DNA from: Verrucomicrobiia bacterium
GTDB lineage: Bacteria > Acidobacteriota > Polarisedimenticolia > Gp22-AA2
Direction of reading: 5' to 3'
Length of the DNA stretch: 64,000 nt
Assembly (NCBI GenBank): GCA_035638075.1
Contig: DASRAU010000046.1
Span: 101,283-165,282, forward strand
This document shows, piece after piece, positions 1-64,000 of this stretch (positions are counted from its first letter, which is position 1; every line of letters begins with the position of its first letter). The position numbers were made by a program, and so were the translations under genes. The notes beneath the pieces were generated by a model that had not been told where the DNA came from, did not search any database, and saw only the letters and a list, made by a program, of their open reading frames with translations.

Positions 1-204
1 GCCGCGCTGCCGCACCTCGCGGCGGCGGCGCGCCTCCGTCCCGCGGACGTCCGCTATGCCTACGTGCATGCGGTCGCCCTGCACGACAGCGGCGACCGGG
101 CGGGCGCGCTGCGGATTCTCGAGCGCGCGCTGGCGATCCGCCCCGCCGACGCCGACGTTCTCGAGGCGCTGGCCGCCTACAGCCGCGAGGGCGGGCCTCG
201 ATGA
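1..204 (+). CDS. C-terminal fragment of a TPR-repeat protein; the 5' end lies outside the window
   Basis: Frame 1 is open from position 1 to TGA at 202-204. The translation AALPHL..ALRILERALAIRPADADVLEALAAYSREG has the Ala/Leu-rich helical periodicity typical of TPR repeats. Confidence 0.35.
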   Translation, partial: AALPHLAAAARLRPADVRYAYVHAVALHDSGDRAGALRILERALAIRPADADVLEALAAYSREGGPR

Positions 205-280
205 CGATTCCGTCACCGGCGGTCCGTATCCTTATTAGTGGCGCGCGCGCCGGGCCGGGGATGCTATCCTCCGCCCTCGC

Positions 281-958
281 GTGGCCGGCTCGCGTTCTCC
301 CTCCTGGGTCGAGCGTCACCTCGATCCCGGCGAGCGCCTCGGCGAGATCCTCTTCGGTCTCGTCATGGTGCTCACCTTCACCCTGACCGCCGGCCTCTCG
401 GTCACCGAGGGGCGCGAAGGGGTGCGGGCGCTGCTCACCTCCGCCATCGGCTGCAACATCGCCTGGGGGATCATCGACGGCGTCTTCCATGTCATGGGAG
501 GGCTCTTCCATCGCGGCCGGCGGGTGCGCATCGCGCGCGCCATCCGCTCGTCCGCGGACGAGAAGGCCGCGGAGGCGCTGGTCGCCTCCGAGCTCGAGCC
601 GACGCTCGAGGAGGTCGCCTCCCCCGAGGAGCGGCGCCGTCTCTACCGCGACATCGTGCAGGTGGTGCGGCGCAGCGCGCCCGCCAGGGTCGGCATCACG
701 CGGGACGATCTCTGGGGCGCGCTGGCGAGCTTCTGGCTGGTGGTCCTCTCCACCATCCCGGCCGCGCTCCCGTTCCTCGTGTTTCGCGAGGAGACGCGCT
801 TCGCGCTGCGGGTCTCGAACGGGCTGCTCATCGCGCTGATCTTCCTCGTCGGCTTCCGCTGGGCGCGCTACACGGGCGGATCCGGCTGGCGCACCGGCGC
901 GGCCCTGGCGGCGATGGGGATCGCGCTCGTGGCTGTCGCCTTTGCCCTCGGCGGCTGA
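281..958 (+). CDS. VIT1/CCC1-family (iron/manganese transporter-like) integral membrane protein; GTG start
   Basis: 225-aa ORF with 5 predicted TM segments. It has an acidic cytoplasmic loop (EEVASPEERRRLYRDIV) and a C-terminal LVGFRWARYTGGSGWRTG..GIALVAVAFALGG motif arrangement like VIT-family proteins. First codon at 281 is GTG. Confidence 0.5.
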   Translation: MAGSRSPSWVERHLDPGERLGEILFGLVMVLTFTLTAGLSVTEGREGVRALLTSAIGCNIAWGIIDGVFHVMGGLFHRGRRVRIARAIRSSADEKAAEALVASELEPTLEEVASPEERRRLYRDIVQVVRRSAPARVGITRDDLWGALASFWLVVLSTIPAALPFLVFREETRFALRVSNGLLIALIFLVGFRWARYTGGSGWRTGAALAAMGIALVAVAFALGG

Positions 959-969
959 CGGCGCGGCCG

Positions 970-2058
970 CTACGGGGCCGCGGTCGGCACGAGGTAGCAG
1001 ACCGCGGCGAGCATGATGTACACCGCCAGCAGCTGGACCCCTTTGAACCAGTTCGAGCGTCCGTCCCCGGCGACGAGGGCTCCCAGCAGGACGGAGATGA
1101 ACAGGCACCCCATCTCCCCCTGGTTGAACGACAGCGTGAACGGCCTCGGCCCCACCAGCCCGCCGACGAGCACCAGAAGCGGCCCGACGAAAAGCGCGAT
1201 CTGGATGCACGAGCCGAGAGCGATGCCGACCGAGAGATCCATCTTGTTCTTGCGCCCCATGGCGATGGCGGAGCCGATCTCGGCCGCGCCTCCGACCGAC
1301 GCGAGCAGGATCAGGCCGATGAAGGTCGGCGACATGCCAAGCGACTTCCCCGTCTCCTCCGCAGCGCCAACCAGCACCTCGCTGAGCCAGGCGGCTCCGG
1401 CGGACGCGGCGATCAGCGTCGCGGCAGCCCGCGCCGGGCTCCAGCGCGGGCCGTGCCCCTCGTCCGCGTCCCCGGCGCCGGCGGCCCCCGGGACGGGGAC
1501 CTCCTCGGCGAACGCCTCCTTGTGCGTGCGCAGCTGGTAGACGAGATAGAGCCCGTAGGTCAGCAGCAGGACGATCGCGACGCTCTTGTCGAGCGCCTCG
1601 CCGTGCAGGAATCCCTGCTCGACGCCGAAGAAGCGGTGGAAAGCGCTCGGGATCGCCATGCTGATCACCGCCAGGAGCATCATCGAGGCATAAGCGCGCG
1701 CCGCCGCCGGGTTGTAGTCCTGCACGTGGAAGAGCAGGCCCCCGAGCAGGAAGGAGAACCCGAGTCCCAGGAGGAGATTGGCCAGGAGCGCCCCGACGAG
1801 CGAGGCGCGCACCATCTCGAGGAGCCCGGCGCGCAGCGCCACGAAGGCGATGATGAGTTCCGGCAGGTTCCCGAACGTCGCGTTGAGCAGGCCGCCGATG
1901 GCGGGGCCGGTGACATGGGCGATCGATTCGGTCCCCGCGACGATGAGCGAGGCGATCGGGACGATGGCGATGGCGGCGCAGAAGAAGATCGCCGGCGCCG
2001 GGGCGCCCGCGTGCTCGAGAACGATCGCCAGCGGTGCGAACAGCAGCAACCAGAGCAT
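970..2058 (-). CDS. Ca2+/H+ antiporter (CaCA family, ChaA/CAX-like)
   Basis: 362 aa with two alpha-repeat motifs (GNLPELIIAFVALRAGLLEMV and GGAAEIGSAIAMGRK). ATG at 2058 is preceded by a GGGGAGGTGAGG RBS. Confidence 0.8.
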   Translation of the reverse strand: MLWLLLFAPLAIVLEHAGAPAPAIFFCAAIAIVPIASLIVAGTESIAHVTGPAIGGLLNATFGNLPELIIAFVALRAGLLEMVRASLVGALLANLLLGLGFSFLLGGLLFHVQDYNPAAARAYASMMLLAVISMAIPSAFHRFFGVEQGFLHGEALDKSVAIVLLLTYGLYLVYQLRTHKEAFAEEVPVPGAAGAGDADEGHGPRWSPARAAATLIAASAGAAWLSEVLVGAAEETGKSLGMSPTFIGLILLASVGGAAEIGSAIAMGRKNKMDLSVGIALGSCIQIALFVGPLLVLVGGLVGPRPFTLSFNQGEMGCLFISVLLGALVAGDGRSNWFKGVQLLAVYIMLAAVCYLVPTAAP

Positions 2059-2062
2059 CGCC

Positions 2063-2977
2063 TCACCTCCCCTGGAGACCGCCGCCCCAGCGATGCTGCC
2101 ACCCGAGGCCGGTCAGGAGAAAATCGTCCCCCACCCGCGTGGACACCCCGTTGCTGACGTAGAACTTGAGCGAATTGCGCCGGTCGATCGGGAACGCCGC
2201 CGTGAGGCCGGCGCGCCAGTTGCGCTGCAGGTCGTCGCTCACGACCCCGTCCACCGTGGAGCGGCCGCCGGTGTACCAGGTGGCGTCGAAGGCGGTCCAG
2301 ATGTTGCGCGGGAAGAGATAGATGACGTGGCCCTGGGCCGAGTAGATCGGGTCCTGCGAGCGGTGCTGCCCCCCGAAGAAGTCGTCGTTGTCGGTGTAGA
2401 CATTGACCGCCCCGGTTCCCTCGAGAATCCAGTGACCGAGCGCCTTCGACAACCCGAATTCCGGCTTGAACGCCCAGCGGTTCGTCCCGAGGTTGACGAG
2501 ACGATCCGGGTCGTACTGCCCGAGCGGCGCGCTGACCTGCAGGCTCACGCCAACGACGAGGTCCTGGTGGTAGTCGCGGAACTCCGGCAGTCTCAATGCC
2601 GGCGCGCCGTGCAGGTTGATCGCGAAGCGCACCGCCGGATCGCCGAAGCCGTTCACGTCGCGCGTGCGGAACTCCCCGGTCGCCTCCAGCGTCGCCTCCC
2701 CCGACAGCCACGCATAGGCGACCAGCCCCTGAACCTGCGCCGAACGCCCGGCGACCGCGATCGAGCGGGAATACGCGACGAACGTCGATTGCACGGTGAG
2801 CGAGGCGTCGTTCAGCGGGACGGAGGGATCCAGCAGCACGCCGCCGGTGGAACGGGCGTACCCGCCGATGAGGAAGTTCACGCCGATCGGCGCGTTCGAG
2901 AAAAGACGCGGCTCGATCGACTGCCCGCACGCCGGCAGCGGGCTTCCGAAGACGATCGCCAGCGCGGCCAGGAGCAT
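2063..2977 (-). CDS. Outer-membrane transport protein, MetA-pathway-of-phenol-degradation-like family (putative)
   Basis: Internal ATG at codon 224 of track ORF 2063..3646 gives a 304-aa protein with signal peptide MLLAALAIVFGSPLPACG. It is beta-rich with alternating aromatics (NRWAFKPEFGLSK, NVYTDNDDFFGG). The upstream 220 codons of the track ORF are an antisense run-on. Confidence 0.5.
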   Translation of the reverse strand: MLLAALAIVFGSPLPACGQSIEPRLFSNAPIGVNFLIGGYARSTGGVLLDPSVPLNDASLTVQSTFVAYSRSIAVAGRSAQVQGLVAYAWLSGEATLEATGEFRTRDVNGFGDPAVRFAINLHGAPALRLPEFRDYHQDLVVGVSLQVSAPLGQYDPDRLVNLGTNRWAFKPEFGLSKALGHWILEGTGAVNVYTDNDDFFGGQHRSQDPIYSAQGHVIYLFPRNIWTAFDATWYTGGRSTVDGVVSDDLQRNWRAGLTAAFPIDRRNSLKFYVSNGVSTRVGDDFLLTGLGWQHRWGGGLQGR

Positions 2978-3004
2978 GGGGGCGCGTGGTACCCTCCCGC
3001 TCCG

Positions 3005-3637
3005 ATGATCCGGGTGCATACGGCGGCGGCCGCGGTCCTGCTTGGTCTCGCGCTTGCGACCTTCCCGGCTCTGGCCGCCGGCGAGCCACCGGCCTCCTCC
3101 TGGGAGACCACCCTGACCGGCAACGGCTATCTCTTCCCGGGCGAAGGGGATTTCCTGCTCGGCATCGCGGCCGCCGATCACGGGCCGCTCCATCTCGAGG
3201 GCCGCTTCAACTACGAGGACCGCGACACCGTCTCGTTCTTCGGCGGCTGGAACTGGTCCACCGGCAAGACGGTCGAGCTGACCGTGACGCCGATGCTCGG
3301 CGCGGCCGCCGGTGACACGGACGCGGTGATGCCCGGCCTCGAGCTGAGCCTCGCGTGGAAGCAGCTCGACTACTACTTCGAAGGGGAAGTCCTGTTCGAC
3401 CTGCACGACCACGCCGACGACTTCGTCTACGGGTGGAGCGAGCTGGGCTGGACCCCTTACGACTGGCTGCGGGTCGGCTTCGTCGGCCAGCGGACGCGCG
3501 TCTACGACACCGGGCTCGACATCCAGCGCGGCCTGCTCTTCCAGGGCCTCGCCGGGGGCTGGTCCTTCGGGGTGGACTGGTTCAACCCGCGAAGCGACGA
3601 CGAGTTCACCGTGGCGGTCCTCGAGGTCACCTTCTGA
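3005..3637 (+). CDS. Secreted beta-rich protein ending in Phe, putative small outer-membrane beta-barrel
   Basis: Real C-terminal part of track ORF 1778..3637; ATG at 3005 verified. Signal peptide MIRVHTAAAAVLLGLALATFPALAAGE, alternating aromatic/hydrophobic pattern, C-terminal ...VAVLEVTF. Confidence 0.55.
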   Translation: MIRVHTAAAAVLLGLALATFPALAAGEPPASSWETTLTGNGYLFPGEGDFLLGIAAADHGPLHLEGRFNYEDRDTVSFFGGWNWSTGKTVELTVTPMLGAAAGDTDAVMPGLELSLAWKQLDYYFEGEVLFDLHDHADDFVYGWSELGWTPYDWLRVGFVGQRTRVYDTGLDIQRGLLFQGLAGGWSFGVDWFNPRSDDEFTVAVLEVTF

Positions 3638-3669
3638 CGCCCTCATGGCCGCGCTACCGTGCCGCGCTC

Positions 3670-4509
3670 GCGCTCGCGGTGCGCCGCTGGATCGACGCGC
3701 GCACCCCGCTGTTCTCGGCCGCGCTCGCGTTCCAGGCGCTCCTGGCCATCGGGCCCGCGCTGCTCATGCTGCTGGCGGTGGCGGGGCGGTTCCTCGGGCA
3801 GGAGCGGACGCAGCGCAGCCTCTTCGACGCGGCCAACCGCTTCGTCGGGCACGGGGCGGACCAGATGCTGACGGCCCTCCTGCAGTTCATCCAGGCGGGG
3901 CGCCCGCACGTGGTCGGCACCATCGTCGGCGCCGCGCTGTTCGTCTACTCCGCCTCCTCCTTCTTCGCGCGGCTGCGCGACGCCTTCGACGACATCTGGG
4001 GCGTGCACTCGCCGGGATTCGGCCGGGCGGTTTTGGAGCGGCTCCTGTCGATGGCCGAGGCGGTGGTGGCCGCCGCCGCGGCGCTGTTCCTGCTGGCGGC
4101 CGCGGCGCTGCGGACCGTCGTCGGACCCGCGGTGGCGGAATTCGGCTCGGCCGGGGCGATCATGTGGATCGCCTGGACCTACGCCGCCACCTTCATGATG
4201 ACGTTCGGAGGGCTGACGGCGGCGTTCCACTGGATCCCTTCCGCGCGCCCGCGCCCGGGATGGGGGGCGGCCGCGGCCGGGGCGTTGCCGGCGACCATGC
4301 TCCTGAACCTCGCCAGCCACCTGTTCGGCCTCGTCGTCGTGCGCAGCACGATCGCCTCGCTCTACGGCGCCGCCGCGAGCGTCATCATGTTCCTCCTGAG
4401 CGTCTACTACAGTGCCGCGATCGTCCTGTTCGGAGCGGAGGTCTGCCGCGCCTGGGAGCAGGTGGCCGGGACCCCCGCGCCGCGCGGCGCCGAAGCCCCC
4501 GGCATCTGA
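3670..4509 (+). CDS. YihY/BrkB-family inner-membrane protein (start uncertain, GTG 3670 proposed)
   Basis: Frame-1 translation (R)RWIDARTPLFSAALAFQALLAIGPALLMLLAV.. matches the YihY/virulence-factor-BrkB N-terminal pattern, with 6 TM segments. There is no ATG in frame after the upstream stop, so GTG at 3670 is the nearest plausible start. Confidence 0.6.
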   Translation, partial: ALAVRRWIDARTPLFSAALAFQALLAIGPALLMLLAVAGRFLGQERTQRSLFDAANRFVGHGADQMLTALLQFIQAGRPHVVGTIVGAALFVYSASSFFARLRDAFDDIWGVHSPGFGRAVLERLLSMAEAVVAAAAALFLLAAAALRTVVGPAVAEFGSAGAIMWIAWTYAATFMMTFGGLTAAFHWIPSARPRPGWGAAAAGALPATMLLNLASHLFGLVVVRSTIASLYGAAASVIMFLLSVYYSAAIVLFGAEVCRAWEQVAGTPAPRGAEAPGI

Positions 4510-4532
4510 TCGGCGGCCGCGCCCGGCGAAGA

Positions 4533-6131
4533 TCACGGCTCGTACATGAACGACGCCAGGGCGCGGCGGAGGTCACGGGGCCGGCGGGCGCGGGCCAGCC
4601 CCATCGACCAGGCCTTCGCGGCGACGGCGGCGGCTATCGACCGCGAGATCCGGCGGATGTCGCGCAGCGGCGGGTAGAGCGAGCCCGCCTCGAGATCGCG
4701 CGGCCGGACGAGATCCGCGAGCGTGCGCGCCGCCGCCAGGAACAGCTCGTCGGGCAGTCCCTTCGCCTTGCAGAAGATCGCCCCCAGGCCGATCCCCGGG
4801 AAAACGTAGGCGTTGTTCCCCTGCCCCGGGCGACGGGTCTTCCCCCCGAGCGCCACGGGGAGAAACGGGCTGCCGCTGGCGAAGACGGCACGCCCCCCGC
4901 TCCACTCGTACGCCTGCGCGGCGGTGCACTCCGCCTTCGAGGTGGGATTCGAGAGCGCGAAGACGAGCGGCTGCTCGTTGTGCCGGGCCATCCGCTCGAT
5001 CGCCTCGCGGGTGAAGGTTCCCGGCGACCCGGTGGCGCCGATGAGCACCTGCGGCTTCAGCGCGTCGATCGCCTCGAGGAAGCCCAGCGGCGGGTGCGCG
5101 TGCGCGTAGGGGCGGTTGTGCTCGAGCAGGTCGTCCCGTCCGGCGACCACGAGCCCCTTCACGTCCACGAACCACAGCCTTCGGCGCGCCTCCTCGGGTG
5201 CAAGACCCGCGTCGACGAAGGCCGCCACCATGAGATCGGCGATGCCGGTCGCCGCCGAGCCGGCGCCCAGGAAGAGGATGGTCAGGTCCTCGAAGCGGCG
5301 ACCGGTGACGCGGGTCGAGGCGAGCACGCCCGCCAGGACCACGGCCGCGGTCCCCTGGATGTCGTCGTTGAAGCAGAGGAGACGCTCCCGGTATCGCTTC
5401 AGAAGCGCGTAGGCGTTCGGCGTCAGGAAGTCCTCGAACTGCAGCAGCGCGTCCGGATACCGCGATCGCACCGCGTCGACGAACTCGTCCACGAGCGCGA
5501 AGTACGGACGTGGCTTGATGCGGCGGCGCGGGTAACCGAGGTAGAGGGGATCCTCGAGGAGCGACGCGGTGTCGGTGCCGACGTCGAGCGTCACCGGCAG
5601 GCACGCCTCGGGGGGGATCCCCGCGCAGGCGGTGTAGAGGGCCAGCTTGCCGATCGGGATCCCCATCCCGTTGGCCCCGAGATCGCCGAGGCCGAGGATC
5701 CGCTGGCCGTCGGTCACGACGATCACCCGGATGTCCTTGTCGGGCCAGTTGCCGAGCATGCGGCGGATGCGACCGCGGTCGTCGGGGGTGATGAAGAACC
5801 CCTTCGGCTCGCGCGCGATGTGCGAGAACTCGCGGCACGCCTCCCCCACGGTCGGCGTGTAGATCCACGGCATGACCTCTTCGATGTGGTCGATCAACGT
5901 CCGGTAGAACAGGCGCTCGTTTCTTTCCTGCAGCCCGGACAGGAGCATGTAACGGTCGATGTCCCGCGGCAGGCGGCGCAGGTTCGTCATCACCCGATCG
6001 ACGAGACGCGCCTCGCTCCACACCCGGTGCGGCAGGAGCCCCTGAAGCCCGAGCCGCACCCGCTCGGTGCGCGAGTACGCGATGCCCCGGTTCAGGTGCT
6101 TGTCGCGCAGGATGTCGAACCCCTTCTTCAT
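4533..6131 (-). CDS. maeA: NAD(P)-dependent malic enzyme (malate dehydrogenase, oxaloacetate-decarboxylating)
   Basis: 532 aa from ATG 6131 (verified). Malic-enzyme motifs FNDDIQGTAAVVLAG, LFLGAGSAATGIA and SNPT. The antisense N-terminal 900 codons of track ORF 4533..8831 are rejected. Confidence 0.85.
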   Translation of the reverse strand: MKKGFDILRDKHLNRGIAYSRTERVRLGLQGLLPHRVWSEARLVDRVMTNLRRLPRDIDRYMLLSGLQERNERLFYRTLIDHIEEVMPWIYTPTVGEACREFSHIAREPKGFFITPDDRGRIRRMLGNWPDKDIRVIVVTDGQRILGLGDLGANGMGIPIGKLALYTACAGIPPEACLPVTLDVGTDTASLLEDPLYLGYPRRRIKPRPYFALVDEFVDAVRSRYPDALLQFEDFLTPNAYALLKRYRERLLCFNDDIQGTAAVVLAGVLASTRVTGRRFEDLTILFLGAGSAATGIADLMVAAFVDAGLAPEEARRRLWFVDVKGLVVAGRDDLLEHNRPYAHAHPPLGFLEAIDALKPQVLIGATGSPGTFTREAIERMARHNEQPLVFALSNPTSKAECTAAQAYEWSGGRAVFASGSPFLPVALGGKTRRPGQGNNAYVFPGIGLGAIFCKAKGLPDELFLAAARTLADLVRPRDLEAGSLYPPLRDIRRISRSIAAAVAAKAWSMGLARARRPRDLRRALASFMYEP

Positions 6132-7207
6132 CAGTACTCCTCGAACATCCGCTGGATCTCCTTCGGGTCCTGCGTCTTCGTCATCGCCAGGCGCAGCAGC
6201 ACGCGCGCCTTCTGCGGATTGTGCTCGAGCGAGGCGACGAACCCGAACTTGTCGTCGTCCACCTCGACCTTGCGCCCCACCTCCCCGGTGGCGACGCGCG
6301 AGGAGCGCACGCAGACGATCCCCTTCTTCGCCTGCGCCGCCAGCGCATCGAGCGCCGCCTGCGTCATGTTGCCGTTGCCCACCCCGGCGACGACGATCCC
6401 CTTCGCGCCGGCGGCGACGGCGGCGTCGATCAGCTTCCCGTCCATGTTCTCGTAGGCCATGATGATGTCCACCCGCGGCATCGGCGCAACGTTGCCGGCG
6501 AACTCCGACCCGGTGGTGTTGCGGCCGACCGGGCCGCGGTACCAGTCGATGTCGCCGTAGGCGACGCGGCCGATGAGACCCGACTGCGGCGACAGGAAGG
6601 TCTGCACCGCCGTGGTGCTGGTCTTGGTGAGCGACGACGCGCCGTGGATCCAGTCGTTGACCACGACGAGCACGCCGCGCCCCGCCGCGTCCTTGTTCGC
6701 CGCCACGGCGACCGCGTTGAAGAAGTTCAGCGGCCCGTCCGCCGACAGCGCCGTGGAGGGGCGCATCGCGGCCGTCAGGACGACCGGCTTCTTCGACTTG
6801 ACCACCAGGTTCAGGAAGTACGCGGTCTCCTCGATGGTGTCGGTGCCGTGGGTGATCACCACGCCGTCCACGTCGGACATCGCGGTCAGCTCGTTCACCC
6901 GCTTCGCCAGCTTCATCCAGACGTCGTCGTTCATGTCCTGCGAGCCGATGTTGGAGATCTGCTCGCCGCGCATCTTCGCCAGCTTCTGCGCCTGCGGCAC
7001 GGCGGCGAGGAGCTGCTCCACGCCGACCTGGCCCGACTTGTAGCCGGCCTGCACGTCGCTCGCGGCGGCCCCGGCGATGGTGCCCCCGGTGGCGAGGACG
7101 ACGATCGACGGCAGCGCCGCCTGTCCCGCCGGAGCGGGCGCGGCGGCCGCGAGGACGGCACACGCCAGGGGGACGAACACGGAACGGGACACACGGGAGA
7201 GCGACAT
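6131..7207 (-). CDS. ansB: L-asparaginase type II, periplasmic (signal peptide)
   Basis: 358 aa. Sec signal MSLSRVSRSVFVPLACAVLAAAAPAPAG. Asparaginase motifs VLATGGTIAG and HGTDTIEETAYFL. RBS AGGAGGAA upstream of ATG 7207. Confidence 0.85.
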   Translation of the reverse strand: MSLSRVSRSVFVPLACAVLAAAAPAPAGQAALPSIVVLATGGTIAGAAASDVQAGYKSGQVGVEQLLAAVPQAQKLAKMRGEQISNIGSQDMNDDVWMKLAKRVNELTAMSDVDGVVITHGTDTIEETAYFLNLVVKSKKPVVLTAAMRPSTALSADGPLNFFNAVAVAANKDAAGRGVLVVVNDWIHGASSLTKTSTTAVQTFLSPQSGLIGRVAYGDIDWYRGPVGRNTTGSEFAGNVAPMPRVDIIMAYENMDGKLIDAAVAAGAKGIVVAGVGNGNMTQAALDALAAQAKKGIVCVRSSRVATGEVGRKVEVDDDKFGFVASLEHNPQKARVLLRLAMTKTQDPKEIQRMFEEY

Positions 7208-7216
7208 GGATTCCTC

Positions 7217-8893
7217 CTAACGGGTCAGAAGCACGATGACGGGGCCCCACGCGGTCAGCAGCACGTTGCCGATCGCGTACGGGACCGTGTAGCCGAGCAC
7301 GGGAAGCTTGCTCTGCGCTTCGTCCTGGAGCGAGCGCAGCGCGGCGGTGACCGTGCCGGCGCCGGAGCAGGCGCCGAGCAGGATGACCGGATTCATCTTC
7401 AAGAGGAAGCGGCCCACCAGGATCGCCACCAAGTGCGGCACGACCGCGACCACGAAGCCGACCAGGAGCAGGCTCGGACCGGTCTGCTTCAGCCCGGCGA
7501 CGAAGCCCGGGCCGGCGTTGAGCCCGACGACGCCGATGAAGACGGCGAGGCCGATGGTGTCGAAGACCCACAGCGCCGGCTCGGGGATCCGTCCGAAGGT
7601 CGGGCGCACCGAGCGCAGCCAGCCGAAGAGGAGTCCCATGACGAGAGCACCCCCGCTGGCGGTGAGCATGAGCGGCAGACCGGCGACCTCGATTGACAGC
7701 AGCCCGAAGAGTCCCCCCACGAAGATGCCGAGCCCGACGAAGACGACGTCGGTGGCGCTCGACGGGCGCTCGATGTAGCCGAGGGCTTTCCCGGCCCGCT
7801 CCACGTCGCGCAGCGCTCCCGACAGCCGCAGCAGGTCGCCACGCTCGAGCCGGGTCGAGGCGGAAAACGGGATCTCCTGCCCGCCCCGGACGAGGGACTC
7901 GAGCGCGACCCCGCGTCCGTGCCGCTCGGCCACCTGGCGCATCGTCACGTCGACCAGCTCCCGGTTCGTCAGGACGACGTCGAGAGTCGCCACCGGGAAG
8001 TCGAGCAGGCGCCGATCGTCCACCTCGGTCCCCCCCTCGAGGCCGCCGGCCAGGACACGTCTCCGGGCGGCGATCGCGACCACGTCCCCCTCCGCGAGCT
8101 TCGTCTCCGGGGCCGCGACGAGGAGCTTGCGGCCGCGGCGGATGCGCTCGACGAAGACACGCTCCGGGGCGAACGACTCCTCGAACGCCCGCACCGTCCC
8201 GCCGGCGCGCGAGGCGCCGAGGCGATAGGAGCGCATCGACCACTCGCGGTAGGCCGGCTCCTCCCCCTCTTCCTCCTCGGGGCCGCTCCCCTGGAGCTCC
8301 TGCTGGAGCTTCTTCGCCTCCGCCTTCAGATCGATCCGCAGCAGCCGCGGCGCGAGGCTCGACAGGAACCAGACGACGAACCCGGTGCCGACGAGATACG
8401 AGACGGCATAGGCGATCGGGATGTTGTTGAGCAGGCGCTCGGTCTCGGCGGGGGCCAGTCCCAGCCGGCCGATCGTGTCGCCGGCGGTGCCGATGACCGT
8501 CGACTCGGTGAAAGCCCCCGCCAGGAGCCCGGCGGCGGTGCCGCAGTCGTAGCCGAAGACCTTCGCCGCGATGAGCGTCGCGGCCAGGCTCGTGACGCAC
8601 AGCACGACCGTGACCACGACCTGGGGGATCGCGCCTTTCCCCAGGCCGCGGATGAACTGCGGGCCGACCTTGTATCCCGTGGCGAAGAGGAACAGGTCGA
8701 AGAAGACCACCTTGACCAGCGGGTCCACCGGAATCGCCAGCTGCCCGATGACCACCCCCGCGATGAGGGTGCCGACGACGTTGCCGAGGGTGAAGCCGCC
8801 CAGGCGGAGGCGCCCGAGGACGAACCCGCACGCGAGCGTCAGGAAGATCGCCAGCTCCGGATGCGTCCGCAGCGCGGTCACGACCCAGGTCAT
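7217..8893 (-). CDS. AspT/YidE/YbjL-family (aspartate:alanine exchanger family) transporter with central TrkA-C-like domains
   Basis: 558 aa from ATG 8893 (verified). Two membrane domains flank a cytoplasmic RCK-C-like region, the architecture of the AAE family. The 1005-aa track ORF N-terminus is antisense run-on. Confidence 0.75.
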   Translation of the reverse strand: MTWVVTALRTHPELAIFLTLACGFVLGRLRLGGFTLGNVVGTLIAGVVIGQLAIPVDPLVKVVFFDLFLFATGYKVGPQFIRGLGKGAIPQVVVTVVLCVTSLAATLIAAKVFGYDCGTAAGLLAGAFTESTVIGTAGDTIGRLGLAPAETERLLNNIPIAYAVSYLVGTGFVVWFLSSLAPRLLRIDLKAEAKKLQQELQGSGPEEEEGEEPAYREWSMRSYRLGASRAGGTVRAFEESFAPERVFVERIRRGRKLLVAAPETKLAEGDVVAIAARRRVLAGGLEGGTEVDDRRLLDFPVATLDVVLTNRELVDVTMRQVAERHGRGVALESLVRGGQEIPFSASTRLERGDLLRLSGALRDVERAGKALGYIERPSSATDVVFVGLGIFVGGLFGLLSIEVAGLPLMLTASGGALVMGLLFGWLRSVRPTFGRIPEPALWVFDTIGLAVFIGVVGLNAGPGFVAGLKQTGPSLLLVGFVVAVVPHLVAILVGRFLLKMNPVILLGACSGAGTVTAALRSLQDEAQSKLPVLGYTVPYAIGNVLLTAWGPVIVLLTR

Positions 8894-10296
8894 CGCGCCA
8901 CCATCAGCAGCCACGGCGTCCCAACCGCCAGATAGAGGACCAGGCAGAACGCCGTGGTCAGGGCGCCGAGCTTGTAGAGATCCCCCTGCGACAGGTAGCC
9001 GCTCCCGGCGAACAGCAGGTTGGCGCTCGAGGCCTGCGGCGTGATGGAGGAGAACCAGTTGGTCGCGAACAGCAGATGAAAGGCGAGCGGCGCCGGGGCG
9101 ACCCCGAGCTTCACCCCGACCCCGAGGAAAACGCCGAACAGGGCCAGCAGGTGCGCGGTCTGGCTGACGAACAGGTAGTGCAGCAGGGCATAGGCGACCA
9201 CGAGCAGGATCCCCGCCGGCAGCGGCGACAAACCCTCCAGCCGGCCGACCAGGCGCTGGCCGAGGAACTCCATGAACCCGAGCTTGTTGAGCTGGTCGCT
9301 CATCGTGAACAGGACCGCGAACCAGATGAACGTCGCGAGGACGTCTCCTTCCTTCGCGATGTCGTCGAGGGTGAGCACCGCCGTCGCGAGCAGCAGGCCG
9401 AGCCCGAGGAAGGCGACCGCGGTGGCGTCCACTCCGAGCATCGCCGACGTGCCCCACAGGGCGACCATCCCGACGAAGGTGGCCGCGACGATCTTCTCGT
9501 CGCGCGTCAAAGGGCCGAGCGCCGCGAGCGCTTTGCGCGCCTCCGCCGGGGCGTCCGGCGTCGCCGTCACCTCGGGCCGGATGACTTTGTAGAGAAAGAC
9601 GGGAAGAAGCGCCATGGCGGCGAGCGTCGGCACCGAGGCGGCGACGAGCCACGACCCGAAGCTGATCGTGACCCCCAGGCCGCGGGCGATCTCCGCCCCC
9701 AGCGGGTTGGCGGCCATCGCCGTGAGCCACAGCGCCGACGACAGCGACAGGCTGGCAATCCCCGAGAACATCAGGAACCGGCCGAGGCGTCTCCGATCCT
9801 CCCGGTCCGGCTTCGCCCCCGCCGCCTCGGCCACCGAGAAGACCAGCGGATACAGGACCCCCGAGCGCGCGGTGTTGCTCGGGAACGCCGGCGCGATGAT
9901 CGCGTCCACCGCGAAGATGCTGTACGACAGGCCGAGCGTCGAGCGGCCGAACAGCGCGATGACGCGGTAGCCGAGCCGCTGTCCCAGCCCGCACTTGACC
10001 ACGGCGCGCGCCACGAGGAACGCGATGACGATCAGCAGGATGGTCGGGTTGCCGAAGCCGGCGTAAGCGTCCGCCGGAGCGAGCGTCCGCGTCAGCACCG
10101 CCGCCGCCACCGCGAGCACCGAGGCGGTCAGGATCGGGAACGCCCCGATCACGACCGACAGGATGGCCGCAGCGAACAGCGCGAACAGGTGCCAGGCGGG
10201 CGGGGTCAGCCCTTCGGGGACGGGGAGCACCCACAACCCCGCCGCCGCCGCGAAGGCGGCGAGGCGGAGCCAGGCACTCCGGCCCGGGGGCTTCAC
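8890..10296 (-). CDS. DASS-family (SLC13/CitT-like) divalent anion:Na+ symporter; GTG start
   Basis: 468 aa, about 12 TM segments, with duplicated hairpin-loop regions typical of DASS carriers. ATGA overlap with the downstream AspT-family gene. Confidence 0.75.
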   Translation of the reverse strand: MKPPGRSAWLRLAAFAAAAGLWVLPVPEGLTPPAWHLFALFAAAILSVVIGAFPILTASVLAVAAAVLTRTLAPADAYAGFGNPTILLIVIAFLVARAVVKCGLGQRLGYRVIALFGRSTLGLSYSIFAVDAIIAPAFPSNTARSGVLYPLVFSVAEAAGAKPDREDRRRLGRFLMFSGIASLSLSSALWLTAMAANPLGAEIARGLGVTISFGSWLVAASVPTLAAMALLPVFLYKVIRPEVTATPDAPAEARKALAALGPLTRDEKIVAATFVGMVALWGTSAMLGVDATAVAFLGLGLLLATAVLTLDDIAKEGDVLATFIWFAVLFTMSDQLNKLGFMEFLGQRLVGRLEGLSPLPAGILLVVAYALLHYLFVSQTAHLLALFGVFLGVGVKLGVAPAPLAFHLLFATNWFSSITPQASSANLLFAGSGYLSQGDLYKLGALTTAFCLVLYLAVGTPWLLMVAR

Positions 10297-10306
10297 GACC
10301 CCGGTC

Positions 10307-11719
<1,413 letters not shown>

Positions 11720-11796
11720 GACGAACCTCCCTTCAAACCGCCCGCCGCCGGGACCGGCCAGGTGCCGGACCCGGCGGCGGTTCACATCTTTTCAGC

Positions 11797-12837
11797 TCAC
11801 TTCGGCTTCATCGCATAAGGGTTGCCCCCGAGCGCGTTGCTGATGTCGGCGATCGCCTTCTGCGCCCGCACGCTGTTCCCCGCCTCGTCGAGCGGCGGGG
11901 AGATGACCGCGATGCCGAATTTTCCCGGCGAGACGGCGATGATGCCGCCGCCGACGCCGCTCTTGCCCGGCAGCCCGGTGCGGAAGAGCCATTTGCCGGA
12001 GTCATCGTAGAGCCCGGCGGTCGCCATCACCGCCAGGATCTTCGGAACGTTCTCGGTCTTGATCACCTGCTTTTTGGTGGCCGGGTTCCTGCCGCCGTTG
12101 GCGAGCGTCGCCGCCATCATGGCGAGATCCTTCGCGTTGACGCTCACCGAGCACTGCTCGGTGTAGATGTCGGTGGCGCGGTTCGGCTCCGCCTTGATGT
12201 AGCCATAGGCGTGCATCAGCATGCCGATGGCCTGGTTGCGCTGGTTGGTGTCCGCCTCCGACTTGAAAACCTCCTGGTTGACCTTGAGGGGCCGCCCGGC
12301 ACAGTCGGAATAGAAGGACAGGATCTTGCTCCAGATCTCGTCCCGGGTCGCCCCCTTGACGAGCGACGTCGTGGCGATGGCGCCCGGGTTGACGAGCGAG
12401 TTCATCTCCGGGCCGCCGAGCACCTTGTTCGCCATCTCGACCGCGACGATCGAGTTGAAGCGCATGCCGGTGGCGTCCACGCCGATGGTGTTGGCGATGA
12501 AGTCGGCGCCCGACTCCTCCATCACCTTGGCCATCGTGAAGACCTTGGAGATCGACTGGATGGAGACTTCCGAGGTGATGTCCCCGGTGGTGCTGACCGA
12601 CCCGTCCACGCCGACGAGCGCGATGCCGTAGATGTTCGAATCGACCTTGGCGAGGGCCGGGATGTAGTCGGCGTTCTTCCCTTCCTTGAGCGTCCTGTAC
12701 TTGTCGTACGCCGCCTTCATGGCGGCGTCGACCTGGGGCTTGGCGGGCGCCTGCGCGTGGGCGGCCGGAACCGCCGCCAGCGCGAAAACGAGCCCGAGCG
12801 CCAGCGCCCGGGTGGGTGTGATGGTCCTGGTGTTCAT
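11797..12837 (-). CDS. glsA: Glutaminase with Sec signal peptide (periplasmic)
   Basis: 346 aa. Signal MNTRTITPTRALALGLVFALAAVPAAHAQA. Serine-beta-lactamase-like glutaminase core (SISKVFT, GKSGVGGGIIAV). Confidence 0.85.
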   Translation of the reverse strand: MNTRTITPTRALALGLVFALAAVPAAHAQAPAKPQVDAAMKAAYDKYRTLKEGKNADYIPALAKVDSNIYGIALVGVDGSVSTTGDITSEVSIQSISKVFTMAKVMEESGADFIANTIGVDATGMRFNSIVAVEMANKVLGGPEMNSLVNPGAIATTSLVKGATRDEIWSKILSFYSDCAGRPLKVNQEVFKSEADTNQRNQAIGMLMHAYGYIKAEPNRATDIYTEQCSVSVNAKDLAMMAATLANGGRNPATKKQVIKTENVPKILAVMATAGLYDDSGKWLFRTGLPGKSGVGGGIIAVSPGKFGIAVISPPLDEAGNSVRAQKAIADISNALGGNPYAMKPK

Positions 12838-12859
12838 GCGCCTTCCCCTGCCTTTCTCC

Positions 12860-14113
12860 CTAGGTGCCGCTCTCGCGGGTGTTCTTCTTGAAGACGTCCT
12901 TGGTCGAGAAGGAGTAGTGGAACGAGAACTGGACGCGCAGGTCGTCGCCGCTGTCGTCGTCGTTGTCGGTCCGCTTGCCCCACAGCGCCTCGCCCCCGCA
13001 CATCACGTTCTTCGTCGGGTAGTAGAGGAGGTTCGCCGAGGCGTACTCGCCGTTGTGGTAGGCATCCACCGCCTGGAGATCCCGGTTGTCCACCTTGGTG
13101 AACGAGTAGCCGAAGGCGCTCGAGAACCTGTCGCTCCAGTACTGGTTGTAGTAGGCGCTGACACCGAGGAGCGGCAGCGCCGCCGGCTCGGGGTCGACGA
13201 GCGTCCCGTCCGCCGAGAGATCGACGCCGCCGTCGTTCATGTACGAGGCGATCCCCTTCCCCCAGACCACGCCGGCCATGATGGAGTTCTTCTTCTCCTT
13301 CCCGAGCTTCAGGGACCCGGTCAGATCGACGCCATAGCCCGTCTCGCTCCCCTTCGGCTCGGCGTCGGGCGCGCCCGGGGTGTCGAAGGCGACCTTCCTC
13401 AGGAGGCCGGCCACCTGCCAGTGTCCCCAGCCCTCGACGTTGCGGAACTGCGCCGTGAAGTCGGGGACCTTCTCCGACCCGGTCACACCACCCAGGGCCG
13501 GGTCGATCTCCCGGATCTGACCTGGATCGACGTCGCTCGACGGCCTCTCGATGGCGATGGAGAAGGTCCGGTGCTCCGTCTGGACGAATGAATAGCGGAT
13601 CTGCGGGTTGCGGATGAACACCATCCCGGCCGGGCCCCAGTAGTCGATGACGTTCGGGAAGATGCTGGCGTCCATGAACAGCGTGTTGGTCTGCCCGGCG
13701 AGCCAGTGGTTCCATTCGCCGTAGGCGTGCCGCAGGCGGATGGTCGTCTGCCCTTCGTCCACGCCCACGCCGAACATGTCGAACTCGAACTTGGTGTAGA
13801 CGGGATGGTTGCTGGTCGGGAAGTTCATCAGCACGCCGAGCCGGCTCTGCTTCGCCGACAGGCTGGCCTGGCCGTCCTCGCCGAACTGGTCGTCGGTGGT
13901 CGGGATCTTCGACGGGCGCAGCGTGTCGTTCCAGGCCGGATCCACCCGCTTGAAGTCCTGGATGTAGTCGGCCTGCACGAAGCCGTACACCTCGACGTGC
14001 GGCGTGTTGTCCTGCGCCAGCGCGGTTCCCGTGCCCGGGAACGCGACCAGAAGCGCCGCCATGACGACGAAAGTCCCTGCCGCCGAGAACCACCTCCGAG
14101 TGCTGTTTTCCAT
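12860..14113 (-). CDS. DcaP-like outer-membrane porin (putative)
   Basis: Internal ATG 14113 (RBS AAGGAGG) gives 417 aa. Signal peptide ...VVMAALLVAFPGTGTALAQ, a long beta-rich region and C-terminal aromatic-rich strands. Family assignment by overall pattern only. Confidence 0.5.
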   Translation of the reverse strand: MENSTRRWFSAAGTFVVMAALLVAFPGTGTALAQDNTPHVEVYGFVQADYIQDFKRVDPAWNDTLRPSKIPTTDDQFGEDGQASLSAKQSRLGVLMNFPTSNHPVYTKFEFDMFGVGVDEGQTTIRLRHAYGEWNHWLAGQTNTLFMDASIFPNVIDYWGPAGMVFIRNPQIRYSFVQTEHRTFSIAIERPSSDVDPGQIREIDPALGGVTGSEKVPDFTAQFRNVEGWGHWQVAGLLRKVAFDTPGAPDAEPKGSETGYGVDLTGSLKLGKEKKNSIMAGVVWGKGIASYMNDGGVDLSADGTLVDPEPAALPLLGVSAYYNQYWSDRFSSAFGYSFTKVDNRDLQAVDAYHNGEYASANLLYYPTKNVMCGGEALWGKRTDNDDDSGDDLRVQFSFHYSFSTKDVFKKNTRESGT

Positions 14114-14190
14114 CGTGCCTCCTTGCGAGTCTGAGTGGACGGTCGACGTGCCGGAGCCGTTCAACGCTCCGCTGCTCTCTTCACTGGCCC

Positions 14191-15264
14191 TCACTTCGCG
14201 TGCGCCTTCTCCCAGGCCCGCACCTTCATGCGGGCCGCGTCGAACAACCGCTCGTAGTTGCCGCGCAGGAATTTCGCGCGCGCGTCCGGCGTCAGTTTCG
14301 CCAGCAGCGGCGCGTACAGGTCATAGGTCTTGAGGTAGCTCTTCTGGTTCGACGGCGCGACCTCGTCGGTGCCGAACAGCACCCGATCGGGGTTGCGGTT
14401 GATGAAGTCGGCGGTCGCGGCGATCGACTCGGGGGAGGCCACGGCGTATTTCGCCACCTCGTCCCACGACAGATCGACGTACACGTTGCGGAGCTTCGCC
14501 ATCGCCAGGGCCCGCTCGATGATGCCGAGCTGGTCGCGGACGGGATGAACGATGCGCCCGAGCCCCATGTGGGCCCAGATGACGGTGGCGTCGGGGTGGC
14601 GCGACAGGAGCTCGCGGAGCTGCACGGCCGGGTACGGATCCTGTCCCGGCTTCGGGAAGGGCATGTCGATGTCGTTGTGCAGCAGGACCACCAGACCCGC
14701 CTCGGCGGCGAAGTCGAGGATGCGGTCGAGCGCCGGGTTCGTCAGGCTGGCGGTCTCGCCGGCGACCTTCGACGAGACGAACTCCTTGTGGATGGTGAAC
14801 TCGCCGATGCCGGAGAAGACCCCGGGGAAGGTCAGAAGCACCCGCCGGATGTGATCGGCGGCGTACATGTCGGCCGGGTTGAAGCCGGTGATCATCGGGT
14901 CGAAGCGCGCCTGCTCGCTCTTCGCGAGGGAGCGGTACGCCATGGCGATGAAGGCGTCGGTGAACGAGTAGTAGTAGAGAGGCGCGTCGGACTGGAGGTA
15001 ATACGTGGGCGCGAAATCCCCGCTGTTGCCGTACGACCAGGTCTGCTGCAGCGGGATGCCGAACAGCGCCACCCGGCCCACCTTGTCCCCCATGATCTTC
15101 AGGAACTCGCGGATGTCGGTGCCTTCCTGGACGTAGTTGGTCAGGTGGAAGTGGCAGTCGTTCACGACCTCCGCCGAGCCCGACGCCGGGGCCGGAGCGG
15201 CGCCCGCGGCGCCGTTCGCCAGGAGCGCCGCGAGCAGGACCGCGCCGGCAACTCGGAGCCGCAT
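14191..15264 (-). CDS. Secreted amidohydrolase-2-family (TIM-barrel metal-dependent) hydrolase
   Basis: 357 aa from ATG 15264. Signal MRLRVAGAVLLAALLANGAAGAAPA. N-terminal DCHFHL metal-binding motif and HMGLG. ATGA overlap with the upstream porin gene stop. Confidence 0.6.
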   Translation of the reverse strand: MRLRVAGAVLLAALLANGAAGAAPAPASGSAEVVNDCHFHLTNYVQEGTDIREFLKIMGDKVGRVALFGIPLQQTWSYGNSGDFAPTYYLQSDAPLYYYSFTDAFIAMAYRSLAKSEQARFDPMITGFNPADMYAADHIRRVLLTFPGVFSGIGEFTIHKEFVSSKVAGETASLTNPALDRILDFAAEAGLVVLLHNDIDMPFPKPGQDPYPAVQLRELLSRHPDATVIWAHMGLGRIVHPVRDQLGIIERALAMAKLRNVYVDLSWDEVAKYAVASPESIAATADFINRNPDRVLFGTDEVAPSNQKSYLKTYDLYAPLLAKLTPDARAKFLRGNYERLFDAARMKVRAWEKAHAK

Positions 15265-16832
15265 CAGAAATTCATCTCCATGTTGACGTGGTAGACATCG
15301 CCGTCGCCGCCGACCGGGTAGGGCACCGCCGCGTAACCGACGGGGCAGTTGTTCAGCCGGATCCACTCGGCGTTGAGCCGGAAGCCCCGCTTCTTCAGCG
15401 GATACCAGTTCGCCCCGGCGCGGATCTCCGTGCTGTCGCCGAAGTCACCGTTGATCTCCGCGCCGCCGGCGTAGAGTTGCAGCGCGTTCTTGATCACCAT
15501 GGCGGACGCCTGCACCTGGTAGCCGTCGTCGGTGATCGGCTCGAGCAGGTCGGTGCCGGGGCCCCTGTAGTCGCTCAGCCGGCGCCGGAAGTACTCCGCC
15601 TCGACCGAGAACCCCTTGTACTTGAAGCCGCCGTCGAGACTCGCCATCTCGTAGAGGACGTCGGTGACGTTGATGCCGACGCCGAAGAGATCGGGGGTGA
15701 AGATGACGCTGCCGTCGGTGAGGCGGATCTGGCTGTTCTCGATCGAGTCGGTCCCCGGCTGCGACTGCTGATTCTCATGACTCTTGGTGTAGTGCCCGGC
15801 GAGGCGGGTCGCGGGCTTCTCGTGCCAGTCGTAGTCGCCGAAGGTGCCGTACAAGCCGAACTCTCCCGTCGTCGGCAGCCACTGCAGCATGTACGACATG
15901 GTGTTCAGGCCGTTGTCGATCTGCGTGGCGCTGACGCCGAGCGTGCTCAGGTTGTTCCCGAGCATCACCATGTACTTGAGCTTGGTGGTCAGCTCCCCCT
16001 TGATCCAGGCGCCGCTCGTGTAGGAGCCGCGGAAGAACTCGTCCGACGTCAGCCGGTCGTCCACCCCGAGCCAGTAGGGGAACTGCCCTTCGGTGCTGCG
16101 GGTGCTCGGGAGGCTGGTGATGCCGGCGCCGAAAGTGACGAAGCGGTTGAAGGTCCACGACAGGTTCCCGGCGCCGACCACCTGCGCCGGATCCCCCTGC
16201 GAGGTGTTGGCCGACCAGACGTACAGGTAATAGCGCAGGCGCGGATCGAGGAACCAGCCCGAGAACGGCAGGAAGAACTTCACCAGCTGGATGTCCTCGC
16301 GCAGCTGCACGTTGTGCTCGTTGCCGAAGAAGTCGGTGTACGACGGCTCGAGGCTTTCCTGGTTCAGGTAGCGCGCGTAGGAGAAGAGCCGCATGTAGAT
16401 CTGGCCGTTGTCGCCGTCGAAGAGGAGGAACCCGGCGTTCGGCACGTACCGCGGCGCGCGCTGCTTCGTCGCGACCTTCTCCACCGCCTGCGACAGCTCC
16501 TCGCCGACCACGAACTCGCCGGTGCAGCCGTCCGAGACCCAGACGCCGTCATCGTCGTAGCCCCAGGTCTTGCCCAAAAGGCAGGACGCCTGTCCCGACG
16601 AGCGCAGCAGCGCCACCCCCTTGGTGGTGTTGGCGGGACAGTGGTTGCGCTCGCCGAGCTTCGAGGCGCACGTGATGGTGACCGCCTCCCGGGCTTTCTG
16701 CAGCTCGTGCGACTGCGGCTGGTCCACGGGAGGAGGCGGCGCGCCCTGGGCGATCAGCGCGGAGGGGAGGAGAGCCGTCACGGCGAGCCCCAGGAGGCCC
16801 GCCAGCGCGGCGGCCGGGACCTTGCCTCGCAC
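15264..16832 (-). CDS. Outer-membrane beta-barrel protein with N-terminal four-Cys DUF3011-like domain; GTG start
   Basis: 522 aa. Signal peptide, then ITCASKLGERNHCPAN..SCLLGKTWGYDDDGVWVSDGCTGEF (4 Cys; WG..DG.WV..GC motif), then about 400 aa of alternating beta-strand pattern ending ...MEMNF. Confidence 0.55.
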   Translation of the reverse strand: MRGKVPAAALAGLLGLAVTALLPSALIAQGAPPPPVDQPQSHELQKAREAVTITCASKLGERNHCPANTTKGVALLRSSGQASCLLGKTWGYDDDGVWVSDGCTGEFVVGEELSQAVEKVATKQRAPRYVPNAGFLLFDGDNGQIYMRLFSYARYLNQESLEPSYTDFFGNEHNVQLREDIQLVKFFLPFSGWFLDPRLRYYLYVWSANTSQGDPAQVVGAGNLSWTFNRFVTFGAGITSLPSTRSTEGQFPYWLGVDDRLTSDEFFRGSYTSGAWIKGELTTKLKYMVMLGNNLSTLGVSATQIDNGLNTMSYMLQWLPTTGEFGLYGTFGDYDWHEKPATRLAGHYTKSHENQQSQPGTDSIENSQIRLTDGSVIFTPDLFGVGINVTDVLYEMASLDGGFKYKGFSVEAEYFRRRLSDYRGPGTDLLEPITDDGYQVQASAMVIKNALQLYAGGAEINGDFGDSTEIRAGANWYPLKKRGFRLNAEWIRLNNCPVGYAAVPYPVGGDGDVYHVNMEMNF

Positions 16833-16834
16833 CG

Positions 16835-17386
16835 CTAGTCGACTTTGACGATGAGCGCGTTCGAATAGGTGACGTCGACGCGGTCGCCGGGCTTCACGCC
16901 CTTGAGGAGCTTCTTGTCCTCGACCCGGACGCTGACGGTGTGGTAGTCCCGGGCGAGGAAGGTGAGCACGCCCGAGCCGCGATCCACGTCCTTCACCAGC
17001 ACGGTCCCGGTCATCTGCCGGGTCACGGTACCGCCCGGCTTCGGCCCGGTGCCGCGGACGATCGACGCTTCCCCGCTCGCGGCGGCGGGCAGCGGCTGCC
17101 CCGGCTTGCGGACGCTCACCGCGATCGCTTCCGTGTACTCGAAGGTGACCGTGTCCCCGATCTGCAGCTCGTCGAAGCGCTGGATCCCGGGCTCGGCATA
17201 GAGGGTCTGGAGGTTGCCGTCTCTGTCCTTCAGGGACACGGTGCGGCCGGCGCGGTCGATCGCCTCGATCTTCGTCTTGAGGGTGATCGTCCCCTTCTTC
17301 TCGATCGGCTGCGGTTCCGCGGCGATCGCCGTCAGGGCCACGGCAAGCCCGATGCCGAGCGCGGCGACCAGCAGGATGCCTTTCAT
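16835..17386 (-). CDS. Secreted tandem CusF-like (OB-fold) two-repeat protein, paralog 1
   Basis: ATG 17386 with RBS GAGGAGGG; signal MKGILLVAALGIGLAVALTAIAAE. Two about 60-aa repeats (TITLKTKIEAIDRAGRTVSLKDRDGNLQTL..FDELQIGDTVTFEY and TGTVLVKDVDRGSGVLTF..LKGVKPGDRVDVTY). The repeats resemble CusF topology but lack its His/Met/Trp ligands. Confidence 0.6.
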   Translation of the reverse strand: MKGILLVAALGIGLAVALTAIAAEPQPIEKKGTITLKTKIEAIDRAGRTVSLKDRDGNLQTLYAEPGIQRFDELQIGDTVTFEYTEAIAVSVRKPGQPLPAAASGEASIVRGTGPKPGGTVTRQMTGTVLVKDVDRGSGVLTFLARDYHTVSVRVEDKKLLKGVKPGDRVDVTYSNALIVKVD

Positions 17387-17475
17387 GGCTGAACCCTCCT
17401 CAGGGGCGATCCCCCCCAGGATCATCGGGGCTTATATCACGGTGAGACCCGCTCCTGCTGCCAGGCGCGCGGGTT

Positions 17476-18198
17476 TCAGACGGCCTTCAAACCCTGAGAG
17501 CGGAACATCGCGACGGCGCGTTCCGCGCTCCCGGACGACGGCGGCTCGGTGGCCTCGAGCGTGTAGTCCATCTTCAGCTCCTTCCACTTGAAGCGCCCCA
17601 GCTGGTGGAACGGCAGGACGTCCACGCGCTCGACGTTGCCGAGTTCCCGGCAGAATGTCGCGATCGGCTCGATGTTCTCCACGTCGTCGGTCAGGCCCGG
17701 GACGAGGACGAAGCGGACCCAGACGGGACGCCGCTTCGCCGCCAGGCGACGGGCGAAGTCGTGCACCGGGCCGACCGGCTGCCCGGTGAGCCTGCGGTGC
17801 CGCGCGTCGTCCCACGTCTTGAGATCGAGGAGGACCAGGTCGAAGGCCTCCAGCTCGGCGTCCGACAGGCGCTCGCCGAGGAAGCCGTTGGTGTCGAGCG
17901 CCGTGTGGATCCCCATCCGGCGCGCCGCCGTGGCCAGGTTCACGACGAAGCGGTCCTGCACCAGCGGCTCGCCGCCGCTGATGGTGAGCCCGCCCGACAT
18001 CACCTGGAGCCCGCTGCGGTACTTCGCCAGCTCCTCCGTGGCACGCGCCAGGGTCACCGGGATGCCGTTGCTCATCTTCCAGGTGTCCGGGTTGTGGCAG
18101 TAGAGGCACTTGAACTGGCAGCCGGTGGTCCAGACGACCACGCGCATTCCCGGCCCGTCCACGGCCGACGCGGTCGTGAACGAATGCAGGAACCCCAT
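17476..18198 (-). CDS. pflA: Pyruvate formate-lyase activating enzyme (radical SAM)
   Basis: 240 aa from ATG 18198. GFLHSFTTASAVDGPGMRVVVWTTGCQFKCLYCHNPDTW matches the PflA N-terminus including the CxxxCxxC radical-SAM motif. Confidence 0.85.
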   Translation of the reverse strand: MGFLHSFTTASAVDGPGMRVVVWTTGCQFKCLYCHNPDTWKMSNGIPVTLARATEELAKYRSGLQVMSGGLTISGGEPLVQDRFVVNLATAARRMGIHTALDTNGFLGERLSDAELEAFDLVLLDLKTWDDARHRRLTGQPVGPVHDFARRLAAKRRPVWVRFVLVPGLTDDVENIEPIATFCRELGNVERVDVLPFHQLGRFKWKELKMDYTLEATEPPSSGSAERAVAMFRSQGLKAV

Positions 18199-18293
18199 CT
18201 GTCCGGTCTGGAGTGCGGTGCGGACGTCCGCTTCGGGAACGCCCTCGCCGAGATGGACCCGCAGCTCGTAGGGGCTTTTCGCTTCGAGGTCGC

Positions 18294-20567
18294 TCACGAG
18301 GCGCCCGCGCCGTGGAACGTGCGGTTGATGACGTCCATCTGCTGCTCTTTCGACAGCCGCACGAAGTTGACGGCGTAGCCCGAGACCCGGATCGTCAGGT
18401 GCGGGTACTTCTCGGGGTGATCCATCGCGTCGAGCAGCGTCTCGCGGTTCAGGACGTTGACGTTCATGTGGAAGCCGGTCGATCCGAAGAAGGCGTCGAG
18501 CGCGCCGCGCAGGTTGGCGATGCGATCTTCGGGAACGCGGCCCAGCCCCTCGGGAAGGATCGACGCGGTCAGCGAGATGCCGTCCGCCGCGTCGCGGTAG
18601 GGGATCTTCGCGACCGACGAGGCGGAGGCCTGCAGCCCGTGGCTGTCGCGCCCGTGCATGGGATTGGCCCCGGGAGCGAACGGTTCCCCCTGCCGCCGGC
18701 CGTCGGGGGTGTTGCCGGTGTTCTTGCCGTAGACCACGTTCGAGGTGATGGTGAGCACCGATTGCGTGTGCAGGGCGTTGCGGTAGGTCGGGTACTTGCG
18801 CAGCATGGCCATGAAGGTGCTGACGACCCACGACGCCAGGTGATCCACCCGGTTGTCGTTGTTGCCGAACTGCGGAGACTTGCCCTCGACCTTGTAGTCC
18901 TTCACGAGGCCGGTCTCGTCCCGCACGACCGTCACCTTCGCGTGCCGGATGGCCGACAGGCTGTCGGCGACGACCGACAGCCCAGCGATGCCGAAGGCCA
19001 TCGTCCGCAGCGGCGCGTAGTCGTGCAGCGCCATCTCCAGCCGCTCGTAGGCGTACTTGTCGTGCATGTAGTGGATGACGTTCATGGCGTTGACGTACAC
19101 GCCGGCGAGCCACTCCATCATCCGCTCGAACTTCTCGATCACGTCCTCGAAGACCAGCGCATCCCCCTGCACCGGATCGAAACGGGGCGCGATCTGTTCC
19201 CCGCTCATCTCGTCGCGGCCGCCGTTGATGGCGTAGAGGAGGCACTTGGCGAGATTGGTGCGGGCGCCGAAGAACTGCATCTGCTTGCCCAAAAGCATCG
19301 GCGAGACGCAGCAGGCGATGGCGCCGTCGTCCCCCCAGGCGCGGCGCATCATCTCGTCGCTCTCGAACTGGATCGACGAGGTCTCGATGGCCACCTTCGC
19401 GGCGTAGCTGCGGAACCCGTCCGGCAGCTTCGGCGAGTACCAGATCGTCAGGTTCGGCTCGGGGGCCGGCCCCAGCGTGGACAGCGTGTTGAGGAAGCGG
19501 AAGGAGCTCTTCGTCACGAGCGCGCGCCCGTCGTCCCCCATGCCGCCGATCGACTCGGTCACCCAGGTCGGATCGCCGGCGAACAGCTCGTCGTATTCCG
19601 GGGTGCGCAGGAAGCGGACGATGCGCAGCTTGATGACGAAGTCGTCGAGGATCTCCTGCGCCTGCTCCTCGGTCAGCGTCTTCTCCGTCAGGTCCCGCTC
19701 GAAGTAGACGTCGAGAAAGGTGGAAGTCCGCCCGAGCGACATGGCGGCGCCGTTCTGCTCCTTCACCGCCGCGAGATACGCGAAGTAGAGCCACTGCACC
19801 GCCTCCCGGGCGCTTGTCGCCGGGCCGGAGATGTCGAAGCCGTAGGCTTTGGCCATCTCCTGCAATTCGCCGAGGGCGCGGATCTGCTCGCTCAGCTCCT
19901 CGCGGTCGCGGATGATGTCCTCGGTGGACATGCGCGCGTCGAGCCGGTTCTTCTCGTTCTGCTTGCGCTCGACGAGGCGCGCCACGCCGTAGAGCGGCAC
20001 CCGCCGGTAGTCGCCGATGATGCGCCCGCGCCCGTAGGCGTCCGGCAGACCGGTGAGGATGTGCGAGGAGCGGCAGCGGCGGATGTCGGCGGTGTAGGCG
20101 TCGAACACGCCGTCGTTGTGCGTCTTGCGGTATTTCGTGAACGTCTCGACGACGTGCGGGTCGGCCTCGTAGCCGTAGGTCTTCAGCGCCCCCTGCACCA
20201 TGCGGAAGCCGCCGTTGGGCATGATGGCGCGCTTGAGGGGTGCTTCGGTCTGCAGCCCGACGATGATCTCCCGCTCGCGCTCGATGTAGCCGGGCTGGTG
20301 CGCCAGAATACCGCTGGGGATCTGCGAGATGTCGAGGACCCCCTTCTTGCGCTCCTCGACGAACAGGACGTTCAGCTTCTCCCAGATTCCCTGCGTCCGC
20401 TTCGTCGCCCCGGCGAGGAACGCTTCATCCCCTTCGTACGGCCGGTAGTTCGCCTGGATGAAGTCGCGGACGTCGATCTCCCGCTTCCACAGGCCGTCGG
20501 CGAACCCGCGCCAGGCCTTCGTCGTGTCGATCGGCTTCTTGTCCTCTTTCACTTTCACCGTCTTCAT
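18294..20567 (-). CDS. pflB: Formate C-acetyltransferase (pyruvate formate-lyase)
   Basis: 757 aa from ATG 20567 (verified: [11 protein letters not shown]). Catalytic Cys pair (GAIACCVSP) and C-terminal glycyl-radical motif [11 protein letters not shown]. Confidence 0.9.
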
Positions 20568-20581
20568 CGCCCTCACCTTCT

Positions 20582-21763
20582 TCACAATCCCAGAAGCGCG
20601 GCGGTGTGCCGCGCGATCATCAGCTCTTCGTTGGTCGGCACCACCCACGCCGACACCCGGCTCTTCGCGGTCGAGATCCGCGGGCCGCCACGCTCGTTCG
20701 CCGCCGCGTCGATCTCGAGGCCGAGCCAGGCGCAGGCCTCGACGATGCGCCGGCGGATCTCCGCCGAGTTCTCGCCGATGCCGGCGGTGAAGACGAGACC
20801 GTCCAGCCCCTGGAGCGTCGCCGCCATCGCCGCGACGTGCTGCGCGGCCGAGGAGACGAAGTAGTCCACCGCGAGGCGCGCCTCGGGCGCGTCGTTCCCC
20901 ACCAGGTCGCGCATGTCGTTGCTGATCCCGGAGATTCCGAGCAGTCCCGACTTCTTGTAGAGGAGTGTTTCGATCTCCTTCCCCGACATCCCCATCCCCT
21001 GCACCAGGTACAGGACCGCGCCGGGATCGAGGCTCCCGGGCCGCGTTCCCATGCACAGCCCGTCGAGCGCCGTGAACCCGAGCGTGGTATCCAGGCTCTT
21101 CCCGTTCTTCAGCGCGCAGAGGCTGGCGCCGCTGCCGAGGTGCGCGACGACGACCCGCTTCAGGGCGATCTCCGGCGCCACCTCGGGCAAGATTGAGGCG
21201 ATGTACTCGTACGACAGGCCGTGGAAGCCGTAGCGCTGCATCCCGGCATCGCGGAACTCTTTCGGAAGCGGGACCAGCTCGGTGACCGCCGCGCGCCCAC
21301 GGTGGAACGAGGTGTCGAAGCAGGCGACCTGGGGCACATCCGGGAGCTTTTCGAACACCGCCTCGATCGCCGCCAGGTTGTAGGGGACATGGAGCGGCGC
21401 CAGGGGAATGAGCTTCTTGAGCTCCGACAGGCATCGCGCGTCGACCTTGACCGGCGCCGTGTAGGTGGGACCGCCGTGCACGACGCGGTGCCCGACGCCC
21501 AGCACCTTGCCTCCTCCGAACTTCGAACGCAGCCAGGTGGCGACGGCGTCGAGCACCGGCCCGCCGTGCTTCAGCGACGCGTCGAGCTCCTGCCCGGCCA
21601 GCGGCTTGCCCTGCGCGTCCTTCACCGTGAGCTGCGGCTTGGTGCCGATTCCTTCGATCTGCCCGCGCGCCTCGAGTTCGAGGGCCCCCTGGCGAGGGTG
21701 CCCGAAGACGCGGAACTTCAGGCTCGAGGATCCGGCATTGAGAACGAGGAGATGATCGCCCAC
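20582..21763 (-). CDS. ackA: Acetate kinase; GTG start
   Basis: 393 aa from GTG 21763 (GAGGGG 4 nt upstream). N-terminal [14 protein letters not shown], plus HRVVHGG and the ASKHD-superfamily pattern. Confidence 0.85.
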
Positions 21764-21771
21764 GGCGCCCC

Positions 21772-22716
21772 TCAGGCTTTCGGAGCGGGGGTGCCGCGCC
21801 GGGCGTGCGCCGCCAGCATGGCGACGGCGCACGAGGCGATGCGGGCCCGCACGCTGTCGGCCCGGCTGGTCAGGATGATCGGCACCTTCGCCCCGAGCAC
21901 CAGCCCGGCGCTGTCGGCGTTCGCCAGGAAGGTGAGCTGCTTGGCGAGGATGTTGCCCGCCTCGAGGTCGGGGGCCAGCAGGATGTCGGGGTCCCCGGCG
22001 ACCTCGGACGTGATCCCCTTGATCTTCGCCGCCTCGGCGCTGATGGCGTTGTCGAACGCCAGCGGCCCGTCCAGTATCGCGCCGGTGATCTGCCCGCGGT
22101 CGGCCATCTTGCACAGCGCCGCGGCGTCGAGGGTCGCCGGCATCTTCGACGTCACCGTCTCGACCGCGGCCAGGATGGCGACCTTGGGCTTGTCCCGTCC
22201 CAGCGACACGACGAGATCGATGGCGTTGCGCAGGATGTCCGCCTTGTCCTCGAGCGTCGGCGCGATGTTGATGGCGCCGTCGGTGACCACCAGGACCTTG
22301 TGGTAGGTCGGCACGTCCATCACGAAGACGTGGCTGATGCGGCGCGCCGTGCGCAGCCCTCCCTCGCGCGCCACCACCGCCCCCATCAGCTCGTCGGTGT
22401 GCAGGCTGCCCTTCATCAGGAGCTCCGCCTTCCCCTCGCGCACGAGGGACACCGCCTTCTCCGCCGACCCGTGGCTGTGCGGCGCATCGACGATCTCGTA
22501 CGGCTTCAGGTCGAGCTTCGCCGCGGCGGCGACCGCGGCGATCTTCGCCGCCGGCCCGACCAGGATCGGCTTGATGAGCCCGAGCCGCGCCGCCTCGACG
22601 GCGCCGGACAGCGCCGACTCGTCGCACGGGTGCGCCACCGCCGTGGGGATCGGCTCGAGCCTGGCGCAGCGCTCCAAAAGGGCTTCGTATTTCCCGGTTC
22701 CGGTCCTGGCGCTCAT
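21772..22716 (-). CDS. pta: Phosphate acetyltransferase, short form (phosphate acetyl/butyryl-transferase family)
   Basis: 314 aa from ATG 22716 (codon 68 of the track ORF). Pta/Ptb-family motifs. Lies 8 nt upstream of ackA. Confidence 0.75.
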
Positions 22717-22729
22717 CGAATGCTCCCGT

Positions 22730-23968
22730 TCACGTGGGACTGCGCACGGCCGCCGCGGTCGCGGGGAGGGCCCGCCCTGCCCGCCCGGTCTCCTTGAGCA
22801 GGAGAGTGAGGACGATCGCCCCGGCGATTCCGTAGAGAAGCGGCGTGAAGGCGGCGCGGTAGTGCTCCAGCGCCATGGTCGCGGCGCCCCCCGAGGCGCG
22901 CCGCAGCGCCGCGGCAAAGAGGGGGCCGAGCAGGGCGCTCAGCGTGAAGTTCACGAAATTGATGACACCCGTCGCCGTGCCTCCGAGGGACGGCGGGTTG
23001 GCCTCCTTCACGACGGTGTACGGGATCATCGCCGCGCCCGAGGCGACTCCCATGGCAAGGCCGACGACGTACGGCGGCAGCGCGTCCGCTCTGCCGTACA
23101 GGGCCCACGCCGTGCACGCGAACACCATCAGGGCGCCGCCGAGAATCACCGGCTTGCGCCGGCCGAGCCGGTCGGAGATGAACCCGAGCAGCGGACAGCC
23201 GACGATCCAGCCGAACGGAACCGCCGCCGATCGCAGCACCGCCTCGGCGTACTCGAGGCCGTGCCCCTCCTGCAGGTAGCGCACGCCCCAGACCATGTCG
23301 AAGATCGTCGTCGGAATGAAGAGCAGCCCCGCGATGAGCCCGCACAGGATCGACTGCGGGTTCCTGAAGACGAGGCCGAACGCCGCCGCCAGGCCCGGCT
23401 TCGAACCTCCCGCCGGGGCGGCCGGCTTCCCCTTCGGCAGGATGAGCATCAGCACCGCGCCGATGAGAAGCCCGGCGACGCCCATCCCGATCCAGAACGC
23501 GCGCCAGGTCACTCCCGAGGCGATGAGCGGCCCGACCGCGAACTGCCCCACCGATCCTCCCGCCATGCCGCACATCTGCGTCGCGCCGATGAGGGTCGCG
23601 GCTTTCCCGGGAGGGAAGGCGCGCGTGGCGACGTCGATCGCCCCGATCAGGGCGAAGACGCCCCCCGCCCCCTGGAGGAAGCGGCCGCAGCCCGCCGCGG
23701 CCGGATGGCCGGTCGCGAACAGCAGCGCTCCGATCCCGACCATCGCCGCCGCCGCCGGGACCACCCGCGCGGCCCCGAGCCGGTCCATGGCGGCGCCGGA
23801 GACCAGGCTGAACGGAGAGTAGCCGTAGTAGAAGAGCCCGACGAGGGACGCGACCGCGAGGGCGCTGATGCCGAGCCCTTCCGAGAGCTGCGGCAGCATG
23901 ACGGCGGGGCAGGAGCGGGCGACGTACTGGTAGAAATAGAACATCGCCAGGACGAACCACGCCGCCAT
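22730..23968 (-). CDS. MFS transporter (substrate unknown)
   Basis: 12 TM segments with the MFS loop motif DRLGRRK between TM8 and TM9. Start is either ATG 23968 or GTG 24004. Confidence 0.65.
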   Translation of the reverse strand: MAAWFVLAMFYFYQYVARSCPAVMLPQLSEGLGISALAVASLVGLFYYGYSPFSLVSGAAMDRLGAARVVPAAAAMVGIGALLFATGHPAAAGCGRFLQGAGGVFALIGAIDVATRAFPPGKAATLIGATQMCGMAGGSVGQFAVGPLIASGVTWRAFWIGMGVAGLLIGAVLMLILPKGKPAAPAGGSKPGLAAAFGLVFRNPQSILCGLIAGLLFIPTTIFDMVWGVRYLQEGHGLEYAEAVLRSAAVPFGWIVGCPLLGFISDRLGRRKPVILGGALMVFACTAWALYGRADALPPYVVGLAMGVASGAAMIPYTVVKEANPPSLGGTATGVINFVNFTLSALLGPLFAAALRRASGGAATMALEHYRAAFTPLLYGIAGAIVLTLLLKETGRAGRALPATAAAVRSPT

Positions 23969-24016
23969 CGCGGCCCCGACGCCGGGCCTGCCGCCGCTCC
24001 CCACGACCTGCCGGTC

Positions 24017-25651
24017 CTAGCAGAGCGTGACGGAGACCGCCAGGCCGCCTTCGGAGGTCTCCTTGTACTTCGAGTTCATCTCCTTGGCGGTGAGCGCCAT
24101 GGCGTTGACCGTCGTGTCGAAGTCGAGGCGCCGGTTCACGGGAATCTCGTTGCTCGCGATCATGAACCCGGTCCAGGACTTGATCGCGCCGAAGGCGCAG
24201 CGCTCGATGCACGGCACCTGCACGTAGCCCGCGACCGGGTCACAGGTCATGCCGAGATGGTGCTCGATCGCCGCCTCCGCCGCGTTGGCGACGACCTGGG
24301 GCGGGAAGTCGTGCGCCTGGGCGATGAGGGCGGCCCCCATGCCGGAGGCAACACCAATCTCCGCCTGGCAGCCGCCTTCCGCGCCCGACAAGGTCGCGTT
24401 GTGCTTGCACAGGTACCCGACCCCCGCGGCGGCGAGCATGCCGTTGCGCAGCTTCTCCGGGGGGAGCTTGCGTCCCCCTTCGCCGAGGCCGTACAGCACG
24501 GCCGGGATGACGCCGGCCGAGCCTCCGGTGGGGGCCGTCACGACGAGGTGGCCGCGGGCGTTTTCCTCCGAACCCGCGAGAGCGTACGCCGCGACGACGC
24601 CGAGCCCGCGCTGCTTCTCGTACTCATCGTCCATCGCCCGCTTGTAGACCTCCCCCGCCTTGGTCTTGAGCTTGATCGGCCCGGGAAGCGTCCCCTCCGG
24701 CATCGCGAGGCCCGACTTCACGATGTTGCTCATGGCCAGCATGATCTTGTCCACGAAGGCGTTGATCTCCGCCTCGCTCTTCCCGGAGACCGCCACCTCG
24801 TTGGCCATCACCACCTGCGCCACCGACAGGTTGTTCTTGGTGGCGTGATCCACCAGCTCCTTCATCGTGGCGTACGGGTATTTCGGCTGCCCCTTCTTCG
24901 GCGGCTGGTACCCCTTCCACTCGATGAAGCCGCCGCCGACCGAGTAGTACTCCTGCTCCAGGAGGACCTTGTTGGCCGGCCCCAGGAGCTTGCAGGTCAT
25001 GGTGTTCGGGTGCGGGAAGGTGCCGTCCTTCTTGTCGTAGATGATGTCCTTGAGCGACATGTTCAGCGTCTTGTCGCCGAACTTCACCGGGAAGGTCTGA
25101 TCCGGCTTGTCACGCAGGCTGTCGAGGAACTCGGGCTCGACCGTGGCCGGCTCCTTGCCGATGATCCCGGCGAGGCAGGCCCGCTCGGTGCCGTGCCCCA
25201 GACCGGTGGCGCTGAGGCTGCCGAACAGGTGCACCTTCAGGCCGGCCACCTGCGCGAGCGTCGCGGCCGGGAGCTTGGTGCAGCGCTGGTAGAAGTCGTA
25301 GGTGATGCGCATCGGGCCGATGGTGTGGCTGCTCGACGGGCCCGGACCGACCTTGTAGAACTCCTCGATGGTCGTCATGACCGGCCCCTTCGACTTCTTG
25401 ACGACGTCGAGCGTCGGCGCCAGGGTGGTGGCGGTCTTGCCGGCCGGCTTGGCGGCGGGTTTCGCCGCGGCCGCCGTGGCCGCCTCGACTTCGGTGGTCG
25501 TCTTCCCCGTCAGGACCGCGGCGGCCCCGACGACGGCGGTGCGCAGGATGAACGCGCGGCGGTCGACCCCCTCGGGGACCTCCTCGAGCACTTCGGGCTC
25601 CACCGGAACGGGGTTCTCCACGGGTTTCTTCGGATCGTCCTGCATGTTCAT
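24017..25651 (-). CDS. sdaA: L-serine dehydratase, single-chain Fe-S type, with N-terminal Tat (twin-arginine) signal extension
   Basis: 544 aa; strong RBS AGAGGAGG. N-terminal extension contains DRRAFILRTAVVGAAAVLTG (RRxFIL plus h-region) and an Ala/Lys/Thr-rich linker. The SdaA core then begins MTTIEEFYKVGPGPSSSHTIGPM, followed by beta and alpha domains. Confidence 0.8.
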   Translation of the reverse strand: MNMQDDPKKPVENPVPVEPEVLEEVPEGVDRRAFILRTAVVGAAAVLTGKTTTEVEAATAAAAKPAAKPAGKTATTLAPTLDVVKKSKGPVMTTIEEFYKVGPGPSSSHTIGPMRITYDFYQRCTKLPAATLAQVAGLKVHLFGSLSATGLGHGTERACLAGIIGKEPATVEPEFLDSLRDKPDQTFPVKFGDKTLNMSLKDIIYDKKDGTFPHPNTMTCKLLGPANKVLLEQEYYSVGGGFIEWKGYQPPKKGQPKYPYATMKELVDHATKNNLSVAQVVMANEVAVSGKSEAEINAFVDKIMLAMSNIVKSGLAMPEGTLPGPIKLKTKAGEVYKRAMDDEYEKQRGLGVVAAYALAGSEENARGHLVVTAPTGGSAGVIPAVLYGLGEGGRKLPPEKLRNGMLAAAGVGYLCKHNATLSGAEGGCQAEIGVASGMGAALIAQAHDFPPQVVANAAEAAIEHHLGMTCDPVAGYVQVPCIERCAFGAIKSWTGFMIASNEIPVNRRLDFDTTVNAMALTAKEMNSKYKETSEGGLAVSVTLC

Positions 25652-25689
25652 CCTCCTCTTTCGTAACAGGTCTGTCCCGCCGCGATCGA

Positions 25690-26235
25690 CTACTCGACGG
25701 CGACGAGCAGTGCGTTCGTGTAGGTGATCTCCACTTTGTCCCCCGGGTGGACGTTCTTCACCAGGCTCTTGTCCTCCACGCGGACGCTGACGCTGTGGCC
25801 GTCCTCGCCCATGAAGGTGATCGAGCTGTTCTTCGTGTCGACCGCCTTCACGGTGACGGACGCGGTGACCTGCTGGGTCATCGTGCCGCTCGGCTTCTCG
25901 GTCGCGCCGCGGACGATCGCCGGCTGGCCGTCGGAGTTCGCCTGGACGGGGTCACCCGGCTTGCGGATGCGCACCGCCACCGACTCGGTGTACTTGAAGG
26001 ACACCTTGTCCCCGACCTTCAGCTCGTCGAACCGCTTGATCTCGGGCCCGGCGGTGAGCGTCTCGTAGTTGCCGTCCTTGTCCTTGAGCGTGACCGTGCG
26101 GGCGGCATGATCGATCGCCTCGATCGTGGTCTTGACGGTGACCGTGCCGGTCTCGATCTTCGGCTTCGCATCGGCCGCGAACAGGGGAGCGGCGGCGAGG
26201 AGCACGGCGGCGACGGTGAGCGAGGTCTTCTGCAT
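25690..26235 (-). CDS. Secreted tandem CusF-like two-repeat protein, paralog 2
   Basis: ATG 26235 (AGGAGGG RBS); signal MQKTSLTVAAVLLAAAPLFAADA. Repeats TVTVKTTIEAIDHAARTVTLKDKDGNYETL..FDELKVGDKVSFKY and VTASVTVKAVDTKNSSITF..VHPGDKVEITY. Confidence 0.6.
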   Translation of the reverse strand: MQKTSLTVAAVLLAAAPLFAADAKPKIETGTVTVKTTIEAIDHAARTVTLKDKDGNYETLTAGPEIKRFDELKVGDKVSFKYTESVAVRIRKPGDPVQANSDGQPAIVRGATEKPSGTMTQQVTASVTVKAVDTKNSSITFMGEDGHSVSVRVEDKSLVKNVHPGDKVEITYTNALLVAVE

Positions 26236-26452
26236 GAGGCGATCCCTCCTGGGCATCGATGAGTTGTCTGAAACGGCCGAAGCATAGTCCCATTCCTCGA
26301 GGCGCGGCGAATCTCTTTTTTTGAGCTCGAGGAGGAGGGTGGCGGGGATGCCAGGATTCGCGCCGGTTTCCCGGCCCCTCCCGGCCGGATGGAGAGTCCC
26401 GCGTGCGCAGCGCCATCGACTCGCTCATCCAGACGCAGAGACCTCTCTCCAG

Positions 26453-27997
26453 TCACTCCTTCCCCGATTCGGGCTGGGTTGCCAGGGTCGAAGTGATTCG
26501 ATCCCGGATCACCTGGAAAAAAGGATTGCTGCGGAGCCGTGCGAAGGCGCCGAGTGGGACGAGGAGGGCGCCGGACTCGCCGCGGGCCTCGAAGGCGCCG
26601 AGCTGGAAGCGCGGCTCGGCGGGCGCCGGGGCGATTCCGTAAACCGGATCGTCGGGGGGGATGGGCAGGGCGACATGGCCGAGGGAGAAGACGCCCTTGG
26701 GCCACTCGAACGGCAAGTCCTCGTGACGTTCGCCGCCGGCCGCCGCGTCGGCCGGGCTCGGGGGGGCGCCCGCCTCGCGCTCGAACAGGGCGACGGCGTT
26801 CGAGCCGTCGGGGCGATTGCCGACGATCGTCACGCGGAACGGCAGCGACGGAACGGCGCGCAGATTCTGCAGCGTCTGGGTCGGGCCCGGAGCGATGAGC
26901 CCTTCCATCTCGCTGCGGCGGTTGATGTCGAAGACGACCAGCTCGTTTCCCGGGCCGGGGAGTCTCGAGAGCAGGCCGTGCACCACCTCCGCGGCGGTCA
27001 CGGTCGAGTCGACCAGCGACTGGAACACGGTGACGCGCGGCATCCGGTCGAGGCGTTTCTTCTCCCCCGCCTCCACGAGCTCCGCGTTCAGGACGTGCGT
27101 CAGCGCGTAGATCTGGTTGCCGGCGTTCACCGGGAACGAGTTGTACTTGTACGGGTCGTATTCCGGCAGGACGTCGATCCACTGCGACTTCTCGAAGGCC
27201 GGCAGGAACGACAGCCCCGAGACGATGTTGGTCAGCACCGCGAACGGCGAGATGCCGATGGCCGGCGACACCAGGAAGAGCCGCTCGGGGCGCGGCAGCG
27301 AGTCGTCCGCCGCCGCCCGCACGGCATAGAGCGAGAGCAGGGCGGAGCCGGTCGAGTGCCCGGCGGCGAAAAACGGGTGCCCCGCGCCGGCGCGCGAGGC
27401 GGTGTAGCGCGCCGCGAGCGCGACCGCGGCATACCAGTCCTGCCAGGTGACGTCCCGCAGCGCCCCGGGGATCGTGCCGTGTCCCGGAAGGCGCAGCACC
27501 ACGACGTCGAATCCCTGGGCGAAGAAGACCTGGGCGATGCCGCGCATGCTGTAGGGCGAATCCGACAGCCCGTGCACCAGCAGCACCGCCCCGCGGGGCG
27601 TCGTCGCGGGGGTCAGCTCGTAGGAATGGTTGTGCTCGGTGTCGAGCGCGAGGCGCTCGGGGACGCTGCCTGGATGGTAGCGGCTCAACAGGAACGGGTC
27701 GGCCGCCTTCGGATCGTCCAGCACCTTTTTCCGCAGCTCGGCGAACAGCCGATCCTCGAGCTTGCGGTACTCCTCGAACGTCTTGGGCGCTCCATGGGCA
27801 CCCTGGGCGCCGGCGCGGAATTCCTCGTCGAGACGCACCTTGTGCCAGGCGTGCAGGTCGGAGAGCCGGACGCGCGCCTGGATCGCGAACAGGAGAACGA
27901 TGCCGCCGAGGGCCGACAACGCCAGCGCGGCGACGGCCAGGAAGGTTTTTCCCAGCCGTCGCCGCCAGCGGCCCGGTGGAGCAGGGTGGGGGCCCAT
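26453..27997 (-). CDS. Alpha/beta-hydrolase-fold protein (lipase/esterase-like), N-terminally membrane anchored
   Basis: 514 aa. N-terminal TM FLAVAALALSALGGIVLLFAI. Nucleophile elbow GHSTGS and LLVHGLSDSP motifs. Confidence 0.65.
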   Translation of the reverse strand: MGPHPAPPGRWRRRLGKTFLAVAALALSALGGIVLLFAIQARVRLSDLHAWHKVRLDEEFRAGAQGAHGAPKTFEEYRKLEDRLFAELRKKVLDDPKAADPFLLSRYHPGSVPERLALDTEHNHSYELTPATTPRGAVLLVHGLSDSPYSMRGIAQVFFAQGFDVVVLRLPGHGTIPGALRDVTWQDWYAAVALAARYTASRAGAGHPFFAAGHSTGSALLSLYAVRAAADDSLPRPERLFLVSPAIGISPFAVLTNIVSGLSFLPAFEKSQWIDVLPEYDPYKYNSFPVNAGNQIYALTHVLNAELVEAGEKKRLDRMPRVTVFQSLVDSTVTAAEVVHGLLSRLPGPGNELVVFDINRRSEMEGLIAPGPTQTLQNLRAVPSLPFRVTIVGNRPDGSNAVALFEREAGAPPSPADAAAGGERHEDLPFEWPKGVFSLGHVALPIPPDDPVYGIAPAPAEPRFQLGAFEARGESGALLVPLGAFARLRSNPFFQVIRDRITSTLATQPESGKE

Positions 27998-28050
27998 GCG
28001 CGCATCATGTCATGCGAACCACGTCCGGCGGGCGCGCGCCGCCGGCCGTC

Positions 28051-28761
28051 TTACTTGTGCGAAGGCTTGACGCTCAGGAGCAGAGCGTTCGTGTAGGTGA
28101 TCTCGACGCGGTCCCCTGCCTTGACGTTGTCCAGGAGATCCTGGTCGTCGACCTTCACGGTCATCGTCCGGCCGTCGTCGGTCTCGAACGAGATCGATCT
28201 CTCGCTCGGATCGACGTCCTTGACGGTGACGAGGGACGTGACCTGCTGCGTCAGGGAGCCGGTGTTGGTGCCGGAAGGGCTGGCCGCGCCGCTTCCCGCT
28301 CCGCCGCCCGGAGCCCCGGGCTCCTTGGTCGGCGTGCCGGGGGTCGGCGCGCCGGAGGGGGTGTCCATCCCCGACGGCGTCTGAGGCGCACTCGAGGGAG
28401 TGTCGGATTCGTCCTCCGGGTATCCGGACGCCGGCCGCGGGGCCATGGTGTCGGCTTCGTCCGCCGGCCGGATCTGGAGAGCCCGGCCCTCGACGTACTT
28501 GAACGTGGCCCGCTCCCCGACCTTCAGGGAGTCGAAGGCCCCGATGTCGGAGCCGGCCTGGACCGTCACCAGATCACCGTCCTGATCCTTGAAGGTGACG
28601 GTGCGGGTCGCGGGATCGATGGCCTCGACAGTGCTCTTGACCGTGACGGCGTCACCGGACTTTTTCGTCTCCGTCGACTTGTGATCGGGGTGCCCGCTGT
28701 CGGCGGCCAGGAGCGGCAGCGCGACGAGGCAGGCGGACAGGAACAGAACCGTTTTCTTCAT
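28051..28761 (-). CDS. Secreted tandem CusF-like two-repeat protein, paralog 3, with Pro/Ser/Gly-rich linker
   Basis: ATG 28761 with RBS AAGGAGAG; signal MKKTVLFLSACLVALPLLAAD. Repeats AVTVKSTVEAIDPATRTVTF.. and LVTVKDVDPSERSISF..VKAGDRVEITY are separated by a low-complexity PSG-rich linker. Confidence 0.6.
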   Translation of the reverse strand: MKKTVLFLSACLVALPLLAADSGHPDHKSTETKKSGDAVTVKSTVEAIDPATRTVTFKDQDGDLVTVQAGSDIGAFDSLKVGERATFKYVEGRALQIRPADEADTMAPRPASGYPEDESDTPSSAPQTPSGMDTPSGAPTPGTPTKEPGAPGGGAGSGAASPSGTNTGSLTQQVTSLVTVKDVDPSERSISFETDDGRTMTVKVDDQDLLDNVKAGDRVEITYTNALLLSVKPSHK

Positions 28762-28816
28762 GATCTCTCCTTCTCTCTCCTTGAATGTTTCGGTGCGACG
28801 CGCGCGGCGCCTGTGG

Positions 28817-29467
28817 TCAGTCTTCAGGCTCGCAGCTGACGAGCACCGCGTTGGTGTAAGTCATCTCGATCTGGTCGCCGGCGTGCAGGTTCTTCACCAG
28901 GTCCCGATCGTCCACGTGAGTGCTCACGGTGTGGCCGTCCTCGGTTTCGAAGGTGATCCAGTGTCCTTTCGGATCCACGTCCTTGACCGTGACGACCGAC
29001 GTGACCTGCTCGCCCACCAGGGAGACGGGTTCATCGCCGGAGGGACCGTACTCCGTCGGGCTGCCCGCCGCCGCGGCGGACTCATCGCCGCCCGGAGCGC
29101 TGCCGGACGGACTGTCGTAGGGGGCGCCGCTGGGGTCGCCGCCGGAAGGATTGGTGACATGTGTTCCGGCCTGGCCCGCCGGGTGGGTCTGGAGGACCAC
29201 CCCTTCGGTGTAACGGAAAGTCACCTTGTCCCCGACCTTCAGGTCGTCGAAGCCCTGCACGTCGGGTCCGGCCTGGACCGTGACCAGGTGGCCGTCCCGA
29301 TCCTTGAGCGTGACGGTGCGGGCGGTGTGGTCGATCGCCTCGACGGTGGTCTTGACCTTGACGGTGTCGGACTTCGAGACCGAGGGCCGGTCCTCCGCGG
29401 CATAAAGAGGCGCCGCCAGGAGGGCGGCGCCGAGAACGAACGCGGCTTTCTTCAGCATGGACTTCAT
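28817..29467 (-). CDS. Secreted tandem CusF-like two-repeat protein, paralog 4
   Basis: C-terminal real part of the 1725-aa track ORF. ATG 29467 (RBS GGAGGAGG), signal MKSMLKKAAFVLGAALLAAPLYAAE, same two-repeat architecture. The remainder of the track ORF is antisense to the RND genes and rejected. Confidence 0.6.
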   Translation of the reverse strand: MKSMLKKAAFVLGAALLAAPLYAAEDRPSVSKSDTVKVKTTVEAIDHTARTVTLKDRDGHLVTVQAGPDVQGFDDLKVGDKVTFRYTEGVVLQTHPAGQAGTHVTNPSGGDPSGAPYDSPSGSAPGGDESAAAAGSPTEYGPSGDEPVSLVGEQVTSVVTVKDVDPKGHWITFETEDGHTVSTHVDDRDLVKNLHAGDQIEMTYTNAVLVSCEPED

Positions 29468-29566
29468 CACGAAACCTCCTCCGCACTCCCGGACCCAAGC
29501 AGGGTAAAAGCCGCTCCCGTCCGACTCCATACCCCGGACCACGCAAGCCCGGGACAGAATCCTCGC

Positions 29567-29572
29567 TATAAT
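29567..29572 (+). promoter_or_regulatory. Candidate -10 hexamer (TATAAT) for the RND efflux operon
   Basis: Perfect TATAAT 30 nt upstream of the adaptor ATG (29603), in the 135-nt divergent intergenic region. No clear -35 element. Confidence 0.35.
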
Positions 29573-29602
29573 CCCGTCCGCTCGAGGATCCGGGGTCAAT
29601 CG

Positions 29603-30817
29603 ATGCGATGGCGTGAAGCCGCTGGCGGCCTCCTGGCCGCGTTCGTCCTGCTCTCTCCCTCCGCCTGCAAGGAAGAGGCGGCGCCCGAGGCGAAGCCGCT
29701 CGAGGTGCCGGTCGTCAAGGTGATCCAGCGCGACACCCCGATCACCGCCGAGCGGGTGGGGCAGATCTACGGCGCCCAGGACATCGAGATCCGGGCGCGC
29801 GTCCCCGGCTTCCTGCAGGGGATGCATTTCAAGGAGGGGTCGAACGTCCACAAGGGCGACCTCCTCTACACCATCGACCCGAGCGAGCAGCAGGCGCAGG
29901 TGGCGCACGCCGAGGCCGATCTGGCCTCCGCGAAGACGCGCCACGTCAAGGCCGTCGCGGACGTGAACCGCTACCGGCCGCTCGCCGAGATGAAGGCGGT
30001 CTCGCAGGCCGACCTCGACTCGGCGGTGGCCGAGGAGGGCGCGTCGCGCGGCCAGGTCGACGCGGCCGAGGCGAGCCTGCGCCTCTCGAAGATCAGCCTC
30101 GGCTACACGCGCATCTCGTCGCCCATCGACGGCCTCATCGGCATGACGCAGGCGAAGGTCGGCGACTACGTCGGCCAGTATCCCAACCCGATCGTGCTCA
30201 ACACCGTCTCGAACGTGGCGTCGGTGCAGGCGCGCTTCGCCATCACCGAGCGCGACTACCTCGACCTGATGCGCAAGTTCGGACCGCCGCACGAAGGCAG
30301 CGAGCCGCGCATGCACCACGACAACATCGAGCTGCTTTTGGCGGACGGTTCGGTCTACCCGCACAAGGGATCGCTCGACTTCGCCAACCGCCAGATCGAT
30401 CCCTCGACCGGGACGCTGCAGCTGCAGGCGACCTTCCCCAACCCCGACGCCATCCTGCGCCCCGGCCAGTACGCGCGCGTGCGCATCATCATCGACACCC
30501 GCAAGGGAGCCCTGCTGGTGCCGCAGCGCGCCGTGCAGGAGCTGCAGGGACAGCAGATGGTGACCATCGTCGGCCCGGACGGCGCGGCGGCGACGAAGAC
30601 CATCCAGACGGGGCCGCGCATCGGGGCCCTGGTGGTGGTGGACTCGGGGCTGCAGCCGGAGGATCGGATCGTCCTTGCCGGAGCGCAGAAGATCCGGCCG
30701 GGCGTGAAGGTGATTCCGAAGGAAGTCTCCGCGGAGGAGGCCGCCCCCGAGTCCGCGCCCGGCCAGCCCGCCGCGGCGCCGAAGGCGCCCGCCCCGGCAC
30801 CACCCGCGTCCCACTGA
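29603..30817 (+). CDS. RND efflux periplasmic adaptor subunit (AcrA/MexA family lipoprotein)
   Basis: 404 aa. Lipobox LLSPSAC. Membrane-fusion-protein coiled-coil/lipoyl/beta-barrel pattern. Confidence 0.85.
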   Translation: MRWREAAGGLLAAFVLLSPSACKEEAAPEAKPLEVPVVKVIQRDTPITAERVGQIYGAQDIEIRARVPGFLQGMHFKEGSNVHKGDLLYTIDPSEQQAQVAHAEADLASAKTRHVKAVADVNRYRPLAEMKAVSQADLDSAVAEEGASRGQVDAAEASLRLSKISLGYTRISSPIDGLIGMTQAKVGDYVGQYPNPIVLNTVSNVASVQARFAITERDYLDLMRKFGPPHEGSEPRMHHDNIELLLADGSVYPHKGSLDFANRQIDPSTGTLQLQATFPNPDAILRPGQYARVRIIIDTRKGALLVPQRAVQELQGQQMVTIVGPDGAAATKTIQTGPRIGALVVVDSGLQPEDRIVLAGAQKIRPGVKVIPKEVSAEEAAPESAPGQPAAAPKAPAPAPPASH

Positions 30818-30820
30818 GCG

Positions 30821-33800
30821 ATGGCGAAATTCTTCGTCAACCGCCCCATCGTGGCGATGGTCCTCTCCATCGTCACCGTCCTGCTCGGCCTCGTCGCGCT
30901 GACCCGCGTGCCGGTGGCGCAGTACCCGGACATCGTCCCGCCGATGATCCAGATCACCACCACCTACGTCGGCGCCTCGGCCGTGGACGTCGAGCAGTCG
31001 GTGGCGACCCCCATCGAGCAGCAGGTCAACGGCGTCGACAACTCGATCTACCTCAAGTCGATCAACGCCAACGACGGCACGCTGACCATGCGCGTGTCGT
31101 TCGAGGTCGGCACCGACCTCGACATCGCCAACGTCCTGACGCAGAACCGCCTGTCGCAGGCCACCGCGTCGCTGCCGACCTCGGTCAAGAACTACGGCGT
31201 GACCGTCAAGAAGTCGCTCGCCTTCCCGCTGATGCTGGTGGCGCTGAAGTCGCCGAACGGCACCTACGACAGCGCCTTCCTCAGCAACTACGCCGCCATC
31301 AACATCAACGACGCGCTCGCCCGCATCCGCGGCGTCGGGCAGGTGAACCTGTTCGGCGGCAGCGACTATGCCATGCGCATCTGGCTCAACCCGGACCGCC
31401 TCGCGTCGCTCGGGCTGACCGTCCCCGACATCGTCAAGGCGGTGCAGCAGCAGAACGTCGTGACGCCGGCCGGGCAGCTCGGCGGCCAGCCGGCGCCGCC
31501 GGGCACCGACTTCACCTACATCGTCAAGACGCAGGGGCGGCTGATGACCGCCGAGGAGTTCGGCTCCATCGTGCTGCGCACCAACCCGGACGGCTCGCAG
31601 GTGCGTCTCGGCGACGTGGCGCGCACGGAGCTGGGCTCGCTCCTCTACACGGCGCGCGGGCGCTTGAACGGCAACCCGAGCGCCGTCATCGCCATCTACC
31701 AGGCGCCCGGGTCCAACGCCCTGCAGGTCTCGGACGCCATCAAGAAGACGGTGGCCGAGGCGGCGTCGCGCTTCCCCTCCGACCTCGACTACGAGTTCTC
31801 CCTCGACACGACGCTGCCGGTGCGCGAGGGGATCAACGAGATCCTGCACACGCTGCTCGAGGCGGTCGTGCTGGTGCTGATCGTCGTCTTCATCTTCCTG
31901 CAGAACTGGCGCGCCACGCTCATCCCGCTGCTGACCGTGCCGGTGTCGCTGGTCGGCACGCTGATGGCGTTCCCCATGCTCGGGTTCTCGGTGAACGTGC
32001 TGTCGCTGCTCGGCCTGGTGCTCGCCATCGGCATCGTCGTGGACGACGCCATCGTCGTGGTCGAGGCCGTCATGCACCACATCGAGCACGGCCTGACGCC
32101 GAAAGACGCCACCCTCAAGGCGATGGAGGAGGTCTCGGGGCCGGTCGTGGCCATCGCGCTCATCCTGAGCGCCGTCTTCGTGCCGGTCGCCTTCATCAGC
32201 GGCATCACCGGGCGGCTGTACCAGCAGTTCGCCATCACCATCGCCATCTCGGTGCTGCTGTCGGCCTTCAACGCGTTGACGCTGAGCCCGGCGCTCAGCG
32301 CCATGCTGCTGAAGCCGAAGGGCGAGTCGAAGTCGTTCCTCGATCCGTTCTACAAGTGGTTCAACCGGGTCTTCGACCGGTTCACCAGCGGCTACGTCGG
32401 CCTCACCGGCTTCATGGTCAAGCGGATGGTGCGGAGCCTCATCGTGGTCGCCATCCTCATCGTGGCCACGGTGATGCTGGCGCGGCGCATCCCCGGCGGC
32501 TTCGTCCCCGAGGAGGACGAAGGCTACGTGATGGTGAACGTCCAGCTCCCCGACGCCGCGTCGCTCGATCGATCCGACGCCGTCTGCAAGAGGGTGGAAG
32601 CGATCCTCGGCAAGACCGAGGGGATCGCCTCGTACACCACCGTCACCGGCTACAGCATGCTGACCTCCGCGTACGCCTCGAACAACGCCTTCTTCTTCGT
32701 GTCGCTGAAGCCCTGGCACGAGCGGCACGGCGCGGCCCACACCTCGCGCGGCATCATGGCGGAGCTGAACCACGAGTTCGCGCTGACGATTCCCGAGGCG
32801 ACGGTGTTCGCCTTCGGGCCGCCGGCGATTCCCGGCCTCGGCACCGGGTCGGGGTTCACCTTCGTCCTGCAGGATCGCTCGGGCCAGGCGCCGCAGTACC
32901 TCGCCGACGAGGCGCAGAAGTTCGTCGCGGCGGCGTCGAAGCGCCCGGAGATCGGCCGCATCATCACGACGTATCGCGCCAGCGTCCCCCAGGTCTACGC
33001 CGAGGTCGACAGGGACAAGGTGCTCAAGCAGGGCGTGACCATCGACGACGTCAACACCACGATGGGGGCGTTCCTCGGCGGCTCGTACGTCAACGACTTC
33101 AACCGCTTCGGCCGCGTCTACAAGGTCTTCGTGCAGGCCGAACCGGAGTACCGCGTGCGCCGGGAGGACCTGAGCCTCTTCCACGTGCGCAACAGCAAGA
33201 ACGAGATGGTCCCCCTGTCGTCGTTCGTCTCGACCGCGAACGCCGCGGGCCCCGAGTACACCAACCGCTTCAACCTGTTCCGCTCCGCCGACCTGACCGG
33301 CATCCCGGCGCCGGGCTACTCGTCGGCGCAGGCGCTCGGCGCGCTGGAGCAGGTGGCGGCCGAGACCCTCGACGCGGGCGCCGGCTACGACTGGGCCGAC
33401 ATGTCGTACCAGGAGAAGAAGGCGGCCGGGTCGAGCGCGGTGGTGTTCGCGTTCGCCATCCTGCTGGTCTTCCTGATCCTCGCGGCGCAGTACGAGTCGT
33501 GGTCGCTGCCGTTCTCGGTGCTCCTCGGGACGCCCTTCGCCGCGTTCGGCGCCTTCCTCGGGCTGTGGCTGATGCGCTTTCTGAGCGAGTCGTACGTCAA
33601 CAACGTCTTCGCGCAGATCGGCCTCGTCATGCTCATCGGCCTCGCGGCGAAGAACGCCATCCTCATCGTCGAGTTCGCGCGCGCCAAGCTGCACGAAGGC
33701 ATGCCGATCGTCGAAGCGGCGCTCGAAGGCGCGAAGCTCCGGTTCCGGCCCATCCTGATGACGGCGTTCGCGTTCATCCTCGGCGTCGTGCCGCTGGTGC

Positions 33801-33991
33801 GCGCCTCCGGCGCCGGCGCCGAGGGGCGCAAGGTCATGGGGATGGCGGTGTTCGCCGGCATGCTCGTCGCGACCATCGTCGGCGTCGTGCTGATCCCGGT
33901 CCTGTTCACCTTCGTCGAGAAGATCACCGGTGGCGGCAGGCACAAGCCGGCGCCCCCCGGCGGCGAAACCAAGCCGGCGGCGGCGCACTGA
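30821..33991 (+). CDS. RND multidrug efflux permease, HAE1 (AcrB/MexB-like)
   Basis: 1056 aa. N-terminus MAKFFVNRPIVAMVLSIVTVLLGLVALTRVPVAQYPDIVPP is nearly collinear with AcrB. 12 TM segments plus two large periplasmic loops. Confidence 0.9.
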   Translation: MAKFFVNRPIVAMVLSIVTVLLGLVALTRVPVAQYPDIVPPMIQITTTYVGASAVDVEQSVATPIEQQVNGVDNSIYLKSINANDGTLTMRVSFEVGTDLDIANVLTQNRLSQATASLPTSVKNYGVTVKKSLAFPLMLVALKSPNGTYDSAFLSNYAAININDALARIRGVGQVNLFGGSDYAMRIWLNPDRLASLGLTVPDIVKAVQQQNVVTPAGQLGGQPAPPGTDFTYIVKTQGRLMTAEEFGSIVLRTNPDGSQVRLGDVARTELGSLLYTARGRLNGNPSAVIAIYQAPGSNALQVSDAIKKTVAEAASRFPSDLDYEFSLDTTLPVREGINEILHTLLEAVVLVLIVVFIFLQNWRATLIPLLTVPVSLVGTLMAFPMLGFSVNVLSLLGLVLAIGIVVDDAIVVVEAVMHHIEHGLTPKDATLKAMEEVSGPVVAIALILSAVFVPVAFISGITGRLYQQFAITIAISVLLSAFNALTLSPALSAMLLKPKGESKSFLDPFYKWFNRVFDRFTSGYVGLTGFMVKRMVRSLIVVAILIVATVMLARRIPGGFVPEEDEGYVMVNVQLPDAASLDRSDAVCKRVEAILGKTEGIASYTTVTGYSMLTSAYASNNAFFFVSLKPWHERHGAAHTSRGIMAELNHEFALTIPEATVFAFGPPAIPGLGTGSGFTFVLQDRSGQAPQYLADEAQKFVAAASKRPEIGRIITTYRASVPQVYAEVDRDKVLKQGVTIDDVNTTMGAFLGGSYVNDFNRFGRVYKVFVQAEPEYRVRREDLSLFHVRNSKNEMVPLSSFVSTANAAGPEYTNRFNLFRSADLTGIPAPGYSSAQALGALEQVAAETLDAGAGYDWADMSYQEKKAAGSSAVVFAFAILLVFLILAAQYESWSLPFSVLLGTPFAAFGAFLGLWLMRFLSESYVNNVFAQIGLVMLIGLAAKNAILIVEFARAKLHEGMPIVEAALEGAKLRFRPILMTAFAFILGVVPLVRASGAGAEGRKVMGMAVFAGMLVATIVGVVLIPVLFTFVEKITGGGRHKPAPPGGETKPAAAH

Positions 33992-33992
33992 C

Positions 33993-35444
33993 ATGACTCG
34001 CCTCGCGCGCGTCTTCCTCGCGGCGCTGCTGCTGCCGGTGGCGCTCGCCTCCTGCCGGCTCGGCCCCGACTACCAGCAGCCGGAGATGACCCTGCCGCAG
34101 ATGTGGCGGCAGCAGGCTCCCCCCGGCCAGACCGCCTCCGACACCGCCTGGTGGGATCTCTTCCAGGACGACACGCTGCGCGAGCTGGTCACGATCGCGC
34201 TCAACGAGAACAAGGACCTGGGCATCGCCGCGGCCCGTGTCGACGAGGCGCGCGCCCGCTACGGCTTCACCCACGCCGATCAGTTCCCGGTGGTGAACCT
34301 GGCGATCGACGCGACCCGCTTCCGCACCAGCGAGCAGGTCGCCGACACCGCCGGTGGCGGCGACACGCACAACTTCTTCAGCGGCCGCGTCGAGGCGTTC
34401 TACGAAGTCGATCTCTGGGGCAAGTACCGCCGCGCCACCGAGGCGGCGCGCGCCGAGCTCCTCGGCAGCGAGATGGCGCGCCAGACGGTGGTGCTGTCGC
34501 TCGTCTCCGACGTCGCCACCGCCTACGTCGACCTGCTCGATCTCGACAACCGCCTGGCCATCGCCCGCACCACGCTCCAGGCGCGCACCGAGTACCTGCG
34601 CATCATCACCGCCCGCTTCGACAAGGGGATCGTCTCGGCCCTCGACGTGCGCCAGGCGGAGATCCAGCAGTCGATCGCCGCCGCCGCCATCCCGCAGTTC
34701 GAGCGGCAGCTCGCCGAGACGGAGGATCGCATCCGCATCCTGCTCGGGCGCTTCCCCGGAGACGTGCCGCGCGGGCGGCCGCTCTACGACGCGATCCTGC
34801 CTCCGGACGTCCCGGCGGGCATCACCTCGGACCTTCTGGTCCGCCGTCCGGACGTGCAGTCGGCGGAGGCTCAGCTCGTCGCCGCCAACGCCCGCATCGG
34901 GGTCGCCGAGGCGCAGCGCTTCCCGCTCATCGCCCTGACCGCTTCGGCCGGCGCCGCCAGCAGCGATCTCTCCGACATCACGAAAGGGGGCGCCGGCACC
35001 TGGAGCATCGCCGGGGCCCTGCTCCAGCCGCTCTTCAACTTCGGCAAGAACAAGCGCCGCGTCGAGATCGCCCGCGCCCAGACGCAGCAGGCGCTCTTCT
35101 TCTACGAGGGGTCGGTGCAGCAGGCGTTCCGCGAGGTCGAGGACGCCCTGGCGGCGGTGCGCACCTCGAAGGATTCAGTAGCCGCCTACGAGCAGCAAGT
35201 GAAAGCGGCCCGGTCGGCGCTCACCCTCTCGACGGCGCGCTACGACCAGGGGGTGACGTCCTACCTCGAGGTCCTCATCCAGCAGACGCAGGCCTTCGAC
35301 GCCGAGCTGGCCGCCTCGGTGTCCCGCCGCGATCAGCTCGCGTCGGTGATCCGCCTCTACACGGCGCTCGGCGGCGGCTGGGGACTGGAAGCAACCGTGC
35401 CTCCGTCCGAAGCGGCCCCGGCCGCCACCGCCGCTCCGCACTGA
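33993..35444 (+). CDS. RND efflux outer-membrane factor lipoprotein (NodT/OprM family)
   Basis: ATG 33993 lies 1 nt after the RND stop. Lipobox VALASC. Two TolC-like repeats. Confidence 0.85.
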   Translation: MTRLARVFLAALLLPVALASCRLGPDYQQPEMTLPQMWRQQAPPGQTASDTAWWDLFQDDTLRELVTIALNENKDLGIAAARVDEARARYGFTHADQFPVVNLAIDATRFRTSEQVADTAGGGDTHNFFSGRVEAFYEVDLWGKYRRATEAARAELLGSEMARQTVVLSLVSDVATAYVDLLDLDNRLAIARTTLQARTEYLRIITARFDKGIVSALDVRQAEIQQSIAAAAIPQFERQLAETEDRIRILLGRFPGDVPRGRPLYDAILPPDVPAGITSDLLVRRPDVQSAEAQLVAANARIGVAEAQRFPLIALTASAGAASSDLSDITKGGAGTWSIAGALLQPLFNFGKNKRRVEIARAQTQQALFFYEGSVQQAFREVEDALAAVRTSKDSVAAYEQQVKAARSALTLSTARYDQGVTSYLEVLIQQTQAFDAELAASVSRRDQLASVIRLYTALGGGWGLEATVPPSEAAPAATAAPH

Positions 35445-35508
35445 AAGCGCGCCCCGACGCGCGCGCAGTGTCATCGGGTTATCATCCGCCCCGCTCCAGG
35501 GGGAGGAC

Positions 35509-36531
35509 ATGAGCGGTCGTCGGGCGACGCTTTGGTCGAGCGGTCTGTGGGTCACCCTCCTGGTGCTCGGCGCCTCCCCGGCGTTCGCCCAGACGCCGCC
35601 GGCGACCCAGCCCCCGGTGGAGGAGAAGACCAGCCCCTGGTCGAACTCGACCGAGCTGAGCCTCGTCTGGACCGCCGGGAACTCCGACGTCCAGACGCTC
35701 GGCTTCAAGGACACGCTCGAGTACAAGCAGGCGCACGGACGCACCCGGGTCCGCCTCGACACCCTGCGCTCCGACACCAGCGACGACCCGTATCTTCTCG
35801 TCGAGCCCGGGCTCACCTTCCTCCCCGGGGAGACCCTGGCAGACCCCCCGACGCACGAGGTGCGCCCGGGGGCCGAGCCGGACGTCGCCCGCTACTTCGC
35901 GGAGGGAAAGTACGAAGGGAACCTCTCGAAGGAGGCGCGCTGGTACCGCGGCGCCACGGGGGCCACCTGGAACGCGGGCGCGTCGTGGGACCGCAACGAG
36001 GACGCCGGGATCCTCAGCCGCACCATCGTGTTCGGCGGCCTGGGGCACACCTGGCGCGATCGGGACGATCTCAAGTTCCGCACCACGTACGGCTTCTCCT
36101 GGACCAACCGCATCGAGGACGTCGACGATCCGGAGAAGGACCAGAAGTTCGTCGGCTTGCGGCTCACCTCCGACTTCACCGACAAGTGGGGGGCGAACAC
36201 GACCTACGACAACGACTTCACCTACAACGTCAGCTTCAAGGACCTGTCCGACTGGAACGCCGATCTCATCCAGGGCGTCTCGGTGATGATGTCGAAGCAC
36301 CTGGCTCTGAAGATCAGCCTGCAGCTCACCTACGCCAACGAGCCGGCCCTCGATGAGGTGGACATCATCGTGCGCGGGCAGCTGGTGGACCCGGACGGCA
36401 TCCCCGGCAGCGGCGACGAGTTCTTCGAAACGGTGGCGTCGGGCGGCAACGAGATCACCATCGGCGAAGGGGTCCTGCGCCGCGAGAAGCTCGACTCGAC
36501 CTTCCGGACCTCGCTGTCGATTACGTTCTAG
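35509..36531 (+). CDS. DUF481 (YdiY-like) outer-membrane beta-barrel protein (putative)
   Basis: 340 aa. RBS GGGGAGGA, signal peptide, beta-strand periodicity, C-terminal ...SLSITF. Confidence 0.5.
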   Translation: MSGRRATLWSSGLWVTLLVLGASPAFAQTPPATQPPVEEKTSPWSNSTELSLVWTAGNSDVQTLGFKDTLEYKQAHGRTRVRLDTLRSDTSDDPYLLVEPGLTFLPGETLADPPTHEVRPGAEPDVARYFAEGKYEGNLSKEARWYRGATGATWNAGASWDRNEDAGILSRTIVFGGLGHTWRDRDDLKFRTTYGFSWTNRIEDVDDPEKDQKFVGLRLTSDFTDKWGANTTYDNDFTYNVSFKDLSDWNADLIQGVSVMMSKHLALKISLQLTYANEPALDEVDIIVRGQLVDPDGIPGSGDEFFETVASGGNEITIGEGVLRREKLDSTFRTSLSITF

Positions 36532-37010
36532 CGCTCGGCCTGCAGGTGGGCCTCGACGAACCACAGGTCCTTGTCGACGGCGCGCGAGATCTCGGTGAAG
36601 ATGTCCGCGGTCCCCTTGTCCCCCATCTCGTCCGAGCGGTCGATCCCCTGGCGCACGACCGAGCCGAAGTACGCGAGGCTGCGCGACAGCGCCTCGACGT
36701 GCTCGCGGCCGGAGGCGATCTGCAGCGGGTACTCGGGCAGCTGGGACTGCTTCGCCACGACGCGCGCCGTCGCCTCGACGGTGCCGCCGAGCTGGATGAT
36801 CCGCTCCGCCAGCAGGTCGGCGTAATCGCCGGCGTGCTCGTACACCTGGTCGAACAGCTGGTGCAGCGCGATGAACGCCGGCCCCTTGACGTTCCAGTGG
36901 GCCTGCTTGGCGTGCGTCACCAGGTCCACGGCGTCCGACAGGCGCTCCTGCAGGAGCCCCGCCACCTGGACGCGGACCTTCTCCGAAATGTCGTTCTTCG
37001 TCTTGTGCAT
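36528..37010 (-). CDS. dps: Dps (DNA-binding ferritin-like protein from starved cells)
   Basis: Ferritin-like ferroxidase motifs (HWNVKGPAFIALHQLFDQ..., E..D). Start assigned to the second ATG (37010) because the GGAGGAG RBS abuts the first ATG. Confidence 0.85.
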   Translation of the reverse strand: MHKTKNDISEKVRVQVAGLLQERLSDAVDLVTHAKQAHWNVKGPAFIALHQLFDQVYEHAGDYADLLAERIIQLGGTVEATARVVAKQSQLPEYPLQIASGREHVEALSRSLAYFGSVVRQGIDRSDEMGDKGTADIFTEISRAVDKDLWFVEAHLQAER

Positions 37011-37034
37011 CGGCATCTCCTCCGGATGGCGACG

Positions 37035-37063
37035 ACAGTAGCCCCGCGCCGGGGCGAGGTCAA
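37035..37063 (-). promoter_or_regulatory. Putative sigma70-type promoter of dps with embedded palindrome
   Basis: On the minus strand: TTGACC, then a 17-nt spacer, then TACTGT, about 25 nt upstream of the dps start. The spacer contains the inverted repeat GCCCCG-GCG-CGGGGC. Confidence 0.4.
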
Positions 37064-37416
37064 GTCCGCGGGCGGCGCAGGGCGCTCCAGGTCCACAGGG
37101 CGCCGGCGCCGTCGAGGCCGGCCATCAGCAGGACGAAGCGGGGCGCCGCGCCTGAGACGACCAGCGCCGTGAAGACGACGGCGCCGAGAGCGCGCCCCCC
37201 GATGGTCGCGCGGAAAAACGGCGTCACCTCGGCGCGCGCGGCGCTGACGTAGTAGAAGCCGAGGACGAACGACACGACGCCGAGGATCCGCAGCCACGGC
37301 TCCTGCGTCGGCGGCTGGCCGAAGATCGCCAGCATGCCGCCGGGCGAGACGAACAGCCCCGCGCCGAGAAGCGCCAGGTAGGCGCCGAAGGCGAGCACGC
37401 TGCCCGCGGCGCGGCT
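37060..37416 (-). CDS. Small hypothetical membrane protein (3 TM); start uncertain
   Basis: Three hydrophobic segments (SVLAFGAYLALLGAGLFV, ILGVVSFVLGFYYV, ALGAVVFTALVVSGAAP). Proposed GTG 37416 lies 4 nt after the upstream VOC gene stop. Confidence 0.35.
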   Translation of the reverse strand, partial: SRAAGSVLAFGAYLALLGAGLFVSPGGMLAIFGQPPTQEPWLRILGVVSFVLGFYYVSAARAEVTPFFRATIGGRALGAVVFTALVVSGAAPRFVLLMAGLDGAGALWTWSALRRPRT

Positions 37417-37420
37417 CACG

Positions 37421-37951
37421 TCAGCGACGCCGTCCGCCGCGGCGCGGCCGGTACTTTGCGCCGCGGCCGGCGGCACGGCCATGGCGCCGGCGCCGCGCCA
37501 CGGAAGCGCGCGGCGCGGCCGCCCGGCGCCGTTTCGGCCTGGTGCCGGTCGCTTTCTGCGGCGGCGCCGGCTCGATCAGCGCCGCGACCGCTCCGGCCGG
37601 ATCGCGGATGACGGCATAGCGTCCCGCCGAGCCCATCCCCCTGGGGCCGACGAGGACCGACCCGCCGCGCGCGTGGCACTTCGCGACGCTGCGGTCGAGA
37701 TCGGCGACCGTGACGTAGATCAGCCACTGCGCCGGCAGACCTGCGTTCGTTCCGCGCGCGTGGCAGATGCCGGCGATCGGATCCCCGCCGCCGGGCGGGT
37801 GCATGGTGAAGTCGGCGTAGCCGCCCATCTCGACGTCGCCCGCGGTCCAGCCGACGACCTCGCGGTAGAAGTCGCGCACCTCCTGCGCCGCCTCCACCGT
37901 CAGGTCGATCCAGGCGATGGCGCCGATCCTCGGCCGGTGCTTGTCGCTCAT
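37421..37951 (-). CDS. VOC (glyoxalase/bleomycin-resistance/PhnB-like) family protein with Arg-rich C-terminal tail
   Basis: ATG 37951. About 130-aa VOC domain (IAWIDLTVEAAQEVRDFY..., AVIRDPAGAVAALIEP). The 45-aa Arg/Ala-rich tail may be ORF over-run. Confidence 0.55.
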   Translation of the reverse strand: MSDKHRPRIGAIAWIDLTVEAAQEVRDFYREVVGWTAGDVEMGGYADFTMHPPGGGDPIAGICHARGTNAGLPAQWLIYVTVADLDRSVAKCHARGGSVLVGPRGMGSAGRYAVIRDPAGAVAALIEPAPPQKATGTRPKRRRAAAPRASVARRRRHGRAAGRGAKYRPRRGGRRR

Positions 37952-38352
37952 CAGCCGTTCCGGCGCGAGGTGGCGAAGCGCGGCAGGGAATCCCGAAGCT
38001 CGGCCCACGGCAGCATGCGCGAGGCGAAGACATGGTCGTCCGGCGTGATGCTGGACGGATCGTCGAGGCTGCACGTGGTCACGTCGATCTCCCCCGCGTC
38101 GTCATGGTTCTCGAAGGTGAGCGGTGTCCCGCAGGTGGAGCAGAAGGTCCGGGTCACCCCCGGACGCGACGCGAACGAGGCGGCCTGCCCGCGCGTCCAG
38201 GCGAACGCTCCCGCGGGAAACGTGGACCAGGTCACGAACGCGGCGGCGCTCGTCTTCCGGCAGTGCAGGCAGTGGCAGTGGGTCGAGTTCTTCGGCTCGC
38301 CGGTGACCGTGTAGCGCACCGCGCCGCAGAAGCATCCTCCTTCGCGTGTCAT
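37951..38352 (-). CDS. GFA-family (glutathione-dependent formaldehyde-activating / CENP-V-like) zinc protein
   Basis: 133 aa from ATG 38352 (RBS GGAAGGAG). Cys pattern GGCFCGAVRY..HCHCLHCRK..CSTCG. Confidence 0.7.
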   Translation of the reverse strand: MTREGGCFCGAVRYTVTGEPKNSTHCHCLHCRKTSAAAFVTWSTFPAGAFAWTRGQAASFASRPGVTRTFCSTCGTPLTFENHDDAGEIDVTTCSLDDPSSITPDDHVFASRMLPWAELRDSLPRFATSRRNG

Positions 38353-38411
38353 GGCGATGGCTCCTTCCGCGCCGCCGCCCGACCACCTCGCGGGGACCGG
38401 CGCGGCCGGCA

Positions 38412-39083
38412 TTATCCGCCGGATCGAAGGCGGCCGAGGATCGTCACGTACGAGGCGGGAAGCTCCGAGCCGATGTGCACCGGTTTCCCTGCAGGGGTCC
38501 GCACCGCGAGCGACCGCGCGTGCAGCATCAGGCGCTCCGCGTCCACCCGGGTCGATCCTTCCCCGGGAGGCTCGCCGTAGCGGCGATCTCCGGCGACGGG
38601 ATGCCCGAGGCTGTACAGGTGCACGCGGATCTGGTGACGCCGCCCCGTCACCGGGTGCGCCAAAAGCTCGGTGCACCCTCCGGCGAAGCCGGTGACGCGG
38701 TAGTGGGTCAGGCAGGGCTTGCCGCGCCGGCGATCCACCCCCATCCGCCCGGAGCCGAACGGGCGGATGGCCGCGGTGATCTTCCCGTCCGTCGCCGCCA
38801 TCCGACCCTCGGCCACGGCGGCGTAGGTCTTGCGGGCGCGCCGGTGCTCGAACTCGCCGTTGAGGTGGCGATGCGCCGCGGCGTTCTTCGCGAACAGCAG
38901 CACGCCGCTGGTGTCGCGGTCGAGCCGGTGCACGACGTAGAGGCGCGTGCCCGCCTGCGCCGTCGCCACCTCGAGCGCGCACGGGCCGCGCGCGATCCTC
39001 TCCGGGATGACCGGCAGCCCCTCCGGCTTGTCCACGGCGTAGAGGTCGTCGTCCTCGTACAGGACCGGCAGCCGGTCCGTCAT
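38412..39083 (-). CDS. RluA-family pseudouridine synthase (short, TruC/RluA-like)
   Basis: 223 aa from ATG 39083. Catalytic motif HRLDRDTSGVLLFAK and QIRVHL. Confidence 0.7.
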   Translation of the reverse strand: MTDRLPVLYEDDDLYAVDKPEGLPVIPERIARGPCALEVATAQAGTRLYVVHRLDRDTSGVLLFAKNAAAHRHLNGEFEHRRARKTYAAVAEGRMAATDGKITAAIRPFGSGRMGVDRRRGKPCLTHYRVTGFAGGCTELLAHPVTGRRHQIRVHLYSLGHPVAGDRRYGEPPGEGSTRVDAERLMLHARSLAVRTPAGKPVHIGSELPASYVTILGRLRSGG

Positions 39084-39679
39084 CCGCGGGCGTGCCAGTC
39101 GAGCGCCTCTTCGAGGCGGTCGTTCCCCCAGAAGATCTCGCCCAGGGCGACGAAGGTGGGCGCGCCGAAGATGCCGAGCGACCAGGCGCGCTCCGTCTCC
39201 GCACGCAGCAGGTCCTTGGTCGCCTGGTCGGTGGCGCGGTCGAGCAGCGCGCTCGCCGTCGCGTCGTCCGCCGCCGCCCCGGAGCGGCGCAGCAGTTCGA
39301 GCATCCGCTCGCGGTCTTCGATGTCCTGATCCTCGGAAAAGTTGGCCCGGAAGACGGCGCGCGCGAACGGCGGCAGCCACGCCTGGCCGTGGCCGAGACA
39401 GGCGACGCGGGCCGGCAGGATCGAGCGGCGCGGGAAGACCGAGGGCTTGCGGAACGGCACGCCGTCGCGCGCGCACTGGCGCTCCAGGTCGCGCCACATG
39501 TAGCGCCCGCGCGCCGGGTTCAGGTTGTAGGGGCTGTCGTTCCAGCCCTGGCGCTGGAACAGCGGCCCGAGCAGGAACGGCCGCCAGTCGATCGCGATGC
39601 CGCGGGCCGCCGCGACGCTCTCGATGCGCTGCGACGCGAGGTACGAGTAGGTGCTGGCGAAGTCGAACCAGAACTCCAT
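39080..39679 (-). CDS. 2-hydroxychromene-2-carboxylate isomerase-like (DsbA-fold) protein
   Basis: 199 aa from ATG 39679 (MEFWFDFASTYSYLAS...), the characteristic HCCA-isomerase/DsbA-like N-terminus. Confidence 0.7.
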   Translation of the reverse strand: MEFWFDFASTYSYLASQRIESVAAARGIAIDWRPFLLGPLFQRQGWNDSPYNLNPARGRYMWRDLERQCARDGVPFRKPSVFPRRSILPARVACLGHGQAWLPPFARAVFRANFSEDQDIEDRERMLELLRRSGAAADDATASALLDRATDQATKDLLRAETERAWSLGIFGAPTFVALGEIFWGNDRLEEALDWHARG

Positions 39680-39981
39680 CAGAAGACGGGATCGCAGCCT
39701 TCGACCAGGATCATCTCGGTGTGGGCGCACGCCTGCCGCAGCTTCTTCGGCTCGGCGTACATCTGCGACGACCACCAGGCCTTCGCCTGCTCGTACGACG
39801 GGAACTCGAGCAGCACCACCCGCTTCGGCTCCCACGATTTCCCCTCGAGCTTCTCGGTGCGCCCGCCGCGCGCGACGTAGCGACCGCCGTGCTCCTTGAT
39901 GGAGATCGGCGCAAGCTTGACGTACTCGGGATAGCGGTCCTTGTCGTGCACGTCCACGTTGACGATGACGTACGCCTTCAT
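39679..39981 (-). CDS. DUF1330-domain protein
   Basis: 100 aa from ATG 39981 (RBS AGGAGGAGG): MKAYVIVNVDVHDKDRYPEY.... Confidence 0.7.
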   Translation of the reverse strand: MKAYVIVNVDVHDKDRYPEYVKLAPISIKEHGGRYVARGGRTEKLEGKSWEPKRVVLLEFPSYEQAKAWWSSQMYAEPKKLRQACAHTEMILVEGCDPVF

Positions 39982-40535
39982 GCCTCCTCCTTGCCGGTGG
40001 ACGCGGTCCCCGGCCGCACGAGATCGAAGCGGATGGCTCCCGGCTCCGCGCCCGCCCCGGCATGCCGGAAGCCGCACTTGAGAAGAACGCCGATGGAGGG
40101 CTCGAGTTCCGGCAGCGTCTGCGCCGTGATCCTCTGGATGTCCGGCCGCGCGAAGGCGCGCTGCACGAGCCCGCGCACCGCCTCCGACGCGTAGCCGCGC
40201 CGCTGGTGATCGGGCACGACGCCGTAGCCGACCTCGACCGAGCCGTCTTGGGCCGGAGGCCCGGCATACCCCCCGCTGCCGACGAGGGTCCGCCCGCCGT
40301 CCGGCTCGCGCTTCAGGATGAAGTACATCCACCAGCCGGCGTGCCGCTCGCCTTCGGCCAGGCGCGCCAGGGTGTATTCGATCGCCGCGTCATCGAGATA
40401 CTGCGGCGGCCACGACTCCGGCACGCGCGCCCCGAGCGCCGACGCCAGCCGGCCACGCGGCCCGAGGGCGGCGCGCAGGAGCTCCGGGGTTGCAGGCACG
40501 AGGTCGAGCCGCTCGGTCGCGATGGGTTGGTTCAC
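39978..40535 (-). CDS. GNAT-family N-acetyltransferase (RimJ/RimL-like); GTG start
   Basis: 185 aa. TERLDLVPATPEL N-terminal motif and acetyl-CoA binding region HQRRGYASEAV. GTG 40535 overlaps the upstream stop (GTGA). Confidence 0.6.
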   Translation of the reverse strand: MNQPIATERLDLVPATPELLRAALGPRGRLASALGARVPESWPPQYLDDAAIEYTLARLAEGERHAGWWMYFILKREPDGGRTLVGSGGYAGPPAQDGSVEVGYGVVPDHQRRGYASEAVRGLVQRAFARPDIQRITAQTLPELEPSIGVLLKCGFRHAGAGAEPGAIRFDLVRPGTASTGKEEA

Positions 40536-41092
40536 GCGCGCGGCCCGGAGCGCCGCCGGCCGCGCGACTCGACAGGTCCGCGGATCGCGGGCGGCGCCTC
40601 GGCGCCGAGATCCGCGAGGGCGCGCGCGGCGGCGTGATGCGGGCGCCACGTCTCCCAGACCTGTCCGGCCCAGGCCCGCACCGCCGCGACATGACGGTCC
40701 GGAGACCGCGACTCCGCCACGTCGCGGATGTTCAGGCCGCGCGGGCGTGGCGCCGGCGGCTCGAGGCGCGGCCAGGAAGGCGTCGCCGAGGCAATCCGCT
40801 GCAGCCATGCCGGGACCTCCCACAGCCGCAGGCCGCGCTCGAGCGACAGGTGCAGCCCGGCGAGATGGATGGCGACCGATTTGTCCGGGTGCGCGCCGCC
40901 GGCGTGCTGCACGGCGTAGGCGTCCACGGTGAGCTGGTGCGCCTGTCCGAACAGCACCGCGCTCTCGAACTCGCGACCGATGACCTGTTCGAAGAGCCCC
41001 CAGCACTCCGCCGAGGCGTGGAACTTGCGGTCGTACGCAACGCCGCTCGCGGGCCGCACGATGCCACAACCGGGACAGACCACGACGCTCAT
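40532..41092 (-). CDS. Hypothetical protein with N-terminal CxxC..C zinc-ribbon-like motif
   Basis: 186 aa from ATG 41092 (MSVVVCPGCGIV...ECWGLFE). No family recognised. Confidence 0.45.
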   Translation of the reverse strand: MSVVVCPGCGIVRPASGVAYDRKFHASAECWGLFEQVIGREFESAVLFGQAHQLTVDAYAVQHAGGAHPDKSVAIHLAGLHLSLERGLRLWEVPAWLQRIASATPSWPRLEPPAPRPRGLNIRDVAESRSPDRHVAAVRAWAGQVWETWRPHHAAARALADLGAEAPPAIRGPVESRGRRRSGPRA

Positions 41093-41541
41093 GGCCGGTC
41101 GGCCGAAAGGGGCTTGTGGAAGTTGTACTGGGTCTTGGTCACGGCGTAGCCCTCGCGCTCGTAGAACCCGCGCGTGCGCTCGCGCGCGGTGTTGGAGCGG
41201 ACCCGGATGGAATCGAAGAGGCGCCCGCGGGCCCAGGCCTCGGCCGCCTGCAGCAGGGCCTTGCCGATCCCGCGGCCGCGCTGCGCCTCGTCCACCACGA
41301 GCGCGCGCACCTCGGCGTAACGGGCGCTGACGAGATCCCGCGGCGCCGCGACGTGGATCCATCCGAGCACGGCGCCGCCGGAGTCGCAGGCGACGAAGAC
41401 CTCGGCATCCGGGCTGCCCGAGAGTCTCTGCAGGCGATCCTGGATCTCCTGCCGATCGACGGGGTAGCCGAGCTGCCCCGACAGCCGCGCCACGTCGGCG
41501 GCATCCTCCAGTCGCATCGGCCGGACGGCGGGGATGGTCAC
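41089..41541 (-). CDS. GNAT-family N-acetyltransferase (start GTG 41541 or ATG 41517)
   Basis: GNAT motif A region QRGRGIGKALL. GTG 41541 would give a GTGA overlap with the upstream VOC gene stop, matching the coupling pattern of this gene string. Confidence 0.65.
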   Translation of the reverse strand: MTIPAVRPMRLEDAADVARLSGQLGYPVDRQEIQDRLQRLSGSPDAEVFVACDSGGAVLGWIHVAAPRDLVSARYAEVRALVVDEAQRGRGIGKALLQAAEAWARGRLFDSIRVRSNTARERTRGFYEREGYAVTKTQYNFHKPLSADRP

Positions 41542-41978
41542 GTGGTCCAGTAGCCTCCCGGCCGGTAATCGCCGAAGTACCACTGGTGTCCTTCCAGGTC
41601 CTGCGCCATGTAGCCGCGCGCGCCGTACTCCTCGTCGCGCAGCTCGCGCATGATGACGGCGCCCGCCGCCTTCGCGCGCGCATAGTGCGCGTCGGGCTCG
41701 GCGACGAAGAGCGACAGAGACTGACTGTGTCCCGCGAGCTGACGCGGCCCGATCCACTTCCAGGCGGGCCGCGGCGACGAGACCATGATCACCGCTTCTC
41801 CGAAGGACAGCTCGGAGTGCTGGATCTCCCCGCCCGGCCCGGTCACGATGAGGCGCTTCTCGAAGCCGAAGGCGCGGCAGAGCCACTCGATCGCCGCCGG
41901 CGCGTCGTCGTAGACCAGGCTCGGGTAGATGCCCCCGACCCGGGCCACGCTCCCCTTGGCGCGCGTGTCGTGCGCCAT
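41538..41978 (-). CDS. VOC-family (glyoxalase-like) protein
   Basis: 146 aa; paired beta-alpha-beta-beta-beta modules. Confidence 0.7.
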   Translation of the reverse strand: MAHDTRAKGSVARVGGIYPSLVYDDAPAAIEWLCRAFGFEKRLIVTGPGGEIQHSELSFGEAVIMVSSPRPAWKWIGPRQLAGHSQSLSLFVAEPDAHYARAKAAGAVIMRELRDEEYGARGYMAQDLEGHQWYFGDYRPGGYWTT

Positions 41979-41981
41979 CGC

Positions 41982-42533
41982 CTAGCCCGCCGCGGCGGCC
42001 GCGGCCGCCGCCGAGGACGCCGTCACGCCGGCCGCCTCTTCCGAGAGCAGCAGCATGACGTACCAGCCGAGGGTCACGAGGAGCGACAGGTCCTCGAGCG
42101 CCAGCGCCTCCGGCTCGACCTTCACGGTCGCGGCATGCTTCAGGAGCGAAAAGTCGGGGGAGAAGCTGACGAGCAGCCGGCCGGTTTCGCTGGCGAAAGC
42201 CCACTCCGACCGCCAGAAATCGGTGCGCTGCCACTGGTAGCTGCGGCGCTCGGGGCCGTGCAGGATGCCGTCCCCCTTGAAGCCGACCTGCAGGACCGCG
42301 AGGTCGCTGTCGGATCCTGCCCGGCGCACGGTGAGGCGCGGGCTCAGGAAGCCGGCACGCTTGAAGGTCCACGTCCCCTCGGCCGCCTCGGCGGTCGCGA
42401 GCGAGCCGAACATGCTCTCCCACCTGAGGCCGCCGACGACGTCCTCTCCCGCCGCCAGCTCGTACTGCCGCGCCAGCATGCTCGGCCGCGTCCACCGCAG
42501 GGGGTGATCCGCCGTCTCACGGATCGTCTTCAT
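41982..42533 (-). CDS. Hypothetical protein
   Basis: 183 aa; ORF with codon bias consistent with neighbours. No family recognised; poly-Ala C-terminus. Confidence 0.45.
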   Translation of the reverse strand: MKTIRETADHPLRWTRPSMLARQYELAAGEDVVGGLRWESMFGSLATAEAAEGTWTFKRAGFLSPRLTVRRAGSDSDLAVLQVGFKGDGILHGPERRSYQWQRTDFWRSEWAFASETGRLLVSFSPDFSLLKHAATVKVEPEALALEDLSLLVTLGWYVMLLLSEEAAGVTASSAAAAAAAAG

Positions 42534-42576
42534 CCGGTCCTCCGTTCCTCGTCACGATGGGAGGGTCGCCGCCATT

Positions 42577-43182
42577 CTAGCGCCACCCGCCGGAAGACAG
42601 GCGCGGGACGAAGGCGCCGACCCGGCGGGCGTAGGCGTCGTACTCGGCGCCGAACGACTCGCGCAGCAGCCGTTCCTCGACACCGATGCGGAGGTACGTG
42701 CCGAGGACGTAGACGACGACCGCGACAGCAATCGCCACGAGCCCGGTCATCGCCACCCCGGTCGCGAGGAGCATGCCGAGCATCGCGGTGTAGATCGGAT
42801 GACGCACGAAGCGGTACGGACCTTCCGTGACCAGCCGATGGGTCTCGAGCACGCGCGCGGTCAGGCTCCACTGGCGCCCCAGCGTGCGCACCGCCGCGAG
42901 CATGAGCCAGACCGACGCGGCCAGCAGCAGGACGACCAGCGACGTGCGCGCGATCGCGGCCGCCGATGGCATCCACGGCTTCGACTCGAGCGACTGCCGG
43001 AAGCCCCACGCGATCCCGAACCCGAGCCCCTGGGTCAGCATCCCGACGATCGACAGGCGATCGCGGCGCCTCTCCGGCCCCTGCTCCCCCTTCGGACGGG
43101 TCCACAGGATGGCTCCGATCGCCATCCATCCCAGGACCACGAGAAGGCTGTCGACGTTCGTGAAGGCGCGCGCGCCGGTCAC
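42577..43182 (-). CDS. Isoprenylcysteine carboxyl methyltransferase (ICMT/PEMT)-family membrane methyltransferase; GTG start
   Basis: 201 aa. C-terminal motif HRLVTEGPYRFVRHPIY..E. GTG 43182 overlaps the stop of the upstream tandem-GNAT gene (GTGA). Confidence 0.6.
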   Translation of the reverse strand: MTGARAFTNVDSLLVVLGWMAIGAILWTRPKGEQGPERRRDRLSIVGMLTQGLGFGIAWGFRQSLESKPWMPSAAAIARTSLVVLLLAASVWLMLAAVRTLGRQWSLTARVLETHRLVTEGPYRFVRHPIYTAMLGMLLATGVAMTGLVAIAVAVVVYVLGTYLRIGVEERLLRESFGAEYDAYARRVGAFVPRLSSGGWR

Positions 43183-44141
43183 AGCGAGATGCGCATCTCG
43201 TTGTTGGCGATGAAGCCCAGGCTCTCGTAGAGCGGCCGGCCGGCGTCGCTCGCGTGCAGGTAGAGGTAGCGCAGGCCCTGCGCGCGGCTCCAGTCGATCA
43301 TCTCCTGCACCAGCCGGCGGGCGAGGCCGCGCCGCTGGTACTCCGGCTCGGTGAACATGTTGACGACCCAGGCGCGCTGCGGCCGCGGATCGATCGGGTG
43401 CGGCTGGAAGGTGAGGATGACGATGCCGCCGCCGGCGACGACGCGCCCGTCCGGCGTCTCGGCCAGCCAGGCGCGGTAGGAGCCATCCGCGAGCCCGCGG
43501 CCGAGGAGAGTCGACGACACCTCGAGCATCTTCTCGAGCGCGGCCTCGTCCCGGAAGCCCATCTCCTCGAACATCCGCCGCCGGTGGTGCAGGACGATCG
43601 CGAGATCGGCCTGGGTCGCCGGGCGGATGCGGCAGTCGTCGGCGCCGCGCGTCGCGTCCGCGCCGCCGCCGAAGCGCCTGGCGTACTCGTGCAGCCGCAT
43701 GCCGAAGAAATCGCCGACGTGACCCGTCGGCGCGAACCCGCGCCTGCGATAGAAGCGCGCCGCGCGCTCCAGCGGCTCGGTCGTGTCCAGGGTGAGGCGG
43801 GTGCAGCCGCGGGCGCGCAGGTCCGCCTCGGCACGGCTCAGGAGCGCGGCGGCGATGTCGCTGCCCTGCCTTTCGGGAAGCACCGCCATGCCGCGCAGGT
43901 GTCCCTCCGTCCCCTCGAGCGAGAAGGCGACGGTGCCGACGACCTTGTCGTGCTCGGCGGCGACCAGCACGGTCATCGAATCCAGCCTGCGGCGCAGCAG
44001 CTCCGGATCGAGCGTGGTGTCGCGGAACCCTTCCGGTGTGTACTGCGCGCGATACGGCTCGAACGCGGCCTGCAGGCATTCGAGGATTCCCGGCGCGTCT
44101 CGAGGGGTGGCCGGGCGGATCGAAATCGTCGGGGGGGCCAT
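43179..44141 (-). CDS. Tandem double-GNAT acetyltransferase
   Basis: 320 aa with two GNAT folds (HLRGMAVLPERQGSDIAAALL and NMFTEPEYQRRGLARRLV). Confidence 0.7.
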   Translation of the reverse strand: MAPPTISIRPATPRDAPGILECLQAAFEPYRAQYTPEGFRDTTLDPELLRRRLDSMTVLVAAEHDKVVGTVAFSLEGTEGHLRGMAVLPERQGSDIAAALLSRAEADLRARGCTRLTLDTTEPLERAARFYRRRGFAPTGHVGDFFGMRLHEYARRFGGGADATRGADDCRIRPATQADLAIVLHHRRRMFEEMGFRDEAALEKMLEVSSTLLGRGLADGSYRAWLAETPDGRVVAGGGIVILTFQPHPIDPRPQRAWVVNMFTEPEYQRRGLARRLVQEMIDWSRAQGLRYLYLHASDAGRPLYESLGFIANNEMRISL

Positions 44142-44232
44142 CGCGGCGGGCTCCGGGTTTGCCGTGAGTATAGGGCCGGAGCAGCCGGCCGCGGGACCGG
44201 ACGCCCTCAGCGCCTTCCAGGCCGGGCGCGAT

Positions 44233-44547
44233 TCAGGAACGGACGGGGCGGGATTCCTTCGCGACGATCATCCGGATGCCTCCGACGATGAGGAGCAGGA
44301 TGCCTCCTCCCATGAGCCCGCCGGCGATGCTCCAGAAGATGGCGCCGAAATCGAGGACCGGAGCCGTGGAGACCCCGCGCACCCAGATGCCGAGCAGCCA
44401 CAGGACCTGGGCGCCGAGCCCGCCCCCGACGATGCCGACGATCGTGTTGCCGATTCCGCCGAGGCCGAACCGGCCCAGCAGGGCGCCCGCGATGTTCCCT
44501 CCGAGCGCGCCGCTCGCCAGCTGGATGAGGACCGCCATCAGGTTCAT
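44233..44547 (-). CDS. GlsB/YeaQ/YmgE-family (transglycosylase-associated) small membrane protein
   Basis: 104 aa from ATG 44547 (RBS GGAGG); Gly-zipper-rich TM helices. Confidence 0.7.
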   Translation of the reverse strand: MNLMAVLIQLASGALGGNIAGALLGRFGLGGIGNTIVGIVGGGLGAQVLWLLGIWVRGVSTAPVLDFGAIFWSIAGGLMGGGILLLIVGGIRMIVAKESRPVRS

Positions 44548-44619
44548 GAAAACCTCCGCCCCTTCCTGTCTAGGCCCGGCCCGCGCCGAAGTCAACGCGC
44601 AGAACTGCGGAAGACGGGG

Positions 44620-45302
44620 TCAGCGCGAGGCGCGGCCGGCCCGACGGCGGCCGACGAGAGCGGCGATGGCGGCGTCCTTCTGGTCCTTCCCCCACGGGGC
44701 GCCGACCGCCTTCCTGAAGGCGTCGACGCGCGCCGTGACGGCGGACCAGGACTCGTGCAGCACGTCCGGCGCGATCTCCTGCAGCTCCTTCTCGGGCACC
44801 GGGACGACCGCCAGGCCGGCGTCCTTCGCGCCCGAGGCGAGCGCATCGCGCCAGAGCACGCCCTCGGCCTTGTGCATGCGGAAGTGCACGGCGAGGATCT
44901 CGTCCGTCGTCCACGACGGCATCGACGTGCCGACCAGGATGGCGCAGGCGACCGGGTCGTGCCCCGCCGCCCGCAGCCGCGAGACGGTCTCGCGCAGTGC
45001 CCGGGCGGCGTTCCGGTGCGCGGCAGCGACGCCGCGATCCACCATCCGCCGCGCTTCCTCGGGCTTCAGGCTCTCGGCGGCGTGGTACGGCGCCTTCACC
45101 CACTCGGATCCCTTCTCGAAGAGATCGAGTCGCCGCCGCTCGACGACCTGCGCGCCGGCGCCATCCAGCTCGCGGGCGCCCGGCCGGCGGAACCCGAGCG
45201 CGACGAGCGCCGCCCAGCCGGAGTGCGCCTTGAGCCCGAGGACGACCTTCGCGCCCGGGGCGCCGGCTGCGGGGGCGCGGGGACCGCCGGCGCGCGCGGC
45301 GC

Positions 45303-45306
<4 letters not shown>
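44620..45306 (-). CDS. Hypothetical protein
   Basis: 228 aa from ATG 45306; ATGA overlap with the upstream DUF1697 gene stop. No family recognised. Confidence 0.4.
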
Positions 45307-45845
<539 letters not shown>

Positions 45846-45846
45846 G

Positions 45847-46461
45847 TCAATGAACGCGGGTCGCGCGGCCTCGGCCGTTCGCCCGGGGGCGCGACGGAGT
45901 CCTGCCGGCTCGCGCACCGGCCGCGCGCCGGCCGCGACCCCGCGCCGCGCGACCAACCGCCGCACGACCGGCGTCGGGCGCGGTCGCGCCGGCGGCGATT
46001 TCCGGCGCCTGCTCGGCGGGCGCCTTCTCCAGTTGTTCGATCGCGCTTTGTAGAAATGCGATCATCCGCTTGCGCTGCGTGGGCTCGGTGGCGCTCCACT
46101 TCTCGGCGCCGGCGCGCTTGTGGGCGATCTTGAACTTCAGCCCGGTCAGCGACGTCGTGTAGGCGTTCGCATCGAGCTTGGTCACGTTCTGGTGCGCCAG
46201 GATGTACCAGTGGTACTCGGTGCCGACGGGAACACCGGACCCCTCCGGCGCATGCCCGACCCGGCGCTTGGTGACCGCGTAATTCACCTGCCAGAGGTCC
46301 GGAGTGATCTTCGTCTCCTTCCAGAACCCCTCGTCGTAGTGCCAGCGGTGGCTCCGGCCGATCTTCATGCCGGTGTACCGCATCCCCTCAAACGTCTTGA
46401 ACTGGTTGTACGACACGCCGGGGTCGCTCTTCTCCTCTCCCTTCTTCTTCTGCGCACTCAT
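45847..46461 (-). CDS. Hypothetical protein with Arg-rich C-terminal tail
   Basis: ATG 46461 with GGAGG RBS. N-terminal 160 aa compositionally normal, then Arg/Ala/Gly-rich tail. Confidence 0.4.
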   Translation of the reverse strand: MSAQKKKGEEKSDPGVSYNQFKTFEGMRYTGMKIGRSHRWHYDEGFWKETKITPDLWQVNYAVTKRRVGHAPEGSGVPVGTEYHWYILAHQNVTKLDANAYTTSLTGLKFKIAHKRAGAEKWSATEPTQRKRMIAFLQSAIEQLEKAPAEQAPEIAAGATAPDAGRAAVGRAARGRGRRAAGARAGRTPSRPRANGRGRATRVH

Positions 46462-46509
46462 GCCTGCCTCCAAGCCCCACCCCGGACGGCGACATGAAAG
46501 ATATACACC

Positions 46510-47079
46510 TCACCGCGAGCCCTCTCCGAGTAGTTCCTTGTAGAAGACCACGGTGTCGTGCATCGCGGCCCCGTCCGGGTCGAGGGCGAAGCGCGGGATG
46601 GTCCCGACGACGGTCCAGCCCAGACGCCGGTACAGCCGGTCGGCCGGGTCGCCGCGCTTGGTGTCGAGGACGAGCTGGCTGAAGCCGCCACGCCGTGCTT
46701 CCTCTTCGATGGCCTGCATCAGGAGCGTCCCGAGCCCCTGGCGGCGCGCGCGCCGGTGCACCAGGAGCTTGCAGATGTCGCCGCGATGCGGCTGGTTCGG
46801 GGCCCACGCCGGCACGAAGTGCACCGTGCCGACGATCGCGCCGTCTTCATTGCGTGATGGTCCGCCGGGCGCCGCTTCGTCGCGGGCCACGAGGAAGACG
46901 GCGCGCGGATCGGACGAGGCGATCGTCTCCCGCCACCACGCCTCGGCGGTCGCCTGGGTCAGCGTCGCAAGGAAGGATGCGGCCGCCCCGGATGCGACCG
47001 CGTCCATGAGCACGAGCGCCAGGCCGCGGATGTCGGCGTCGCCGGCCGCTTTGCCCAGCCGCTCGATTCTCGCCGGCAC
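46510..47079 (-). CDS. GNAT-family N-acetyltransferase; GTG start
   Basis: 189 aa. GTG 47079 preceded by AGGAGG with 6-nt spacer. Motif A RRARRQGLGTLLM. Confidence 0.65.
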   Translation of the reverse strand: MPARIERLGKAAGDADIRGLALVLMDAVASGAAASFLATLTQATAEAWWRETIASSDPRAVFLVARDEAAPGGPSRNEDGAIVGTVHFVPAWAPNQPHRGDICKLLVHRRARRQGLGTLLMQAIEEEARRGGFSQLVLDTKRGDPADRLYRRLGWTVVGTIPRFALDPDGAAMHDTVVFYKELLGEGSR

Positions 47080-47146
47080 GCTCCGCCTCCTGCCTGCGCC
47101 GGCGCCTCCGGCGCTCATGGACGACCCGTTCCTATACCATAGCCGC

Positions 47147-48073
47147 ATGGACATCCTCGATGCCATCGGCGAGACCACCCTGGTCGAGCTGCGCCGCGTC
47201 GTCCCGGAAGAGTGCGGCGCCATCTTCGTCAAGTGCGAGTGGGAGAACCCGACCGGCAGCATGAAGGACCGCATGGCACGCGCCGTCATCGACCGCGCCG
47301 CCGCCGACGGCCGCCTGCGTCCGGGCGACGGCGTCGTCGAATACACCGGCGGCAGCACCGGCGCGTCGCTGGCGCTCGTCTGCGCGGCGCGCGGCCATCA
47401 CATCCGCATCGTCACGTCGGACGCCTTCAGCCGCGAGAAGCGCGACCAGATGGCGGCCCTCGGCGCCGAGCTCGTCATCATCCCGAGCGAAGGGGGCCGG
47501 ACGACCAAGGCGCTGATCGAGGCGATGATCGAGAAGGCGCGCACCCTCAGCCGCGAGCCGAACACGTACTGGACCGACCAGCTTCGCAACCAGGACAGCC
47601 TCGCCGGCTATCACCCGCTCGGCGAGGAGATCTGGCGGCAGACCGACGGCATGGTGGATGCCTTCGTGCACAGCGTCGGCACGTCCGCGTCGCTGCGCGG
47701 CACCGGCACGGTGCTCAAGGAGCGCAAGCCCGGCATCCGCATCGTCGCCGTCGAGCCCGCCGAGTCGCCCGTGCTCTCGGGCGGCCAGCCGAGCCCGCAC
47801 AACATCGAGGGGATGGGTATCGGCTGGATCCCTCCGCTGTGGGACGCCGCGCTCGCCGATCAGATCGTTGCGATCCCGACCTCCGACGCGAAGGAGATGA
47901 CCCGGCGGCTGGCGCGCGAGGAAGGACTCTTCGGCGGGACCTCCGGCGGCGCCAATGTGCTCGCCGCCATCCAGGTCGCGAAGCGCCTCGGCCCCGGCTC
48001 GAAGGTGGTGACGCTCCTTCCCGACTCCGGCCTGAAGTACGTCACGACCGACGTCTACCGCTCCGCGACCTGA
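47147..48073 (+). CDS. cysK: Cysteine synthase (O-acetylserine sulfhydrylase, PLP-dependent)
   Basis: 309 aa. PLP-lysine motif ENPTGSMKDR. Gly-rich loop HSVGTSASLRGTG. An alternative ATG at 47117 would add 10 aa. Confidence 0.85.
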   Translation: MDILDAIGETTLVELRRVVPEECGAIFVKCEWENPTGSMKDRMARAVIDRAAADGRLRPGDGVVEYTGGSTGASLALVCAARGHHIRIVTSDAFSREKRDQMAALGAELVIIPSEGGRTTKALIEAMIEKARTLSREPNTYWTDQLRNQDSLAGYHPLGEEIWRQTDGMVDAFVHSVGTSASLRGTGTVLKERKPGIRIVAVEPAESPVLSGGQPSPHNIEGMGIGWIPPLWDAALADQIVAIPTSDAKEMTRRLAREEGLFGGTSGGANVLAAIQVAKRLGPGSKVVTLLPDSGLKYVTTDVYRSAT

Positions 48074-48108
48074 TCAGGCTGCGCGCCGCCTGGCTCGAGG
48101 CGCGAGCG

Positions 48109-48495
48109 TCAGGCGAGAACGGCGCCGCGGTCCTTCAGGATGGACTTGAGGATCGTCCGGTGGCAGCGCCGCTCGTCCTCGCAATAGCAGCCGACACAGA
48201 AGTCGGCGTGCTTCGAGAGCGCCGCCAGCAGACCGAGGAGCCGCCGCCGTTCGGGCGCCGACATCTCCTTGCGGTAGCGTCGCTCGTAGGCGCGCCAATC
48301 CGCATCCGTCTTCGCGGCGTGCGCGAACTTCACGGTCGCCGGGCTCGGCGCCAGGTCCGGCATCCACACGTCGTACCAGTTCCCCGACGCGTACCGGCTC
48401 TTCGGCACCCCGCGCGGCGGAAACCGCACCGTGCCGATGCGCAACCCTTCGCCTCTCTTCCGCGGCTGCCCCAGCCTCACCACGCGAACCGCCAT
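48109..48495 (-). CDS. DUF488-family protein (YeaO-like)
   Basis: 128 aa, matches the DUF488 N-terminal pattern (LGQPRKRGEGLRIGTVRFPPRGVPK). Confidence 0.7.
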   Translation of the reverse strand: MAVRVVRLGQPRKRGEGLRIGTVRFPPRGVPKSRYASGNWYDVWMPDLAPSPATVKFAHAAKTDADWRAYERRYRKEMSAPERRRLLGLLAALSKHADFCVGCYCEDERRCHRTILKSILKDRGAVLA

Positions 48496-48504
48496 GCGGA
48501 AACC

Positions 48505-48684
48505 CTACGCCTTCCGCGATGCGACGGCCAGCTCGAGACCGTCCATCGTTGTCAGCGAGGACGTGGACTCGAGGTGAATCACCCTTCTGAGGCCGTCAGC
48601 CCGCATTTTCGAAGAAGCGTGGATCAGGAGGGTTCCGGCGATCAGGAGCACTGCAATGGCCATGGCCAGGCTCTTGAGGGTCAT
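48505..48684 (-). CDS. Small ORF (59 aa) with N-terminal hydrophobic segment; not in ORF track (below 60 aa)
   Basis: ATG 48684 preceded by GGGGAGGACGA. Translation MTLKSLAMAIAVLLIAGTLLIHASSKMRADGLRRVIHLESTSSLTTMDGLELAVASRKA; TAG at 48505-48507. Confidence 0.35.
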   Translation of the reverse strand: MTLKSLAMAIAVLLIAGTLLIHASSKMRADGLRRVIHLESTSSLTTMDGLELAVASRKA

Positions 48685-48699
48685 TCGTCCTCCCCGCTT

Positions 48700-49008
48700 C
48701 TACCGTTCGTTGGGCGCCAGGTTCTTGATCTCCGCGATGAAGCGAGCGTGGGCGGCCGGATCGATCGGCCGGTGGCGCACCTGGGTGCTCGCCGGGTCCT
48801 TGCCGAGCCAGTTGTCGCCCTTCCAGTTGCGCGACGGGCGGACGGGGCGGCGTTCGAAGCCGCCGCCGCAGTTGGGACAGACGTTCTGCAGCACGCGCTC
48901 GACGCACGAGGCGCAGAAGGTGCACTCGTAGGTGCAGATGCGCGCCTCGACCGAGTTGGGCGGCAGCGCGACGTTGCAGTTCTCGCAGGTCGGTCTCAGC
49001 TCGAGCAC
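48700..49008 (-). CDS. DUF1272-domain protein (Cys-rich)
   Basis: 102 aa. MLELRPTCENCNVALPPNSVEARICTYECTFCASCVE..CPNCGG matches the DUF1272 Cys pattern. Confidence 0.65.
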   Translation of the reverse strand: MLELRPTCENCNVALPPNSVEARICTYECTFCASCVERVLQNVCPNCGGGFERRPVRPSRNWKGDNWLGKDPASTQVRHRPIDPAAHARFIAEIKNLAPNER

Positions 49009-49045
49009 GGCTTTCCCTCCTCCCGGCGCGAACGCACGCCGCGCT

Positions 49046-50074
49046 TCAGACCGGCACGGCTTCGACGAGGCTGACCGCTGATGCCGTCGGGATGACGCGC
49101 TCCATGCGGAAGCGCGCCTTGCCGAGCAGGTCGGCGTATTCCTCCGGCGTCCGCTCCTGGCCGCCGGGCATCACGAGCATGGTGATGTCGAGGATCTTTC
49201 CCGGATGAAAGGCGTCACCCGGCGGCAGCACCATCTCGCAGATCAGCAGCCGGCCGCCGGCGGGCACCGCCTTGCGACAGTGGCCGAGGATCGTCAGGCA
49301 CTGGGCCTCGGACCAGTCGTGGATGATGTGCGACAGGAAGTAGCAGTCGGCGCCGGACGGCACCGTCTCGAAGAACGACCCGCTCTCGATGCGCACGCGG
49401 TCGACGATGCCGCGCGCCTTCAGGATCGCCGGCGCGTCCCGCACCACGTGCGGCAGGTCGAACAGCAGCCCCTTCGGCGCCTTGTGCCGCGTCAGGATGG
49501 CCGCCAGCATGCTGCCGCTGGCGCCGCCGATGTCGGCCACCACCTGGTGCTTCGAGAAATCGTACGCCTCGGCGACGGTCGCCGGCTCTTCGCCGTGCAC
49601 GCCGATCATCGTCTCGCTGAAAAGCGATGCCTCGTCCGGGTGCTTCGCCAGGTAATCGAACGCGCCCATGCCGAACGCCTTCTCGAAGCCGGTCTTCCCC
49701 GTCTTCACGGAGTGCAGGAGCTCCTCCCAGGCCTTCCAGCCGAAGGGCCCGCCGAGCGTCAGCACGGTCGCGCGCGCCGATCCGGGCGCGCCGGTCTTGA
49801 GCGTCTCGCCGAGCGGCGTCAGCGCGAAGCGCTTCCCGTCCTTCCCGGTCAGGAGGCCGAGCGCCGCGAGCGCGCGCATGAGGCGGTGCAGCGACGGCGC
49901 GTGCGTCTCGGTCGGTCCGGCCAATTCGGCGGCGCTCTTCGGTCCGCCGGCGAGCCGGTCGGCGAGATCCAGCTTGGCCGCGGCATAGATGATGCGCGAG
50001 ACCCAGTAGCCGGTCGCCATCTGGATCACCTGCACGTGCGGAGGGGGCGCCGGCTGCTCCGTCTCTTGGCTCAT
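49046..50074 (-). CDS. Class I SAM-dependent O-methyltransferase (COMT/HIOMT-like, with N-terminal dimerisation domain)
   Basis: 342 aa; SAM motif VVDIGGASG; plant/bacterial O-MT architecture. Confidence 0.75.
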   Translation of the reverse strand: MSQETEQPAPPPHVQVIQMATGYWVSRIIYAAAKLDLADRLAGGPKSAAELAGPTETHAPSLHRLMRALAALGLLTGKDGKRFALTPLGETLKTGAPGSARATVLTLGGPFGWKAWEELLHSVKTGKTGFEKAFGMGAFDYLAKHPDEASLFSETMIGVHGEEPATVAEAYDFSKHQVVADIGGASGSMLAAILTRHKAPKGLLFDLPHVVRDAPAILKARGIVDRVRIESGSFFETVPSGADCYFLSHIIHDWSEAQCLTILGHCRKAVPAGGRLLICEMVLPPGDAFHPGKILDITMLVMPGGQERTPEEYADLLGKARFRMERVIPTASAVSLVEAVPV

Positions 50075-50176
50075 CGCTGTCTCTCCGAGGATGTTGGAAC
50101 GGACGGGATTCTAGCCCGGATTTCCGGACCGGGGCCGCGCGACAGTGGCGGCCCGGGACGCACCTGAAGGGCTGCC

Positions 50177-50206
50177 TTGACAGGCAAGTATTTACTTGCC
50201 TATACT
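50177..50206 (+). promoter_or_regulatory. Sigma70-type promoter of the ArsR-family regulator gene with palindromic operator in the spacer
   Basis: TTGACA (50177-82), then the 18-nt spacer GGCAAGTATTTACTTGCC (a perfect inverted repeat GGCAAGTA/TACTTGCC), then TATACT (50201-06). The ATG of the ArsR-family gene is at 50230. Confidence 0.5.
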
Positions 50207-50229
50207 GCTGCCGTCACCATGAAGGCCGC

Positions 50230-50553
50230 ATGAAGGATTCCGATCTCGTCTTCAGGGCGCTGGCCGATCCCGGGCGCCGCAAGCTCCTCGACGTGCTCAA
50301 CTCCGGAGATGGCCGGACGCTCACCGATCTCTGCGAGCACCTCGACATGACCCGCCAGGGCGTGACGCAGCACCTGGCGCTCCTCGAAGCGGCCGGTCTC
50401 GTCGCCACCCTGCGGCGCGGCCGCCACAAGCTGCACTTCCTCAACCCCGTTCCCCTGCAGGAAATCTACGACCGCTGGATCGCCCGCTTCGAGCGCTCGC
50501 GCGTGCGCGCGTTGCGTCACCTGAAGGCGCGCCTGGAAGGAGCCGGATCATGA
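50230..50553 (+). CDS. ArsR/SmtB-family transcriptional regulator
   Basis: 107 aa with winged-HTH (LTDLCEHLDMTRQGVTQHLALLEAAGLV). Confidence 0.8.
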   Translation: MKDSDLVFRALADPGRRKLLDVLNSGDGRTLTDLCEHLDMTRQGVTQHLALLEAAGLVATLRRGRHKLHFLNPVPLQEIYDRWIARFERSRVRALRHLKARLEGAGS

Positions 50554-51002
50554 TGAACAAGTCCACCTTCGTCTACGTCATCTACATCGCCTCCACGCCC
50601 GAGAGGGTCTGGCAGGGACTCCTCGATCCGGAGTTCACCCGCCAGTACTGGGGACACGAGAACGTCTCCGACTGGAAACCGGGCTCGCCCTGGGAGCATC
50701 GCAAGGCCGACGGCTCCGGCTCGGTCTCGATCCTCGGGGAGGTGCTCGAGGCGCACAAGCCGCACAAGCTGGTGATCACCTGGGCCGACCCGGCCGAGAA
50801 AGGCCTGCGGCACCGCCAGACCCGCGTCACCTTCGACATCGAGTCCGTGGCCCAGATGACCCGGCTCACGGTGACGCACGATCAGCTCGAGCCCGGCTCG
50901 CAGATGGAGCGCAAGATCACTTCCGGCTGGCCGCGCGTCGTCTCCAGCCTGAAGTCGCTGCTCGAGACCGGCAAGCCGCTCGACACCTGGGCCGGCCGGT
51001 AG
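50550..51002 (+). CDS. SRPBCC-superfamily (AHSA1/polyketide-cyclase-like) protein
   Basis: 150 aa. Overlaps the ArsR stop (ATGA). Common ArsR-SRPBCC gene pair. Confidence 0.75.
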   Translation: MMNKSTFVYVIYIASTPERVWQGLLDPEFTRQYWGHENVSDWKPGSPWEHRKADGSGSVSILGEVLEAHKPHKLVITWADPAEKGLRHRQTRVTFDIESVAQMTRLTVTHDQLEPGSQMERKITSGWPRVVSSLKSLLETGKPLDTWAGR

Positions 51003-51024
51003 TCGCCCGCGGCCCGCGAGGGAC

Positions 51025-51420
51025 TCAGTCCGCGTGGGTGACCATCACGACGTAGCCGTCGGGATCGGTCACGCGGAACTCTCCGCGCGGTGCATAGAAG
51101 GGATGCCGGATGGTGCCGGCCTCGATCCCGTCCTGGATCAGGCGCCCCCGGAACGCCTCGACGTCGGCGACGTAGACGTAGAAGAGGACCGCCTGGTCGC
51201 TCGCGACGATCGGCGCCGTGGCGCGCGCCAGCATCAGCTGCGCCCGGTGCGACTGGAGCCACGCCCAGTTGGGCTCGGTCTCCCCCTTCAGCGTGTTGGT
51301 GTTGCCGACCTGGAACCCGAATCGCGTGTAGAAGGCGATCGATTCCTGCACGTTCCGGACGTAGGCCATCGGCACGAGCGCCAGCGGGCCCTTCGGCGTC
51401 GGCCCCTTCGGAGTGGTCAT
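51025..51420 (-). CDS. VOC-family protein
   Basis: 131 aa from ATG 51420 (MTTPKGPTPKGPLALVPMAYVRNVQESIAFYTRFGF...). The upstream 105 codons of the track ORF run into the IS-like region and are not supported. Confidence 0.6.
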   Translation of the reverse strand: MTTPKGPTPKGPLALVPMAYVRNVQESIAFYTRFGFQVGNTNTLKGETEPNWAWLQSHRAQLMLARATAPIVASDQAVLFYVYVADVEAFRGRLIQDGIEAGTIRHPFYAPRGEFRVTDPDGYVVMVTHAD

Positions 51421-51479
51421 GAGGACTCCATCCTGCCACAACGTGCCCCTGAGAGTGGGGGTGGCCGCTCGTTGAAGGG

Positions 51480-52800
51480 AGAGCGGCGCCACCAAGCGCC
51501 GCATGGCCGCTAGAACGCCAGCTTCAACCTGTGTTGGGAGTTGTTCTTGTAGAGCGGGCTGGTCCAGAGGCGGCGGTAGAGGTGGGCCCAGGTGGGAGGG
51601 ATGGGGGTACGGCCAGGGAAGAGTCGTCGCGAGAACACCCTGGCCCAGGGCCAGCGCTCGCGCGTCAGGCCGAGACGCATGGCAGGGCTCCCGCTTCGTG
51701 AAATCCGCTCGCTTCTTTTCTTGACGAAGTTGCGCCACGCTGCTGTCAGGAACATCTGCTCCATCACAGCATTGATCCGGCGGCCGAATGCAATCGTTTC
51801 GCGCCGCTGGTGCGCCAGAGAGTGCCGCAGGATCTTGTGCAGGAGGTCCACAGGGAACAAATGCTCATCGCGGAGGCGCGCCGCTTCACTGCGAGGTGAC
51901 CCTTTCGGACCACGCGGAGGGTTCGGATAGCTCTCGAGAATGATTCTGCCCTGCAGCGAGGGATCCTGCCGGGCGCGGTCGTACGCCTGGTGCCCGTCTC
52001 CGATGACCGTCAGGACCGTCCCCGGCGAAGCCGCGTCCCGCAGGCGCTTGAAGACTCGCCTGGTCGAGCCGAGGTACCCGCCATGCGTCCGGCGCTCTGG
52101 ACGCCGGTCCACGCGGTGGCGTTGCGTCGGGCTCATATGTCCCGAGCGTCCGTGCGGCGCCGGATCGAGGTCGTAGACAAACCACGATTTCGATCCGACC
52201 AGCGTCCCCACACCGAACGGGTAATCCTGCGTGAACTCGAACGTCTCGAAATGATCGAAGACGAACGCCTCGTTCGATAGACGACCCGCGAGCTCGTGCC
52301 GGCTCAGCGCCAGCAGGAGAATGGCGTGCCGGCCAAGCCTTGCCGCGTTGCGCGTCACGGTCGAAGGGGCGCATCCGAGCGTTCTCGCGATCTGCCGATG
52401 CGCCGACCCGCCCACGATCCCTGCGGCGATCGGGATGAGCAGCTCCGGCCGCTTGCTGTAATACGACACGGCGAACGACTGCCTGGAAAACGATGCGCGG
52501 CACACGAAGCACCGAAACCGCGGGATGCGCCAACGCCGGCGCGTGCTGTAGAAGCCATGCCGCTCGAAGCGGAATCCCGGGGTCAGGCGGACGTGTTCTG
52601 GACACCCGCGCCGGGGGCAAAAAGCGGGTTGAAACCCCGACAGATGCTCCACCGGTGTCCCGGGCCAGTGCATGAGCCGCCGACAATCACGTGCCGTGCC
52701 GTCTCAGAATCTGAGATTCTTCTGAGAGAAGGAGGGCATCCTGCAGGAGGCAACGTCCGCCGCCGAACGAACGCCGGCGACGCTTATCCAGCCGCGGTCA
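51480..52800 (-). mobile_element. IS-like insertion (single transposase ORF); boundaries approximate, inverted repeats not resolved
   Basis: GC drops to about 60% versus about 70-72% in flanks. Contains a Zn-ribbon/HTH transposase-like ORF. The upstream end has a TCTCAGA-A-TCTGAGA palindrome plus a third TCTGAGA copy (52702-52729). Confidence 0.45.
51510..52673 (-). CDS. Putative transposase (N-terminal C..C...C..C zinc ribbon plus HTH, C-terminal DDE-like core); family not assigned
   Basis: 387 aa. FCPRRGCPEH...FRCFVCRASF zinc ribbon. HTH AHRQIARTLGCAPSTVTRNAARLG. Acidic residues in VYDLD.../VIGDGHQAYD. Atypical Arg/Trp-rich composition and lower GC than the host. Confidence 0.5.
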   Translation of the reverse strand: MHWPGTPVEHLSGFQPAFCPRRGCPEHVRLTPGFRFERHGFYSTRRRWRIPRFRCFVCRASFSRQSFAVSYYSKRPELLIPIAAGIVGGSAHRQIARTLGCAPSTVTRNAARLGRHAILLLALSRHELAGRLSNEAFVFDHFETFEFTQDYPFGVGTLVGSKSWFVYDLDPAPHGRSGHMSPTQRHRVDRRPERRTHGGYLGSTRRVFKRLRDAASPGTVLTVIGDGHQAYDRARQDPSLQGRIILESYPNPPRGPKGSPRSEAARLRDEHLFPVDLLHKILRHSLAHQRRETIAFGRRINAVMEQMFLTAAWRNFVKKRSERISRSGSPAMRLGLTRERWPWARVFSRRLFPGRTPIPPTWAHLYRRLWTSPLYKNNSQHRLKLAF

Positions 52801-52822
52801 CCACATTATCGGGTCCACGTTG

Positions 52823-54442
52823 TCAGGGGGCGAGGATCGGTTGCAGGCGCGGGAAGTACGCGGCGAACGCTCCGTCCACCGTGCTGTTGGCCTCGTCGGG
52901 GCCCGACGAGCACACGTCGGAGACGTCGCTGCCGCACGAGCCGCTGAGCTGGCCGACGATCTGCGCCTGGGCGTTGAACAGGGGCGAGCCGCTGCTGCCG
53001 CCGTCGATCGCGCCGACGATGTCGTGGGTGTAGATGAAGAACCCGTGCGGCCAGCCGGCGCACATCGGCGCCGCCGGATCCACGTCGTGCCGCGAATACA
53101 CCTGGGGCCCGAAGTCGGGATTGCTGATGCGGTAGAGCGGCAGGCCGGCCGAATCGGCCACGGGGTCGGTGCTCCAGCCGAGGAAGACCGAGCCAGCCGG
53201 TGGCGGCGCCAGGAGCTGCAGGAGCGTGTAGTCGCCGCGCCTGCCGGTCGCGAGCACCACGGCGCCCGCGGTCCGGAATGGCCAGCCTTCGTTGGCCGGG
53301 CACTGGCCGTTGCACGAGGACGTCGCGAACCGCCAGTAGAACTGCACGTTGAGCGCGAACCGATTGCGATCGAGGCAGTGCGCTGCCGTCAGGAAGAGGT
53401 TGTCCCGATCCGGATTGTCGTCGTTGATGAGCGCGCCGCTGCACGTGTACAGGAAATGGCCCCTCGGCCACTCCATCTTGGCGACCGCGTTGCGAGCCAG
53501 CGTCGCCGCTGAGACCGTCCCCGTGCAGGTCGCGTCCACGAGACAGGCCGGGCTGCCGCATGGGAACGGTCCGCTCGGAGCCTGCAGGGCGATCCCCGCC
53601 GCGGAGCCATCGCCGGCCACGGACCCGCCCCGGCCGGCCGGCGGGCGCGCCAGGTTCGCAATCGCATCGGTGCCCGGTCCCGCGAAGCGCGGCAGGACGA
53701 GGCCGGCCTCGCTGACCAGGAACGCGACCTGCGCGACCTCGTCCGCCGTCGCGGGCGGAGGCACGTGGACCTGCAGGATCGCCTCGCCGCCGAACAGCGT
53801 GTCGGTCCAGAACTCGCCGTCGTCGTTGGGACCGTTCCCGGTGTACGGCCCGAACGCCTCGCCGGCGCGGCTGAAGAGGAACAGCTCGGCCCCGGGCGGC
53901 AGCTCCATGCCCTCGATGTGGAAGCGCATCGCGCCCGCCGGCGGCGAAACCACCGCCACCGCCCACTCGTAGCCGCCATCCTTCGTCGGGCCGCCGGCGC
54001 CACGCCGGGCGGTCGCGAGACCGGCGATGTCGAGGCGGGCCGACAGGCTCTTCACCACGCCGATGCGCAGCGGTTCGTCGCGCGGCAGGCCGGGCCTCAC
54101 GACGCTGCGGATCTCCTCGCGGGTCGGCTCGAGGCGCACCGGAGCATCGAGCGCGCGTGCCGGGAGCGCGGTGAGCAGCCGCGTCGCCAGCTCCGCCTGC
54201 CGCTGCCGCTCTTCGTCGATGGTCCTGCCTTCGGTCGCGACGCGCATCGGCAGCCCGCCGCCGGCCCCGGCTCCGGCGCCGCTCGCAGCGCCGCCTCCGG
54301 TCGCAGCCGCCGATCCGGCCCCACCCTCGGCCGCGAGGGCCCGGCCCGGAAGACGGACCCTCGCGGCACTCAGGAGCAGCACCCCCGCCAGGAAGAGGAG
54401 GCCACCTGACGGTCCACGCAAGGCGCCGCTTCGTCTCGTCAT
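52823..54442 (-). CDS. Secreted S1-family (trypsin-like) serine peptidase with long N-terminal pro-region
   Basis: 539 aa. Signal peptide. Catalytic triad motifs LTAAHC (His), DYTLLQL (Asp) and GGSSGSPLF (Ser). Confidence 0.75.
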   Translation of the reverse strand: MTRRSGALRGPSGGLLFLAGVLLLSAARVRLPGRALAAEGGAGSAAATGGGAASGAGAGAGGGLPMRVATEGRTIDEERQRQAELATRLLTALPARALDAPVRLEPTREEIRSVVRPGLPRDEPLRIGVVKSLSARLDIAGLATARRGAGGPTKDGGYEWAVAVVSPPAGAMRFHIEGMELPPGAELFLFSRAGEAFGPYTGNGPNDDGEFWTDTLFGGEAILQVHVPPPATADEVAQVAFLVSEAGLVLPRFAGPGTDAIANLARPPAGRGGSVAGDGSAAGIALQAPSGPFPCGSPACLVDATCTGTVSAATLARNAVAKMEWPRGHFLYTCSGALINDDNPDRDNLFLTAAHCLDRNRFALNVQFYWRFATSSCNGQCPANEGWPFRTAGAVVLATGRRGDYTLLQLLAPPPAGSVFLGWSTDPVADSAGLPLYRISNPDFGPQVYSRHDVDPAAPMCAGWPHGFFIYTHDIVGAIDGGSSGSPLFNAQAQIVGQLSGSCGSDVSDVCSSGPDEANSTVDGAFAAYFPRLQPILAP

Positions 54443-54488
54443 GCGCCCATCCGGGCACGCGCGGGGAGGGACGCGCCGCGGCCGTGCA

Positions 54489-54860
54489 TCATGCCGCCGG
54501 TTGCAGCACGACCTTGATGCAGCCGTCCTGCTTGTCGCGGAACGTCTTGTACATCTCCGGCGCCTGCTTGAGGCCGACCTTGTGCGTGATGACGAACGAC
54601 GGATCGATCTCGCCGTTCTCGATGCGCGCCAGGAGCGGCTTCATGTAGCGCTGCACGTGCGTCTGCCCCATCTTGAAGGTCAGCCCCTTGTTCATGGCCG
54701 CGCCCATCGGCAGCTTGTCGGGGAAGCCGACGTAAACGCCGGGGATGGAGACGGTCCCGCCCTTGCGCGCGCAGTAGATGGCCTGGCGCAGCACGTGCGC
54801 CCGATCGGGGACGTCGTCCACGCGGACGACGCCCTTGCCGTGCCAGCAGAGCGCCTTCAT
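54489..54860 (-). pseudogene. Remnant of a Zn-dependent formaldehyde/alcohol dehydrogenase: N-terminal 20 aa fused in frame to the C-terminal ~100 aa
   Basis: [19 protein letters not shown] matches the MDR N-terminus. [12 protein letters not shown]...[37 protein letters not shown] matches the FdhA-like C-terminus. The catalytic Zn site and Rossmann fold (~260 aa) are absent. Confidence 0.6.
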
Positions 54861-55047
54861 GGGGAATTCACCTCTTCAATTCGGGCCCGCGCGAGCGGGA
54901 GGCGGGCCGGTGCGATGCGTCATGTCGTCGCGCGGTCCGGGCCCCTGGCCGCCGGAGTGCGCGCCCTGTCGAGAAAGCGAGACGCGATCGGTGATAGCAC
55001 GCGCCCCGGGCGCGGCCCATCCGTGGAACCGCGGAGAGAGCGCGCGG

Positions 55048-55527
55048 TCAGCGCGTGCGGCGCCGGGCTGCCGGGTGCTTCTTCACCGGCGCCGCGGTCC
55101 TGGCCGCGGGCTTCGATGGCGCCGCATCGTCCGGGACATCGCCGGGCCGGGAGCCCAGCGTCGCGACCAGGCGCTTCGGCGCCTGCGCGCGGTATGACTC
55201 GTCGACCCAGGCCTTCAGGATGTCGAGCGGCAGCGGCTTCCCTTCGGGAAACTTCACGGTCACCCAGCCGCTCTTGCCGAGGCCGTAGGGAGTCGGCTCC
55301 GCGCGCGGCAGCATCAGCGCCTTGCCGCCGCTGTGCGGCAGCTTGCAGGAGATGCTGAACGGCTCCCCTTCGAGACTGAGGTAGGCGAACGTTTTGTCGT
55401 TCACCGCGAGGTCGAGATGCCCCGGCCACGGGCTCTTGGTGTGCGCCTTCGGATACGCGAGACCGAAGGCGCGCAGCGCCCGCAATCCCGCATCGGTCGC
55501 GCTCGACTTCCCTTTTTTCTTCTTCAT
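55048..55527 (-). CDS. MmcQ/YjbR-family protein
   Basis: 159 aa. LRALRAFGLAYPKAHTKSPWPGHLDLAVNDKTFAYL matches the YjbR pattern. ATGA overlap with the upstream small gene. Confidence 0.65.
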   Translation of the reverse strand: MKKKKGKSSATDAGLRALRAFGLAYPKAHTKSPWPGHLDLAVNDKTFAYLSLEGEPFSISCKLPHSGGKALMLPRAEPTPYGLGKSGWVTVKFPEGKPLPLDILKAWVDESYRAQAPKRLVATLGSRPGDVPDDAAPSKPAARTAAPVKKHPAARRRTR

Positions 55528-55802
55528 CCGGGGATCCAGATCTTCTTCGCTTCGATCACCTGGAGCCCGCGCAGCATGACGAGCGGCTCCTTCGACTTGG
55601 TGAAGAACGCCAGCCCCTTGTAACCCATGATGTAGCGGTGCTTCGGCTGGAACAGCTTCGGCGCCGAGTGCACCACCAGCCCCTGCGCGTTGTGCTCGAC
55701 GAGCCGCTGGAAATCCTCCGGCTCGACCTGCACGATCGCTCCCGACGCCTTGATGGCCTGCGCGATGGCCGCCGCCGCCGCGGCCGCTGCTCCGCCCCCC
55801 AT
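55524..55802 (-). CDS. Small protein of unknown function, paralog A (92 aa)
   Basis: Poly-Ala N-terminus, then AIKASGAIVQVEPEDFQRLVEHNAQGLVVHS...HRYIMGYKGLAFFT...VIEAKKIWIP. Paralogous to the adjacent 55845..56147 gene. Confidence 0.45.
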   Translation of the reverse strand: MGGGAAAAAAAAIAQAIKASGAIVQVEPEDFQRLVEHNAQGLVVHSAPKLFQPKHRYIMGYKGLAFFTKSKEPLVMLRGLQVIEAKKIWIPG

Positions 55803-55844
55803 GAGTCTTCCTCCTTCGAAGGCCCTATCTTGCCCGAAACCCCC

Positions 55845-56147
55845 TCATGTCGGGACCCGGATCTTCTTTGCCTCGATGACCTGCACGGTGCGCGGCAGAC
55901 GGAGCGGCTCGCGCGTCGCCGTGTAGAAGGCCAGGCCGCGGTAGCCCATCAGGTACCTGTGCCTGCGGGTAAAGTACTTTGCCTGCGTGTGCACGAGCAG
56001 GCCCTGGACGTTCTGCTCCAGCAGGCGCTGGAACTCGTCCGGCAGGACATTCACGATCGCGCCTGACGCCCTGACCGCCTGGATCGCCGCCGCGACGGCG
56101 CCCGGTGCCGGTGGGACCATGACCAACCCTCCCGAGAGGCCGGGCAT
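55845..56147 (-). CDS. Small protein of unknown function, paralog B (100 aa)
   Basis: AIQAVRASGAIVNVLPDEFQRLLEQNVQGLLVHT...HRYLMGYRGLAFYT...VIEAKKIRVP; about 60% identical to paralog A. Confidence 0.45.
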   Translation of the reverse strand: MPGLSGGLVMVPPAPGAVAAAIQAVRASGAIVNVLPDEFQRLLEQNVQGLLVHTQAKYFTRRHRYLMGYRGLAFYTATREPLRLPRTVQVIEAKKIRVPT

Positions 56148-56191
56148 GATACCTTCCGCCCCCGAATCGCCGACCAGGACAGGAGGGATCG

Positions 56192-57550
56192 ATGCGCCAC
56201 GCCGGAACCGTCGTTGCGGCCGTTCTCTTTGCGTGCACCGCCGCCGTGCAGCCGTCCACCGCGCAGCAGCCGGGGACGACCCCGCCGGCCGCGACCCCCG
56301 TCGCCCAGATCGTCATCAAGGCCGGGACCCTCATCGACGGCGCGTCCGAGACGGCGAAGAAGAACCAGCTCGTCTTCGTGCGCGGCGACAGGATCGAGAA
56401 GGTCGCCGACGGCGCGACGTCCATTCCCGCGGGAGCGAAGGTCATCGACCTGTCCTCGGCCACGGTGCTGCCGGGGCTCATCGACGCGCACACGCACATC
56501 TTCCTGTGGGGCGAGAAGCCCGAGAAGGGCGGCTACGACGCCAACATCCTGAAAGCCGGCATCGCCCTGCGCGCGGCGCGCGCGACGTTCGCCTGCCGGC
56601 GCGCCCTCGAGCAGGGGTTCACGACGCTGCGGGACCTCGAGACCGAGGGCGCCGGCTACGGCGACGTGGAGATCAAGGAGGCCATCGAGGAGGGAACGAT
56701 CCCGGGTCCGCGCCTCTTCGCCGCGACCCGCGCCATCTCGACGAGCGGCGGCTACAACCTCGAGGGTTACGCGCCCGAGCTGACCATGCCGAAGGGGGCG
56801 CAGATCGTCGACGGCCCGGTCGAGGCGCGCAAGGCGGCGCGCGAGCAGCTCGAGCACGGAGCCGACTGGATCAAGGTCTACATGACGCACCGCTCCTGGG
56901 CGGACAAGCAGGGCAAGCTCTTCTCGCAGCCGACGCTCACCGTCGAGGAGCTGAAGGCCATCGTCGATGAAGCGCACGGCTGGGGAAAGAAGGTCGCCTG
57001 CCACGCCTACAACGGCATGGGGCTGCAACGCGCGCTCGACGGCGGCTGCGATTCGATCGAGCACGGCCTGGAGATCACCGGCGCGCAGCTCGCGCAGATG
57101 GTGAAGCAGGGCACCTGGTACTGCCCGACGATCGCCCCGTACTACCAGTCGTGGGGCCCGGAGGACAGCCCCGGCGGCAAGCGCGACCGGCTCCGCGCCG
57201 AGGTGCACGGCCCGACCGTGAAGGCGGCGGTGAAGGCCGGCGTGAAGATCGTCTACGGCACCGACATGGGCGGCATCGATTGGACCGAGTCCGAGGCGCA
57301 GGAGTTCCCCTACCTCGTGCAGTTCGGCCTGACCCCCATGAGCGCCATCCACGCGGCGACGTCGCGCGCCGCCGAGATGCTCGACATGAAGGGGGAGATC
57401 GGCGTCGTCGCTCCCGGCGCCTTCGCCGACCTCGTCGCCGTCAGCGGCGATCCGCTCGCCGACGTGAAAGTCCTCGCGGACGTCCGCTTCGTCATGAAGA
57501 GCGGCTCGATCTTCCGCGACGACCTGTCCTCATCGCGCGCCGCTCACTGA
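56192..57550 (+). CDS. Secreted metal-dependent amidohydrolase (imidazolonepropionase/Xaa-Pro dipeptidase-like)
   Basis: 452 aa. Signal peptide. Motifs GLIDAHTHIF, HAYNGMG and YGTDMG. Confidence 0.75.
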   Translation: MRHAGTVVAAVLFACTAAVQPSTAQQPGTTPPAATPVAQIVIKAGTLIDGASETAKKNQLVFVRGDRIEKVADGATSIPAGAKVIDLSSATVLPGLIDAHTHIFLWGEKPEKGGYDANILKAGIALRAARATFACRRALEQGFTTLRDLETEGAGYGDVEIKEAIEEGTIPGPRLFAATRAISTSGGYNLEGYAPELTMPKGAQIVDGPVEARKAAREQLEHGADWIKVYMTHRSWADKQGKLFSQPTLTVEELKAIVDEAHGWGKKVACHAYNGMGLQRALDGGCDSIEHGLEITGAQLAQMVKQGTWYCPTIAPYYQSWGPEDSPGGKRDRLRAEVHGPTVKAAVKAGVKIVYGTDMGGIDWTESEAQEFPYLVQFGLTPMSAIHAATSRAAEMLDMKGEIGVVAPGAFADLVAVSGDPLADVKVLADVRFVMKSGSIFRDDLSSSRAAH

Positions 57551-57679
57551 CCCGCGCTTCGCAAGGACCTCCAGGACTTTCTCGGGGATTCTGCGGACTT
57601 CGCTGACACGGTTGCGCAGCACCATGGCGACGGGTTTCCGATCCGCAGACTTCCGAGGCTTCACGGCGCTCGGCGGGAT

Positions 57680-58183
57680 TCAGGACGGGCGGTGGTTGCC
57701 GTTGTCCATGTCGGAGTTGATGAGCCACCGGCCGTTCGGGCCCTTGCTCAGCGTCAGCGTGAACTTGCCGCTGTCCGGCTGCCCCGCCTCGCGCGCGAAC
57801 CCTCCGACGATCCAGCCGAGCGCGCCGTCGGTTCCGTAGGCGAACGCGCGCAGCGCCAGCGGCCCGCCGGCGCCCTGGTAGTGCTTCTCGATCTCCGCCC
57901 GCCCGCGCACGGGGGCCGAGCCGCTGGACAGGACGAAGCCATCCTCGGCGAACAGGGCCGCGAGCGCCTTTGCGTCGGTATTCCGCCAGGCGGCCTCGTA
58001 GTCGGTGAGCACCCGGGCCAGCGCCGCCGGGAGCGTCACCGACGGCAGCGGCGCCGCGGCCTCAGCGGCCGGTTGAGCGGCGCTGGAAGGTGCGGGTGAC
58101 GGCGTGGCCGGCGGGTCGGCCGCGACCGCCACGGTGGCGCCGAGCAGAAAAGACAGTGGGAGAACGATCGCAGCGCGACGCAC
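57680..58183 (-). CDS. Secreted SnoaL-like/NTF2-fold (DUF4440-like) protein; GTG start
   Basis: GTG 58183 preceded by AGAGGAGGAG. Signal VRRAAIVLPLSFLLGATVAVAAD. The first 55 codons of the track ORF are rejected. Confidence 0.5.
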   Translation of the reverse strand: MRRAAIVLPLSFLLGATVAVAADPPATPSPAPSSAAQPAAEAAAPLPSVTLPAALARVLTDYEAAWRNTDAKALAALFAEDGFVLSSGSAPVRGRAEIEKHYQGAGGPLALRAFAYGTDGALGWIVGGFAREAGQPDSGKFTLTLSKGPNGRWLINSDMDNGNHRPS

Positions 58184-58238
58184 GGATGTCTCCTCCTCTT
58201 TGCTGGTGACCTGGATCAGACGCGGACGGTGACCGGCC

Positions 58239-58751
58239 TCAGGCCCGGAGCAGCACGCCCAGCACCACCGCGCCGAACGCGGCGCCCTCGACCGTCGCGG
58301 CGAACAGCAGCGCCATCCGCCACGGCCGCTTCGGGGCGAAGATCCCCGCGAGCAGGAAGACGATCGCACAGATCGGCGCCACGAGGATCCGCAGCACCGA
58401 GTACAGCGACCACACGCCGATCATCGAGTCGCTCCCCGTGGCGCGGCCGCTCGACCCGAGGAAGATCGCCGAGGCGATGAGGCCCGTGAGCGCGATCGCG
58501 GGGGCGAGGACTGCCAGCGCCGACCAGAACCAGCCCTGTCCGCGCAGGAAGTACAGGCCGGCGCTGCTTGCCGGGATCGCCGCCACCGCGAACACCCCGA
58601 GGAAGAGGACGAGATCGCCGAAGGCGGACATCCCGCCCGAGCGATCGACGCCGCGCTGCGTCGCCGCATTCAGCGCGACGGCGCCCGACGCGACCCCCGC
58701 CGCCAGGATGTAGCCCGCGAGCACGACACCGATGCGCCCGGCGGCCTTCAT
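58239..58751 (-). CDS. Hypothetical integral membrane protein (4-5 TM)
   Basis: 170 aa, highly hydrophobic; no family recognised. Confidence 0.4.
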   Translation of the reverse strand: MKAAGRIGVVLAGYILAAGVASGAVALNAATQRGVDRSGGMSAFGDLVLFLGVFAVAAIPASSAGLYFLRGQGWFWSALAVLAPAIALTGLIASAIFLGSSGRATGSDSMIGVWSLYSVLRILVAPICAIVFLLAGIFAPKRPWRMALLFAATVEGAAFGAVVLGVLLRA

Positions 58752-58764
58752 CGGCGCGGACGCG

Positions 58765-59421
58765 TCACGGCGCGCCGCCGAGCCGCGGACAGCAGGAGGC
58801 GTTGTCCATGCAGGACTGGAGCTGCGCGACCGTGTTCGCCCCCGGCTTCCCGGCCGAGGCCTGCGCGCGGTACTGCCCGTCCATCAGCTTGAGGGTCTCG
58901 AGCCGGGTGTCTCCGCCGGCGCCGCTGGTGAAGACCTGGATCGGCGGCCAGCCGGAGCCCGCGGTCTCGACCTGGACGACCGCGCCCGCGAACACGCCGA
59001 GGCTCTTCGCCGGCGACGAATCCACGATGCCCCAGGTGCAGTTCCCCGTGGTGCCGCACGTCAGCGGGACGAAATACACCGGGGGCTTGTCCTTGCGCAG
59101 CCGCAGCGACACGGCGCGGTCCCCCCACGGCCGGGCGCCGTCGGCCTTGTGCGCCCGCGTGAGCTGCGTGACGATCTGCTTCACCGGCGCCGGCAGCAGC
59201 ACCGCCGGCGTGGCGCAGACGAACGAGAAGGTCGCGGTGCGCGCCGCCGTCGCGGAGGACTTCGGCGGCGCGGTCTTCGGCTGGGCCGTTTTCGGTTGCG
59301 CGGTTTTCGGCGGTGCGGTCGTTCCCCTGGACGTCGCGGGAGACGATCCTTGGGGGGCCGCCGGCGGCGGCGCGGCCGCCAGCACGCATCCCGCCAGCAA
59401 TGTCACGAGACAGAGCCGCAC
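58765..59421 (-). CDS. Lipoprotein with (K/T)TAQPK tandem repeats; GTG start
   Basis: From GTG 59421 the signal VRLCLVTLLAGC has the LAGC lipobox. Ala/Pro-rich linker with 4 tandem TAQPK/TAPPK units, then a Cys-containing globular region. Confidence 0.45.
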   Translation of the reverse strand: MRLCLVTLLAGCVLAAAPPPAAPQGSSPATSRGTTAPPKTAQPKTAQPKTAPPKSSATAARTATFSFVCATPAVLLPAPVKQIVTQLTRAHKADGARPWGDRAVSLRLRKDKPPVYFVPLTCGTTGNCTWGIVDSSPAKSLGVFAGAVVQVETAGSGWPPIQVFTSGAGGDTRLETLKLMDGQYRAQASAGKPGANTVAQLQSCMDNASCCPRLGGAP

Positions 59422-59479
59422 GATCGGCGGCGGGAGTCCTGCGTCGTGGTCCAAGTTCCTCCTCCGGCGGAGGAAAAGT

Positions 59480-60064
59480 CTACCCGACGGAAGGCCCGCC
59501 GCCGACCCCGGCGCGGGCGGCGTCATGGTGCACCTCGCGGCCGGCGAGCCACAGTCCCGCGAACGCGAAGCCGATCAGGATCGACCCGGTGATCCAGGCG
59601 GGCGCGGCGAACGCCGGCCGGGCCGCGTTCGCCATCATCAGGCCGAGGCTGACGAGCGCCGCCGCGAGCACGCCGAACATCGGCATCCCGTAGAGGAAGA
59701 TGAACGGCAGGTAGTGCGCGCCCAGCAGGATCATGAGCGCGGGATAGAACCACTCCAGCTTCTCCATCGTGGCGGCGCCGACGAGCGGCAGGCAGAGAGG
59801 CAGGACGAACGCGACCTGCATCCCGAGCGCGTTGAGCGGATTGCCCGGGCTGAGCTTCCACGGCCCGCCGAGGAGGCGCAGCCCCAGCATCGTCAGCGGA
59901 AAGATGAAGAAGCCGCCGCACACCACGATGAGGATCGCCAGGCGCGGCGTTCCCCACGTCGCGGCCGCCGCCGATGCGAGCCAGAGCAGGCCGGACACCA
60001 GCTGCCCCACGAAGCCGCCCCGGAAGACCTGCCGAACCTCCCGCTGCGCGTCAGCGACGTCCAT
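59480..60064 (-). CDS. Hypothetical integral membrane protein (5-6 TM)
   Basis: 194 aa, hydrophobic; no family recognised. Confidence 0.4.
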   Translation of the reverse strand: MDVADAQREVRQVFRGGFVGQLVSGLLWLASAAAATWGTPRLAILIVVCGGFFIFPLTMLGLRLLGGPWKLSPGNPLNALGMQVAFVLPLCLPLVGAATMEKLEWFYPALMILLGAHYLPFIFLYGMPMFGVLAAALVSLGLMMANAARPAFAAPAWITGSILIGFAFAGLWLAGREVHHDAARAGVGGGPSVG

Positions 60065-60080
60065 GTCGGCCCCTCCCGTG

Positions 60081-60680
60081 TCAGCGGCGCGCGTCGATCG
60101 ACTTCACCAGCCAGTCGGCGCCGGTGCGCTGCAGCGTCGCCGACCACGCCGTATGGCTGTCGTCGCCGATCGTCCGCGCCTTGACGACCGCCTCCCCGCC
60201 GCTCTTCCAGCAGATCTCGCCAGTCGTGAACGCGACGAGGCCCTTCTTCCGATCGGTGTGGCCCCCGTTCATGGAGAAGCCGCTCGAATACCCGCCGACG
60301 GGGGGCGTGTGGTTCGCGAAGTGCGCGGTCACGCCCGGCGACGCATCGTGGACGAACACCTGGCCGTTCGGCATCCGCTGCTCCTCGCCGATGATGATCT
60401 CGCCGTGCGGCGTCCCTGCGGCCGCCGCCTTCTGCAGCGATTGCCGGATGAGGGCGTCGAGCACCGCCGAGCGCACGTTGTCCGCCTGCCCTTCGACCTC
60501 CGGGCCGCACGACGGGTCGCGTGCCGGCGGCGCCGGGGACGCAGGAGCCGGCCGCGGCGCCTGCCCCTGGGCGGTTGTCGCCTGTCCCTGCGATGCGCCG
60601 GCGGCCTTCGGCCCGGCTTCCCCCGAGCACGCGAGGCTCAATGACACCGACAGCAGCAGGATCCAGACTCTTCGCGACAT
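60081..60680 (-). CDS. Hypothetical lipoprotein
   Basis: Signal plus lipobox LSLACSGE. Pro/Ala/Gln-rich linker, then a C-terminal globular part. Confidence 0.45.
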   Translation of the reverse strand: MSRRVWILLLSVSLSLACSGEAGPKAAGASQGQATTAQGQAPRPAPASPAPPARDPSCGPEVEGQADNVRSAVLDALIRQSLQKAAAAGTPHGEIIIGEEQRMPNGQVFVHDASPGVTAHFANHTPPVGGYSSGFSMNGGHTDRKKGLVAFTTGEICWKSGGEAVVKARTIGDDSHTAWSATLQRTGADWLVKSIDARR

Positions 60681-60788
60681 GTCTTGCCGGGCGGCCTCCC
60701 GGGCCTGCCGGATTATAGGGCCCCCCCTCCCGCAAAGGGACGCGCGGTTGGGTGAACCACCGGCGCTCCCCCTTCGTTACTATGGGCC

Positions 60789-63209
60789 ATGCTCTCCGAC
60801 TGCCGGTACGCCGTCCGCCTGCTGTTCAAGTCCGCCGGATCGACCCTGCTCGCGGTGCTCGCCCTGGCCCTCGGCATCGGCGCCAACACCGCGATGTTCA
60901 GCATCATCAACACGCTGTTCCTGCGCCCGCTGCCGTTCGTGGAGCCGGAGCGGGTGGTCCAGCTGACGTCGCACCTTCCCGAGCGGCAGCTCGACAACGC
61001 CCCCTTCTCCCTGCCGCGCTACGGCGTCGTGCAGGACCACCAGCAGGTGTTCAGCCACCTGTCGGTCGCCGCCTTCACCCCCTTCACGATGACGGGGCAC
61101 GGCGATCCGGAGCAGCTCCAGGGCGTGATGGTCTCGGCCGACACCATGCCCCTGCTCGGCGTGCAGCCCCTGCAGGGGAGGGACTTCTCCGCGGAGGAGC
61201 AGGCCAAAGGAGGGCCCGACGTCGTCCTCATCAGCGAGCGCCTGTGGCGCCGGCTGTTCGACGGCAGTCCGGACGCAATCGGCCGGGCCCTGACGCTCGA
61301 CGGCAGGCCGCACACCGTCATCGGCATCCTTCCTCCGTCGCTCTCCCGCTTTCCGTTCAACCAGATCGATCTCTGGGCCCCGCGGCCGGAGGAAGTCCCG
61401 TTCCTGGTCCCGGCGCAGGTGGACAACGGAGCGTTCGCGTTCCAGGTGCTCGGCCGGTTGAAGCCGGGGGTGACGCTCGAGCAGGCGCGCGAGAACGTGA
61501 AGGTGCTGGCGGCCGCGTACAAGGCCGATCACCCGAAGAACGTGGACGCGCCGTCGCAGGCGGTCGTGACTCCGTGGCTCGAGAGCCTGGTCGGCAACCA
61601 GCGCCGCACCTTCGCGATCCTGTTCGCCGCGGTCGGCTGCGTGCTCCTGATCGCCTGCGCCAATGTCGCGAACCTGCTGCTCGCCCGCTTCACCGGCCGG
61701 CGCAAGGAGATCGCCGTGCGCATCGCGCTCGGCGCCAGCCGCGGCGCCGTCATCCGGCCGTTCCTGATCGAGAGCGTCATGGTCGCCGCCGGCGGCGCGC
61801 TGCTGGGCCTGCTGCTCGCGCAGTGGGGCCTCGACGCCTTCCTCAGCGTCGGCCGCGACTTCGTCCCGCGCTCGATCGAGATCGGCATCGATCCCGTGGT
61901 GCTCGCGTTCACCGCCGCGCTCGCGCTCCTGACCGGTCTCGTGATGGGCCTCGTGCCGGCGCTGCAGGCGGCGAAGCCCGACGTGAACGAAGAGCTGCAG
62001 TCGGCCTCGCGCGGCTCGACCGCGGGCGTCGCCGCGAGCCGCTTCCGCAAGGGACTGCTGACGGCGGAGATCGCCCTGTCGTTCGTGCTGCTCGTCTCGG
62101 CAGGGCTGCTGCTCGCGAGCTTCGCGCGGCTGCAGCGCGTCGCCCCGGGGTTCCAGCCCGACGGGCTCTTCGTCGGCGGCATCAACGTCCCGATGAACCG
62201 CTACCCGACCGACGACGACCTCGCCGGCTTCTACCGCCGCCTGCTCGAGCGCATGGCGGCGCTGCCGGGCGTGACCTCGGTCGCCCTGAGCGACGCCCTG
62301 CCGCTCAGCGGTGCTGTGCCGGTCGCCCCGGTCGCCGTGGTCGGCAAGGACCTCGCGCCGATGAGCGAGCGCCCGAGCGGGCTCCGGCACCTGGTCAGCC
62401 CCGGGATGTTCAAGACACTCGGCATTCCGCTCCGCCAGGGGCGCGACTTCGACGAGCGCGACCGTCCCAACATCCCGCACGTGGTCATCGTCAACGAGAC
62501 GATGGCGCACCAGTTCTTCGGCACCGAGAATCCGATCGGCCGGCACCTGATCACCGGCATGGGGCAGATCGAGTCGGAGATCGTCGGCGTCGTCGCCGAC
62601 AATCACTCGATCGATCTGACCTCGGCGCCGGTGGCGGAGTATTTCCTGCCGACGCTGCAGCGGCCCGAGAACTTCAACGCCCTCATCCTCCGCGTCGCGG
62701 GTGATCCGGCCGCCATCGCCCCGGCGGTGCGCGCCGCGCTGAAGGAGGTCGATCCGACGCTGCCGCTGCTGCAGCCCCAGACGATGAACGCCGTCATCGC
62801 GCAGCTGACGGCGGACCGGCGGCTCGTCATGGTGCTGCTCGGGATCTTCGCGGCGCTGGCCGTGGTGCTCGCCGCCATCGGCCTCTACGGGGTGATGGCC
62901 TATCTCATCCGCCAGCGCACCGGGGAGATCGGCGTGCGCATGGCGCTCGGCGCGCGCCCGGGCGCCATCCAGGGCATGGTGGTGCTCGAAGGCATGCGGC
63001 TCGCCGCCTGGGGCATCGGCATCGGCGGTCTCGCCGCCTTCGCGGCGACGCGCCTGCTGCAGACGTTCCTGTTCGAGGTGACGCCGTCGAATCCGGTGGT
63101 CTACGCGGCGATCGCCCTCATCATCGCGACCGTCGCCGGCGCCGCGTCGTGGTTCCCGGCGCGCCGCGCCTCCCGCATCGATCCGCTCGTCGCGCTCCGG
63201 ACGCCGTAG
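60789..63209 (+). CDS. FtsX-like ABC-transporter permease, duplicated (MacB-like) orphan permease of the acidobacterial ADOP type
   Basis: 806 aa. Two MacB_PCD-like periplasmic domains, each followed by an FtsX 4-TM module. N-terminus MLSDCRYAVRLLFKSAGSTLLAVLALALGIGANTAMFS is typical of ADOP permeases. Confidence 0.85.
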   Translation: MLSDCRYAVRLLFKSAGSTLLAVLALALGIGANTAMFSIINTLFLRPLPFVEPERVVQLTSHLPERQLDNAPFSLPRYGVVQDHQQVFSHLSVAAFTPFTMTGHGDPEQLQGVMVSADTMPLLGVQPLQGRDFSAEEQAKGGPDVVLISERLWRRLFDGSPDAIGRALTLDGRPHTVIGILPPSLSRFPFNQIDLWAPRPEEVPFLVPAQVDNGAFAFQVLGRLKPGVTLEQARENVKVLAAAYKADHPKNVDAPSQAVVTPWLESLVGNQRRTFAILFAAVGCVLLIACANVANLLLARFTGRRKEIAVRIALGASRGAVIRPFLIESVMVAAGGALLGLLLAQWGLDAFLSVGRDFVPRSIEIGIDPVVLAFTAALALLTGLVMGLVPALQAAKPDVNEELQSASRGSTAGVAASRFRKGLLTAEIALSFVLLVSAGLLLASFARLQRVAPGFQPDGLFVGGINVPMNRYPTDDDLAGFYRRLLERMAALPGVTSVALSDALPLSGAVPVAPVAVVGKDLAPMSERPSGLRHLVSPGMFKTLGIPLRQGRDFDERDRPNIPHVVIVNETMAHQFFGTENPIGRHLITGMGQIESEIVGVVADNHSIDLTSAPVAEYFLPTLQRPENFNALILRVAGDPAAIAPAVRAALKEVDPTLPLLQPQTMNAVIAQLTADRRLVMVLLGIFAALAVVLAAIGLYGVMAYLIRQRTGEIGVRMALGARPGAIQGMVVLEGMRLAAWGIGIGGLAAFAATRLLQTFLFEVTPSNPVVYAAIALIIATVAGAASWFPARRASRIDPLVALRTP

Positions 63210-63249
63210 CGCCCCGCCTTCGCGATCGGCGGCACAGCGGCGCGCGCCC

Positions 63250-63468
63250 TCAGCGGATCCGGCGCACGACCGCGAGCACCGCAGTCAGCAGCAGCGAGAT
63301 CAGCACCATCGTGGTGATCGGGACGAAGAGACGGAAGCCCGGCCGCTCGACACGGATGTCGCCGGGCAGGCGGCCGAGCCAGGAGAGCGCGCCGCTCCAG
63401 GCCAGCAATCCCAGCACGATGAGCGCGAACCCCGCGCCGACGAGCAGCAGCCCGGCGTGGCGTCCCAC
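63250..63468 (-). CDS. DUF2905-family small membrane protein; GTG start
   Basis: 72 aa. LGRLPGDIRVERPGFRLFVPITTMVLISLLLT matches the DUF2905 pattern. The 150 upstream codons of the track ORF are rejected. Confidence 0.6.
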   Translation of the reverse strand: MGRHAGLLLVGAGFALIVLGLLAWSGALSWLGRLPGDIRVERPGFRLFVPITTMVLISLLLTAVLAVVRRIR

Positions 63469-63470
63469 GG

Positions 63471-63965
63471 TCAGTGACCCGGCCCGAAGCTCGGAACGCT
63501 CTTCACCCTCACCCCGTAACGCCCTGCGATGAGCAGCGCCAGCTCCTCGGCCGTGCCGGGCAGGACCACCTGCGCGATGTTGATCGGCGCGCACCCGAGC
63601 GGTCCGTTGGCCTTCATCGCCATGCGCGCGATCCATCCCGCCCGCGCCATCACCGCCTTCTGGTCGCGCGGCACGATGCCGAGCATCGGCTGGCCGCGAA
63701 AGGCATAGGGAACGATGTGGTCGATTTCGTCCCAGCGCAGCCGCCCGACGCTGATCAGGGAGGACTGCTCGACGAGCCCCTCCGCCCCGATCACCAGGAT
63801 CGGGCGCCATCGCACCAGCCGGTACACGCAGTAGCTGAATACGAGACCGAAGAAGCCGATGCCCGCGATCGCCGCCGGCACCACGCGGGCCTCGGCGATC
63901 CAGCCGAGGTGCAGGGTGAGCAGCCACAGCGAAACGGCGACGCAGCCGGCGGCGCCGAGGAGCAC
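63471..63965 (-). CDS. Hypothetical membrane protein (possibly N-terminally longer, running to the window edge)
   Basis: 164 aa with 2 N-terminal TM segments and a cytoplasmic domain. The ORF remains open upstream toward 64000. Confidence 0.4.
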   Translation of the reverse strand: MLLGAAGCVAVSLWLLTLHLGWIAEARVVPAAIAGIGFFGLVFSYCVYRLVRWRPILVIGAEGLVEQSSLISVGRLRWDEIDHIVPYAFRGQPMLGIVPRDQKAVMARAGWIARMAMKANGPLGCAPINIAQVVLPGTAEELALLIAGRYGVRVKSVPSFGPGH

Positions 63966-64000
63966 CAGGACCAGCTTCCAGCGTGAGGGGAAGACGATCA

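Follow-up and report, generated by a model that had tools for sequence, protein, structure and literature searches.

The ten-gene array at positions 4533 to 17386 of the window (the whole 64,000-nucleotide stretch of DNA analyzed here) raises the question of whether it is a single dedicated module for scavenging nitrogen and carbon from amino acid amides, as an earlier note on this DNA proposed. All ten open reading frames lie within this interval on the minus strand, as had been described, and the family labels hold as given, with eight of the ten genes exceeding curated family cut-offs in profile scores; the CusF-like label proved weak (see below). The short or overlapping junctions were likewise confirmed. 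A 2-nt gap separates the cusF-like gene from porB, porB and the amidohydrolase gene overlap by 1 nt, and gaps of 77, 22, 77, and 10 nt follow the genes for the amidohydrolase, the DcaP-like porin, glutaminase, and aspartase, respectively; the DASS carrier gene overlaps aspT by 4 nt (ATGA), a 9-nt gap precedes ansB, and ansB overlaps maeA by 1 nt. Both 77-nt gaps coincide exactly with the borders of three evolutionary modules (cusF-like-porB-amidohydrolase, DcaP-like porin-glutaminase, and aspA-DASS-aspT-ansB-maeA), and the array consists of these modules, which are probably not transcribed as one operon. Signal-peptide-like N-termini, recognized by basic first residues, a 10-residue hydrophobic stretch with a score of 2.5 or more, and a site of the Ala-X-Ala type, were found on the CusF-like protein, PorB, the amidohydrolase, the DcaP-like porin, GlsA, and AnsB, in line with the claim that the three hydrolases are secreted or periplasmic; AspA and MaeA lack such an N-terminus by the same three-part criterion.

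In the third module, AspA (aspartate ammonia-lyase, 470 aa; 10307-11719) scores 711 against NF008909 (cut-off 510), slightly below the cut-off against TIGR00839 (654 vs. 681), and far under the cut-offs of the fumC models, and it contains the GSSIMPGKVNP signature. The DASS-family di/tricarboxylate carrier (468 aa; 8890-10296) scores 314 against TIGR00785 (cut-off 199), and a DASS gene also follows aspA in related loci L007, L010, L013, L014, L017, L018, L082, and L084. The AspT/AAEx-family exchanger (558 aa; aspT, 7217-8893) passes the TIGR03802 equivalog cut-off (632 vs. 547), and the periplasmic type II L-asparaginase AnsB (358 aa; 6131-7207) exceeds the cut-off of TIGR00520 (438 vs. 314) and carries TGGTIAG and HGTDT motifs. 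The SfcA/MaeA-type malic enzyme (532 aa; maeA, 4533-6131) scores 675 against NF010052 (cut-off 326) and 463 against the malolactic-enzyme model, under its cut-off of 850. The proposed logic of asparagine to aspartate to fumarate plus ammonia is supported. The further step from malate to pyruvate was upheld as to the malic enzyme gene itself, but not as a general feature: maeA is present in L084, an independent soil contig, a close relative (L001) retains only its last 63 codons, and it was not found in the remaining 81 of 83 related loci. The association with malic enzyme is confined to this lineage.

The DcaP-like outer-membrane porin of the second module (417 aa; 12860-14113), whose start codon is backed by the L084 orthologue, matches the Pfam family of DcaP, the Acinetobacter dicarboxylate porin, at 71.4 bits, but the match extends only over positions 64-220 of the 410-position profile, under half of its length. 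GlsA, a signal-peptide-bearing glutaminase A (346 aa; 11797-12837), scores 428 against NF009020 (cut-off 395) and 343 bits against Pfam Glutaminase and contains a Ser-x-x-Lys motif (SISK); about 28 residues at its N-terminus lie outside the family model and form the signal-peptide-like extension. Directly 3' of glsA is a GC-rich stem-loop (11742-11780, minus strand) that ends 22 nt before the aspA ATG, and the 77-nt gap containing it has a folding energy of about -42 kcal/mol. L084 and L001 also have a hairpin here, conserved in structure though not in sequence. The element resembles a terminator or attenuator, and it marks the module border. In L001, aspA through maeA have been cleanly deleted and the porin/hydrolase cassette is kept; this loss and the hairpin show that the modules can function and be expressed independently. 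Together with the 77-nt gaps at the borders, these observations speak against a single, tight unit.

The first module begins with the gene for a small, two-domain periplasmic protein (cusF-like, 183 aa; 16835-17386), which scores 23.5 bits against Pfam CusF_Ec, below the cut-off of 27. It is one of three paralogues within the window (the others at 25690-26277 and 28051-28680), and no Met/His-type copper-binding motif was seen by eye in their alignment. A cusF-like gene is near the cassette in only 6 of the 83 loci. Upstream of it lies a -10-like element, the AT-rich GTGATATAAGC (17430-17440, minus strand), which is conserved in the window, L084, and L001 amid GC-rich, diverged spacers and is a putative promoter.

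PorB (522 aa; 15264-16832) combines a DUF3011 domain (48.5 bits, Pfam), a single N-terminal lectin-like repeat at residues ~53-113, with an outer-membrane beta-barrel porin. Its AF2 model (pLDDT 64) is an all-beta barrel whose best PDB fold matches are the anion-specific Pseudomonas porins OprP (2o4v, E 2e-10; a phosphate channel according to the PDB entry title) and OprO, from which it differs in its DUF3011 domain, in a sequence identity of 12-14%, and in having no Pfam barrel match of its own. These matches support a porin fold, as does the Peristeroidobacter orthologue, which exceeds the Pfam Porin_O_P cut-off. The third gene encodes a periplasmic metal-dependent hydrolase of the Amidohydro_2 family (357 aa; 14191-15264) that covers the full PF04909 profile (78.5 bits), with invariant residues H38, H40, E155, K160, H196, H232, and D300. 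A very conserved predicted hydrolase, it has relatives in 590 or more species genomes; the proteins of the 80 best-matching loci, from several phyla, are 65-81% identical. Sequence and profile searches returned no PDB relative, nor was one found in NCBIfam, and a fold search gave remote matches only (12-19% identity). Those Amidohydro_2 fold matches that have been characterized comprise decarboxylases (ACMSD, IDCase, LigW), the lactonase LigI, and the hydratase LigJ, with no amidase among them.

A comparison of synteny in related genomes, which the earlier note had suggested, found the neighborhood again in 83 related loci, which belong to several phyla. The porB gene immediately precedes the amidohydrolase gene in 66 of these, and the gene for the DcaP-like porin immediately precedes glsA in 51; the two porin/enzyme pairs occur in either order (23 vs. 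17 loci), yet each porin remains with its own enzyme. These two pairs of outer-membrane channel and periplasmic enzyme are the core of the island. Within a distance of 10 kb, aspA is present in 21 of the 83 loci and ansB likewise in 21, among them Acidobacteriota, Bacteroidota, Steroidobacteraceae, and Gemmatimonadales, in varying orders and strands, and a third porin gene (Porin_O_P) often adjoins ansB. In L084 the full array is identical gene for gene. Because this synteny survives gene-order shuffling across phyla, the predicted functional linkage is strongly backed.

The interval considered in the earlier note omitted a block on the same strand directly upstream of the array. It comprises genes for L-serine dehydratase (sdaA) and an MFS carrier followed by pta, ackA, pflB, and pflA (17476 to approximately 25400, minus strand; Pfam matches), with the starts of pta (22716) and ackA (21763) set by alignment to L084. 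The block also precedes the cassette in L001 and L084, and pfl genes are near the cassette in L006, L052, and L067 as well. With this block included, anaerobic carbon and energy metabolism gains weight alongside nitrogen scavenging.

We favor, at a probability of roughly 0.5, a composite catabolic island of three modules that would couple periplasmic deamidation of asparagine and glutamine to import of aspartate and C4 acids, feeding pyruvate fermentation in this lineage. In modules 1 and 2, each channel would admit the substrate of the enzyme encoded next to it. The periplasmic glutaminase would convert glutamine to glutamate and ammonium, and the amidohydrolase may cleave another small, probably anionic compound; our favored guess, and the weakest step, is that it acts on an aspartate- or glutamate-related amide, lactam, or ureido derivative. 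AnsB would release aspartate and ammonium from asparagine in the periplasm, and the DASS and AspT-family carriers, by analogy with DcuA beside aspA in Escherichia coli, may move aspartate and C4-dicarboxylates across the inner membrane. AspA would then yield fumarate and ammonium, and fumarate, hydrated by a fumarase encoded elsewhere, would be converted to pyruvate through malic enzyme. Since the island directly follows sdaA-MFS-pta-ackA-pflBA, serine, asparagine/aspartate, and C4 acids could converge on pyruvate, which would pass to acetyl-CoA and formate and on to acetate and ATP, with ammonium as a usable by-product.

Several observations count against this model. The nearest characterized relatives of both porins are reported to be anion channels (for dicarboxylates in the case of DcaP), while glutamine and asparagine are neutral. 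None of the fold matches closest to the amidohydrolase is an amidase; they comprise decarboxylases, a lactonase, and a hydratase. Among ~57 window open reading frames scanned against Pfam, a set that leaves out some smaller ones, we found no fumarase or fumarate reductase and no alanine dehydrogenase, aspartate 4-decarboxylase, or glutamate carrier, so that the fumarate-to-malate step is missing locally and the glutamine-to-glutamate branch has no encoded continuation. The hairpin and the L001 loss imply separable modules. Many carriers of the core cassette belong to groups generally known as aerobes (Chitinophagaceae, Steroidobacteraceae), so that the fermentation link is confined to this lineage.

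Nitrogen mining is a less probable alternative, in which the hydrolases and aspartase free ammonium from organic amides under nitrogen limitation and the pfl/pta/ackA and malic enzyme link is a lineage-specific accident of gene order. Every assignable enzymatic step releases ammonium, and genes for sigma-54 activators lie beside the cassette in eight loci (including L003, L005, L010, and L017). The core cassette is widespread in the aerobic groups with no pfl nearby, and 81 of the 83 loci lack maeA. However, the relevant gaps of the window contained no recognizable sigma-54-like promoter, L084 retains the 16 genes in the same order, pfl and maeA included, with proteins 65-93% identical, and pfl recurs beside the cassette in L067, a member of a different class.

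We consider it rather unlikely that porB and the amidohydrolase gene only travel with the glutaminase pair and serve a different pathway, for instance one that takes up an acidic sugar lactone, a uronate derivative, or an aromatic acid and hydrolyzes or decarboxylates it. The fold relatives of the enzyme would suit such a role, the only DUF3011 protein with an established function is a galacturonic-acid-binding lectin (PMC5484111), and some complete loci (L027, L032, L064, L065, and L074) have the amidohydrolase gene but no glsA. Nevertheless, in the majority of loci across phyla the amidohydrolase gene adjoins the glutaminase pair in spite of rearrangements, ansB immediately precedes it in L013, L063, and L082, only 25 of 75 porB orthologues carry DUF3011, and the recurrent neighbors in the related loci do not include genes of sugar or aromatic catabolism.

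Periplasmic pH homeostasis, with ammonia from glutaminase, asparaginase, and the amidohydrolase buffering the periplasm in acidic soils, seems improbable. Ammonia-producing enzymes do aid acid survival of Helicobacter pylori (PMC11988274), and many carriers are Acidobacteriota from soil metagenomes, but the cassette is found equally in Chitinophagaceae, Steroidobacteraceae, and Gemmatimonadales, and the coupling with aspartase, dicarboxylate carriers, and malic enzyme indicates that the carbon skeleton is used. Chance adjacency of unrelated genes, to which the two 77-nt gaps, the hairpin, and the loss of one module in L001 might appeal, is effectively refuted by the synteny data, since by our estimate a single-copy aspA or ansB would fall within 10 kb in ~0.4% of 5-Mb genomes, whereas each was observed nearby in 25% of loci, across several phyla and in different arrangements.

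The composite island resembles several known systems. H. pylori (gGT-GltS, AnsB-DcuA) and Campylobacter jejuni (secreted AnsB, AspA, DcuA/DcuB) share with it extracytoplasmic deamidation of asparagine and glutamine, import of the acidic amino acid (gGT with GltS in H. pylori), and aspartase yielding fumarate and ammonia (PMC3417520; PMC11988274). In C. jejuni, as in the island, the aspartase gene is beside a C4-dicarboxylate carrier gene, AspA (Cj0087) and DcuA (Cj0088) having consecutive gene numbers (PMC3417520). The island differs in using a signal-peptide-bearing GlsA-type glutaminase rather than gGT, DASS and AAEx/AspT rather than Dcu carriers, an outer-membrane channel gene of its own for each periplasmic enzyme, and a third, uncharacterized periplasmic hydrolase, and in clustering genes that are scattered in the epsilonproteobacteria. 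E. coli, which uses asparagine and aspartate anaerobically for fumarate respiration and nitrogen supply, likewise combines aspartase, an adjacent L-aspartate/C4-dicarboxylate exchanger (dcuA adjoins aspA), and periplasmic type II asparaginase (PMC10634366; bioRxiv 10.1101/2021.03.01.433382). Compared with that system, the island has other transporter families, no fumarate reductase or fumarase gene nearby, a malic enzyme translationally coupled to ansB, and no FNR-like site that we could find.

The window AspT passes the equivalog cut-off for the exchanger of the Tetragenococcus AspT-AspD system of aspartate:alanine exchange and decarboxylation. There is, however, no aspartate 4-decarboxylase gene adjacent to it or elsewhere in the annotated window, and its partners are aspA, the DASS carrier gene, ansB, and maeA; it may therefore exchange different substrates, e.g., aspartate against succinate or another C4 acid. 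The E. coli tdc operon, which serves anaerobic threonine/serine degradation, encodes a dehydratase, a carrier, a kinase, and a PFL-like enzyme. Similarly, the upstream block combines serine dehydratase, a carrier, pyruvate formate-lyase, and the acetate-kinase route, but its gene order and families differ, and it is fused co-directionally with the amide and aspartate modules.

In a window of ~70% G+C, the minus strand carries ten consecutive open reading frames (ORFs), arranged head to tail from 17386 down to 4533. From upstream to downstream they encode a CusF-like protein (16835-17386; Pfam CusF match below the cut-off), the DUF3011-containing outer-membrane protein PorB (15264-16832; Pfam), an Amidohydro_2 protein (14191-15264; Pfam PF04909), a DcaP-like porin (12860-14113; Pfam PF19577), glutaminase A (glsA, 11797-12837; Pfam and NCBIfam), aspartate ammonia-lyase (aspA, 10307-11719; NCBIfam), a DASS carrier (8890-10296; Pfam and NCBIfam), an AspT-type exchanger (aspT, 7217-8893; TIGR03802 cut-off passed), a type II asparaginase (ansB, 6131-7207; NCBIfam) and an SfcA-type malic enzyme (maeA, 4533-6131; NCBIfam). 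Nearly all of the labels that an earlier note had given these genes were borne out by Pfam and NCBIfam, the exception being the CusF-like protein. The short or overlapping junctions described there are likewise present: three neighboring gene pairs overlap, by 1, 4 and 1 nt, and four are 2, 9, 10 and 22 nt apart; two further gaps, between the amidohydrolase and DcaP-like porin genes and between glsA and aspA, measure 77 nt each. By a hydrophobicity test applied to the window proteins only, the three hydrolases, both barrels and the CusF-like protein carry signal-peptide-like N-termini, and AspA and MaeA do not. This test failed its control on orthologues, where upstream extensions of AspA also scored positive because in GC-rich DNA the ORFs had been extended as far as the first start codon.

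Synteny in related genomes had been named as a check on the cluster, and it came out in favor of the linkage. When we compared the window proteins with 83 related loci (L-numbers; collected by amidohydrolase similarity), the pairing of each porin with its hydrolase and the proximity of aspA and ansB recurred across phyla. The porB gene is immediately upstream of the amidohydrolase gene in 66 of the 83 loci, and the DcaP-like porin gene is immediately upstream of the glutaminase gene in 51. The order of these two pairs, which together form the core cassette, varies (DcaP-glsA-porB-amidohydrolase 23 times, porB-amidohydrolase-DcaP-glsA 17 times), each porin keeping its enzyme. Each of aspA and ansB was found within 10 kb in 21 of the 83 loci; these loci represent at least four phyla, and neither the side nor the strand is constant. 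We estimated the chance of finding a single-copy gene within 10 kb in a 5-Mb genome at ~0.4%; the observed 25%, reached through independent arrangements, argues for functional coupling. A DASS carrier gene comes after aspA in Acidobacteriota and Gemmatimonadales, and a Porin_O_P gene follows ansB in Steroidobacteraceae, Chitinophagaceae, an Acidobacteriales MAG and Gemmatimonadales, giving those loci a third channel/hydrolase pair.

Two of the loci helped define the borders within the array. L084, from a forest-soil metagenome, contains the complete array, with proteins 65-93% identical to those of the window, in the order MFS-pta-ackA-pflB-pflA-cusF-porB-amidohydrolase-DcaP-glsA-aspA-DASS-aspT-ansB-maeA, followed by a convergent BrkB-family gene. 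L001 has the same flanks as the window on both sides and lacks aspA to ansB; the last 63 codons of maeA lie directly after its glsA (L001 13626-13814; 67% identity). To judge from this remnant, L001 has cleanly lost aspA-DASS-aspT-ansB together with most of maeA by deletion, and the window represents the intact state. Among the 83 loci compared, maeA occurs in none beyond L084 and the L001 remnant, which makes its association with the island lineage-specific. The deletion border coincides with the 77-nt gap between glsA and aspA, which folds at approximately -42 kcal/mol and contains a 39-nt GC-rich stem-loop (11742-11780); L084 and L001 have equivalent hairpins of different sequence after glsA. 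This hairpin may act as a partial terminator or as an mRNA-stabilizing element, and because 22 nt separate its end from the aspA start codon, expression of aspA would need either read-through or a promoter inside glsA. At the other end of the array, an AT-rich GTGATATAAGC ~45 nt upstream of the cusF-like gene is kept in the window, L084 and L001 and is a probable -10 element. Scans for sigma-70, sigma-54 and FNR consensus sequences returned no convincing site in the relevant gaps, and an Rfam scan of the window returned no match. We conclude that the cluster is functionally linked but modular. Transcription probably runs in two or more units, predicted as cusF-porB-amidohydrolase, with or without DcaP-glsA, and aspA to maeA. 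The earlier observation holds, and its interpretation is supported in part; a fermentation block immediately upstream had been left out of it.

That block comprises sdaA (L-serine dehydratase), an MFS carrier gene, pta, ackA, pflB and pflA (17476-25400, minus strand), directly upstream of and co-directional with the island, and is kept in both L001 and L084. We regard it as a tdc-like block for the anaerobic fermentation of serine and pyruvate. Beyond it lie two more CusF-like paralogues and an alpha/beta hydrolase, making a run of 19 co-directional genes from 28860 down to 4533. Genes for pfl are also found near the cassette in three other loci (L006, L052 and L067).

The amidohydrolase is widespread. 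Its relatives form at least 8000 clusters at 90% identity among ~5.8 billion proteins searched, the best 120 of which are all at least 74% identical, and on one-genome-per-species contigs they occur in at least 590 species. The best 80 of these species, with amidohydrolases 65-81% identical, include Acidobacteriota of several classes, Bacteroidota (Chitinophagaceae, Saprospiraceae), Alpha- and Gammaproteobacteria, Gemmatimonadales, Nitrospirota, Zixibacteria, Krumholzibacteriia, Ignavibacteria and one planctomycete. When library proteins are clustered at 50% identity, the family reduces to essentially one full-length representative, a few divergent ones and many fragments. The median cross-phylum identity of ~72%, a figure biased upward because the loci were picked by amidohydrolase similarity, compares with 61-76% for glutaminase, 57-59% for aspartase and 45-60% for asparaginase at the same loci, making the amidohydrolase about equally or more conserved.

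The protein matches PF04909 over the full profile (78.5 bits; gathering threshold 26.4), and an HxH motif (H38, H40), E155, K160, H196, H232 and D300 are invariant in 33 aligned sequences; H38, H40, H196, H232 and D300 appear to be of the residue kinds that bind metal in the Amidohydro_2 superfamily. Sequence and profile searches of the PDB found no relative, and NCBIfam offers no family for it at E values up to 10. A Foldseek search with the AlphaFold model (pLDDT 68) gave only remote Amidohydro_2 folds (ACMSD, LigI, LigJ, IDCase and LigW; 12-19% identity, TM ~0.4-0.5), and neither these searches nor NCBIfam placed the enzyme in the characterized ACMSD, LigI, LigJ, LigW, IDCase or sugar lactonase subfamilies. 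Its chemistry is therefore not assignable by homology. Residues ~64-103 (window ~14956-15075), which are rich in family-invariant residues (e.g., LYYYSFTD) and modeled at pLDDT 31-47, may form a substrate-binding lid.

Our preferred guess, with low confidence in any specific substrate, is a small, negatively charged, nitrogen-containing relative of Asp or Glu, because the enzyme is in fixed pairing with an anion-type porin and in the company of GlsA, AnsB and AspA. Going by the fold relatives, it may instead hydrolyze a lactone or act as a decarboxylase. In the most far-reaching reading, the amidohydrolase would be a new organic-nitrogen mineralization enzyme, a third amide-, lactam- or ureido-cleaving activity beside asparaginase and glutaminase with its own OprP-like channel, and pairs of porin and periplasmic hydrolase would then be a general design of soil bacteria across many phyla; we regard this larger proposal as less likely than not. 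Substrate identity would give a function to a very common soil protein and could expose an unrecognized route of organic-nitrogen turnover.

What the sequences show is a set of three hydrolases with export signals, two porin-like barrels that each sit consistently upstream of one such hydrolase, two inner-membrane carriers, and a cytoplasmic aspartase and malic enzyme. Each outer-membrane channel would admit the substrate of its partner enzyme; in the periplasm, glutaminase would produce Glu and asparaginase Asp, both with release of NH4+. The DASS and AspT-family carriers could, by analogy with DcuA, import Asp and exchange C4-dicarboxylates. Aspartase would then convert Asp to fumarate and NH4+, a fumarase encoded elsewhere together with malic enzyme would carry fumarate to pyruvate, and the neighboring PFL-Pta-AckA would yield acetate, formate and ATP, with serine joining the pyruvate pool via its dehydratase. 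We put the probability of this overall logic, from amide catabolism to fermentation, at roughly one in two. A bypass from Asp to Ala, in which AspA, fumarase, malic enzyme and alanine dehydrogenase would feed AspT, was set aside as a main interpretation for want of a nearby alanine dehydrogenase or fumarase gene: neither these two nor a fumarate reductase or glutamate carrier was present among the Pfam-scanned window ORFs, which cover the large ones.

The Asn/Asp branch of the amide-to-fermentation route is textbook biochemistry. A role for the carrier DcuA beside aspA is described in C. jejuni (PMC3417520) and in E. coli (PMC10634366; bioRxiv 10.1101/2021.03.01.433382). The concept of a periplasmic deamidase with a carrier is established in H. 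pylori (PMC11988274) and C. jejuni (PMC3417520). Compared with the H. pylori/C. jejuni type of system, the island has export signals and DASS and AspT carriers of predicted specificity adjoining ansB and aspA, but its scanned window ORFs encode no glutamate carrier. The cassette further differs from the deamidation systems of pathogens and E. coli by adding an outer-membrane channel for each enzyme and a third hydrolase. In the literature on DUF3011, on DcaP with glutaminase, on periplasmic glutaminase with porin and on asparaginase/glutaminase of Acidobacteria, we did not find the cassette described, nor a separate porin gene for every periplasmic hydrolase, a GlsA-type glutaminase carrying an export signal, an ultra-conserved third hydrolase or packaging as a recurrent cross-phylum cassette. 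A logic known from a few pathogens and E. coli, periplasmic deamidation of Asn/Gln with uptake of Asp/Glu, would be found here as a portable soil-bacterial cassette in Acidobacteriota, Bacteroidota, Pseudomonadota, Gemmatimonadota and other phyla, and the island offers a concrete hypothesis for amino acid fermentation by uncultured Acidobacteriota under anoxia.

The enzyme and carrier assignments rest on family models. AnsB scored 438 against TIGR00520 (cut-off 314) and 443 against the E. coli-type equivalog NF008304, under its cut-off of 506, and its translation contains the catalytic Thr motifs TGGTIAG and HGTDT and a hydrophobic N-terminus. GlsA reached 428 with NF009020 (cut-off 395) and has a Ser-x-x-Lys motif (SISK); its signal peptide is additional to the family model, position 3 of which aligns with residue 29. 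For AspA, NF008909 gave 711 (cut-off 510) and TIGR00839 gave 654, just short of 681, while the fumarase C models gave 463 and 412, far under their cut-offs of 665 and 840. The DASS carrier scored 314 against TIGR00785 (cut-off 199) and 366 bits against Pfam Na_sulph_symp, and AspT scored 632 against the TIGR03802 equivalog (cut-off 547). The AspT aspartate:alanine antiporter is typically encoded beside aspartate 4-decarboxylase; the neighbors of the window aspT are the DASS carrier gene and ansB, and no aspartate 4-decarboxylase gene was present among the Pfam-scanned window ORFs, which again cover the large ones. MaeA scored 675 against NF010052 (cut-off 326), and a malolactic enzyme was ruled out (463 against a cut-off of 850).

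The PorB DUF3011 match consists of one repeat at residues 53-113 (48.5 bits; threshold 25); of 75 orthologues, just 25 have this domain. Among DUF3011 proteins, an activity is known only for a lectin of the sea hare Aplysia, which binds galacturonic acid (PMC5484111). In the AlphaFold model of PorB (pLDDT 64), a small beta-rich domain at the N-terminus is joined by a linker to a large all-beta barrel. The solved structures that this model of modest quality matched best were the anion-specific porins OprP and OprO (E 2e-10, TM 0.43-0.53), followed by classical trimeric porins. Searches of the window PorB gave no Pfam match for the barrel and no PDB match by sequence or profile, and neither this barrel nor the DcaP-like porin matched NCBIfam at E values up to 10; the PorB orthologue of Peristeroidobacter agariperforans matches Porin_O_P (32.8; threshold 20.9). 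The DcaP-like porin matches PF19577 with 71.4 bits (threshold 27) only within profile positions 64-220 of 410, and its orthologue in L048 matches positions 115-395. No similarity between the two barrels was detectable by BLASTP, so recent paralogy was rejected.

The CusF-like label is weak: the protein matches PF11604 over 22 residues with 23.5 bits, below the 27-bit cut-off. It is one of three exported two-domain paralogues on the minus strand (16835-17386, 25690-26277 and 28051-28680; 41-54% identical pairwise), all just under the Pfam CusF threshold, and by eye we saw no Met/His-type copper-binding motif in their alignment. Their locations are ahead of the cassette, ahead of the sdaA-pfl block and beside an RND efflux operon.

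Recurrent neighbors of the cassette include a DUF481 outer-membrane protein (23 of 83 loci) and LuxR-type response regulators (19 of 83); rarer ones are MscS-type channels (9), sigma-54 activators (8), a DUF2950/DUF3300 pair and a HisKA_3 kinase with a periplasmic solute-binding-like domain. In Acidobacteriaceae loci (L057 1438-3342, L078, L080, L055 and others), the HisKA_3 kinase, whose periplasmic domain resembles ABC substrate-binding proteins, and LuxR-type regulators flank the cassette, and in other loci a sigma-54 activator adjoins it; all three are candidate cassette regulators. The window DUF481 gene (35350-36531, plus strand) is ~18 kb from the cassette, after the RND efflux operon (28685-35444). 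Cultured carriers of the cassette are L048 (Peristeroidobacter agariperforans KA5-B), L051, L045 (Niastella yeongjuensis DSM 17621) and L049 (Pollutibacter soli JS81); L048 has aspA-ansB-Porin_O_P-DcaP-glsA-porB-amidohydrolase-MscS on a single strand with short gaps (2307-12585). In L010, the two strands of a ~2.5-kb stretch between DASS and aspT (16871-19417) each carry long ORFs that match nothing in Pfam. The closest relatives of the window genes are from Acidobacteriota, including Polarisedimenticolia, Terriglobia and Vicinamibacteria. The source MAG is labeled Verrucomicrobiae at NCBI, where the 100%-identical proteins P0001 and P0121 are encoded on a 189-kb contig, and this label may be wrong, because all close relatives of these genes are Acidobacteriota. 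Elsewhere in the window, an Amidohydro_1/Amidohydro_3 family protein unrelated to the cassette enzyme is encoded at 56150-57550 (plus strand), with a MacB-like permease (60756-63209), a DSBA-domain protein (39080-40267) and a DUF5946 protein (40532-41683) in its surroundings.

Follow-up and report, generated by a model that had tools for sequence, protein, structure and literature searches.

A serine fermentation cassette of soil bacteria headed by a dehydratase with a conserved twin-arginine-type N-terminus

In a window of 64 kb (the whole stretch of DNA analyzed here), we found a compact set of genes, sdaA-MFS-pta-ackA-pflB-pflA, that may constitute a substrate-level-phosphorylation cassette for oxygen-poor conditions, in which serine would be deaminated in the periplasm and the resulting pyruvate imported. 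We give this reading slightly better than even odds (a probability of about 0.55). The gene identities, the intact catalytic residues, the tight co-directional packing, the Tat-type N-terminus of SdaA, and the synteny across phyla are established by the analyses below and, as far as sequence can tell, the genes for a fermentation of serine that yields acetate, formate, and ATP are present and look functional.

The gene order proposed in a preceding sequence-only reading for positions 17476-26235 of the minus strand (a CusF-like protein, SdaA, an MFS transporter, a short Pta, AckA, PflB, and PflA) was recovered here, and an independent gene caller gave identical gene models on an ENA contig with an identical PflB. 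The gaps of 8 nt between pta and ackA and 14 nt between ackA and pflB were exact; the MFS gene and pta are separated by 13 nt, and the start of pflA overlaps the end of pflB by 4 nt. The features, in the order of the minus strand, are as follows.

25690-26235, minus strand: CusF-like paralogue no. 2, predicted periplasmic tandem beta-barrel, 181 aa (weak CusF_Ec match, 28 bits)
24017-25645, minus strand: SdaA, single-chain Fe-S L-serine dehydratase with a predicted N-terminal export signal, 542 aa (TIGR00720)
25379-25645, minus strand: SdaA N-terminal extension of 89 residues, made up of an n-region, twin-arginine motif, h-region, AxA-type site, and linker
22730-23968 (ATG, 412 aa) or to 24004 (GTG, 424 aa), minus strand: MFS carrier (MFS_1, 123 bits)
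21772-22716, minus strand: Pta, short (Ptb-like) phosphate acetyltransferase, 314 aa (NF008852, 521.1 bits; cut-off, 413)
20582-21763, minus strand: AckA, acetate/propionate kinase, 393 aa (TIGR00016, 352.3 bits; cut-off, 293.4)
18294-20567, minus strand: PflB, pyruvate formate-lyase, a glycyl-radical enzyme, 757 aa (TIGR01255, 1110.7 bits; cut-off, 994.2)
17476-18297, minus strand: PflA, PFL-activating radical-SAM enzyme (TIGR02493, 274 bits; cut-off, 232)

All five enzymes (SdaA, Pta, AckA, PflB, and PflA) exceeded the curated NCBIfam cut-offs. SdaA, with SDH_beta and SDH_alpha in one chain, scored 396.4 bits against TIGR00720 (cut-off, 345.1) and aligned with the Legionella enzyme (4RQO) from residue 88, keeping the GCQ, TCDP, and PCIERC motifs and the C-terminal Cys, all invariant in the alignment of relatives. 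A defect in PflB or PflA was looked for and not seen, the catalytic motifs of both being intact. In the alignment with E. coli PFL (1H16), the Cys-Cys pair of PflB (AIACCVSPM; E. coli Cys418-Cys419) and its glycyl-radical motif RVSGYAV (E. coli Gly734) are conserved, and the CX3CX2C motif of PflA is present as CQFKCLYC. PflA starts either at GTG 18297 (273 aa, the version with the 4-nt overlap) or at ATG 18198 (240 aa), the latter version matching the N-terminus of E. coli PflA. PflB is predicted to be a pyruvate formate-lyase active on pyruvate and CoA under anoxia. Judging by gene identities and order, the route claimed before, from serine to pyruvate, to acetyl-CoA plus formate, to acetyl phosphate, and to acetate plus ATP, is indeed encoded. 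The enzyme set of that claim stands; its picture of a single cytoplasmic chain is put in doubt by the conserved Tat signal on SdaA, which predicts a periplasmic first step. Among the window ORFs scanned, there was no formate channel, formate dehydrogenase, or hydrogenase.

The lack of a signal sequence that goes with the cytoplasmic location of characterized members does not fit the SdaA of the window, which bears a twin-arginine extension absent from E. coli TdcG and Legionella SdaA (both align only from residues 88 to 90). The motif reads GVDRRAFILR (RR codons at 25556-25561) and is followed by an h-region, TAVVGAAAVLTG, with a 12-residue uncharged stretch, then by an AxA-type site (EVEA/A) and an Ala/Pro/Lys linker. 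Set against the Tat consensus (S/T-R-R-x-F-L-K), the RR motif, the uncharged h-region, and the cleavage site are all present. The second ATG of sdaA is preceded by GGAGG at 6 nt. The motif G-V-D-R-R-x-F was found in all of the 120 closest relatives, with D28, R29, R30, F32, and R35 invariant in the alignment. A lipobox-type Cys lies exactly +19 from the first Arg in 69 of these relatives, and 38 have an Arg or Lys, then AxA-like sites. The only curated matches of this segment across the clade were to Tat-signal models: TIGR01409 matched 26 of 57 N-termini at E ≤ 0.01 (one with 19.5 bits; cut-off, 16.7). The N-terminus of the window protein did not reach the TIGR01409 cut-off and gave no match to it; a weak match to TIGR02811 ("formate_TAT", formate dehydrogenase region TAT target) was detected (18 bits, E = 0.0025). 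The clade is sharply set apart: it has a single full-length 50%-identity representative (69% identical), then a step down to relatives at 46%, which are without the extension. RRxFLK-type N-termini also arise independently in other, distant SdaA-like clusters. In view of this conserved Tat signal, SdaA is predicted to be periplasmic; it probably acts outside the cytoplasm, and we infer that it is actually exported. An argument against this placement is the great oxygen sensitivity that an exposed iron would confer on a periplasmic 4Fe-4S cluster. No tat genes were found within the 64-kb window.

For the MFS carrier, a formate/oxalate or pyruvate transporter had been suggested, with the OFA family signature as the check. 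The window protein had no match to the OFA model (TIGR00890) at E ≤ 0.001, and 10 of the 24 members of its family matched it weakly (best, 6e-7). The best model for all 24 was ACS (TIGR00893; best, 4e-26), with every ACS and OFA score far under the family cut-offs. ACS membership of the window protein was rejected (68 bits; cut-off, 395), and ACS is to be read as the nearest family only. A PDB sequence search gave no match, and Foldseek did not discriminate subfamilies (OxlT ranked 44th). The carrier, nearest to the ACS organic-anion symporters, is most plausibly a pyruvate importer, a role that is a guess because the gene, which adjoins sdaA downstream in 41 of 59 related loci, is absent from about a quarter of the cassettes and its product fits neither family model.

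Synteny was counted over these 59 loci, each with at least 8 kb of downstream sequence. The order sdaA-[MFS]-pta-ackA-pflB-pflA appeared in 38 (41 including three without pta); in detail, 30 had MFS-pta-ackA-pflB-pflA, eight the same without MFS, and three were without pta. SdaA stood alone in five loci and was accompanied only by the MFS gene in another five. Most related loci share this order, and chance does not account for the arrangement. The MAGs carrying it are labeled as six or more phyla, with ca. 65 to 83% amino acid identity; compared with the window proteins, SdaA is ca. 80% identical, MFS 65%, Pta 77%, AckA 66%, and PflB 80%. Cassette order and short gaps are kept across phyla, while the flanking genes vary. 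A cassette shared at this level of identity by so many labeled phyla points to horizontal spread. The module is neither peculiar to this replicon nor confined to Acidobacteriota, the same cassette being common to many soil lineages.

The span first reported for the module covers only part of a co-directional string that extends from 29467 to 4533, is about three times longer, and comprises 25 kb and 20 genes with gaps of ≤89 nt save one of 217 nt. Catabolism of Asn, Asp, and Gln is also encoded. The features of the string outside the cassette are listed below.

28817-29467, minus strand: CusF-like paralogue no. 4, first gene of the string, 216 aa, signal peptide (weak CusF_Ec match)
28051-28761, minus strand: CusF-like paralogue no. 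3, 236 aa, its two beta-barrel halves separated by a Pro/Ser/Gly-rich insert
26453-27997, minus strand: alpha/beta-hydrolase, 514 aa, N-terminal membrane anchor (Hydrolase_4, 47 bits)
26236-26452: gap of 217 nt, the longest between genes of the string, candidate promoter region
16835-17386, minus strand: CusF-like paralogue no. 1
15264-16832, minus strand: signal-peptide protein with DUF3011 and a long beta-rich, outer-membrane-like C-terminal part
14191-15264, minus strand: Amidohydrolase_2 enzyme, signal peptide, predicted periplasmic
12860-14116, minus strand: DcaP-like outer-membrane porin
11797-12837, minus strand: glutaminase A, signal peptide, predicted periplasmic (NF009020, 428 bits; cut-off, 395)
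10307-11719, minus strand: aspartate ammonia-lyase, cytoplasmic (NF008909, 711 bits; cut-off, 510)
8890-10296, minus strand: DASS-family anion symporter (TIGR00785, 314 bits; cut-off, 199)
7217-8893, minus strand: aspartate:alanine antiporter family transporter (TIGR03802, 632 bits; cut-off, 547)
6131-7207, minus strand: L-asparaginase type II, signal peptide, predicted periplasmic (TIGR00520, 438 bits; cut-off, 314)
4533-6131, minus strand: NAD-type malic enzyme (malate to pyruvate), last gene of the string (NF010052, 675 bits; cut-off, 326)

CusF-like paralogue no. 4 was called on the ENA contig and aligns with the other three. Paralogue no. 2 has 728 homologues, and its AF2 model shows two beta-barrels, with weak Mop/TOBE/OB matches. 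Identity of the paralogues with the CusF chaperone (PF11604) was rejected: scores were 23 to 28 bits (cut-off, 27), the metal site (His/Met/Met/Trp) is missing, and a 24-sequence alignment of the family shows none of the residues His, Met, Trp, and Cys to be conserved. Of the related loci, only L002, the nearest, has the alpha/beta-hydrolase beside the cassette; the DUF3011 protein was also found near the cassette in loci L022 and L042.

The genes of the string are presumably co-transcribed, and expression of the cassette would be anaerobic. An FNR-type box, proposed before as something to check upstream, was sought as TTGAT-N4-ATCAA with ≤2 mismatches; it was found in none of the intervals 25646-25689, 26236-26452, and 29468-29602, and the matches (7 against 4.2 expected) included none that were intergenic near the operon. 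The candidate promoter region at 26236-26452 held no sigma-70-like site and no block conserved with L002, and no regulator or promoter of the string was found.

The closest known analogue of the cassette is the E. coli tdc operon (tdcABCDEFG), which likewise combines an Fe-S dehydratase, a keto-acid/pyruvate formate-lyase, an acetate/propionate kinase, and a transporter and yields anoxic ATP from a hydroxy-amino acid. Identities were 38% for SdaA with TdcG, 59% for PflB with TdcE, and 42% for AckA with TdcD, the only three Tdc proteins with counterparts here; TdcB, TdcC, and TdcF gave no BLASTP match among the 20 string proteins. Unlike tdc, the cassette is without the PLP threonine dehydratase TdcB, the RidA-type TdcF, and the TdcA/TdcR regulators; it includes pta and the gene for the PFL activase, its transporter is an MFS protein and not a TdcC relative, and its dehydratase carries a Tat signal, TdcG aligning from residue 90. 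From pyruvate on, the chemistry is that of E. coli focA-pflB-pflA and ackA-pta, with identical PflB active-site motifs. However, no FocA-type channel turned up in the window ORFs that were scanned, an FNR box was not found, Pta belongs to the short Ptb-like type (NF008852) instead of the 714-aa E. coli type, and the genes are joined in one string with sdaA.

Like Legionella 4RQO and E. coli SdaA, the SdaA of the window belongs to a fold family with two domains in a single chain and has the same cluster cysteines and C-terminal Cys, but it is only 38 to 46% identical to any signal-less relative and has the additional 89-residue Tat extension. Fe-S proteins exported by the Tat system, such as hydrogenase small subunits and formate dehydrogenase and DMSO-reductase subunits, fold in the cytoplasm first. 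They are a precedent for the export of SdaA, although they are redox enzymes of respiratory chains; were SdaA exported, Tat would carry a new class of passenger, a dehydratase without redox function. We found no description of an exported Fe-S dehydratase converting serine to pyruvate in the literature searched. Coupling of periplasmic deamidases with organic-acid uptake is known from AnsB-DcuA-AspA of E. coli and from AnsB and GGT with DcuA/GltS in Helicobacter and Campylobacter. A set built on this logic is encoded in the string, with asparaginase II and glutaminase A (both with signal peptides), the Asp:Ala antiporter, DASS, and aspartase.

In the mechanism that we propose, the 4Fe-4S SdaA would be exported by Tat and deaminate L-serine to pyruvate and ammonium in the periplasm, being soluble after signal-peptidase I cleavage in this genome and lipid-anchored in most relatives. 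The adjacent MFS carrier would bring pyruvate into the cell, PflB activated by PflA would split it to acetyl-CoA and formate, and Pta and AckA would convert acetyl-CoA to acetate with a gain of one ATP. The cassette would then be one arm of a 25-kb amino acid catabolic string whose shared logic is to deaminate outside and import the organic acid. Asparaginase and glutaminase would act in the periplasm, porins, the Asp:Ala antiporter, and the DASS carrier would move substrates over the membranes, and cytoplasmic aspartase and malic enzyme would funnel Asn and Asp to pyruvate too. More tentative, at a little under an even chance, is a broader generalization in which the whole 4Fe-4S SdaA clade is Tat-exported, about half of it as lipoproteins, deaminates serine in the periplasm, and heads a cassette that has travelled between phyla of soil bacteria. 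On that reading, nominally aerobic soil bacteria would gain ATP from free serine once oxygen is exhausted, with ammonium and reactive 2-aminoacrylate kept out of the cytoplasm. That no RidA/TdcF gene is present would thereby be accounted for, and the linked MFS would define a new pyruvate-uptake family.

We consider it unlikely that the whole route is cytoplasmic, with the SdaA extension being a relic or serving as a regulatory tail or as a membrane tether that faces the cytoplasm, and with the MFS importing L-serine, as in TdcC/TdcG/TdcE/TdcD. To our knowledge, all SdaA-type enzymes characterized so far are cytoplasmic. A signal is lacking in the solved structure 4RQO, the window N-terminus lies under the TIGR01409 cut-off, an O2-labile cluster is ill-suited to the periplasm, and the transporter beside the tdc dehydratase is a serine/threonine importer. 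However, an RR-x-F motif and h-region invariant in 120 of 120 relatives are unexpected for a relic, and the fixed +19 lipobox-type Cys in 69 of them, with AxA-type sites elsewhere, is the pattern of a real signal peptide. Tat-signal models as the only matches to this segment and the independent RRxFLK-type N-termini in distant clusters argue in the same direction, and the MFS resembles, though weakly, organic-anion rather than amino acid carriers.

Periplasmic deamination could also serve mainly to generate ammonia, for nitrogen scavenging or acid protection, with PFL-Pta-AckA just disposing of the carbon and ATP not the selected function. In the string, export signals occur on three or four enzymes with deaminating or amidohydrolytic activity, and periplasmic deamidases have pH and nitrogen roles in other bacteria. 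We find this improbable, as the linkage of Tat-SdaA is tightest and most conserved with pta-ackA-pflB-pflA and not with the other deaminases; PFL works only without oxygen, and therefore the link is with fermentation specifically. It is very improbable that the genes are neighbors without joint function, with PFL, Pta, and AckA serving general pyruvate fermentation (e.g., of sugars) and sdaA and MFS merely adjoining. The lack of a detected regulatory element tying the genes together and the ten loci with SdaA alone or with MFS only would fit such a reading. Nevertheless, the order is kept with short gaps in 38 to 41 of 59 loci from several phyla with differing flanks, and gaps of 8 to 14 nt plus the 4-nt overlap argue for co-translation. 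Elsewhere on the replicon, the ADOP permease noted in the sequence-only reading was confirmed at 60789-63209 (TIGR03434, 911 bits; cut-off, 622).

Because the window has a G+C content of ca. 70%, long spurious ORFs are common; reading frames were picked by third-position G+C and then confirmed with profile searches. These recovered the gene set and order that the sequence-only reading had claimed at 17476-26235 on the minus strand, and the spacings it gave for pta to ackA (8 nt) and ackA to pflB (14 nt) were exact. The gap between the MFS gene and pta is 13 nt, and the GTG start of pflA and the pflB stop share 4 nt. The same gene models came from an independent call on an ENA metagenome contig bearing an identical PflB.

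Genes of the sdaA-MFS-pta-ackA-pflB-pflA cassette and the CusF-like gene ahead of it
25690-26235, minus strand: CusF-like protein, 181 aa, signal-bearing, marginal CusF_Ec match
minus strand: SdaA, L-serine dehydratase, 542 aa; SDH_beta and SDH_alpha; TIGR00720, 396 bits vs cut-off 345
minus strand: MFS carrier, 412/424 aa; MFS_1
minus strand: Pta, Ptb-like phosphate acetyltransferase, 314 aa; NF008852, 521 vs 413
minus strand: AckA, acetate/propionate kinase, 393 aa; TIGR00016, 352 vs 293
minus strand: PflB, pyruvate formate-lyase, 757 aa; TIGR01255, 1111 vs 994
17476-18297, minus strand: PflA, PflB activase; TIGR02493, 274 vs 232

There are two candidate starts for pflA, the GTG at 18297 (273 aa, with the 4-nt pflB overlap), chosen by the gene callers, and an ATG at 18198 (240 aa), which aligns with the N terminus of E. 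coli PflA.

Nothing in the sequences suggests decay of the pathway enzymes. Against E. coli PFL (1H16), PflB has kept both the catalytic Cys418/Cys419 (AIACCVSPM) and the radical Gly734 (RVSGYAV), the residues whose loss had been named as the sign of a non-functional PFL. The PflA motif is CQFKCLYC, and SdaA retains the cysteines of GCQ, TCDP, and PCIERC as well as the Cys at the C terminus of the Legionella enzyme (4RQO). We put the probability that the cassette enzymes form a route from serine to acetate and formate at about 0.85. The assimilatory direction (acetate and formate to pyruvate to serine) was considered but dismissed, as SdaA catalyses an irreversible reaction. The gene set stands as first read and the interpretation in part, extended here by a predicted export signal on SdaA and a longer gene string. 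Of known systems, the E. coli tdc operon comes closest: TdcG (38% identity), TdcE (59%), and TdcD (42%) have counterparts in the cassette, whereas TdcB, TdcC, TdcF, and TdcA/R have none here. From pyruvate on, the chemistry is that of the classical PflB-Pta-AckA branch. New features are that the dehydratase is putatively exported and in fixed linkage with PFL-Pta-AckA, that the MFS carrier is unclassified, and that the distribution is broad.

The SdaA ORF begins 89 residues ahead of Legionella SdaA and E. coli TdcG (residue 1 of which corresponds to query residue 90), and a GGAGG lies 6 nt ahead of the second ATG of the gene. The extension is laid out as an n-region, GVDRRAFILR, TAVVGAAAVLTG, K-TTTEVEA/A, and an Ala/Pro/Lys linker. 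The same design was found in all 120 of the closest database relatives (77 to 94% identity, 96 to 100% coverage), and D, R, R, F, and R were invariant in a 25-sequence alignment of SdaA relatives. Exactly 19 residues past the first Arg, 69 of the 120 have a Cys, mostly within an L/M-T-G-C lipobox, and 38 have Arg or Lys followed by AxA-like sites; genuine signal peptides evolve in this way, alternating between signal-peptidase I and II sites while the RR/h-region frame stays fixed. The curated models matching N termini of the clade were Tat-signal models only (TIGR01409 in 26 of 57 at E ≤ 0.01, one of them scoring 19.5 bits vs a cut-off of 16.7), and the corresponding segment of the window SdaA matched solely TIGR02811, "formate dehydrogenase region TAT target" (E = 0.0025). 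From these features we infer that SdaA is exported via Tat; the literature searched contained no report of a serine dehydratase that is periplasmic or depends on Tat. When an all-against-all library was clustered at 50% identity, a single full-length representative (69% identity) stood for the clade, and the next full-length relatives (46%) had no extension. RRxFLK-type or lipoprotein-type N termini also occurred, independently, in three more distant SdaA-like clusters. The SdaA-like proteins P0290, P0291, and P0307 (493 to 502 aa, 40 to 42% identity, separate 50%-identity clusters) start with MDRRDFCKL..., MTLRRTFLKMAG..., and MNLHKRCFLKNCAFGCAALGC..., respectively; given these Tat- or lipoprotein-like starts, exported serine-dehydratase-like enzymes may have arisen more than once.

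The carrier encoded between sdaA and pta is named just "MFS transporter" in database sources. The suggested check for the OFA family came out negative: the window protein had no OFA match. Among 24 family members, the ACS model, for organic anion:cation symporters, was best in every one (best 4e-26), followed by OPA, with OFA matching in 10 (6e-7), all scores being far under the family cut-offs. Neither the single sequence nor a 24-sequence profile matched a solved structure in the PDB. With a confident AF2 model (pLDDT 78.6), Foldseek matched many MFS types alike, with no discrimination (FLVCR2, SfMCT, G6PT, VMAT, and DgoT had similar scores); the anion carriers SfMCT, G6PT, DgoT, and VGLUT2 were among the matches, and OxlT ranked 44th. 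Together, sequence and structure evidence place the carrier in an MFS subfamily of its own, with organic-anion carriers as the nearest group. Should SdaA act in the periplasm, the simplest role for the carrier would be pyruvate uptake; serine uptake or acetate/formate export are possible alternatives. The full model, in which exported SdaA would convert serine to pyruvate in the periplasm, the MFS carrier import it, and PflB-Pta-AckA act in the cytoplasm, appears to us slightly better than an even bet. If SdaA is exported, an enzyme family that textbooks place in the cytoplasm would gain its first periplasmic member, the Tat pathway would have a new kind of passenger, and pyruvate import would be the likely task of an uncharacterised MFS family.

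A scan with one genome per species yielded at least 588 relatives of SdaA, and the best 80 loci were all from MAGs. Their labels included Vicinamibacteria/Vicinamibacterales, Bryobacteraceae, Paludibaculum, Solibacteraceae, Terriglobia, Thermoanaerobaculia, and "Ca. Polarisedimenticolia," together with Steroidobacteraceae and other Gammaproteobacteria, Myxococcota/"Deltaproteobacteria," Binatia, Gemmatimonadales, and Verrucomicrobiia. In tblastn searches with the window proteins, the window gene order recurred 3' of sdaA; 59 loci had at least 8 kb of flank. Downstream of sdaA, 30 of these carried MFS-pta-ackA-pflB-pflA, 8 the same genes without MFS, 3 the cassette without pta, 6 pta-ackA with or without MFS, and 5 MFS alone; 5 had no cassette gene there, and 2 showed other partial arrangements. 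Upstream neighbours of sdaA varied. Identity to the window was ca. 80% for SdaA, 65% for MFS, 77% for Pta, 66% for AckA, and 80% for PflB, regardless of phylum label, and a neighbour-joining tree (SdaA, PflB, and Pta) was star-like, with phylum labels part clustered and part mixed. As read from cassette genes and from MAG labels, which can be wrong, this is consistent with horizontal spread and subsequent vertical inheritance. Recent transfer into the window genome was rejected on composition, since the GC3 of the cassette genes (0.91 to 0.96) equals the value elsewhere in the window; any transfer is therefore old. No Tat-type SdaA was found in PLSDB, where all matches were <60% identical (best listed, 39%) and the alignments of the best listed matches began only at about residue 83-89. 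The cassette was not described in the literature searched (Acidobacteria PFL/pflB, Polarisedimenticolia, Vicinamibacter, Paludibaculum).

Models usually treat soil Acidobacteriota and their neighbours as aerobes, yet soil aggregates turn anoxic within hours of wetting. The cassette would provide a concrete, testable survival route from serine (and, through neighbouring genes, asparagine and aspartate) to acetate, formate, and ATP, common to Vicinamibacteria, Bryobacteraceae, Thermoanaerobaculia, Steroidobacteraceae, Myxococcota, Binatia, Gemmatimonadales, and others, and the formate and acetate of wet soils would have a likely source in it. The window proteins are identical to NCBI HYV20917-HYV20937, from a 189-kb contig of a TPA MAG labelled "Verrucomicrobiae bacterium," whose annotations already include formate C-acetyltransferase and L-serine ammonia-lyase. 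Several have cluster mates at ≥90% identity in a "Ca. Polarisedimenticolia" (Acidobacteriota) MAG, and the ADOP permease noticed earlier was confirmed (TIGR03434, 911 bits); on both grounds the lineage is probably acidobacterial and the "Verrucomicrobiae" label doubtful.

The cassette region at 17476-26235 is co-directional, as had been read, but its extent was underestimated: it is only the middle of a 25-kb string of 20 genes on one strand (4533-29467), with gaps of at most 89 nt save one of 217 nt (26236-26452).

Genes of the string on either side of 17476-26235
26453-29467, minus strand: alpha/beta-hydrolase and two CusF-like paralogues (upstream)
16835-17386, minus strand: fourth CusF-like paralogue (downstream, as are all that follow)
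minus strand: DUF3011/beta-rich protein, porin-like
minus strand: amidohydrolase, signal-bearing
minus strand: DcaP-like porin
minus strand: glutaminase A with signal peptide, 428 bits vs 395
minus strand: aspartate ammonia-lyase, 711 vs 510
minus strand: DASS symporter
minus strand: aspartate:alanine-antiporter-family carrier, 632 vs 547
minus strand: type II asparaginase with signal peptide, 438 vs 314
minus strand: malic enzyme, 675 vs 326

The string forms an amino-acid catabolic island (Asn to Asp to fumarate, malate to pyruvate, Gln to Glu, and Ser to pyruvate). The genes around the cassette follow the logic known for AnsB/DcuA/AspA, periplasmic deamidation and then import of the acid. 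Asparaginase, aspartase, DASS, glutaminase, amidohydrolase, DcaP-like porin, and malic enzyme genes also lie near the cassette in several related loci (e.g., L017, L018, L032, L038, and L042). No formate channel, formate dehydrogenase, hydrogenase, or FNR-type regulator was found among the window ORFs scanned.

Four paralogous periplasmic proteins of ca. 180 aa, annotated as CusF-like, are interleaved in the string (28817-29467, 28051-28761, 25690-26235, and 16835-17386), two with low-complexity inserts; they have no conserved His, Met, Trp, or Cys. An AF2 model (pLDDT 71) showed two small beta-barrels, and a structure search with it gave weak Mop/TOBE/OB-fold matches alone (E > 1e-3). The family has 728 database homologues, yet only the nearest relatives have it alongside the cassette.

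We hypothesize anaerobic control on the basis of the established oxygen sensitivity of PFL and the SdaA cluster. A search for FNR/CRP-type boxes found no enrichment and none intergenic. Within 16 to 30 kb, no sigma-70-like promoter was detected and terminator-like sites were at chance level; no Rfam family matched the window or any of three related loci, and footprinting of the 217-nt gap against the nearest relative (L002) gave no conserved block. A palindrome, CTCC-N8-GGAG, occurs in 20 of 69 related loci, mostly of the Vicinamibacterales type, and is absent from the window; the longer CTCCG-N6-CGGAG occurs in 18 of the 69 (0.05 expected by shuffling). It lies ca. 175 to 205 nt upstream of the sdaA start (e.g., in L004, at ca. 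9733-9770, and in L009, L060, L003, and L016), often with a second, weaker copy (CCTCCGG-N4-5-CGGGAG) 19 to 20 nt further upstream. Since the half-sites are conserved without compensatory changes, the tandem looks like a protein-binding operator, not an RNA structure, and it has no Rfam match. Upstream of it in L004, a Vicinamibacteria-type locus, lies a divergent fragment (8424-9260, minus strand) whose AAA+ Walker A motif, GETGTGKE, is typical of sigma-54 activators; the other loci inspected lack this fragment. The tandem travels with the cassette, and the upstream genes differ.

Outside the string, the window genes are unrelated. Abutting the string start and divergent from it is an RND efflux system (29603-35444, plus strand) made up of a membrane-fusion protein, an AcrB-type HAE1 pump, and an outer-membrane factor; the short region between them (29468-29602) could hold promoters for both. 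At 41089-47358 (minus strand) lies a run of three or more genes for GNAT acetyltransferases, one of which has two GNAT domains, with DUF1697, DUF5946, and a DsbA-like protein, unrelated to the cassette.

Follow-up and report, generated by a model that had tools for sequence, protein, structure and literature searches.

Iron-sulfur L-serine dehydratases are textbook cytoplasmic enzymes. The sdaA-like gene described here lies in a stretch of bacterial DNA of 64,000 nucleotides that was analysed as a whole (the window), and the protein that it encodes begins with about 90 residues that include a twin-arginine motif. The question is whether this extension is a genuine part of the protein, and whether it takes a serine dehydratase out of the cytoplasm, as had been proposed from the sequence alone. 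Our answer, to which we give a probability of about 0.7, is that the gene encodes the Tat-signal precursor of a [4Fe-4S] serine dehydratase that would be exported, so that serine is deaminated in the periplasm and the resulting pyruvate fermented inside the cell. The features on which this reading is built are collected in Table 1.

Table 1. The sdaA gene, the parts of its product and the genes that follow it, in window coordinates. Residue numbers are those of the 544-aa form.
Feature	Position	Strand	Description	Basis
sdaA-like gene	24017..25645	(-)	fused beta-alpha (type 2) [4Fe-4S] L-serine dehydratase precursor, 542 aa from ATG 25645	
alternative sdaA start, ATG 25651	24017..25651	(-)	544 aa	
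Shine-Dalgarno AGGAGG	25652..25657	(-)	6 nt 5' of ATG 25645; abuts ATG 25651	sequence read
n-region	25565..25651	(-)	residues 1-29, acidic, Pro-rich	
twin-arginine motif	25541..25564	(-)	D30-R-R-A-F-I-L-R37	homologue alignment
h-region	25505..25540	(-)	TAVVGAAAVLTG; 12 residues, Gly/Ala/Thr-rich, weakly hydrophobic	
c-region	25481..25504	(-)	KTTTEVEA; K50 basic; predicted signal peptidase I site V55-E-A57↓A58	
linker and pre-domain segment	25379..25480	(-)	residues 58 to ~76 Ala/Lys/Thr/Pro-rich, then conserved L-x-P-x-L-D-V-V-K-K-S-K-G-P-V	
SDH_beta domain	24914..25363	(-)	residues 97-246, with GPGPSSSHT motif	
SDH_alpha catalytic domain	24038..24838	(-)	residues 272-538; cluster-ligand cysteines C428, C470, C481 and clade-specific C485	
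cysteines within SDH_alpha	24368-24370; 24242-24244; 24209-24211; 24197-24199	(-)	C428; C470; C481; C485	
C-terminal Cys544	24020..24022	(-)	end ...VTLC aligns to final residue of 4RQO, whose chain also ends in Cys	
MFS transporter	22730..24004	(-)	12 nt 3' of sdaA	
pta	21772..22716	(-)	phosphate acetyl/butyryl transferase, 314 aa, without signal peptide	
ackA	20582..21763	(-)	acetate kinase, 393 aa, without signal peptide	
pflB	18294..20567	(-)	pyruvate formate-lyase, glycyl-radical enzyme, 757 aa, without signal peptide	
pflA	17476..18297	(-)	PFL-activating radical-SAM enzyme, 273 aa	

The enzyme and its translation start

The longer open reading frame (544 aa) is present exactly as described earlier. 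Pfam finds SDH_beta (PF03315, E = 9e-41) followed by SDH_alpha (PF03313, E = 7e-64) in one chain, and the protein scores 396.4 bits against TIGR00720 (sda_mono; cut-off 345.1). Residues 90-544 align to the Legionella enzyme of PDB entry 4RQO (E = 8e-84) through the last residue. C428, C470 and C481, in the motifs GCQxExG, TCDP and PCIER, align with the cysteines of 4RQO and are invariant in 40 aligned homologues; the GPSSSHT loop (GPGPSSSHTIGPM) is likewise invariant in the homologue alignments. By these criteria of sequence the reading frame encodes a genuine, complete fused (type 2) [4Fe-4S] L-serine dehydratase. An oxygen-labile activity converting L-serine to pyruvate and ammonia would be expected from the homology and from the linkage to pyruvate-consuming enzymes. 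The E. coli-type equivalogs NF011614 and NF011598 gave 281.7 and 270.4 bits, below their cut-offs of 873 and 942, and the protein is not orthologous to the enzymes of enterobacteria. We note that Cys485 takes the place of the Asn that follows the PCIER ligand motif. Sitting next to the cluster, this clade-specific cysteine might be an adaptation of the cofactor to periplasmic conditions.

The E. coli-type models begin to match at residues 94-97 and the alignment with 4RQO covers only residues 90-544; residues 1 to ~90 are therefore without counterpart in the model enzymes. The extension of some 90 residues ahead of the canonical SdaA start, one of the observations of the sequence-only reading, is thus upheld by the alignment.

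Two ATG codons could initiate the long form. The AGGAGG sequence lies 6 nt 5' of ATG 25645 and directly abuts ATG 25651, so the real start is probably 25645, giving a protein of 542 aa. This form is called by NCBI (HYV20931.1) and by ENA, with JGI calling 544 aa. An exact look-up gave no entry for the 544-aa product but did return the 542-aa product of the second ATG, which settled the choice of start codon.

A start as far downstream as the Met of MTTIEEF (Met92) would make the extension an artefact of annotation, with the 270 nt upstream an untranslated leader, open by coincidence. The list of open reading frames does contain many long spurious frames, as expected at 70% GC, and a weak Shine-Dalgarno-like AAGGGG precedes Met92. 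However, the GC3 of the extension is 0.93 (0.95 in the remainder of the gene), AGGAGG precedes the long start, and at least 589 genomes conserve the amino-acid pattern of the extension. The short form beginning at Met92 was absent from a collection of 15 billion proteins, and the long form is the one called by NCBI, ENA and JGI alike. Within the homologue set (the 120 best homologues, or 121 sequences with the window protein) Met92 is kept in 87% and replaced by Ile or Leu in 16, and in 14 of the 120 the stretch from signal to catalytic domain contains no Met. Taken together, the Shine-Dalgarno sequence before ATG 25645, the coding GC3, the long form from three pipelines and the replacement of Met92 by Ile or Leu indicate that the extension is translated. 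The artefact is effectively refuted by the comparative data, and the start had not been mis-called. The coding GC3 of the extension, and its presence in all 120 best homologues and in at least 589 genomes, put it well outside what chance would produce.

The predicted twin-arginine signal and its variation

Residues R31, R32, F34 and R37 are found without exception in the 121 sequences, and the genome loci that were read also carry the motif. It occupies residues 30-37 (28-35 counted from the probable start), placing the arginine pair inside the first 35 residues. Compared with the Tat consensus (S/T)-R-R-x-F-L-K, there is Asp in place of the usual Ser/Thr before the arginine pair. The n-region varies in both sequence and length among homologues, with 12-76 residues before RR (median 28). 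The string DRRAFILRTAVVGAAAVLTG that had been singled out earlier corresponds to residues 30-49 (25505..25564), i.e. the motif together with the h-region. The latter has a maximum 12-mer Kyte-Doolittle value of 1.9, whereas six Sec signals of the window reach 2.3-2.8.

The next residue, K50, is at the position of the classical 'Sec-avoidance' residue, where other orthologues have a lipobox Cys. Of the 120 homologues, 64 have Cys directly after the invariant G49; in 81 sequences read from genome loci (two of them mis-registered) the residue there is Cys in 25, Arg or Lys in 38 and another residue in 18. Thus a lipobox Cys replaces the basic residue in about a third to a half of orthologues. These read L/M/I-T-G-C (also L/M/I-T/A/S-G↓C), whereas the L-T-G-K of the window protein does not match the lipobox pattern [LVI][ASTVI][GAS]C. 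The orthologues lacking the Cys have, at a conserved spacing, AxA-type sites (VSA↓E, ARA↓Q) equivalent to VEA↓A in the window protein; all of these are consensus matches only. A switch between lipobox Cys and AxA site at one fixed position makes sense only for an exported protein. By its sequence features, then, the extension reads as a twin-arginine (Tat) signal peptide. The RRxFIL-type motif, h-region and AxA-type site noticed previously are all recognisable, as an invariant motif, a short and weak h-region, a basic residue and VEA↓A; the sequence-level predictions of the Tat interpretation on motif, h-region and c-region were all borne out.

The Tat profile TIGR01409 scored 18.4 bits (cut-off 16.7) on a 32-residue segment and 7.3 bits when the long acidic n-region was included; homologues scored 14.5-20.9. 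With the whole 91-residue extension Pfam and NCBIfam gave sub-threshold matches only, TIGR01409 going unreported and no Pfam Tat-signal family appearing. An AlphaFold model based on 40 close homologues was poor (mean pLDDT 61) and was therefore used solely for the absence of an extra fold. It has a helix at residues 31-48 and disorder at residues 63-106, and at this low confidence it suggests that the extension adds no folded domain, just one helix and then a disordered linker. The conserved segment immediately before the domains is missing from canonical SdaA. A crude motif search of the window for tatA-like genes and further RR signals returned the SdaA signal itself only. That this search detected no tat genes in the window is uninformative, since they are usually encoded elsewhere.

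The signal might not be cut at all, but remain as a Tat-inserted N-terminal anchor in the manner of Rieske proteins, holding SdaA at the outer face of the inner membrane via the Ala/Pro/Lys linker. The long flexible linker after the h-region resembles a tether, the window protein has a long c-region (8 residues) in which VEA↓A is merely a consensus match, and many orthologues are predicted lipoproteins that would be tethered anyway. Yet an h-region of 12 residues is too short for a membrane anchor, i.e. for a stable transmembrane helix, and the non-Cys orthologues keep good AxA-type sites at a conserved distance. We consider an uncleaved anchor distinctly unlikely, and have set it aside.

A scan of species-representative genomes for SdaA homologues with RR-signal extensions found the same extension encoded in at least 589 species genomes, with labels from about seven phyla; these include Acidobacteriota, Planctomycetota, Verrucomicrobiota, Proteobacteria, Myxococcota and Chloroflexota. 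The gene is present in the cultured strains Vineibacter terrae CC-CFT640, Microvirga pudoricolor BT291 and Rhodospirillales URHD0017, so that export is directly testable. The nearest relatives without a leader are the SdaA proteins of Nitratidesulfovibrio, with ~46% identity to the window protein. Full-length SdaA proteins with an N-terminal RR signal also occur in Desulfovibrionaceae (P0132/P0278, 493 aa) and Syntrophales (P0131, 502 aa), where they are annotated merely as L-serine ammonia-lyase. These share ~41-42% identity with the window protein. Their signals (MTLRRTFLK..., MDRRDF...) are ~30-50 residues long and lack the long linker; the Syntrophales protein retains Asn after PCIER, in contrast to the Cys of the window SdaA, and their neighbours are PPDK_N/PEP-utilizer genes and a dCache sensor kinase, not PFL as at the window locus. 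Their Tat signals are probably independent acquisitions.

These distributions bear on the objection that the RR segment is not an export signal and SdaA stays in the cytoplasm, the extension serving for peripheral membrane association by a serine importer, for regulation or for chaperone binding. The partner enzymes are indeed all cytoplasmic, as are the Fe-S serine dehydratases characterised so far, and the TIGR01409 score is marginal in the full-length context. But the repeated exchange of lipobox Cys and signal peptidase I site at a fixed position would have no rationale if the membrane were never crossed, the canonical Tat features are all conserved across at least 589 genomes, and other SdaA lineages have Tat signals of probably independent origin. 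A cytoplasmic role for the extension is in our view very improbable. From its sequence, SdaA probably works outside the cytoplasm.

The fermentation cassette and a possible periplasmic route

The genes pta, ackA, pflB and pflA follow sdaA on the same strand, in agreement with the earlier description of sdaA as heading a pta-ackA-pflBA string. That description omitted the MFS gene between sdaA and pta, however, and with a CusF-like gene ending 38 bp upstream it is not obvious that the transcript begins with sdaA. A consensus promoter and terminator scan of 14000-29000 gave 0 promoter-like sites and a number of terminator-like sites equal to the shuffle expectation, and so was uninformative. The sdaA-MFS-pta-ackA-pflB-pflA cassette recurs across phyla. 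Across 80 loci encoding Tat-SdaA, pflB is linked in 46 and pflA in 44, and an MFS gene is found nearby in 34, usually directly downstream.

The window also encodes other, presumably secreted ammonia-releasing enzymes, as the sequence-only reading had pointed out: asparaginase, glutaminase and an Amidohydro_2 protein all have Sec-type signals. Outer-membrane porins are encoded alongside these genes. The window further encodes a DASS transporter and an aspartase/fumarase-family lyase (Lyase_1 plus FumaraseC_C).

We infer export, the cleavage site, periplasmic activity and the substrate of the MFS transporter, and the following scheme is offered on that basis. Translation would begin at ATG 25645, and SdaA would fold and gain its cluster in the cytoplasm, for which reason Tat would be needed rather than Sec. 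The Tat translocase would recognise DRRAFILR and the short h-region, and the folded SdaA would cross the inner membrane. Signal peptidase I would then cut near VEA57↓A58, leaving the mature enzyme with its flexible Ala/Lys/Pro/Thr linker; where orthologues have the lipobox Cys (roughly a third to a half of them) the enzyme would instead be lipid-tethered. Periplasmic SdaA would convert L-serine to pyruvate and NH4+, beside the Sec-exported asparaginase and glutaminase encoded nearby. As the enzymes of the downstream pathway are all cytoplasmic, pyruvate would have to be re-imported, most plausibly via the MFS transporter directly downstream of sdaA. Finally, cytoplasmic PflB/PflA, Pta and AckA would convert pyruvate to formate, acetate and ATP under anoxia. 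A point against this scheme is that an oxygen-labile cluster would be more exposed in the periplasm.

The MFS transporter has weak similarity to the anion:cation symporter subfamily (TIGR00893, 68 bits, far below cut-off). It had no relative among solved structures, and the databases give it generic names only. It is a candidate pyruvate importer, or alternatively an exporter of formate or acetate. Several sdaA-pta-ackA-pfl loci have no MFS gene, and at one locus (L082) an MFS gene heads pta-ackA-pflBA with sdaA absent, so that a formate exporter is equally possible.

Pyruvate re-import would no longer be needed with dual localisation, in which the long form is exported and an internal start at Met92 (ATG 25376-25378) yields a leaderless cytoplasmic SdaA that feeds PflB. 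Met92 is within one residue of the canonical SdaA start, and its codon is ATG in 71 of 82 gene copies (ATC/ATA in 5 and TTG/CTG in 6). In the sequence AAG GGG CCG GTC ATG a Shine-Dalgarno-like AAGGGG is positioned 6 nt 5' of Met92, and the Gly codon 6 nt upstream is GGR (GGG/GGA) in 52% of copies, compared with 30% elsewhere in the gene. The Lys codon at this site, on the other hand, has no enrichment of AAG, and these codon counts ignore relatedness. Moreover, the ATC/ATA of five copies and the CTG of two are poor initiators, the exchange of Met for Ile or Leu is the pattern of a buried hydrophobic residue, and the short form is called by no pipeline. Dual localisation thus seems to us unlikely.

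In its most far-reaching form the proposal is that a horizontally mobile cassette, present in at least 589 species genomes with labels from about seven phyla, exports a catalytic, non-redox [4Fe-4S] dehydratase via Tat, either soluble or lipid-tethered, with serine deaminated in the periplasm, only pyruvate entering the cell, and fermentation through PFL. We judge its chances to be a little better than even.

Significance and comparison with known systems

A search of the full-text literature, in which few subscription journals were covered and novelty is thus unproven, turned up no account of a serine dehydratase that is periplasmic or exported by Tat. To our knowledge the Tat-exported Fe-S proteins known so far are electron carriers, none of them (de)hydratases. 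If the proposal is correct, SdaA would be the first Fe-S amino-acid dehydratase of the periplasm, and anaerobic catabolism of amino acids and the release of ammonium in soils would have an extracytoplasmic step that has gone unrecognised. The catalogue of periplasmic chemistry would be enlarged. In soil, many abundant lineages with few cultured members (labelled Acidobacteriota, Planctomycetota and Verrucomicrobiota) would remove the ammonium from serine outside the cell and import the keto acid only, which would bear on the modelling of nitrogen mineralisation in soil and of anaerobic fermentation; genome-scale reconstructions having a cytoplasmic SdaA and a serine importer would be incorrect for such organisms. 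The Tat-SdaA family is, in addition, a source of a natural Tat signal in which the peptidase I and lipoprotein modes have been exchanged repeatedly.

The window SdaA shares the fused beta-alpha architecture of the Legionella pneumophila L-serine dehydratase (PDB 4RQO) and of E. coli SdaA, SdaB and TdcG, and like these type 2 enzymes it keeps GPSSSHT, the three cluster-motif cysteines and the C-terminal Cys. The known enzymes are cytoplasmic and start at the equivalent of V91/M92, whereas the window protein has ~90 extra residues, comprising the Tat signal and linker.

The Tat pathway exports folded proteins by means of an RR signal, after insertion of the cofactor in the cytoplasm. In its RR signal, weak h-region and basic c-region the window SdaA is similar to Tat-exported Fe-S proteins such as HiPIP, the hydrogenase small subunits, NrfC/NapG-type ferredoxins and the Rieske proteins. 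Those proteins function in electron transfer, while SdaA would be a non-redox, aconitase-like periplasmic Fe-S (de)hydratase.

In Campylobacter serine is imported and then deaminated by a cytoplasmic SdaA. The scheme proposed here resembles that of the type II asparaginase AnsB, periplasmic glutaminase and gamma-glutamyl transpeptidase (Campylobacter, Helicobacter), where ammonia is freed outside the cytoplasm and import is confined to the carbon skeleton. These enzymes are cofactor-free and exported by Sec; the window SdaA is an Fe-S protein with a predicted Tat signal.

The enzyme and translation of its N-terminal extension

The open reading frame of 544 aa described in the sequence-only reading is present, and by every sequence-level criterion its product belongs to the single-chain Fe-S L-serine dehydratases. 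A Pfam scan assigned residues 97-246 to SDH_beta and 272-538 to SDH_alpha. The NCBIfam model TIGR00720 (single-chain L-serine ammonia-lyase) gave 396 bits (curated cut-off 345), while the protein fell below the narrow E. coli equivalog models of NCBIfam. In comparison with solved structures it aligns from residue 90 to its last residue with the Legionella pneumophila L-serine dehydratase (4RQO; E = 8e-84), retaining the GPSSSHT loop, the three cysteines C428, C470 and C481 in the motifs GCQxExG, TCDP and PCIER, and the C-terminal cysteine. The canonical enzyme has nothing equivalent to residues 1 to ~90. The Legionella initiator methionine pairs with V91, so the earlier placement of the canonical start at MTTIEEF (i.e. 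Met92) was right. Public records call the extended proteins merely 'L-serine ammonia-lyase'.

We note that the residue following PCIER (Cys485, 24197-24199) is cysteine in this protein and in 120/120 extended-clade homologues, whereas it is asparagine in 134 canonical SdaA proteins lacking the extension, in Legionella 4RQO and in the short-Tat form from Syntrophales. On this comparison C481-x3-C485 is a clade-specific pair beside the [4Fe-4S] cluster.

Several independent grounds indicate that the extension is translated. It is present in all 120 of the best homologues (77-94% identity); 16 of these have Ile or Leu in place of Met92, and 14 have no methionine at all between signal and catalytic domain. 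GC3 is 0.93 in the extension against 0.95 in the remainder of sdaA. No short form from Met92 was found in a collection of ~15 billion proteins. The sequence AGGAGG at 25652-25657 abuts the first ATG (25651) and is 6 nt before the second (25645), so the latter is the probable start, giving a 542-aa product. The identical public protein HYV20931.1 ('L-serine ammonia-lyase', from a MAG labelled Verrucomicrobiae) has 542 aa at NCBI; the length is called as 542 aa by ENA and 544 aa by JGI. A mis-called start is effectively excluded by the comparative data.

There is a limited case for an extra cytoplasmic isoform initiated internally at Met92. This codon is ATG in 71 of 82 gene copies, but ATC or ATA in five and CTG in two. 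A Shine-Dalgarno-like AAGGGR lies 6 nt before the ATG (25376-25396, with homologous sites in the comparison loci L001-L080). GGG or GGA encodes the Gly of K-G-P-V-M in 52% of copies, compared with 30% for Gly codons elsewhere in the gene (uncorrected for relatedness), and this GGR enrichment hints weakly at an internal start.

Architecture and distribution of the signal

Alignment of 33 diverse N-termini gives the pattern P-x-G-V-D-R-R-x-F-[LMI]-x-R-[ST]-A-x-x-G-A-x-A-V-x-T-G, in which both Arg, the Phe, an Arg four residues on and the Gly closing the hydrophobic stretch are invariant. The stretch is Gly/Ala/Thr-rich and just 12 residues long, with a top 12-mer Kyte-Doolittle score of 1.9, against 2.3-2.8 for six Sec-type signals in the window. 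Weak hydrophobicity over so short a stretch is typical of Tat h-regions, and 12 residues are too few for a transmembrane anchor. The curated Tat-signal profile TIGR01409 (cut-off 16.7 bits) gave 18.4 bits for the isolated segment, 7.3 when the long acidic n-region was included, and 14.5-20.9 on homologues, which makes the profile result no more than marginally positive. In several properties the predicted signal is of Tat type and unlike a Sec signal or a membrane anchor.

The residue directly after the hydrophobic stretch is K in the window protein. At this position R/K is found in 38 of 81 genome-locus sequences, Cys in 25 and another residue in 18 (two reads mis-registered); Cys is also present in 64 of 120 protein homologues. 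The Cys forms read [LMI]-[TAS]-G-C, a textbook lipobox. The R/K forms have VSA|E-type sites further along. A third group, whose loci bear Planctomycetota, Verrucomicrobiota, Alphaproteobacteria and other labels, carries WTPEARA|QQAA. The predicted site in the window protein is VEA57|A58. Within one subclade Cys is found in locus L071 where L052, L064, L073 and L078 have Arg. The segment might alternatively act as an uncleaved tether, or have a role other than export. That it crosses the membrane is argued most strongly by the repeated exchange of lipobox Cys and peptidase-I site at one fixed position.

In the N-terminal alignment the signal is followed by an Ala/Lys/Thr/Pro linker of variable length, and the segment L-S-P-D-L-D-V-V-K-K-S-K-G-P-V is conserved between linker and catalytic domain. 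In a low-confidence AlphaFold model (mean pLDDT 61) residues 31-48 form a helix; another short helix follows, then disorder to residue 106, with no additional folded domain seen in the extension.

Scanning one genome per GTDB species by N-terminal alignment, we found the extension encoded in at least 589 species genomes. Labels among the 79 loci kept include many Acidobacteriota classes, Planctomycetota, Verrucomicrobiota, Myxococcota, Steroidobacteraceae, Limnocylindrales and Alphaproteobacteria, the last including the cultured Vineibacter terrae (two copies), Microvirga pudoricolor and Rhodospirillales URHD0017. Among the matches listed the top one is a Candidatus Polarisedimenticolia genome (92% identity). 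The closest species-representative locus listed, L002, is from Candidatus Polarisedimenticolia (Acidobacteriota), with cassette identities of 92-96%. This conflicts with the deposited taxonomy, HYV20931.1 and HYV20930.1 (identical to the window's proteins, on a 189-kb contig) being filed as 'Verrucomicrobiae bacterium'. Among representatives clustered at 50% identity, the extended clade collapses to one full-length sequence (69% identity) and fragments, and the nearest leaderless enzymes, from Nitratidesulfovibrio, are only ~46% identical. Across phyla identities are 65-85% for SdaA and ~80% for PflB, which point to horizontal spread of the cassette.

Short classic Tat signals occur on SdaA proteins more distant from the window protein, in Desulfovibrionaceae (P0132/P0278, 493 aa; MTLRRTFLK...) and Syntrophales (P0131, 502 aa; MDRRDF...). 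These are probably independent acquisitions. A further SdaA, P0148, has a short Tat-like signal (KRCFLK...) with a possible lipobox; the short-signal set also includes loci L085/L086. Beside the Desulfovibrionaceae gene lie two genes of the PPDK_N/PEP-utilizer type, together with a dCache histidine (sensor) kinase and its response regulator.

Gene neighbourhood

Genes around sdaA in the window
Feature	Coordinates	Strand	Remarks
Third CusF-like paralogue	28051-28761	minus	
CusF-like signal-peptide protein	25690-26256	minus	ends 38 bp before sdaA
sdaA	24017..25651	minus	directly after CusF-like gene, then MFS
MFS transporter	22730-24004	minus	follows sdaA
pta	21772-22716	minus	no signal peptide
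ackA	20582-21763	minus	no signal peptide
pflB	18294-20567	minus	no signal peptide
pflA	17476-18297	minus	follows pflB
Second CusF-like protein	16835-17425	minus	after pflA
DUF3011 protein, 522 aa	15264-16832	minus	after second CusF-like; signal peptide, porin-like C-terminus
Amidohydro_2 protein	14191-15366	minus	with signal
DcaP-type porin	12860-14194	minus	
Glutaminase	11797-12837	minus	Sec-type signal
Aspartase/fumarase-family lyase	10307-11785	minus	
DASS transporter	8890-10296	minus	
Type II asparaginase	6131-7207	minus	Sec-type signal; further on from DASS

In 80 loci the extended SdaA is linked to PflB (46), PflA (44), AckA (42), MFS (34), Pta (33), the DUF3011 protein (21) and Amidohydro_2 (12). 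The CusF-like paralogues (~190-236 aa, each with a signal peptide and, at the C-terminus, a weak CusF_Ec-like match) are conserved just in the closest relatives (5/80 loci). In the DUF3011 protein that domain is N-terminal, and the long C-terminal part, ending ...NMEMNF, resembles an outer-membrane beta-barrel. Downstream of the PFL cassette, 6131-15366 (minus) holds clustered genes for amino-acid catabolism whose products have an extracytoplasmic flavour, and comparable genes lie around the homologue P0003. Upstream is a divergent RND efflux system (28760-35444, plus strand) of membrane-fusion protein, 1056-aa AcrB-family pump and OEP outer-membrane factor, then a DUF481 protein.

The MFS transporter matches the anion:cation symporter subfamily weakly, below threshold, and has generic database names only; no relative was found among solved structures. 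At locus L082 (ERZ28493135, 6.1-Mb contig; 8001-14558) MFS heads pta-ackA-pflB-pflA without sdaA, and thus MFS is part of the PFL core. Ahead of that module come a DcaP porin, a 513-aa protein without Pfam match and a DUF2950 protein. FocA exports formate in E. coli; the MFS protein may do likewise, or may import pyruvate. Its substrate may be formate or acetate instead of pyruvate.

Proposed function and comparison with known systems

We consider it likely, at roughly seven chances in ten, that Tat-exported SdaA deaminates periplasmic serine and that the pyruvate is imported and fermented. The precursor would fold and acquire its [4Fe-4S] cluster in the cytoplasm, and be exported in folded form via Tat. 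Signal peptidase I would then cleave it, Cys-type orthologues being lipidated instead. The exported enzyme would deaminate L-serine in the periplasm, and imported pyruvate would be fermented to formate and acetate, with generation of ATP. What is demonstrated is confined to family membership, the conserved catalytic residues, a signal that is both translated and conserved, and gene linkage; export, cleavage, activity and transport are inferred.

What sets this otherwise ordinary enzyme apart is its predicted export signal, which was not to be expected, is deeply conserved and occurs widely. This should surprise specialists in Tat and the periplasm, and it bears on soil nitrogen and carbon cycling. 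Export is still purely a prediction, and cultured carriers offer a direct test of it. The full-text literature covered (most subscription journals lie outside it) yielded no account of a serine dehydratase that is periplasmic or exported by Tat. The Tat-exported Fe-S proteins known to us are redox carriers; a (de)hydratase among exported Fe-S proteins is not known to us. SdaA would behave like a Tat-exported cofactor protein.
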